Shown here: piece by piece, positions 1 to 24,180 of the stretch | Layout: each line of letters opens with the position of its first letter | Position numbering within the stretch: the stretch's first letter is position 1 | From: an uncultured bacterium | GTDB lineage: Bacteria; Planctomycetota; Phycisphaerae; Sedimentisphaerales; Anaerobacaceae | Assembly: GCA_965369645.1 (NCBI GenBank) | Contig: CBDURK010000001.1 | Coordinates: 1 to 24,180 of the forward strand | DNA: 24,180 bases | Direction of reading: 5' to 3' | Translations under genes and position numbers: made by a program | The notes under the pieces: model-generated | What the model was told of the DNA's origin: nothing | Database searches by the model: none | What the model saw: only the letters and a program-made list of their open reading frames with translations

Positions 1-983
1 TCGGCCTCCTGGGCCTCATCCTCGAAAACGTCTATGATGGCATCTCTGCCGGAAGCTTTGGTTGGAATAAGCTTTTTATCTTTTCGATTTCGGTTAAATG
101 CAATTAAGCTGTCGGCCATCGCAAGGATGTTCGGAGTGCTGCGAAAATTTTCTTCGAGTTTGATGATTACCGCGTCGGGCCAATCCTTTTCAAAGGCCAA
201 AATATTCCGGATGTCAGCCCCCCGCCAACGGTAGATAGACTGGTCAGGGTCGCCGGTTGCGCAAATATTGTTGTGCTGTGAAGCAAGGGCTGTGGCAATT
301 CGATACTGAGCGTGATTTGTGTCCTGATATTCATCGATTAGCAGGAATTTGAAGCGTTCGCCAAGCTCGCGACAAACATCGGGGGAGTTTTGCAGCAAAA
401 AAGCCGTTTTCATTAGTAAGTCATCAAAATCCATGCCGTTTCGCTCACTCAGGATACGCTGATAGCCAAGATATATTGCGGATAATGTGTTAGAAAAAAA
501 ATCGTGTGCATCGTTTTTGAAGGACTCGGCGTCTATAAGCTTGTTTTTCAAAGTGGAAATCACATCAAGCATTCGGGCGGGAGAAAAATTCGTCGTATCA
601 AGTTCGCAATTCTTGACCGCTTGCTTGATACACCTGGCCTGGTCGGAGGAGTCATAGACACTGAAGTTGGATTTGATACCGGCTTTGTCAGCATATTTGC
701 GAAGAATTCTGACACATAAAGAGTGAAAGGTGCTGATATGCGCCCCGGCACAGGCGCCAAGGGTGAATGCTCTTTGGCGCATCTCCTCGGCGGCTTTGTT
801 CGTAAAAGTTATCGCACAAATATTATATGGATGGACACCTGAGTCAATAAGTGACGCGATGCGATATGTGATTACGCGGGTTTTGCCGCTGCCCGGCCCG
901 GCAAGAACAAGAAGCGGCCCTTCAATATGAAGGACAGCTTTTTTCTGAGAAGGAGTTAGTTGTTGCACAAGTGTATCGTCCAT
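1..983 (-). CDS. uvrD: UvrD/PcrA/Rep family ATP-dependent DNA helicase (N-terminal ~327 aa; runs off the left edge)
   Basis: Absent from the ORF track because it is edge-truncated. Manual translation from ATG at 983 gives MDDTLVQQLTPSQKKAV...LVLAGPGSGKT (motif I), ITFTNKAAEEM (Ia), STFHSLC, DFDDLL, LIDEYQDTN (II), GDPDQSIYRWRGA (III) and LEENFRS (IV), all in one frame. Confidence 0.95.
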   Translation of the reverse strand, partial: MDDTLVQQLTPSQKKAVLHIEGPLLVLAGPGSGKTRVITYRIASLIDSGVHPYNICAITFTNKAAEEMRQRAFTLGACAGAHISTFHSLCVRILRKYADKAGIKSNFSVYDSSDQARCIKQAVKNCELDTTNFSPARMLDVISTLKNKLIDAESFKNDAHDFFSNTLSAIYLGYQRILSERNGMDFDDLLMKTAFLLQNSPDVCRELGERFKFLLIDEYQDTNHAQYRIATALASQHNNICATGDPDQSIYRWRGADIRNILAFEKDWPDAVIIKLEENFRSTPNILAMADSLIAFNRNRKDKKLIPTKASGRDAIIDVFEDEAQEA

Positions 984-1029
984 AACAGAAACCAGCCGTA
1001 TCAGAGCGGTGAGCTCATTAGTAGTCGGA

Positions 1030-2817
1030 TTATTTTGTTTGTTCAGATTGCTTCTTAAGTTTTTCTGCTTCGGCTTCTAATTTTTTGAAAAGCTCCGGTT
1101 TTTCGATTCTTATCCGGCCAAGCAGAGTTTGTCTTAAGTGAGGTGGATATAGCTGGTCATTCAGGAAATCAGTCAGTGCAAAGTATCTAAACTGTGGAAG
1201 TGAAGGCAGGTTGATCCTAAATTCAGGATCATCATGTTTTACCTTGTAATAGTTCCATACTTGTTCTGCCATTTTTTCACTATTGAATGAACCGTCATCA
1301 TCACGAATTGCATATAAGTAATAACTGTCCCTTAACATCATAGTTATCATTTCTGTTGCGTCATTTATTCCTATAGCATCGAGTTCCTCTTTGAAGCGTT
1401 CCTTCACATATTCATCGACTATAGGATTTTTAAATTCGTCCAGGGGGTACAGTTGTCTTAGTTGGGTATAAATCTTTTGTGCCTGGCGTTTGTGCCCGGC
1501 ATAATAGAAGGAATTTATGGCATTTTTGAGCATATTGCGGTGACCGTTCTGAAGGGATACAGTACGCTGCTCGTCTCCGTCATCTTTGTATTTTTCGAGA
1601 GTTGTAAGCACTGATGTATTGTACGACTCGAACATCCTCAAATCAGGCCGTAAAAACACTTCTTTAAGTATCCGCTCCTGAGGTTGCTCTGGAGAATCCT
1701 CTGCGGATGGCGGAAGTTGTAACTCGTAGATGAATATTCTGCCGTTACGGAAGAGATCCTGCAAGCTATGAAATACGATTCGATCCGCGTTTGTTTCAGA
1801 TGCATCGATTTCCCTGTCCTGCTCTTGTGCAAGTATTTTAAGGCCCTTGACGGCCCAGTAGATTGCGTGACAATCGGGGTGCCGCCAATCCAGAGGTAAA
1901 TGTGTATTCGGGTCGTTCCAATCAACAGGGCCGTAGGTTCTGTTTAACTCTCTCATTAAAACCGGATCAAGTTTCCATACTTTACGTAACTGCCAGGCCT
2001 TGGCAAAGATATCGAACTTTTCGAGGGCTTCTGTGCCTCTGAAATTGTCTATTGTCTGACCTGCGGCGGGATCAAACCTTTGGGAGTTTTGCCTTAATGA
2101 CAGATAATTGCTCACGAACTCATTATCGTCTGAAAATGCTTCATCGGCTGCTTTTAACGCTGTGATTAACGAGGTCATATTCGGGTCGTTGGAAATTTCC
2201 TGCCAGGAGAGAGGTGCTTCGGCAAGTGCATTGAAATACTGATTATCCGCAGGGCCAAGAAGCGGCTCCATTGACAAAGCCAATTGCAATTTATAGTATT
2301 TATGTGCATCGTCTGATACGCCGCCAATTTTGTGCTGGAATATCCTGCCAAGCTCACGGAAAAGCGTAATATTTTTGAGCTTATATTTGTCGATAGCCTG
2401 GTCACGGATCAGTTCATAACCGTTTCTGACCCATTGCCATCTTTGGTCCGGCTGTGTCTCTGGTATGGCGACCGAGATGTTATAAGCCATATTCCATGCG
2501 TGGAACTCCCAGACCGATGCGAATCGAGGCTGCAGGATGGTTATCCATTCGGCAAGCTGTCTGGCGTCGAAGAACTGGCCTTCCTCTTTTAGTTTATCCG
2601 CCCGCATCCATAAGATATCCACGACCAGGCCGCGAAAGGCTCCGGTTGCAATGGTTGCGAATGCCAGTGAAGGAGGAAGATTTTCAGGCGTGTCGATTAT
2701 CAAATTCATTTCCTGACGCTGGCGATTTATGGAGTCGAGCTGTATGCCGGCACCGATAAATAAACCAACCGCAAGAACTATACAAACAAAACAGATTATT
2801 TTGTCTCGTAAACGCAT
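1030..2817 (-). CDS. Membrane-anchored, largely helical hypothetical protein (PVC-type family usually next to ABC-2 transporters)
   Basis: 595-aa ORF with one N-terminal hydrophobic helix (IICFVCIVLAVGLFIGAGIQL). It carries the Trp/aromatic-rich block GAFRGLVVDILWMRA...ITILQPRFASVWEFHAWNMAYNISV and begins 18 bp after the permease stop. Family assignment is from recall. Confidence 0.75.
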   Translation of the reverse strand: MRLRDKIICFVCIVLAVGLFIGAGIQLDSINRQRQEMNLIIDTPENLPPSLAFATIATGAFRGLVVDILWMRADKLKEEGQFFDARQLAEWITILQPRFASVWEFHAWNMAYNISVAIPETQPDQRWQWVRNGYELIRDQAIDKYKLKNITLFRELGRIFQHKIGGVSDDAHKYYKLQLALSMEPLLGPADNQYFNALAEAPLSWQEISNDPNMTSLITALKAADEAFSDDNEFVSNYLSLRQNSQRFDPAAGQTIDNFRGTEALEKFDIFAKAWQLRKVWKLDPVLMRELNRTYGPVDWNDPNTHLPLDWRHPDCHAIYWAVKGLKILAQEQDREIDASETNADRIVFHSLQDLFRNGRIFIYELQLPPSAEDSPEQPQERILKEVFLRPDLRMFESYNTSVLTTLEKYKDDGDEQRTVSLQNGHRNMLKNAINSFYYAGHKRQAQKIYTQLRQLYPLDEFKNPIVDEYVKERFKEELDAIGINDATEMITMMLRDSYYLYAIRDDDGSFNSEKMAEQVWNYYKVKHDDPEFRINLPSLPQFRYFALTDFLNDQLYPPHLRQTLLGRIRIEKPELFKKLEAEAEKLKKQSEQTK

Positions 2818-2835
2818 AAAAACCGTAAAAATGAA

Positions 2836-4191
2836 CTACACAATAATTTTTGCAATTTCCCGATAGCTGAAAATAATTAAGGCAAGGACCAGCAATAAAA
2901 GTGATTTGATACAAACCATGACAATGGCGCACCTGACTAATACCGACCAGCTTAATAATAGGCCGGGAACCATGAACCTGGTAGGATTGTATTTGTCAAA
3001 TTGCGGTAAAAGCCTGACCATCCACTGGATAGTATAAGTGTAAATCACACTAACATTTTCACTTAGAAAGCCGAATGATTCCATAACAAAGCCGCTGAAG
3101 CACGACGTTGAAAAAAGTACAAGGCAGAGCAGTATAGCCACAGGGAAAGACAAAAAAGTCGAGGCAAATGTGCCCAGACATGCCAGGAAAATCAAGCGAA
3201 ACAGTATTAGAAAAGTAACTCTTATGAAATTGCTTGTGAAAGTATCCGCCTTATAAAGCACTTCTATGCCGTCAGGCGGAAAGAATATGACTGTGCTGTT
3301 TAGCGGATAGTTCTGGAATGCTACAGCCAGATGGCCATGTTCAGGTATGACATTGGCAGGGATTACTATTTCGTGAAAATCCCGAACTGAGTTTTTATGG
3401 ACACGGTCGTAAATGGGAGTTTCGCTTTCAGTGCCATACTTGATATATTGATAGTCGCCTGCAACCCATCTGCCAAGGACCTGCATATCGGGCGGATTAA
3501 CCGCGACGTCGTATTTGAATCTTATAAAGAAATTTTGGGCAAGAGACTTAACGTTATCGAATTCCCATGTCAGTACCTGGCCGACATCGGCAGCTCGGTT
3601 AGCCAGTTGTTTTTGCATGGTGATCCGGGTAATGATTTCCTCATACGAGACATCTTCAGGTAACTCGTTACTTCTTTCAAGTTTCTTGTAAGTATCCTCG
3701 ACCTCCTGGGAAACATCGATGGCTGGGACAGTCAGAGATGCCCTTGCAGTAAAAAACTCGTAGTTGGCCTGCATCAGTTCAAACTCAGATGCCTTGGTGA
3801 ATTTCGGCATGTAAATAGTAATTGTGTATATTATCGCTGCAAACAAACTGAGCAAAACCACATCTAATAATATTACTCCGAGCAGTTTGCCCAGAAGAAA
3901 CTCAAATCGGCGAATTGGTTTTGTGATAACTGTATATATCTGTCTTTGCTCAATGTCGCTGGTTACTGTGTAAATGGAGATTATTATCGTGAGTAAACTG
4001 AGTAAAATGCTGGTCAGTGAAAGGCCGTAGCTTACGAAGGTTTGCAGTCTGCCTTTTAAGGTTCCATCGCCTGTGGAAGAAAAACCCAAAACAGAAAGAA
4101 GGACAAGCAGCAGGATTAGGAAAACAGCGGCAACCTTCATCCGCAAAGCCTGCTTTATAGTATTTGTGGCGACAGCCCAGATACTACGCAT
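2836..4191 (-). CDS. ABC-2 type transporter permease with large extracytoplasmic domain
   Basis: Starts MRSIWAVATNTIKQALR and contains the ABC-2 motif SDIEQRQIYTVITKPIRRFEFLLGKLLG. Three N-terminal TMs, a ~190-aa soluble insert, then C-terminal TMs. The start overlaps the ATPase stop by 8 nt. Confidence 0.88.
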   Translation of the reverse strand: MRSIWAVATNTIKQALRMKVAAVFLILLLVLLSVLGFSSTGDGTLKGRLQTFVSYGLSLTSILLSLLTIIISIYTVTSDIEQRQIYTVITKPIRRFEFLLGKLLGVILLDVVLLSLFAAIIYTITIYMPKFTKASEFELMQANYEFFTARASLTVPAIDVSQEVEDTYKKLERSNELPEDVSYEEIITRITMQKQLANRAADVGQVLTWEFDNVKSLAQNFFIRFKYDVAVNPPDMQVLGRWVAGDYQYIKYGTESETPIYDRVHKNSVRDFHEIVIPANVIPEHGHLAVAFQNYPLNSTVIFFPPDGIEVLYKADTFTSNFIRVTFLILFRLIFLACLGTFASTFLSFPVAILLCLVLFSTSCFSGFVMESFGFLSENVSVIYTYTIQWMVRLLPQFDKYNPTRFMVPGLLLSWSVLVRCAIVMVCIKSLLLLVLALIIFSYREIAKIIV

Positions 4192-5422
4192 CGCCTACCT
4201 CTCCTGCCTGTGAGTTATCAGTTGGCTCTTTGTCCTGGCCCTGGGTGGATTTCTTGTCTGTGAGCTGGTCCAAAATGCTTTTGTTGACTTGCCTGGGCTC
4301 AGGGGCCTGGGATTTGACCGGTTGTGTTGTAATTTCTTCGCTTCTGACAGAGGCTTCGGGCTCGGTCGAGTCGGTCAGTTTACTTAGCAGTTGTTCAGCG
4401 GGTTCAGGTTCGGCACTTTCGACAGGAATCACCTTTTCTGTTGCCGGGGGTTCCGCCGGGGCGCCCTGTGATACCGGTTCAGAGACAAGTTTATCGAGTA
4501 TATCTTCCGTAACGGTTTGCTTTGTAAGAAAATCGCCGATTTTTGTAGTGCTGACGGCGCCACTTGTAGTCTGTGACTGTTGTTGAGCGGCCGCCACTGT
4601 TTTGATAAAAAATGTTTCGAGTTTATCCATCGGAGAGGTTACCACACACTCGGAATTTTCTTCATGAATTAACTGCTTTATTTTCTCAATGGTGGCATCG
4701 CTTATGGCATCGGCGGTAATTTGCCTTTTATTTGTCTGCTGTAAGAGGTCACTGACCTGACCCTGGGTCTGGATTTTACCGCCGTAAAGAATTGCAATTC
4801 TGTCGCATACATCTTCGACGTCTGCAAGCAGATGGCTGCAAAGTAAAATTGTCTTGCCGCGTTCGGCAAGTTTCAGCATTAAATCCTTTATCTGTCTTGT
4901 TCCAATGGGGTCAAGCCCGGTTGTCGGTTCATCCAGTATAAGTAAGTCGGGGTCGTTTATCAGTGCTTGTGCAAGGCCGATTCGGCGGGCCATACCTTTC
5001 GAAAACGTTCCGACCGGCCTGTTGGCGACAGCCATTAATCCGACCATATCGAGCAGAGCTTCGATACGCATTTTTCGCACTTTGGCCGGCAGGCCGAATA
5101 ATCTGCCGTAAAAATCCAGAGTTTCGCGGGCATTCAGATACTTGTATAGATAAGATTCTTCGGGTAAAAAACCGATTCTGGAGTTGATTTGAGAGTCTGT
5201 TCCATCACCGCCGAGAATTAATGCCTTTCCCTTCGTGGGATGAAGCAGTCCTAAGAGCATTTTTATAGTTGTAGTTTTCCCCGAGCCGTTGGGGCCTAAA
5301 AGACCGAAAACTTCGTTATAACGTACCTGTAAATCCAGGTCATCCACAGCATAAACCCTGGCCCGTCCCCACCAGTCGGAAAAAATCTTGGTCAGGGAGA
5401 AGGTTTCAACAGCATATTCCAT
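4184..5422 (-). CDS. ABC transporter ATP-binding protein with long low-complexity C-terminal tail
   Basis: Walker A GPNGSGKT, signature FSKGM, Walker B LLILDEPT and H-loop LCSH. The start was moved from the track's 5521 (which overlaps the P1B gene) to ATG 5422 (MEYAVET...); ATG 5434 is an alternative. Confidence 0.92.
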   Translation of the reverse strand: MEYAVETFSLTKIFSDWWGRARVYAVDDLDLQVRYNEVFGLLGPNGSGKTTTIKMLLGLLHPTKGKALILGGDGTDSQINSRIGFLPEESYLYKYLNARETLDFYGRLFGLPAKVRKMRIEALLDMVGLMAVANRPVGTFSKGMARRIGLAQALINDPDLLILDEPTTGLDPIGTRQIKDLMLKLAERGKTILLCSHLLADVEDVCDRIAILYGGKIQTQGQVSDLLQQTNKRQITADAISDATIEKIKQLIHEENSECVVTSPMDKLETFFIKTVAAAQQQSQTTSGAVSTTKIGDFLTKQTVTEDILDKLVSEPVSQGAPAEPPATEKVIPVESAEPEPAEQLLSKLTDSTEPEASVRSEEITTQPVKSQAPEPRQVNKSILDQLTDKKSTQGQDKEPTDNSQAGEVGDA

Positions 5423-5459
5423 ATTTTTTATCATGTTGCTTATTACCGGGTTTTTGCCA

Positions 5460-7385
5460 TTATATTTCGTGGTCAAGGTCTTCGCCGAAGCGGACAAGTC
5501 GAGCACTGTTAAAGACGACAATCAGTGAGCCGGCAAAATGCAAAGCCGCTGCATAGACAGCCGGCAGCCATCCGGCCGCTCCTGCGGTGTCACCAAGAAT
5601 GACAAATAATATTCCAAAACCGAGATTCTGAGTAATAACTTTTCTTGTTTTTCGAGAAAGCTGGACAAGGAAAGGCAGCCGCCTCAAATCGTCGCTCATC
5701 AGGGCAATTGAAGCGGAATTAATAGCTACGTCGCTGCCTGCCGCACCCATAGCAATACCCAGGTCACCTGCCGCTAATGCAGGTGCATCGTTTATGCCGT
5801 CTCCGACAACGACAACCGTATGGCCGTCTTTTTTAATCTGCTCGACAATCGCTAATTTGTCATGAGGCAAACAATGTGCCTTGAAATCGGTACAACTCAG
5901 TTCGGCGGCAACACGGCTGGCAACTTCATTCCGGTCACCGGTAAGCATAGTTATTCTTTTTATGCCCACATCGATCAGTTCCTTAACGGCTTGCCTGGCT
6001 TCGGGTCTGGTTTTGTCCTGCAAGCCAATCCAGCCGATGCACCTCGAATCTTTTGCTACATAAAGGGTACTAAAACCCTGCTCCTCGTGCAGGGCCGGGT
6101 CGGAAACATTACTTACATCAATGTTGTTTTCCTTGAGGAATGTATCTCTTCCGACAAAAATTGTGGATGAATCGATAACTGCAGTTACGCCTTTACCCGG
6201 CGTTTCTTTGAAGTTATTCGTTTCAGGTAAAGATAGGTTTGCTTCCTTTGCCACTTCCCTGAGTGCCTTTGCGGCCGGGTGTTTACTCATCTGCTCGGCA
6301 GAAGCTGCAGCCGCTAATAATTCAGCCGGCTCGATACCCTCAGAAGGCGTGAGTTTTGTTACATATAAACGGCCGGTAGTTAACGTTCCTGTTTTGTCGA
6401 ACACCATCGCCGTCATCTTGCCGGCAATCTCGAGGTCGGCGACATTCTTTATCAGAATACCAAGACGGGCAGAAGCGGAAATAGCCGCCACCATCGCCGT
6501 CGGTGTAGCCAGAATCAACGCGCAGGGACACGAGACAACAAGTATCGTAATAGCCCTGTCTATATCACGGGTGAAGAACAGAACTATACCGGCAATCATC
6601 AGGATTGTTGGTGTGTACCACTTAACATTTTGGTCAATTATCCGCATAATCGGTATCTTCGTTTGTTCAGCCTGCATAATAAGCGACTGAACCTTACCGA
6701 GAGTTGTGTCTTTACCGGCTTTGGTTACTGTAATATCAAGTACGCCTGTAAGGTTGTTCGTACCGGCAAAAACCTGCATCCCCGGGACCTTATCGACGGG
6801 CAGAGATTCACCTGTTATTGTTGCCTCGTTAACGGAGCTAAGGCCTTTTATAACTTCACCATCGGCCGGTATATTGTCACCGGGGCGGGTGCGGATGCAA
6901 TCGCCGGTTTTTAAGCTGCTTACTTTAACTTCTCTTTCAGAACCATCACTGTCGAGGATGTTTGCTTTCGTAGGTGTGAGCTTTATCAGAGATTCGATTG
7001 AGGCGCGTGCCCCGAGGGCGGTACGTGTTTCAATTAGCTCGCTGAGGAGCATAAAGAACGCGACGATACCTGCCGTGACGTAGTCCTGCGTTGCAAAGGC
7101 TGCTATTATGGCCAGTGCAACCAGTTCATCCATATGTGCATGCCCCTGAACAAGACTTTTTATTGCATGAAAGACGATGGGAGCACCGAGCAGTATAGCA
7201 CCGGCCATTGCAAGAAACTCAGCGTTGAAGCTGCTGCTGCCGTAAATGAGCTTCGCGATGCCGCTGTTTATCAGCAGCATTCCGCCGGCTAACGTTCCTA
7301 ACAGTGCAATACTAACGCGAATCTGCTTGCCGTGAGTGTGCTCGGCGGCGATGTCATCCTGAAAATGTAAATGTTGGTGAGCCAT
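5460..7385 (-). CDS. Heavy-metal-translocating P1B-type ATPase (CPC type, no N-terminal HMA domain, short His-rich N-terminus)
   Basis: TGES actuator motif, SCPC (C286/C288), DKTGT (D330), HP motif (SKHP) and GDGINDAP. N-terminus is MAHQHLHFQDDIAAEHTHG. Confidence 0.95.
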   Translation of the reverse strand: MAHQHLHFQDDIAAEHTHGKQIRVSIALLGTLAGGMLLINSGIAKLIYGSSSFNAEFLAMAGAILLGAPIVFHAIKSLVQGHAHMDELVALAIIAAFATQDYVTAGIVAFFMLLSELIETRTALGARASIESLIKLTPTKANILDSDGSEREVKVSSLKTGDCIRTRPGDNIPADGEVIKGLSSVNEATITGESLPVDKVPGMQVFAGTNNLTGVLDITVTKAGKDTTLGKVQSLIMQAEQTKIPIMRIIDQNVKWYTPTILMIAGIVLFFTRDIDRAITILVVSCPCALILATPTAMVAAISASARLGILIKNVADLEIAGKMTAMVFDKTGTLTTGRLYVTKLTPSEGIEPAELLAAAASAEQMSKHPAAKALREVAKEANLSLPETNNFKETPGKGVTAVIDSSTIFVGRDTFLKENNIDVSNVSDPALHEEQGFSTLYVAKDSRCIGWIGLQDKTRPEARQAVKELIDVGIKRITMLTGDRNEVASRVAAELSCTDFKAHCLPHDKLAIVEQIKKDGHTVVVVGDGINDAPALAAGDLGIAMGAAGSDVAINSASIALMSDDLRRLPFLVQLSRKTRKVITQNLGFGILFVILGDTAGAAGWLPAVYAAALHFAGSLIVVFNSARLVRFGEDLDHEI

Positions 7386-7436
7386 AATTTCGTATCTTTT
7401 TCGTTTTTTTCTTGAATATTAAGATTCAGCTAATTC

Positions 7437-8738
7437 TTAATCCTCTTGTGTCGTTTGCTGTTTGTTGGTTTTCGACTTTAACGTGGGGTCTCTGTTTATC
7501 AGAATTCGCCATTCCGCACCCTTAGGAATGATAAATTTCTCATCAACATTGTTGAAAATGCGTTCTATTGCGTCCTGATAGAGCTTCTGGATAACAAGCT
7601 CCGGATGTTTGCGATATTCGGGAAGCAATTCCTTGAGATATTCGGCATTGGCTCTGGCATTTGCTACAACTTTAGATTGGTAGGACCTTGCCTGGGAGAT
7701 TTTCTCTTGAGCTGTACCTGCCAATTGAGACCACAATAACTCCTTTTCTTCTTCACTGACGGTATCATCCTTTAGGGCCGCAAATAATTTTTCTGCCACC
7801 GGCCCGGCAGCCTCATTCAGAGTGCTTTCAGCATAACCCCGGGCGGCATTTATAGATGTTTGACGATCCTGACTGGCAGTTGCTAATGCCTGAAACTCTG
7901 CATCGACCTGCCGTGGCCAGGTCTTTTCCGTAAGCTGTACCTGTACAACTTTTAAGCCGCTTTCTATCGTGTTGAGTTTTTCCTGTACCAATTTTTTGAT
8001 ATGTTCCGTTAACCGGGCGACTTGCTGGTACATAATATCGTCGATAGTATAGCTCACTGTTGCGGTTACTATCGCATCTTCAAAGATATTTTGCAAAAGC
8101 AGTGTTATACTTTCTATTACAACATCAAGGTAAATATCACCCGGCTTTACATCTTCGACGTAAATATTCTTAAAGAACCGTACGGGATCATCAATCTGAT
8201 AGGTTAGCCGCCACTTGCAATGGACGATATTGTAGTCACTACCACTCGATCCTGATATCGTCTCATCCGGTTTTTCACTTCGCGTAATACAATAACCGTC
8301 TTTTACGGGGTCCAGTTCGGGCAGGAATCTGGTCTTTTGGATAGAGGGATCCATAAGCATTTCCTCTTTACTTTGGTAATACCAAAAAGACCTTATGGCC
8401 AAATCAATTTTCTTCTCTACAGGGATTTTTACCATTCTTTCCACCGGATATGGGATTATCCAGTACGGCCAGGTCCTGGGCTTGAGAACTCTGCCCTCGC
8501 CAACTCCGCGAATCTTTCCAAATCTTAAAACAAGAGCCTGTTCGTCGGAACCAACCGTTTTAAAACCGGAGGCCAGAAACGCAAGGATAAGCACCGCCAT
8601 TATAACTTTCAGAATGACGAAGCTGATTCCCAATGCTTCTGATAGTGACTTGCCGGCAGCATCAAGTTCTACGGGTTTGGATTTATCTGGTGTCTGTGGT
8701 TGTAAATCCTTATCACTTTTTTTATCTTCTTCAGCCAT
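7437..8738 (-). CDS. hflK: HflK-like SPFH/Band 7 membrane protein
   Basis: Single TM followed by VGSDEQALVLRFG, TYQIDDP and KVVQVQL...WPRQVDAEF. The HflK-type coiled coil ends LLPEYRKHPELVIQKLYQDAIERIF. Confidence 0.85.
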   Translation of the reverse strand: MAEEDKKSDKDLQPQTPDKSKPVELDAAGKSLSEALGISFVILKVIMAVLILAFLASGFKTVGSDEQALVLRFGKIRGVGEGRVLKPRTWPYWIIPYPVERMVKIPVEKKIDLAIRSFWYYQSKEEMLMDPSIQKTRFLPELDPVKDGYCITRSEKPDETISGSSGSDYNIVHCKWRLTYQIDDPVRFFKNIYVEDVKPGDIYLDVVIESITLLLQNIFEDAIVTATVSYTIDDIMYQQVARLTEHIKKLVQEKLNTIESGLKVVQVQLTEKTWPRQVDAEFQALATASQDRQTSINAARGYAESTLNEAAGPVAEKLFAALKDDTVSEEEKELLWSQLAGTAQEKISQARSYQSKVVANARANAEYLKELLPEYRKHPELVIQKLYQDAIERIFNNVDEKFIIPKGAEWRILINRDPTLKSKTNKQQTTQED

Positions 8739-8788
8739 AATCTTGCGTAACTTTTATTTCATTTCGAACAATAAAATTTACATTATTC

Positions 8789-9682
8789 TTACTGTTTAGG
8801 TTTCAGGGACGGGGCTTCCTTTAAAAGTTTGAAAGGTTCCGAATCGGCCGGAATAACGATAGTTGAACGTTCCTTTAACATCTTTTCCAGGCTGTCGATA
8901 TTACGTAGAAACATTGCGAGTTCAGGATCTTCTTCCAGCATTTTATAATGTTTCGCGGCTTCAGCATCACCCTGCCCTCGTATAGCCAGGGCTCTTGCCT
9001 CTGCGGTGGTACGCAGAACATCCTTTTTATAATTAGCCTCGCCTTTTATCCTGGTTGCCTGGCCCTGGCCCTCGGAAATGGTAGCTTTGGTCCGGAGGTT
9101 TCTGGCAGCTTTCATCCGTTCGAACACTTTCACTGTGACAACTTTATTGACTTTAAGCTGTTTTATACCGAGAGTCTTGATTTCAATGCCGTATTCGTTG
9201 CTCAGGGTTTGTTCAAGGTCTGCGAGCATTTCGGCTTCAATTTCCTTGAATTTTATTTTAGCCGGGTCGCTGTTCACAAATTCGCCGAAGGAATGCTGGC
9301 CGATTACCCTGTTTTGAGTGTCGGTAATCTGGCTGTATAGTTTGACTTCGGCCTCCTTGACAGTGCTAACGGAATTCAGGAATTTCAAAGGCTCGGCAAT
9401 TCTCCAGACTACATAAGTATTTACTATAATCGGCACAGCGCCTTTTGTATTAGTTTCTCCGAGGTCGGCCTCAAAAACGTGCATTCTGGAGTCAAACTTG
9501 TGTACACGCTCTATCGGGGCCGGCAACTTGAAACATAGTTTTGGTTCGGTGATTGTGCGTACAGGTTTACCGAATCTCGTTACTAACGCTGATTCGGTCT
9601 CTCTGACCTGAAAAGCAATCAGATACAAACCCATAATTAAAATAACTAATGCGATAAAAATTGTAATGACTATATTTTTCAT
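8789..9682 (-). CDS. hflC: HflC-like SPFH/Band 7 membrane protein
   Basis: N-terminal TM, then FQVRETESALVTRFGKP, VVWRIAEPLKF, YGIEI...IKQL, VFERMKAAR, RGQGDAEAAKHY and DPELAMFLRNIDSLE, all characteristic of HflC. The start overlaps the upstream stop (TAATG at 9682). Confidence 0.9.
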   Translation of the reverse strand: MKNIVITIFIALVILIMGLYLIAFQVRETESALVTRFGKPVRTITEPKLCFKLPAPIERVHKFDSRMHVFEADLGETNTKGAVPIIVNTYVVWRIAEPLKFLNSVSTVKEAEVKLYSQITDTQNRVIGQHSFGEFVNSDPAKIKFKEIEAEMLADLEQTLSNEYGIEIKTLGIKQLKVNKVVTVKVFERMKAARNLRTKATISEGQGQATRIKGEANYKKDVLRTTAEARALAIRGQGDAEAAKHYKMLEEDPELAMFLRNIDSLEKMLKERSTIVIPADSEPFKLLKEAPSLKPKQ

Positions 9683-11739
9683 TATTGGCTAATCTCCTCA
9701 AAACCACCGATGTCATATATACTTGGTGTGAGTTTTTCCTGGATATCGATTATAAAAATCTGCTTATCATTCGGATCTGCGGCTACGACATATTTTCGTA
9801 TATTTTTCAGAGATTCTTCGAGCACATTTAACCTAAGCTGCTTCTTGTAAATCTCTTTTGCGGCCCTGTATGCCTTGAGCTGGCTGTTAAAGCGTTCGCC
9901 GGCTGCTTTTGCAAGCGTAGCTTTTTCAAATGCATAGCTTTGTGATTCTCTCAGAGTCTTAAAGATATCACCTTTGGATTCTTCAAGTTCTGTATCCAAC
10001 TCAATACCAAGCTTTTTGAAATCCTCCGGCCTGTTTGTTTTTTCGGCCTCCTGATATTTTACTGCGAGACTGTAAAGCTCGTCAGCGGATGCCACTGAAC
10101 CTGCAAGTGCACTCAAACTTTCGTTTTTATTTGCCTGAGCTTCGAGTATAAGTGCCTGTTTCGTCTGAACCGCGCCGACAACCTCCTGGTAATCTGCCGC
10201 TACTTCAGTCGGTGGGTGGATACCCTGAAGACCCAGAAAGACGATTTCGATACCTAAATCAGCGTCGTCGCAGGCCTTCTGGATTTCACGCGTCAAAGTG
10301 TTCTTGGCTCGAGCCCTGCCTGCTCCAAGCAGGCTCTGCTCAAGGTCGGCTTCATCATCAACCTCGATTGTTGCACTGGTTGCGAATTTTGTAAGCTCAC
10401 GATAGCAGATAGCTTCGAGTCGTTTTTCCGGTTCTTTGTGCTTATAAATGAAAGAATACAAATCCTTTACTCTGTATTGTACCGGAACAGCGGCAATAAC
10501 AATTCCCACGGGCACGGCCGAATCGTCTGAGGATAGACCTGTTTGTTTACTTGCCACAAGCAACTGGTATTCTTCCTCATAATGCTGCTGGCCCCACAAT
10601 AACGGGCCATACCCAACTTTGTCGGTGTTTTGCTCTTTGGCGACAAAGCCGATACTAAGCTCCATTACTTTCTTCGTCGGGTACTTATAAGCGATATCTA
10701 TCGGCCATGGCCATTTTCTATGCAGTCCCGGGCCGACATGCCTGACTTTATCGGTTTTGCTTACAGGATTGCCGAATCGCTCTATTATTGCTTCCTCATT
10801 GGGTGCTACTACGATAATGCAACTCAACAAATATAGTGTAATGGCGGCAAATAAAACCAAAGGCGCTATTGCTTTTTCGAGCAGTTTATAAAACCAGGTT
10901 TGAGAAACCTTGAAGCCAAACTGATAGTCAATGGCACCTGCGGCACTATGGAATATTCCGCCCGGTTCATTTATAATCCCCAATAGCCTGCTGTCAAAAG
11001 CGCTTCTACTGTATTGTCCTTTTAGTCTCGGACGGTAGATATCGAAGATGAGATTCAAAGCGGTTTCGGCACCTATGAAAACAAGCAGAATCGGGACAAT
11101 CCAGTTAATTACGTTTAGCACGATGAAAATCTGGAATTGTGATAATGCCAACCCTATTGCTGTAGCAAAACACAAAACAGCTATGCTTAAAAGAGTGCTT
11201 CCCCCTGCTCTTAATGGTTTCCACTGCGGCTGGGCCGACATACCGGTGGCATATCGAGAGATTAAAAAGCTCATAAACGCGACTGCCGTCATTCCAATTG
11301 CACAAAGCAAAGTTTGTTGCGGCTTGCCTTCAAGGCCCTTCATAACGGTCTTTAATAAATAAAGTCCGAGACCTATTTCATAAGCGGCGATTAGTGTTGA
11401 GAATATGGGAATGAACCATCTTTCGAGTATTTGCAGATGCCGCTGAGCAGTGGCGAATAAACCGGCACGTTCGCCGCTGGCTTGAAAGATTGCCGAGGTC
11501 TTCTCGTCCTTGACCAGTTGGCCCATATCGAGTTTTTCCTGCTCTGCCAGGGAGCGTTGATGGAATTGAACAGATAAAACCAGCCAAATCAAAGCCGAAG
11601 AGAGAATCAACCAACTGATTGCAGAGAGGGCAAAGAAGCCGCTCCATCGGCCTAAGAAGAAGGCAATTCCGAAGAATACTACACTCAAGACTAAAGATAC
11701 AATCGCTATGTTTTCAGGGCGTTTTGATGATACTGTCAT
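9682..11739 (-). CDS. Long HflK-like SPFH protein fused to an N-terminal ~7-TM domain
   Basis: Residues ~1-308 contain about 7 hydrophobic helices. The C-terminal half has VVAPNEEAIIERFG, GLHRKWPWPID, VQYRVKD, LGIEIVFLGLQGIHPP and the HflK-type tail AYRAAKEIYKKQLRLNVLEE. Confidence 0.85.
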   Translation of the reverse strand: MTVSSKRPENIAIVSLVLSVVFFGIAFFLGRWSGFFALSAISWLILSSALIWLVLSVQFHQRSLAEQEKLDMGQLVKDEKTSAIFQASGERAGLFATAQRHLQILERWFIPIFSTLIAAYEIGLGLYLLKTVMKGLEGKPQQTLLCAIGMTAVAFMSFLISRYATGMSAQPQWKPLRAGGSTLLSIAVLCFATAIGLALSQFQIFIVLNVINWIVPILLVFIGAETALNLIFDIYRPRLKGQYSRSAFDSRLLGIINEPGGIFHSAAGAIDYQFGFKVSQTWFYKLLEKAIAPLVLFAAITLYLLSCIIVVAPNEEAIIERFGNPVSKTDKVRHVGPGLHRKWPWPIDIAYKYPTKKVMELSIGFVAKEQNTDKVGYGPLLWGQQHYEEEYQLLVASKQTGLSSDDSAVPVGIVIAAVPVQYRVKDLYSFIYKHKEPEKRLEAICYRELTKFATSATIEVDDEADLEQSLLGAGRARAKNTLTREIQKACDDADLGIEIVFLGLQGIHPPTEVAADYQEVVGAVQTKQALILEAQANKNESLSALAGSVASADELYSLAVKYQEAEKTNRPEDFKKLGIELDTELEESKGDIFKTLRESQSYAFEKATLAKAAGERFNSQLKAYRAAKEIYKKQLRLNVLEESLKNIRKYVVAADPNDKQIFIIDIQEKLTPSIYDIGGFEEISQ

Positions 11740-11775
11740 TTTTTATACCGAATTTATACTCCGAACAAAAAATCC

Positions 11776-11808
11776 ACATACACAGTATTCACATATATCT
11801 GTGTATGT
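11776..11808. promoter_or_regulatory. Perfect 10-bp inverted repeat (candidate operator)
   Basis: ACATACACAG (11776-11785), 13-nt spacer, CTGTGTATGT (11799-11808), in the divergent intergenic region 37 bp upstream of the SPFH operon start. Confidence 0.55.
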
Positions 11809-11825
11809 TCTTTACAAATTGCAAG

Positions 11826-11854
11826 TTGCATAATATAACAATAATCGTTATTCT
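11826..11854 (+). promoter_or_regulatory. Putative sigma70-type promoter for the divergent permease
   Basis: TTGCAT-N17-TATTCT. An overlapping alternative is TTTACA(11811)-N17-TATAAC. Motif match only. Confidence 0.4.
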
Positions 11855-11945
11855 GGCATAGAGGTAAATGAAAAAAAATTATGCTCTTAAATAAAACCAC
11901 TACACCTTGGTACTCAGCACAGGCGGTGCGGATTGGCAGTGACAG

Positions 11946-12908
11946 ATGAATAAATTATTTACTATAGCAAAAAATACTTTCATAGAAACCCTGAGACAGC
12001 CTGTATATGCCATTATTATTGTTGCCGCACTTTTCCTGCTCTTTATCAGCCCGTCTTTGACAATGTACACAATGAGCGACGACAACAAGCTTCTGCGCGA
12101 GATAGGGTTATCTACGCTTTTTTTAACCAGCTTGTTCATTTCAATATTTTCCGCATCCGGTGCAGTGGCCAAGGAAATGGAAAATAAAACTATAATGACT
12201 GTCCTGACCAAACCGGTCCAACGTCCGATATTCATTGTTGCGAAATTTTTCGGTGTGGCTTCTGCCGTGGTTCTGGCGCACTATATCTGCACTATCGCCC
12301 TGCTGATGGTAATTAGGCATGGTGTGCTCGAAACGGTAAATGACCCGCACGACTGGACGGTTATCGCTACAGCAGGGGTTGTCCTTGTCGCAGTATTTTT
12401 GCTAAGTGCTTTTTTTAATTATGCTTATGAGTGGAAGTTCTCGTCAACAGCAATCGTTTTAACCGGCATATTCGCTACCTTAGGTATTGTATTTTTGATT
12501 TTTATTGACATTCATTGGCAGTTTAATCCTAAGGATAATGGTATAAACGCCGTGGATATTTACGGCTCGATATTACTGCTTTTGGCTGCAATAATAATGG
12601 TGGCTCTGGCCGTGGCACTTTCCTCCAGGTTTAATATTGTAGTAACGCTCTCGTGCTGTATTGGGATTTTTTTGCTGGGTCTTGTAAGCGATTATGCCTT
12701 CGGTAGATTTGCCGATACTCAATTGTGGGCCAAAATAGGCAGATATCTGGTGCCGAACTTGCAGATTTTCTGGATTAGCGACGCAATTTATGAGGGCAGC
12801 CAGGTACCTGTAAAATATATCGTGATAACTGCCTCTTATGCCTTGTGCTACACAACAGCCATACTTGCATTGGCTATCGCCCTGTTCCAACGCAGACAAA
12901 TAGGTTAA
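11946..12908 (+). CDS. ABC-2 type transporter permease (orphan, divergent)
   Basis: Starts MNKLFTIAKNTFIETLRQP and contains the ABC-2 motif KEMENKTIMTVLTKPVQRPIFIVAKFFG. About 8 hydrophobic segments; no adjacent ATPase. Confidence 0.88.
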   Translation: MNKLFTIAKNTFIETLRQPVYAIIIVAALFLLFISPSLTMYTMSDDNKLLREIGLSTLFLTSLFISIFSASGAVAKEMENKTIMTVLTKPVQRPIFIVAKFFGVASAVVLAHYICTIALLMVIRHGVLETVNDPHDWTVIATAGVVLVAVFLLSAFFNYAYEWKFSSTAIVLTGIFATLGIVFLIFIDIHWQFNPKDNGINAVDIYGSILLLLAAIIMVALAVALSSRFNIVVTLSCCIGIFLLGLVSDYAFGRFADTQLWAKIGRYLVPNLQIFWISDAIYEGSQVPVKYIVITASYALCYTTAILALAIALFQRRQIG

Positions 12909-12937
12909 TTTCCGCAGCTATTTTCATGTCCGCCGCC

Positions 12938-13402
12938 TCAGACTTCTGTAGATATGTCCTTTATGACAGCTATCTCATCGCAATTTTGCTGCTTAGAGCA
13001 TTTCGCACAATCACTCCAGACCTTCATCGGCAGTGTTTCTTTTTTTACGATCTCAAAGCCTAATTTCTCAAAAAAGTCCGGCTCAAGCGTAAGTGCGAAA
13101 ACCTTCGGCACGCCAAGCCTGATGGCTTGTTCGATGGCGGCGGTCACTAACCTCCTGCCTATGCCCTTTTCTTTCTTCGTTACATCAACTGCCAGTGATT
13201 TTATTTCCGCTAAGTTTGACCAGACGACCTCCAGAGCACCGCACCCGACCACATTGCCATCGGCCTCGGCCACACTAAAGGTTTGCAGTTTCTCGTAAAT
13301 ATCAGACATTGGGCAAAACAGCATCCTGTCCCGCTCGGCATAAGAACTAATCAAGGCATGAATCGCCTCGACATCCGAAATTTTTGCACTGCGTATTTCC
13401 AT
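12938..13402 (-). CDS. GNAT N-acetyltransferase, short ArgA-like (amino-acid N-acetyltransferase) family
   Basis: Contains VVGCGAL, AEIKSLAV, acetyl-CoA motif KGIGRRLV, VFALT, FFEKLGF and the C-terminal LPMKVWSDCAKC...CDEIAV typical of stand-alone ArgA-like GNATs. Substrate is not provable from sequence. Confidence 0.8.
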   Translation of the reverse strand: MEIRSAKISDVEAIHALISSYAERDRMLFCPMSDIYEKLQTFSVAEADGNVVGCGALEVVWSNLAEIKSLAVDVTKKEKGIGRRLVTAAIEQAIRLGVPKVFALTLEPDFFEKLGFEIVKKETLPMKVWSDCAKCSKQQNCDEIAVIKDISTEV

Positions 13403-13411
13403 AATCGCAAG

Positions 13412-13439
13412 AGTATAACTAATTGTGTGAGATTTTCAA
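13412..13439 (-). promoter_or_regulatory. Putative sigma70-type promoter of the GNAT gene
   Basis: Minus strand TTGAAA-N16-TATACT, with the -10 ending 9 nt before the ATG at 13402. Confidence 0.45.
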
Positions 13440-13617
13440 ATAACAATCCAATTCTCCCTGGACAAAAGCCGGCGAATATAAAAAAGGAAAAAAAGGCTGG
13501 AAAAAGAATTGCAAAATCAGCGCTTAGAGTATAGCGTATAGAGTTTAGACAAAATAAAAAGTTGTATCAAGATATTAGTGAATTACTAATTGAGATACGT
13601 TTTACGGGCAAGAAATT

Positions 13618-14082
13618 ATGCGTTTTATACTTATTGACAAGGTTATTTCACTGGATATCGGCAGGGAAATAAAGGCTATCAAGGGCGTTTCTTTAGCTGA
13701 GGAATATCTGGCCGACCATTTTCCGGCGTTTCCTGTACTGCCGGGGGTATTGCTGCTGGAAGGGTTGATAGAATCGGCATCGTGGCTTGTACGCCGGACG
13801 GAAAATTTCGCGCATAGTATGATATTGCTTGAACAGGCAAAGAATGTAAAATATAAAAGTTTCCTGGCACCTGCTTCCCAGATAGAATATACGGTTGAGG
13901 CCAGAGTTATCGAGGAAAACATAAGCAGCTTTCGCGGTTTCGGCTCCTCGGATGGCGTACGGATTGTTGAAGCAAGATTCGGTTTGAGGCATTTTAATCT
14001 GGCCGACCGGGATTCAGCAATGGCTGCTGTCGATGCTAAGGTTATCGAAAATATGAAACAACGATGGAAACTGCTGAGTTAA
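13618..14082 (+). CDS. fabZ: FabZ-like 3-hydroxyacyl-ACP dehydratase (copy 1)
   Basis: Hot-dog fold motif DHFPAFPVLPGVLLLE with the catalytic His and Glu spaced by 14 residues. Confidence 0.85.
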   Translation: MRFILIDKVISLDIGREIKAIKGVSLAEEYLADHFPAFPVLPGVLLLEGLIESASWLVRRTENFAHSMILLEQAKNVKYKSFLAPASQIEYTVEARVIEENISSFRGFGSSDGVRIVEARFGLRHFNLADRDSAMAAVDAKVIENMKQRWKLLS

Positions 14083-14151
14083 TTTAGAGTTGGCAGTTGC
14101 ATTGTTGATGGACGAAATATAAGAAGGACTATTATACAGGTTGAGAATACT

Positions 14152-14157
14152 GGAGGT
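14152..14157 (+). promoter_or_regulatory. Shine-Dalgarno site of the ACP gene
   Basis: GGAGGT 8 nt upstream of ATG 14166. Confidence 0.7.
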
Positions 14158-14165
14158 AACAAAGT

Positions 14166-14561
14166 ATGGCAATGAATCGGGACGAAATAATTCAGCAGGT
14201 TCAGGAAGTTCTGGTTGATGCGTTGGGCGTTGACGACGATGAGGTTACAGCCGAAGCGACCTTGATGGGAGACTTGGGAGCTGAGAGCATTGACTTTTTG
14301 GACATAGTGTTTCGATTGGAAAAAGCATTCGGAATAAAAATCCCGCGGGAAGAATTATTCCCCGCTGAGAATTTAATGAACAATCCCGACTTTGTTCAGA
14401 ACGGCAAGCTAACCGAAAAAGGACTGACTGAATTACGAGAGTCGATGCCGCATACCGATATTACGGGATTTGTGGACGACCCTGACATTAACAAATTGGG
14501 TGACCTGTTCACTGTTAATGCGATTGTAAATTATATTGAAGGCAAGCTGAATGCTGCTTAA
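14166..14561 (+). CDS. Elongated acyl carrier protein (131 aa)
   Basis: Phosphopantetheine site DLGAES41IDFLDIVFRLEKAFGIKIP, C-terminal FTVNAIVNYI and a ~47-aa insertion between them. Acidic composition and a strong RBS. Confidence 0.9.
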   Translation: MAMNRDEIIQQVQEVLVDALGVDDDEVTAEATLMGDLGAESIDFLDIVFRLEKAFGIKIPREELFPAENLMNNPDFVQNGKLTEKGLTELRESMPHTDITGFVDDPDINKLGDLFTVNAIVNYIEGKLNAA

Positions 14562-14606
14562 AATAGTGTAAAGTTCCCGAAGCTGTTAACGGCAGGATGG
14601 CTTAAA

Positions 14607-15116
14607 ATGCGCTGGATATGGATAGATAAATTTATTGAGTTTCAAAGCGGCAGGCGTGCCGTCGCGATAAAGAATGTAACCCTTGCCGAGGAGCATTTAC
14701 ACGACCATTTCCCCGGCTTTCCAGTTATGCCGGAATGCTTAATGATTGAGGCAATGGCCCAGACATCAGGCATACTTGTCGGAGAGGCAAAGGATTTTCA
14801 GGAAAAAGTCATCCTTGCGAAGATTAAAAAAGCCGTCTTTTTCGACTATGTAAAACCGGGCGATACGCTAAAATTAGATACGGAAATAGAATCTATTGCT
14901 CCGGAAGCCGCAAGCACAAGCGGTAAAATTACCTGTGCAGACAAGTTAATTGCCGAGATAGATTTAATGTTCAGCCATATAGACCAGAATCTGGCGGGTA
15001 AAGAATTTCCTGAGGAAAACTTTGTGTTTACTTCCGAGGCATCGGTTTTCGAATCACTTTTGCGAGATGTGGTCTCAGGTCGCGCCAGTTCCGGCGCCGA
15101 TTCGGAGCAAAAATGA
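14607..15116 (+). CDS. fabZ: FabZ-like 3-hydroxyacyl-ACP dehydratase (copy 2)
   Basis: DHFPGFPVMPECLMIEAMAQ and F...VKPGD motifs. ATGA overlap with the next gene. Confidence 0.85.
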   Translation: MRWIWIDKFIEFQSGRRAVAIKNVTLAEEHLHDHFPGFPVMPECLMIEAMAQTSGILVGEAKDFQEKVILAKIKKAVFFDYVKPGDTLKLDTEIESIAPEAASTSGKITCADKLIAEIDLMFSHIDQNLAGKEFPEENFVFTSEASVFESLLRDVVSGRASSGADSEQK

Positions 15117-16444
15117 TGAATTCGGCTCGCGTAGTAATAACCGGCCTTGGTGCAGTCACCCCCCTTGGATTAACCATAAGTGACACCTGGGCGGCCCTAT
15201 GTGCCGGTAAGTGTGGAATAGACAAAATTACGGCATTTGATCCTGTTGGCTTTACTTGCAAGTTAGCTGGTCAGGTTCCCGATTATAAAATACGAGATCA
15301 TGTGCCGAAGACATTTCGCAAAGCTGTTAAGCTGATGTCCAGGGATATCGAACTGGCGATCATAGCGGCAAACGAAGCGTTGACCAACAGCGGCCTTATT
15401 ACAAAGGGCATCGACCCGGAAAACATCAACGTCAATCCTGAGCGTATGGCAATCAACCTGGGGGCGGGCCTTATAAGCTGCGATCTGGTTGAGCTTGCTC
15501 CAGCAGTCGCTGCAAGTATCAATGACGGTAAATTTGACATCCGTAAATGGGGCAAAGATGGTCTTGAAATGGTCACGCCCTTATGGCTGTTGAAATATCT
15601 TCCCAACATGCTTGCCTGCCATATAGGCATCATTCACGATATTCAGGGGCCGAGCAACTCTATCACCTGTGCAGAAACCTCTGCGCATCTGGCAATAGCT
15701 GAAGCAACGCAGATTATCTCTCGCGGTGCCAGTGACATTGCTCTTGCCGGCGGTGCTGAGGCCAAGGTTAATCCGATAGTTATGATTCGCCAGTGCCTGC
15801 TTAAAAGAGCTACCGATCAAAACAATGATGAGCCCGCTTCGGCCTGCAGACCTTTTGACGCTGATGCCAAAGGCTCGGTTTTCGGCGAAGCCGCCGGCAT
15901 GGTCATATTGGAAAATCTGGAAAATGCCGAAAAGCGAAGTGCAAAAATTTTAGCCGAAGTTGTTGGGATCGGCCAAAGCAATAATATTAATCCTCAATAC
16001 GAATATCTTGAGCCGGATGGTAAAGGCCTTGAAATTGCAATTAAAAAGGCGATGGCTGATGCTCAGATAGGGCCCGATGATTTAGATTTGATTATTCCGC
16101 ATGGCACGGGAATACCAGCCGATGATTTGGCTGAGGCAAAAGCTATTCAAACGGCTCTCGGAGAAGCGGCAACCCGAACGAGCCTCTGGCCGACCAAGAG
16201 TATGCTAAGCAATACAGGCGCCGCAAGCGGAGCAGTTGATGTTATCGCCGCAGTCTGTGCTATGGCTGACGGCAAAATACCCCCCGCGAAAAACTGCGAC
16301 AGGCTAGCTGACGGTTGTGATTTGAATATTTCAGATAAACTTCAGGAAAAAAAGATTCGTTATGCTCTATCCTGCAGCTATACATACGGCGGACAAACAG
16401 CCGCGGTGATTTTGAAGAATTTTGATGGCGATATGGTAAACTAA
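15113..16444 (+). CDS. FabF-like ketosynthase homolog lacking the catalytic Cys (chain-length-factor-like subunit)
   Basis: KS fold motifs RVVITGLGAVTPLG, RPFD and GEAAG. The active-site region GPSNSITCAE places Glu188 at the Cys position; H330 is kept and the second His is replaced by Asn367 (KSMLSN). Confidence 0.85.
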   Translation: MMNSARVVITGLGAVTPLGLTISDTWAALCAGKCGIDKITAFDPVGFTCKLAGQVPDYKIRDHVPKTFRKAVKLMSRDIELAIIAANEALTNSGLITKGIDPENINVNPERMAINLGAGLISCDLVELAPAVAASINDGKFDIRKWGKDGLEMVTPLWLLKYLPNMLACHIGIIHDIQGPSNSITCAETSAHLAIAEATQIISRGASDIALAGGAEAKVNPIVMIRQCLLKRATDQNNDEPASACRPFDADAKGSVFGEAAGMVILENLENAEKRSAKILAEVVGIGQSNNINPQYEYLEPDGKGLEIAIKKAMADAQIGPDDLDLIIPHGTGIPADDLAEAKAIQTALGEAATRTSLWPTKSMLSNTGAASGAVDVIAAVCAMADGKIPPAKNCDRLADGCDLNISDKLQEKKIRYALSCSYTYGGQTAAVILKNFDGDMVN

Positions 16445-17764
16445 ATGGCAGATAACGGCACAACTGAACGAGTTGTAATAACCGGAATGGGCATCGTTTG
16501 CCCTTTAGGCCACGGCGTAGAATCTCTCTGGCAGGCAATATTGACTGGCAAGAGCGGGATAGCTAAAACCACTATTTTCGATGCCTCGACGTTTCCTACC
16601 ACATTCGATGCCGAGGTCAAAGATTACGATTTTACGCAATACACTAATAATCCGAAGCTGCATCAGCACGGCAATCGTGGCTCCGGCTTTGTCATCGGCG
16701 CTACGGCCCAGGCCTGTAAACAGGCCGGGATTGATGTTGAAACAATAGAGCCAACCGACTCAATAGAGCGAAACAGATTAGGCATTTATCTCGGTGCAGG
16801 CGAAGGTTCTGTTGACAATGATGTGTTTTTCGCTGCAATCGCTGAGGCTTGGGACGCAGATACGAACGAAATGGACTGGGGAAAATGGGCACAGGTAGCT
16901 TTCACAAGAATGGATCCGATGTGTGAGCTTGAGCAGGAGCCGAATATGCCCGCTGCTCATATCGCTATGCTCACAGGTGCTCGCGGCCCGACAAGAAGCT
17001 GTCTGACCGCCTGCGCTGCCAGCACTCAGGCTGTCGGTGAAGCAACAATGCTAATCCGCAGAGGAGATGCGGATATAATGATAGCAGGCGGTGCACATTC
17101 GATGATACATCCGTTGGGCATTATGGGCTTCAATCGTCTTACCGCCCTATCGACGAGAAATGACAGTCCCCAAACGGCATCGAGGCCTTTCTCTGCTACC
17201 AGAGATGGCTTCGTCATCGGCGAAGGCGCAGCGATACTCATTCTCGAATCCCTAAGCTCGGCGAAAAAAAGAGGCGTTGAAATATTAGCTGAAGTTGTCG
17301 GCTACGGCAGCAGTTCGGATGCGTTCAGGATTACCGATATGCACGAAGAAGGCAGAGGTGCCGCACAGGCGATGATGGCGGCGCTTACTGACGCAGGTAT
17401 CAGCTATAAAGACGTAGATTACATAAACACCCACGGCACAAGTACCGCCGAAAATGATTTGATAGAGACCAAAGCCATAAAAGCGGTTTTCAAAGAAGAA
17501 GCAAAAAATACGCCTGCCAGCAGTGTCAAGAGTATGCTTGGGCACCTGATCGGTGCAACCGGCGCAGCCGAATTGATTACCTGTGTACTTGCAATAAGAG
17601 ACAATATCCTGCCGCCGACAATGAATCTGATGGATCCTGACCCTGAGCTTGATTTGGATTACGTGCCTCATAAGCCCCGGAAATGCCAGGTTGATATAGC
17701 AATGAATGAGTCGTTCGGTTTCGGCGGGCAAAATAACGTCGTAATTATTAAACGTTTCTCGTAA
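16445..17764 (+). CDS. fabF: Beta-ketoacyl-ACP synthase II-like ketosynthase (intact triad)
   Basis: C190 (GPTRSCLTAC), H330 (INTHGTST), H367 (KSMLGH) and SFGFGGQN. The start directly follows the previous stop (TAA-ATG). Confidence 0.92.
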   Translation: MADNGTTERVVITGMGIVCPLGHGVESLWQAILTGKSGIAKTTIFDASTFPTTFDAEVKDYDFTQYTNNPKLHQHGNRGSGFVIGATAQACKQAGIDVETIEPTDSIERNRLGIYLGAGEGSVDNDVFFAAIAEAWDADTNEMDWGKWAQVAFTRMDPMCELEQEPNMPAAHIAMLTGARGPTRSCLTACAASTQAVGEATMLIRRGDADIMIAGGAHSMIHPLGIMGFNRLTALSTRNDSPQTASRPFSATRDGFVIGEGAAILILESLSSAKKRGVEILAEVVGYGSSSDAFRITDMHEEGRGAAQAMMAALTDAGISYKDVDYINTHGTSTAENDLIETKAIKAVFKEEAKNTPASSVKSMLGHLIGATGAAELITCVLAIRDNILPPTMNLMDPDPELDLDYVPHKPRKCQVDIAMNESFGFGGQNNVVIIKRFS

Positions 17765-17805
17765 TTCATGCTCCGGGGGGCCGAGCCACGAGCCGCGAAA
17801 TATGT

Positions 17806-17834
17806 TTGACGTTATCTCCATAGGGCTGTACACT
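17806..17834 (+). promoter_or_regulatory. Putative sigma70-type promoter of the lipoprotein gene
   Basis: TTGACG-N17-TACACT, with RBS AGGAG at 17898-17902 before ATG 17910. Confidence 0.55.
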
Positions 17835-17909
17835 TCGAAATATCCGATAAGCTGGGTGTTTTGATTTTATAATCAGCTTCGACAGCGGCGAACTAACAGG
17901 AGTGAAAAT

Positions 17910-18371
17910 ATGAAAAAGTTAGTTATTTTAAACCTGGTTTTGCTTATTTTTACGGTGGTTTTTTGTGGGTGCCAGACTCCTGTCAAAGGGCCTTCCGATA
18001 AGCAGTTAATTAACACTACGATGACCGAGTGGAAAGCCGCTCTTGAAGCTAAGGATTTGGACAGGCTAATGGCGTTGTTTTCTGAGAGTTACGTTTCTTC
18101 CAGCGGCAGCAGCAAGGTGGCGATGCGTGAGAGCATAGCAGGTGCAATCGAGCGGGGCTCATTAGATAACATTGTAATCAAAATCGAAAACGCCCAACTA
18201 ACACTTTTAGGCGACCAGGCCACGTTTGGTCCTGTTGAAATTACTTCTGACAGAGGTACGTTAACAATAGAATACACACTGCATAGAGAAGACGTTAAAT
18301 GGCTAATCGTAAGCTCTAAACGTCATGAAAATAGCTTTAGAGTAAGGTTCCTGAACTACGCACGATTATAA
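17910..18371 (+). CDS. Lipoprotein with NTF2/SnoaL-like (DUF4440-like) domain
   Basis: Signal peptide MKK plus a hydrophobic stretch and lipobox-like VFCG-C21. EWKAALEAKDLDRLMALFSESY followed by beta-strands ending ...KWLIV fits the NTF2-like pattern. Confidence 0.65.
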   Translation: MKKLVILNLVLLIFTVVFCGCQTPVKGPSDKQLINTTMTEWKAALEAKDLDRLMALFSESYVSSSGSSKVAMRESIAGAIERGSLDNIVIKIENAQLTLLGDQATFGPVEITSDRGTLTIEYTLHREDVKWLIVSSKRHENSFRVRFLNYARL

Positions 18372-18439
18372 AAAAAACTGATATTTGACCTGCCTGCTAA
18401 ATAATATACTGACAACCTAATTAGTAATACCAAAATACC

Positions 18440-19714
18440 ATGATTGATATTAAACAAATACGCGAAAATCCTGAGAAGTTTAAGAAAACCGCCAAAGATA
18501 AACACTTCAATGTCGATATCGACAGATTGCTCGATTTAGACTCGCAGCTTTTGTCGATGAAAAAAGAACTTCAGGATATTTCCACCGACAAAAACCGTAT
18601 CGGCAGGTCAATTCCAAGGCTGTCAGGCGATGAAAAACAATCTGCACTATCGCAGCTTTCACAATTGAAACAGCAGGAAGCCGGATACGATGAAGACGCC
18701 CGGAAACTTCAGCCGGAATTTACAGAGCTTATGCAGCAGGTGCCTCAGCCGACCGACGATGATGTGCCGTTGGGTAAAGATGATACGGAAAACATCGAGA
18801 TAAGAAAAGAAGGACAAATCCGGCACTTTGATTTTGAACCCAAAGACCATCTACAGTTGGCTCTGGCTTTGGGTATGGTAGATATCGAACGAGGCGTAAA
18901 AATTGCCGGCAGCAGAAATTATTTTCTCAAAGGTGACGGCGCCTTATTGCACTGGGCGGTTCTGCGGTTTGCGATGGATTATATGGTCGGCAAGGGTTAT
19001 GTTCCCATGTCGGTGCCGCTTCTTATGAAAGATGAGGCGATGAAAGGCACCGGTTACTATCCCGGCTCCGAAGAGCAGACCTACAGGATGGAAAGGGACC
19101 AGCTCAATCTTGTGGGCACAGCCGAGGTCCCGCTGACGGCCTTCCGTATGGGCGAGATATTAAGCACTGAAGAGCTGCCCTTGAAGTATGTGGCACAATC
19201 GAGCTGCTTCAGGCGCGAAGCCGGGGCCGCAGGAAAAGACACCTATGGCCTTTACAGAATCCACCAGTTCGATAAGGTCGAGCAGGTGGTCATCTGTGAA
19301 AACAGCATAGAAGAAAGCAACAAGTTTCACGAAGAGATTTTAGCCAATGCTGAGGCGGTCATGCAGGCTCTGGAGCTGCCCTACCGTGTTGCAAATGTCT
19401 GCACAGGCGACCTCGGCAGAGGTCAGGCGAAAAAGTTCGATATTGAGGCATGGATGCCATCGCGAGGCAGCTATTGTGAAACACACAGCGCAAGTAAATT
19501 CTATGAGTTCCAGTCAAGACGGATGAACCTTCGATACAAAGACCCCGCCACAAAGAAAAACCATTTCTGTCACCCGCTGAACAACACCGTCATCGCTTCA
19601 CCTCGAATACTGATACCTATCCTGGAGCTTTACCAGCATTCCGACGGCTCGATAACGGTACCTAAGGTCCTGCGGCCATATATGAACAAAGATACAATCA
19701 CTAAACAATCATAG
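18440..19714 (+). CDS. serS: Serine--tRNA ligase
   Basis: MIDIKQIRENPE start with N-terminal coiled coil, GTAEVPL, motif 2 FRREAG...GLYRIHQFDKVEQ, DIEAWMP and motif 3 LNNTVIASPR. Confidence 0.97.
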   Translation: MIDIKQIRENPEKFKKTAKDKHFNVDIDRLLDLDSQLLSMKKELQDISTDKNRIGRSIPRLSGDEKQSALSQLSQLKQQEAGYDEDARKLQPEFTELMQQVPQPTDDDVPLGKDDTENIEIRKEGQIRHFDFEPKDHLQLALALGMVDIERGVKIAGSRNYFLKGDGALLHWAVLRFAMDYMVGKGYVPMSVPLLMKDEAMKGTGYYPGSEEQTYRMERDQLNLVGTAEVPLTAFRMGEILSTEELPLKYVAQSSCFRREAGAAGKDTYGLYRIHQFDKVEQVVICENSIEESNKFHEEILANAEAVMQALELPYRVANVCTGDLGRGQAKKFDIEAWMPSRGSYCETHSASKFYEFQSRRMNLRYKDPATKKNHFCHPLNNTVIASPRILIPILELYQHSDGSITVPKVLRPYMNKDTITKQS

Positions 19715-19730
19715 CTGAAGGAACCTGATT

Positions 19731-20147
19731 ATGACTAAGGAAGAGATTCTTGAATTTGCGACCAACAATCCTGTTTTCAGCCTTGCTACGACTGACGGCA
19801 ATCAGCCTCACGTTCGTCTAATAATGTTGTATCGGGCCGATGAAGATGGGATTATCTTTTGTACCGGCCGGGACAAAGATGTTCACGCGCAACTGCAAGC
19901 CAATCCCGCTGTCGAAATGTGCTTTTATAATGCCGATGATGGCCGACAGATCCGTATCGAAGGTACTGTCGAGATGCTCGACGATTTGGAACTTAAAATG
20001 CAGGTCGTCGAACAATTCTCTTTCTTAGAACCCTGGGTCGAGAGCGAGGGCTACGAAATCTTAATCCCGTTTTGTCTCAAAAACGGCAAAGCCGTAACCT
20101 GGACAATGGAAACAAACTTAAAGCCAAAACAATACATTCAGCTTTGA
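19731..20147 (+). CDS. Pyridoxamine 5'-phosphate oxidase-like FMN-binding split-barrel protein
   Basis: LATTDGNQPHVR, IFCTGRDKDVHAQLQANPAVEMC and QIRIEGTV. Confidence 0.85.
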   Translation: MTKEEILEFATNNPVFSLATTDGNQPHVRLIMLYRADEDGIIFCTGRDKDVHAQLQANPAVEMCFYNADDGRQIRIEGTVEMLDDLELKMQVVEQFSFLEPWVESEGYEILIPFCLKNGKAVTWTMETNLKPKQYIQL

Positions 20148-20310
20148 CATATACTGGACTTGCACAAACTTATTTCTGGAAATAGAAGGAATCGACAATG
20201 TTTTTTTGTCATTATAACGAAAAAGAAAAATTGATGCTTTACAAGTAATATCCTTCATTTCAAAATATTTGTTATTTCTTTCTACGAATCTTTTAATGAC
20301 TAAATTTTCC

Positions 20311-20339
20311 TTGAGCCTTACCTTTTTATTCTGTAGTCT
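20311..20339 (+). promoter_or_regulatory. Putative sigma70-type promoter of comEC
   Basis: TTGAGC-N17-TAGTCT, with the -10 ending 8 nt before ATG 20348. Confidence 0.45.
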
Positions 20340-20347
20340 ATTCGGCA

Positions 20348-22918
20348 ATGGACGAGATACAGAGGAAATTAGCGCAGATAGACCGGCAATTAACCGGCAT
20401 AAATCTTCATAAGCGAATCATAAGCACCTGCCCTCTTGTATTTGTCGCAATAGGTCTCATAGCCGGAATTCTCTTGCAGAGCGTTTTACTTGAGTCACGG
20501 CTTCTCTGGCTCTGGCTGCTACTATTATCACTGGGCCTGCTTTTAGCGGTTGTATTCTTTGTTATCCAGACAAAGGGCAAACTGAGCGCTTACACACCTT
20601 TGCTCTTAAGCTCTACTGCTCTGGTTTGTTTTCTGTGTCTTGGTGCGATTCGGCTGATAAGTTTTCATCAGCCAAAGTCGAATGATATTCGTAACCTCCT
20701 CGCGGACGAATCAAAACTGGCGGTCATTCGCGGGATGATTATGACCGAGCCCTACATTAACAAAAATCAGAACTGGAAATTTGCAAGATTCAAGCCCGGC
20801 GGCCCGTCGAGCAGTTTCTACCTCAAAATCGCAGAAGTTGAAACCGCCGACGGCTGGGCTATTGTCGCCGGCACTATTCGATTGTATGTAAGTGAGCCAG
20901 TTTTGGATTTGAACGCCGGCGATTCCATACAGGCATATTGCTGGCTTGACAGATTCGGCCCCCCTACCAATCCCGGCCAGTTCGATACGGCAAAATATCT
21001 GGCGAGGAAAAATATCTTTATCGCCGCATTTGTAAAATCACGGGATGGCATTAAATTGCTGCAAAACACCCCCGCTCCTTTTTTTACAAAGCTAAATAAC
21101 AGGATAAGACAATCGGCTTCCCGAGCATTATTGGATACTCTCTCACCGGAAGAGTCGAACCGAGGTTTGCTGGAGGCTTTGCTGTTGGGCTATAGGGGAA
21201 ATATCGACAGTAACACTTACATGGCATTTCGCAAAACCGGCCTCCTGCACTTTATCAGCCTCTCGGGAATGCACCTGGGTGTTTTGATAGGAATGGTCTG
21301 GTGGCTGTGTAAAACAGCAGGTTTAATGAAGCCTGCGCGGGCGGTCATTTGTTTAATTGCGTTAGCTGTATTTTTGTTAGTTGTACCGCCGCGAGCACCA
21401 ACGCTAAGGGCGGCTATTATTTGCTGTGTTTTCTGTATATCAATTCTTTTTCGAAGGCATTCCAATCCCGTCAACACATTATCATTAGCGGCAATAATTC
21501 TTTTACTTATAAGGCCTACACATATATTCGAGGCCGGCTGGCAACTCTCGTTCGGAGCAGTGCTTGCTATTGTGCTGTTTTCAGACCGAATATACTTCTT
21601 TATGTACGAAAAAATAACGAGTTTGTCCTGGCGTAAGAAAAAGCAGAAGACAAAACTGATTTTCTCCATAATTTCAAAATCTTGGCCATATTTACTAAGG
21701 CTGTTTTCTGTGGGGCTTGCCGCCTGGCTGGGCGGGGCAGGTATTTTACTAAACCATTTTTATACAATCACACCGCTGGCGAGCATCTGGACGTTACTGG
21801 TCTTTCCTTTAGTAAGTCTAATCCTGATATTGGGATATTTGAAGATAATCTTGTTTTTCCTTTTACCAACATTAAGTGCCGTCCTGGGTTTTATAGTTGC
21901 TATCCTGTCTAACTGGCTTATTTGGATAGTGGAGCTTATCGCAAAGCTGGATATGTCACAAATACTGATAGGCCAGGTTCCGCTTATGCTGGTCATTCTC
22001 TATTACGGTATAATTATTTTTGTCGGCTTTGTATATTTTCGGCGTCCCCAGATAAAGAAAATAATCTGCACGGTGATGTTTTCGGCAATGATTATTTTCC
22101 TTGTCACTACGAAATGGCAAAGGACATATCGGGACGAATTGGTTGTCACCTTCCTTGATGTTGGTCACGGCCAGGCAATATTCGTTCGCCTTCCTGGCAA
22201 AGCCAACATTTTATTTGATACCGGCTCGCGGAGCAGAAGCGATATTGGCGGGCGGGTTGTTAATCCATTCTTAGACTACAACGGAATAAATAAAATCGAT
22301 GCCATTTTCATAAGCCATAACGATACAGACCATATCAATGGAATACCAGAGGTCATAGAACACTGCAAGGTCGGCTGTGTTTACACCAATAATGATTTTT
22401 TTGGCAGGACTGACCAATGGGGCACTGAAAAATATCTCAATGACTATCTAATAGAAAAAGGTTTAACAATTAAAGCCCTGAACAGTGAATTGAATTTAAG
22501 CAGCCGTGCTGATATTAAAATACTCTGGCCAAGCGAAGAGGCATCTAAGAATAAGGGTTTAGGGGATAATGATAAATCTCAGGTTTCATTGATAGAATTT
22601 GCCGGCAGAAAGGTGCTTCTGTGCTCAGACATTGAAAAATATGCACAGCGAGAGCTACTCCGGCTGTATCCGGACCTGAAAGCCGATATTGTTTTTGTTC
22701 CTCATCACGGCTCGCTCAGTACGTTAGGTGATGATTTTTTAAGAAAACTCGATCCGGATATTTTGATATACAGTTGTGACCGAACCCAATACGAAAGACG
22801 ATTACGTATAATTAAGAAAGATGATAGTGCCGAGTCGTTCTATACCTCTAAGCATGGAACTGTTGTTGTTTGTATCAACAGGAATGGCTTGATAAGCACT
22901 AAAACATTTGTGCCTTAG
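20348..22918 (+). CDS. comEC: DNA internalization competence protein ComEC/Rec2 (OB-like, competence and MBL-fold domains)
   Basis: NPGQFD, LLLGYR, F..TGLLHFISLSGMH, LRAAII, GWQLSF, FLDVGHG, SHNDTDH and VPHHGS. Confidence 0.93.
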   Translation: MDEIQRKLAQIDRQLTGINLHKRIISTCPLVFVAIGLIAGILLQSVLLESRLLWLWLLLLSLGLLLAVVFFVIQTKGKLSAYTPLLLSSTALVCFLCLGAIRLISFHQPKSNDIRNLLADESKLAVIRGMIMTEPYINKNQNWKFARFKPGGPSSSFYLKIAEVETADGWAIVAGTIRLYVSEPVLDLNAGDSIQAYCWLDRFGPPTNPGQFDTAKYLARKNIFIAAFVKSRDGIKLLQNTPAPFFTKLNNRIRQSASRALLDTLSPEESNRGLLEALLLGYRGNIDSNTYMAFRKTGLLHFISLSGMHLGVLIGMVWWLCKTAGLMKPARAVICLIALAVFLLVVPPRAPTLRAAIICCVFCISILFRRHSNPVNTLSLAAIILLLIRPTHIFEAGWQLSFGAVLAIVLFSDRIYFFMYEKITSLSWRKKKQKTKLIFSIISKSWPYLLRLFSVGLAAWLGGAGILLNHFYTITPLASIWTLLVFPLVSLILILGYLKIILFFLLPTLSAVLGFIVAILSNWLIWIVELIAKLDMSQILIGQVPLMLVILYYGIIIFVGFVYFRRPQIKKIICTVMFSAMIIFLVTTKWQRTYRDELVVTFLDVGHGQAIFVRLPGKANILFDTGSRSRSDIGGRVVNPFLDYNGINKIDAIFISHNDTDHINGIPEVIEHCKVGCVYTNNDFFGRTDQWGTEKYLNDYLIEKGLTIKALNSELNLSSRADIKILWPSEEASKNKGLGDNDKSQVSLIEFAGRKVLLCSDIEKYAQRELLRLYPDLKADIVFVPHHGSLSTLGDDFLRKLDPDILIYSCDRTQYERRLRIIKKDDSAESFYTSKHGTVVVCINRNGLISTKTFVP

Positions 22919-23021
22919 TAGAGATGTTGACATTATGGGCTTTACAAACCCAACGTAAGATCGTACATGGTCTGGCAATCGCCTTGTGTAACAAATTTCA
23001 CACAATACGCAATAAAAAGCG

Positions 23022-23681
23022 TCACCTCATATGCACTACGATTTCGACTCTCCGGTTTCTTGCTTTACCGCTTGAGTTTGAATTGGAAGCTATAGGTTGG
23101 CTTTGTCCTCGGCCGGTTGCCTGAATTTTTTCTTCAGAAATTCCCTTTTTAACGAGGTATCTAACTACGGAAAGAGCGCGTTGAGCGGAAAGTTCCCAGT
23201 TGTCCTTCCATTTCGATTTTTTGATAGGATCTGTGTCGGTATGGCCGACAACATCTACTTGTTTGCTGGAGTATTTGCTCCGCAATACTGAATAAATATG
23301 GTCAAGCTCTGTACTGGTTGCTCTTTTTAATACGGCTTTTCCCGAAGCGAACAATATTGCATTCGGCAGTGTTACCGTAATCGTTCCTTTGGAAGGGTCG
23401 AGTGAAACATCATAGCCCTCTCCAAAGCCGGTCACGTCACCGGGTGTTTTGCTGCGTTCTTCAATTTGTCTTTGAAGCTCTTCGATTGTCATCTGATCTT
23501 GTGAAATGCGGTCGGCAAGCTGGCCTTTTTCTCCTCTTTCGCGTTCGAGCAGACCTTTTATGTTCTCGTGCTCGACGCTCAGGGCTTTATATTTTTTCTC
23601 CCAGTTGGTACAGCCGGGCAAAAGGACAAGTGCTGCAAGACAAGTCACCAGGGCAGCAGTTTTTTTGTTGGTAGTCCGCAT
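23022..23681 (-). CDS. OmpA/MotB-family peptidoglycan-binding lipoprotein with N-terminal coiled coil
   Basis: Lipobox LLPG-C24, coiled coil, then ILFASG, VVGHTD, NWELSAQRA, GRGQSQP and NRRVEI. RBS AAGGAG at 23689-23694 on the minus strand. Confidence 0.88.
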   Translation of the reverse strand: MRTTNKKTAALVTCLAALVLLPGCTNWEKKYKALSVEHENIKGLLERERGEKGQLADRISQDQMTIEELQRQIEERSKTPGDVTGFGEGYDVSLDPSKGTITVTLPNAILFASGKAVLKRATSTELDHIYSVLRSKYSSKQVDVVGHTDTDPIKKSKWKDNWELSAQRALSVVRYLVKKGISEEKIQATGRGQSQPIASNSNSSGKARNRRVEIVVHMR

Positions 23682-23720
23682 TGTTTATCTCCTTATAATG
23701 TTGAGTTTATTTTTCCAGAT

Positions 23721-24180
23721 TCAATGATCAAACACAAAACTCATGTAATCGCGAATCCAATCATGTAGAATAATAACAACAAATATACCTAAAGACAAGA
23801 ATGGACCGTAAGGAATTTGTTTAATTTTTTTAAAAAACATTTGAAAACCCGCCCAGGTCAGTCCAAAGAATGGTGCTATAAAGAACGCCACCACAACGTA
23901 AACGGGCCCTATTACCGCTCCTGCGGCTCCCATCAGATGCACATCGCCGAGCCCCATTGCTTCTTTTCCGAAACCCAGTGTGCCGAAAATCCGGATACCC
24001 CAGACGATTCCGCAACCAACAAAATAACCCCACACACTGCCCAGAAGTCCTGCAATGGCAGGATGTTGTGAAAAACTCTCCCACCAGGTGCCTACTGCTG
24101 CAAATTCTCTGACTATCCAAAAACACCCCACCGAACAGATGATTATCGGAAGCAGGAAGACGATTTCCCTGCACGCCTCC
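23721..24180 (-). CDS. Prepilin peptidase (A24 family), C-terminal part; open to the right edge
   Basis: The frame stays open to 24179 (EACREIVFLLP...). Contains KEAMGLGDVHLMGAAGAVIG (GxGD catalytic Asp) and the C-terminal QIPYGPFL motif. Confidence 0.85.
   Translation of the reverse strand, partial: EACREIVFLLPIIICSVGCFWIVREFAAVGTWWESFSQHPAIAGLLGSVWGYFVGCGIVWGIRIFGTLGFGKEAMGLGDVHLMGAAGAVIGPVYVVVAFFIAPFFGLTWAGFQMFFKKIKQIPYGPFLSLGIFVVIILHDWIRDYMSFVFDH

Follow-up and report, generated by a model that had tools for sequence, protein, structure and literature searches.

Why should three proteins of the HflK/HflC type be encoded beside membrane transporters and not beside hfq-hflX or ftsH? The locus that raises this question lies in the window, which is the whole stretch of 24,180 nt analysed here (contig CBDURK010000001.1, assembly GCA_965369645.1, an uncultured bacterium of the Anaerobacaceae; Planctomycetota, Phycisphaerae, Sedimentisphaerales). 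A first-pass annotation had proposed a new system, an FtsH-independent SPFH cage of three subunits dedicated to a metal pump. The explanation that we favour, at slightly better than even confidence, is that the SPFH trio forms a ring holding or enclosing a metal transporter, and that a widespread mobile cassette is present here in its Planctomycetota (Sedimentisphaerales) form.

Layout of the locus

Four genes, S1, S2, S3 and a P1B-type ATPase, lie in one direction on the minus strand, with a Pfam Band_7 domain in each of the three SPFH proteins. The features of the locus are the following:

11946-12908, plus strand: second ABC-2 permease, divergent, 320 aa, with ABC2_membrane_4, _5 and _2 matches
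11832-11859, minus strand: promoter-like site from a consensus scan (ATGCCA, 16 nt, TATATT)
9682-11739, minus strand: S1, 685 aa, seven TM helices and an SPFH domain
11035-11739, minus strand: S1 residues 1-235, six-TM bundle, remote CDF (Cation_efflux) homolog
10822-11034, minus strand: S1 residues 236-306, conserved cytoplasmic loop (YRPR..FDSRLLG..EP..YQFGF.VS.TWFY) and TM7
9682-10821, minus strand: S1 residues 307-685, predicted periplasmic HflK-like SPFH domain and coiled-coil helices, with S1-specific W382, H386 and H508
8789-9682, minus strand: S2, HflC-like SPFH protein, 297 aa, single N-terminal TM, translationally coupled to S1
7437-8738, minus strand: S3, second HflK-like SPFH protein, 433 aa, one TM behind a 37-aa cytoplasmic tail
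5460-7385, minus strand: P1B-type ATPase, 641 aa, E1-E2_ATPase and Hydrolase domains, without HMA domain
4184-5434, minus strand: ABC transporter ATP-binding protein (NBD), ABC_tran 107.7 bits, DrrA-type 232 bits, start set at ATG 5434
2836-4191, minus strand: ABC-2 type permease, 451 aa, big extracytoplasmic insert, weak ABC2_membrane_2 and ABC2_membrane_4 matches
1030-2817, minus strand: p595, 595 aa, membrane-anchored, mainly helical, PVC-specific family

The S1 stop and the S2 start overlap as TAATG, and the gaps that follow measure 50 nt (S2-S3), 51 nt (S3-P1B) and 25 nt (P1B to the first NBD ATG, 5434), with no terminator-like sites on the minus strand within the intergenic gaps. The first-pass annotation had read this layout correctly: the co-oriented run with its TAATG coupling, its continuation into an ABC module, and a long HflK to which hydropathy and AF2 helices both assign seven TM. 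It was also right that ftsH is absent from the window; the ftsH of this genome lies on contig C378.

Three SPFH paralogs and the membrane domain of S1

S1 is composed of a degenerate CDF-type six-helix domain, a cytoplasmic loop, a seventh TM and an HflK-like body. Pfam and NCBIfam searches with residues 1-235 gave zero matches. The AF2 model of this region (pLDDT 90.2, pTM 0.83) had YiiP and ZnT transporters as its top-ranked Foldseek matches in the PDB, with VIA Z scores of 15.8 for SLC30A10 (179 residues at 3.1 A) and 14.9 for ZnT3, and a 'Cation efflux family protein' was found among AFDB clusters at E 4.5e-4. Alignment with 23 CDF TMDs by hhalign reached 96.5% (E 7e-10) against 3.9% for the reversed decoy. 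S1 TM1-TM6 are thus homologous at the profile level to the CDF zinc transporters (PF01545; YiiP/FieF, ZnT, SLC30A10), which are also their best structural match. CDF transporters continue into a cytoplasmic C-terminal domain, whereas S1 has the conserved loop, the seventh TM and the SPFH body instead.

The six-TM bundle lacks the site-A ligands, HxxxD in TM2 and HxxxD in TM5, Glu225 in TM6 is invariant, and this part of S1 is probably not a working CDF. Conservation in the loop and TM7 is marked by columns invariant in 40 diverse homologs (Y235, P237, S250, R251, Y272-F276 and W282). The loop region aligns with that of proteobacterial S1 (hhalign 86%, E 4.7e-6); homology between the proteobacterial N-domain and CDF is undetectable (0.3%), and the connection is transitive only, via that loop alignment.

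The S1 body matches Band_7 (56.7 bits) and TIGR01933 (102.3 bits, under the 159.4 cut-off), and in fold it comes closest to chains of E. coli HflK (E 4.7e-12) and also matches other cage-forming SPFH proteins. S3 gives a similar picture, with 56.7 bits for Band_7, 104.1 bits for TIGR01933, below cut-off, and an alignment to the HflK coiled-coil region at 1.7e-11. S2 misses the TIGR01932 cut-off narrowly (133.9 against 134.4 bits); in the PDB, the sequence closest to it is E. coli HflC (4.3e-26), and it groups with canonical HflC at a tree support of 100/100. The S1 clade (support 95/94) and the S3 clade, which takes in proteobacterial S3 (85/89), are both separate from canonical HflK. S1, S2 and S3 are therefore three distinct paralog lineages, each orthologous across Planctomycetota and Proteobacteria, S2 being of the HflC type and S1 and S3 each forming an HflK-like lineage of its own. 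Like HflK and HflC, the three have a predicted periplasmic orientation; the SPFH domain of S1 is placed there because K+R residues number 17 inside versus 2 outside.

Distribution of the cassette and its transporter neighbours

The P1B ATPase scores 554.6 bits with TIGR01525, has a His-rich N-terminus (5 His in 25 residues) and gave no HMA domain. Its nearest solved structures are the sCoaT P1B-4 ATPase (7QBZ, 332 bits) and ZntA (4UMV, 291 bits), with which it shares all P-type core motifs (DKTGT330, TGE191, GDGIND528, CPC286, HP369). It differs from them in TM4, which reads CPC where the comparison has SPC, in TM6 (LHF..S..NSARL, that is L-H-F/N, versus HEGxT in P1B-4 and Asp in ZntA), and in lacking both the TM5 Lys and the HMA domain. 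In the tree it clusters with other cassette P1Bs (SH-aLRT 99), apart from ZntA-type, P1B-4-like and CopA enzymes. Many cassette P1Bs, and also proteobacterial S2, have His-rich N-termini.

These other cassettes have S1, S2, S3 and P1B genes orthologous to those of the window, with overlapping stops and starts, and are carried by plasmids of Burkholderia, Paraburkholderia, Rhizobium and Klebsiella. The Burkholderia copy is flanked by IS elements, the Klebsiella copy adjoins Tn3 and the Paraburkholderia copy adjoins znuABC-like genes; the proteobacterial type also occurs in two Planctomycetota genomes (G070 and G033). Compared with them, the cluster in the window adds an ABC-2 exporter module, and its S2 lacks the His-rich tails of proteobacterial S2.

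For HmtA, a P1B ATPase, import of Zn/Cu has been reported. The SPFH proteins of PA2439-PA2434 are named PaFlo5/6/7 in PA14, and we know of no mechanism described for the zinc-limitation-induced PA2439-PA2435. Published annotation gives the P. aeruginosa hmtA locus the same order as the window, namely HflK-family, HflC, HflK/C-family and P-type ATPase genes. Pseudomonas was absent from our homolog lists, and for PA2435-PA2439 the case for orthology with the window is made by gene order and by the other proteobacterial cassettes. The first-pass annotation had pointed to three SPFH genes near hmtA that are induced by zinc limitation, and the literature bears this out: in a znuA mutant PA2434-PA2439 are up by factors of 5.6 to 14.4 (PMC4542158), in agreement with the proteome (PMC11761036). 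The SPFH genes there are predicted to be a single operon, with a patchy, HGT-like distribution (PMC4542158, PMC13086221). Judged from sequence, the cassette is widespread and horizontally mobile, and its P1B clade includes the hmtA locus by published gene order. The claim of a new system does not hold, since the P. aeruginosa gene order is already in print and the same four genes occur on proteobacterial plasmids. New here are the CDF homology of S1, the CDF-HflK fusion operons described below, the co-occurrence counts in Planctomycetota, the linkage to ABC-2/p595 and the histidine correlation.

Across 401 Planctomycetota genomes, co-occurrence of S1 with the P1B clade was 59/10/2/330, and 53 of 60 neighbourhoods had the full trio. 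Linkage of trio and pump, on which the earlier proposal had relied, is conserved in Planctomycetota and on alpha-, beta- and gamma-proteobacterial plasmids, but it fails in families f6 and f8, and some members of the P1B clade are solitary, without adjacent SPFH genes. Among the 35 well-covered loci, the P1B gene adjoins the trio in 29 and the ABC-2 permease/p595 pair also in 29, and the divergent permease adjoins S1 in 27; "dedicated to the pump" is thus too narrow, because the trio is linked to the ABC-2/p595 module just as often. Does the trio, then, mainly serve the ABC-2 exporter (NBD, two ABC-2 permeases and p595), with the P1B ATPase a co-regulated neighbour and not a structural client? 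Four loci have the ABC module only, L192 and L193 are trios with ABC and without P1B, the NBD start overlaps the S3 stop in L190, and f6 and f8 retain trio and ABC with the nearest P1B more than 300 kb away. Yet four other loci have P1B only (two have neither), and the cassettes outside Planctomycetota carry P1B and no ABC-2 module. p595, which has no Pfam or NCBIfam family and is likely an accessory of the ABC-2 module, has Atlas look-alikes among hypothetical proteins of Planctomycetota and Verrucomicrobiota. The first ~190 aa of p595 are present in 189 of the 401 genomes, many without the trio, which argues that the module is independent.

The S1 histidines also speak against the exporter as main client. 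In S1 from genomes with a clade P1B, H508 is retained in 59/59 and H386 in 54/59, whereas both are replaced in three f6/f8 sequences, from families in which the unlinked P1B has lost or altered its CPC (VPA, TPG, CPS). The correlated loss amounts to one or two evolutionary events. On balance we regard the exporter as an unlikely main client, and keep to a ring around a metal transporter.

FtsH, CDF-HflK fusions and the proposed assembly

In E. coli, HflK and HflC assemble with FtsH (7VHP, 7WI3, 9CZ1/2, 9PAW). The trio resembles them in its N-terminal membrane anchors, periplasmic bodies with a Band_7 fold followed by long coiled-coil helices, and neighbouring K-type and C-type genes, and they are its best sequence and fold matches. 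It differs in having three paralogs instead of two, all below the NCBIfam equivalog cut-offs, in the seven TM and CDF-like domain of S1, and in its linkage to transporters instead of to hfq-hflX or ftsH. An alternative FtsH modulator, that is, a cage around FtsH through which the breakdown of the pump, or of other membrane proteins, is controlled during metal stress, would suit these matches, the 0.5 bits separating S2 from the HflC cut-off and the presence of ftsH in the genome. However, a search for a separate canonical pair, suggested with the original proposal, found hflK (258.8 bits) and hflC (267.3 bits) on another contig whose composition fits the genome. Moreover, S1 and S3 fall outside the canonical HflK clade, plasmid cassettes travel with the P1B gene and never with ftsH, and the P. 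aeruginosa paFlo5-7 deletion does not show the pyocyanin, swimming or tobramycin phenotypes that hflKC and ftsH mutants have (PMC13086221). This role is therefore improbable in the present genome. Putative FtsH independence does not generalise, since the sister families f2 and f3 (98-99% complete) had no canonical HflK over cut-off, and the trio could serve FtsH there.

A related lineage bears on the ring-and-transporter reading. In two Phycisphaerae genomes (G413 and G424; L217-L219), a single ORF joins Pfam Cation_efflux (95.8 bits) to Band_7/HflK, and HflC, HflK and a P1B ATPase come after it in the same strand run. The fusion has the topology of S1, with a six-TM transporter domain, a cytoplasmic linker, a TM and a periplasmic HflK body. 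Its CDF keeps both HxxxD motifs whereas that of S1 has lost the site, and its SPFH parts score as canonical HflK (>214 bits). Unlike the window, these loci have two PpiD/SurA-like PPIase genes flanking the trio and an ATPase with an HMA domain.

Could the SPFH proteins be general organisers of membrane microdomains or stress, co-expressed with transporters and without a specific partner? The subtle phenotypes of P. aeruginosa SPFH mutants under laboratory conditions (PMC13086221) and the solitary P1Bs would agree with this. We consider it very unlikely, as the genes are closely linked, in many cases with translational coupling, and stay so in different phyla, conserved residues specific to the S1 family co-vary with the presence of the pump, and a CDF transporter is covalently fused to an HflK subunit in the related lineage.

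A putative scaffold-plus-transporter assembly is likely because S1 carries the relic of a zinc-transporter membrane domain. In this reading S1, S2 and S3 would join in one hetero-oligomer, a ring or vault like that of HflK/C, which would sit on the periplasmic side of the inner membrane and hold or enclose a metal transporter. In the related lineage this transporter would be the intact CDF fused to the first HflK subunit; here the metal site of the CDF part is gone, and the working transporter may be the P1B pump, which has a gene of its own. Such a ring would organise or confine the handling of a divalent transition metal, and in Planctomycetota the ABC-2 exporter with its p595 accessory may be a second partner. 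A zinc-type metal is suggested by the His-rich tails and, in Proteobacteria, by the Zur-regulon context.

In this genome we found no FUR-family gene, and no Zur, Zur box, conserved operator or riboswitch supporting metal regulation. An imperfect 7-1-7 palindrome, TAACGATtATTGTTA, at 11836-11850 overlaps the spacer and -10 of the promoter-like site; the evidence for either as a regulatory element is weak. The palindrome is conserved in the closest relative (L067) only, and its sole near copy elsewhere in the genome lies inside a CDS.

Gene order and conservation of the cassette

Eight co-oriented ORFs were called on the minus strand of the window, from position 11739 down to 3. The first three encode SPFH proteins, namely a long HflK-like protein with seven transmembrane (TM) helices (S1), an HflC-like protein (S2) and a second HflK-like protein (S3), together called the trio, and the fourth encodes a heavy-metal P-type ATPase (P1B). 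The four genes form the cassette.

Genes of the window cassette
9682-11739, minus strand: S1, 685 aa, Pfam Band_7
8789-9682, minus strand: S2, 297 aa, Pfam Band_7
7437-8738, minus strand: S3, 433 aa, Pfam Band_7
5460-7385, minus strand: P-type ATPase, 641 aa, Pfam E1-E2_ATPase and Hydrolase

The window thus presents long HflK-like, HflC-like, HflK-like and HMA-less P1B genes in this order, tightly spaced on one strand: the stop codon of S1 and the start codon of S2 overlap in TAATG, and the remaining gaps, after S2, S3 and the ATPase, are 50, 51 and 25 nt. The genes 3′ of the ATPase encode an ABC ATP-binding protein, an ABC-2 permease (PERM) and a 595-aa protein without family (p595), here the ABC-2 module, and are followed by a pcrA/uvrD fragment. 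A divergent second ABC-2 permease gene lies upstream of S1. In every checkable particular (coordinates, strand, TAATG, gaps and the run into the ABC genes) the layout is as the first-pass annotation had described it.

A candidate promoter at 11859-11832 overlaps the 7-1-7 palindrome TAACGATtATTGTTA. As a Zur/Fur operator this palindrome was discarded: it has no regulon in the genome and is kept only in the closest relative, and the assembly of this genome (530 contigs, 83% complete) yielded no FUR-family (PF01475) gene. A riboswitch in the leader was likewise discarded, as Rfam returned no match. The genome carries two genes for ZnuA-like binding proteins, on contigs C178 and C63.

Close homologs all come from Planctomycetota MAGs labelled Phycisphaerae or Sedimentisphaerales. 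A search with the S1 N-terminal domain found it in 69 of 401 Planctomycetota genomes, and mapping the window proteins onto the fetched S1 neighbourhoods returned the full trio in 53 of 60. A P1B ATPase 50-72% identical to that of the window adjoins the trio in 29 of 35 well-flanked loci, after S3 in 18 and upstream, beside the divergent ABC-2 gene, in 11. The first-pass annotation had proposed a trio dedicated to the pump. The linkage behind this proposal is conserved, but the dedication is too narrow a reading, because the PERM/p595 module adjoins the trio equally often (29/35); both modules are present in 25 loci, P1B only in 4, the ABC module only in 4 and neither in 2. Genome-level co-occurrence was scored with the clean split of P1B matches into those of at least 49% and those of at most 45% identity. 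Over the 401 genomes, S1 and the P1B clade occur together in 59, S1 alone in 10, P1B alone in 2 (both poor assemblies) and neither in 330, counts that describe the association rather than test it, since related genomes are not independent. The ten S1-only genomes belong mainly to families f6 and f8, where the trio still lies with ABC-2 genes and the nearest P1B, of 40-42% identity, is hundreds of kilobases off.

Two apparent gene fusions were set aside. The S3-P1B frames of 998-1107 aa in the high-GC family f28 have N-terminal extensions without Band_7 or S3 similarity and are out-of-frame artefacts. An S3-NBD fusion at locus L192 (12080-14809, 909 aa) corresponds to two genes with a 1-nt offset in the near-identical L193 (12080-14808), and is probably an indel or assembly error.

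A tblastn search of plasmids with S1 retrieved the same four genes, in identical order and with overlapping stops and starts, on four proteobacterial plasmids.

Proteobacterial plasmid cassettes
Burkholderia ubonensis: flanked by IS5, IS110 and IS66 elements
Rhizobium tumorigenes: four genes, same order
Klebsiella aerogenes: adjoins Tn3 and a DUF4198 gene
Paraburkholderia sprentiae: adjoins a znuABC-like transporter and genes for a GTP-binding protein, PCuAC and DUF2946

Word-based searches for homologs, started from the S1 of Burkholderia and of Klebsiella, listed the S1 type across Burkholderiaceae and Enterobacterales and in no other groups. A proteobacterial-type cassette is also carried by two Planctomycetota genomes (G070 and G033) without a detectable Planctomycete-type S1 N-domain. 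Trees place each of the window S1, S2, S3 and P1B as orthologous to its proteobacterial counterpart, and the S1 loop and TM4-TM7 align with proteobacterial S1 at an hhalign probability of 86% (E 4.7e-6). The trio is thus tightly and mobilely linked to one P1B clade, and the link that had been proposed for the window is conserved, in gene order and trees, between Planctomycetota and proteobacterial plasmids. Cross-phylum gene order and trees indicate that the conserved core is the trio plus the P1B clade, passed on and transferred as a unit, and that the ABC-2 module, found on none of the four plasmid cassettes, is a Planctomycetota addition. The equal linkage in Planctomycetota and the ABC-2 genes kept beside the trio in f6 and f8 could be taken to mean that trio function is centred on the ABC-2 exporter; set beside the plasmid cassettes, this reading seems to us improbable. 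As to p595, its N-terminal domain (~190 residues, covered by no Pfam family) occurs in 189/401 Planctomycetota genomes, in proteins of 270-800 aa mostly outside the cluster. Because many of these genomes are trio-less, the p595 module leads an independent existence, and p595 as a trio-specific partner is rejected.

Is the cassette new? A P. aeruginosa cluster, PA2434-PA2439, contains hmtA (PA2435) and the HflC/HflK-family genes PA2437, PA2438 and PA2439; it is induced 5.6- to 14.4-fold in a znuA mutant and has a weak Zur box (PMC4542158), and its proteins are enriched under zinc depletion (PMC11761036). The first-pass annotation had named SPFH genes near hmtA as induced by zinc limitation, and the two studies bear this out. 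By gene order, and with the other proteobacterial cassettes as intermediates, the window cassette is probably orthologous to PA2435-PA2439. Its designation as a new system must therefore be withdrawn: the cassette is already listed in the literature, and the window holds a Planctomycetota variant that adds the ABC-2 module. The observation itself holds up and makes biological sense, as one more member of a known cassette. What is new here is the four-gene orthology across phyla, the equal ABC-2 linkage, the CDF (cation diffusion facilitator) ancestry of S1, an intact CDF-HflK fusion and a set of candidate functional residues. In the literature searched we found no published mechanism, proposed or tested, for SPFH proteins together with P1B.

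The SPFH proteins, HflK/HflC and FtsH

None of the three SPFH proteins reaches the NCBIfam equivalog cut-offs. S1 and S3 score 102.3 and 104.1 bits with TIGR01933 (HflK; cut-off 159.4), and S2, with 133.9 bits, falls just below the 134.4 of TIGR01932 (HflC). Band_7 is present in all three, the SPFH domain being followed by long coiled-coil helices (residues 511-644 in the AF2 model of S1). The whole-protein model of S1 (pLDDT 83) matches E. coli HflK chains best in Foldseek (E 4.7e-12), and after HflK come stomatin, prohibitin, erlin, QmcA and flotillin; all of these proteins form cages. In a maximum-likelihood tree of 66 SPFH proteins, every S1 belongs to one clade (95/94) and every S3 to another (85/89), Proteobacteria included, both outside a separate canonical HflK clade (100/98). 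S2 groups with canonical HflC at 100/100, with a branching order inside that group that the tree does not fix. The trio thus represents three SPFH lineages, each orthologous across the phyla and HflK/C-like in fold and topology. That these proteins are non-specific organisers of membrane microdomains is, next to the linkage of the trio with a single P1B clade in two phyla, unlikely.

Proteobacterial S2 (L147:10228-11265, L148:10284-11303 and L151:9244-10308) have His-rich cytoplasmic N-terminal tails, e.g. HSHAHDHAHHGHGHDHHAHHG, whereas such tails are absent from the window S2 and S3.

The genome of the window has five Band_7 genes. The two outside the trio, both on contig C317, score at 258.8 bits as true HflK and at 267.3 bits as true HflC, so that the separate canonical hflKC for which the first-pass annotation had advised looking is present. 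Mis-binning of C317 was dismissed, as its GC content and tetranucleotide composition fit the genome. Because a canonical pair exists elsewhere, the trio is an extra SPFH set in this genome, whose ftsH lies on contig C378. There is a caveat: of 41 Phycisphaerae genomes, only 7 have a canonical HflK above the TIGR01933 cut-off, and in the sister families f2 and f3, which are 98-99% complete, the trio is the sole SPFH set. With f2 and f3 carrying only the trio and HflK so patchy, FtsH independence is not generalisable from gene content. Several near-complete relatives of the window genome have no SPFH genes besides those of the cassette.

These genomes with the trio alone are what could be cited for the trio as an FtsH-dependent modulator. 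A 2026 study bears on the same question: the three SPFH proteins PaFlo5-7, encoded in a single predicted operon of PA14 and with a patchy, HGT-like distribution, were deleted together, and the triple mutant is without the pyocyanin, swimming and tobramycin phenotypes of hflKC (PMC13086221). That study ran no zinc limitation and makes no mention of hmtA (PMC13086221). Taken with the canonical pair on C317, it leaves FtsH-dependent modulation, in our view, a poor candidate for the function of the trio.

The membrane domain of S1 and the CDF-HflK fusion

Hydropathy, the positive-inside rule (17 K+R inside, 2 outside) and AF2 concur on a topology of S1 with the N-terminus inside, seven TM helices and, as in HflK, a periplasmic SPFH domain. 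Among 40 diverse S1 homologs, a TM6 glutamate (E225) is invariant and a cytoplasmic loop, YRPR..FDSRLLG..EP..YQFGF.VS.TWFY, is highly conserved. The N-terminal domain matches no Pfam family, even at E 5, and no NCBIfam family; modelled alone it gave a pLDDT of 90.2 and a pTM of 0.83. All three structure searches with this model led to CDF zinc transporters. Foldseek against the PDB returned mostly YiiP, ZnT1/3/4/7 and SLC30A10 (E 0.02-0.3, TM 0.36-0.48), VIA-align scored SLC30A10 at Z 15.8 (179 residues, 3.1 A) and ZnT3 at Z 14.9, whereas generic ferritin-like bundles did not exceed Z 13.7 over ~120 residues, and the AFDB clusters gave a "Cation efflux family protein" (E 4.5e-4, TM-by-hit 0.82). 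Because helical bundles may match by arrangement alone, a sequence test was added: the S1 TM1-6 profile aligned with 23 Phycisphaerae CDF membrane domains at 96.5% (hhalign, E 7e-10, 199 columns), against 3.9% for a reversed-sequence decoy. Residues 1-235 of S1 thus combine a six-TM CDF fold with profile-level homology. Real CDFs (L199, L195, L208 and L217) carry the site-A ligands, HxxxD in TM2 and HxxxD in TM5, which S1 lacks at the aligned positions. By these results S1 consists of a degenerate CDF membrane domain joined to an HflK-like body. In the case of proteobacterial S1, a direct CDF homology of the N-domain gave no signal and was not retained; this domain is joined to CDFs only via the Planctomycete profile.

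Does such a fusion exist with its transporter intact? A search of the CDF family found a single 510-aa ORF in the Planctomycetota genome G413 in which Pfam Cation_efflux (95.8 bits, both HxxxD intact) is followed by a linker rich in His, a single TM helix and a Band_7 part that scores as canonical HflK; tblastn added a 524-aa ORF of the same layout in G424. The topology of the fusion is that of S1. An HflC gene and an HflK gene follow, giving a trio again, and two genes for PpiD/SurA-like PPIases flank it, with an HMA-bearing P1B ATPase in the same strand run.

Operon of the CDF-HflK fusion in G413, Pfam-checked
L218:54-10420 (contig C108), one strand: PPIase 682 aa, CDF-HflK 510, HflC 314, HflK 328, PPIase 678, P1B 740

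In G424 (L219, contig C6) the order is the same and the ORF sizes are similar. Together with the CDF relic in S1, the intact fusion provides evidence of the Rosetta-stone type that in such trios the first HflK-type subunit is physically joined to a metal transporter, and for a physical pairing of SPFH ring and metal transporter. A common origin of S1 and the fusion is plausible. The periplasmic folding chaperones beside a transporter-fused trio hint at a role in folding or metallation.

The pump and a putative SPFH-transporter assembly

The window ATPase is of the heavy-metal P1B type (TIGR01525, 554.6 bits), with no HMA domain detected by Pfam and with the core motifs DKTGT (330), TGE (191), GDGIND (528), HP (369) and a TM4 CPC (286). 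Like many cassette pumps, it begins with a His-rich stretch (MAHQHLH..EHTH). It fits neither P1B-2 (ZntA; CPC, TM5 Lys, TM6 Asp) nor P1B-4 (CoaT/CzcP; SPC, TM6 HEGxT), since it has CPC without TM5 Lys, TM6 Asp or SPC/HEGxT, and it clusters apart; the TM6 motif conserved across its clade is L-H-(N/F)..S..V-I-F-N-S-A-R-L, in the window L-H-F-A-G-S. Among solved structures, the P1B-4 pump 7QBZ (332 bits) comes nearest, followed by A. fulgidus CopA (324 bits). A tree of 37 P1B ATPases unites all cassette-linked pumps in a clade (SH-aLRT 99) separate from ZntA-type, P1B-4-like and CopA pumps. This clade also takes in the unlinked pumps and a few paralogs that stand alone, and its TM4 motif is not uniform (CPS and CPL occur), with VPA, TPG and CPS in f6/f8. 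The unlinked f6/f8 homologs (L153-L155; G189, G238 and G382) have lost or altered CPC, in genomes that keep the trio and the ABC-2 module.

S1 has periplasmic residues absent from canonical HflK and conserved in Planctomycete and proteobacterial S1: an inserted loop contributes W382 and H386, and H508 belongs to an HPP motif that takes the place of R/N-PP in HflK. Among 64 S1 sequences, those from genomes with a clade P1B keep H508 in 59/59 and H386 in 54/59. Both histidines are replaced in three f6/f8 S1, where the nearest P1B is unlinked and CPC is changed to VPA, TPG or CPS (the last in G238). Loss of the S1 histidines may thus track loss of the linked CPC pump, a pattern that represents one or two evolutionary events and is suggestive only.

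The structures of HflK/C, stomatin, prohibitin and flotillin cages are well resolved, and their clients and purpose are debated. Here the gene linkage names a client, a metal pump, and it does so in a mobile cassette that spans Planctomycetota, plasmids of Enterobacterales and Burkholderiaceae and, by gene order, the zinc-starvation response of P. aeruginosa. We infer that S1, S2 and S3 would assemble together as an HflK/C-like ring at the periplasmic face, that this ring would pair with a metal transporter, here the P1B pump, most likely through the S1 CDF relic and its cytoplasmic loop, and that the assembly would organise or confine the handling of a zinc-type metal, with the ABC-2/p595 complex as a possible second partner in Planctomycetota. 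We lean slightly towards a specific SPFH-transporter assembly of this kind; that it closes into a cage enclosing the pump is doubtful. More tentative too is an FtsH-independent "caged metal transporter", in which a trio vault with an S1 derived from a CDF-HflK fusion would box in its transporter, the intact fused CDF in some lineages and the separate P1B pump here. The CDF relic and conserved cytoplasmic loop of S1 would then be the docking site, the confined membrane/periplasmic compartment would pass scarce metal to or from clients, and the ABC-2/p595 machine would be a downstream handler in Planctomycetota. If true, this would account for a part of the Zur regulon that has had no explanation, offer a tractable system in bacteria for studying SPFH-transporter regulation and make the caged metal transporter a general principle, independent of FtsH. 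E225, H386, H508 and the YQFGF loop are concrete targets for mutation.

Two further features of the window were recorded. The ABC ATP-binding protein has a tail of ~130 aa past its NBD (window 4184-4597), Pfam ABC_tran ending near residue 201 of the long ORF. At 13618-17764, co-oriented genes for an ACP (131 aa), a FabA-like dehydratase and two ketosynthases make up a small type II FAS/PKS-like cassette.
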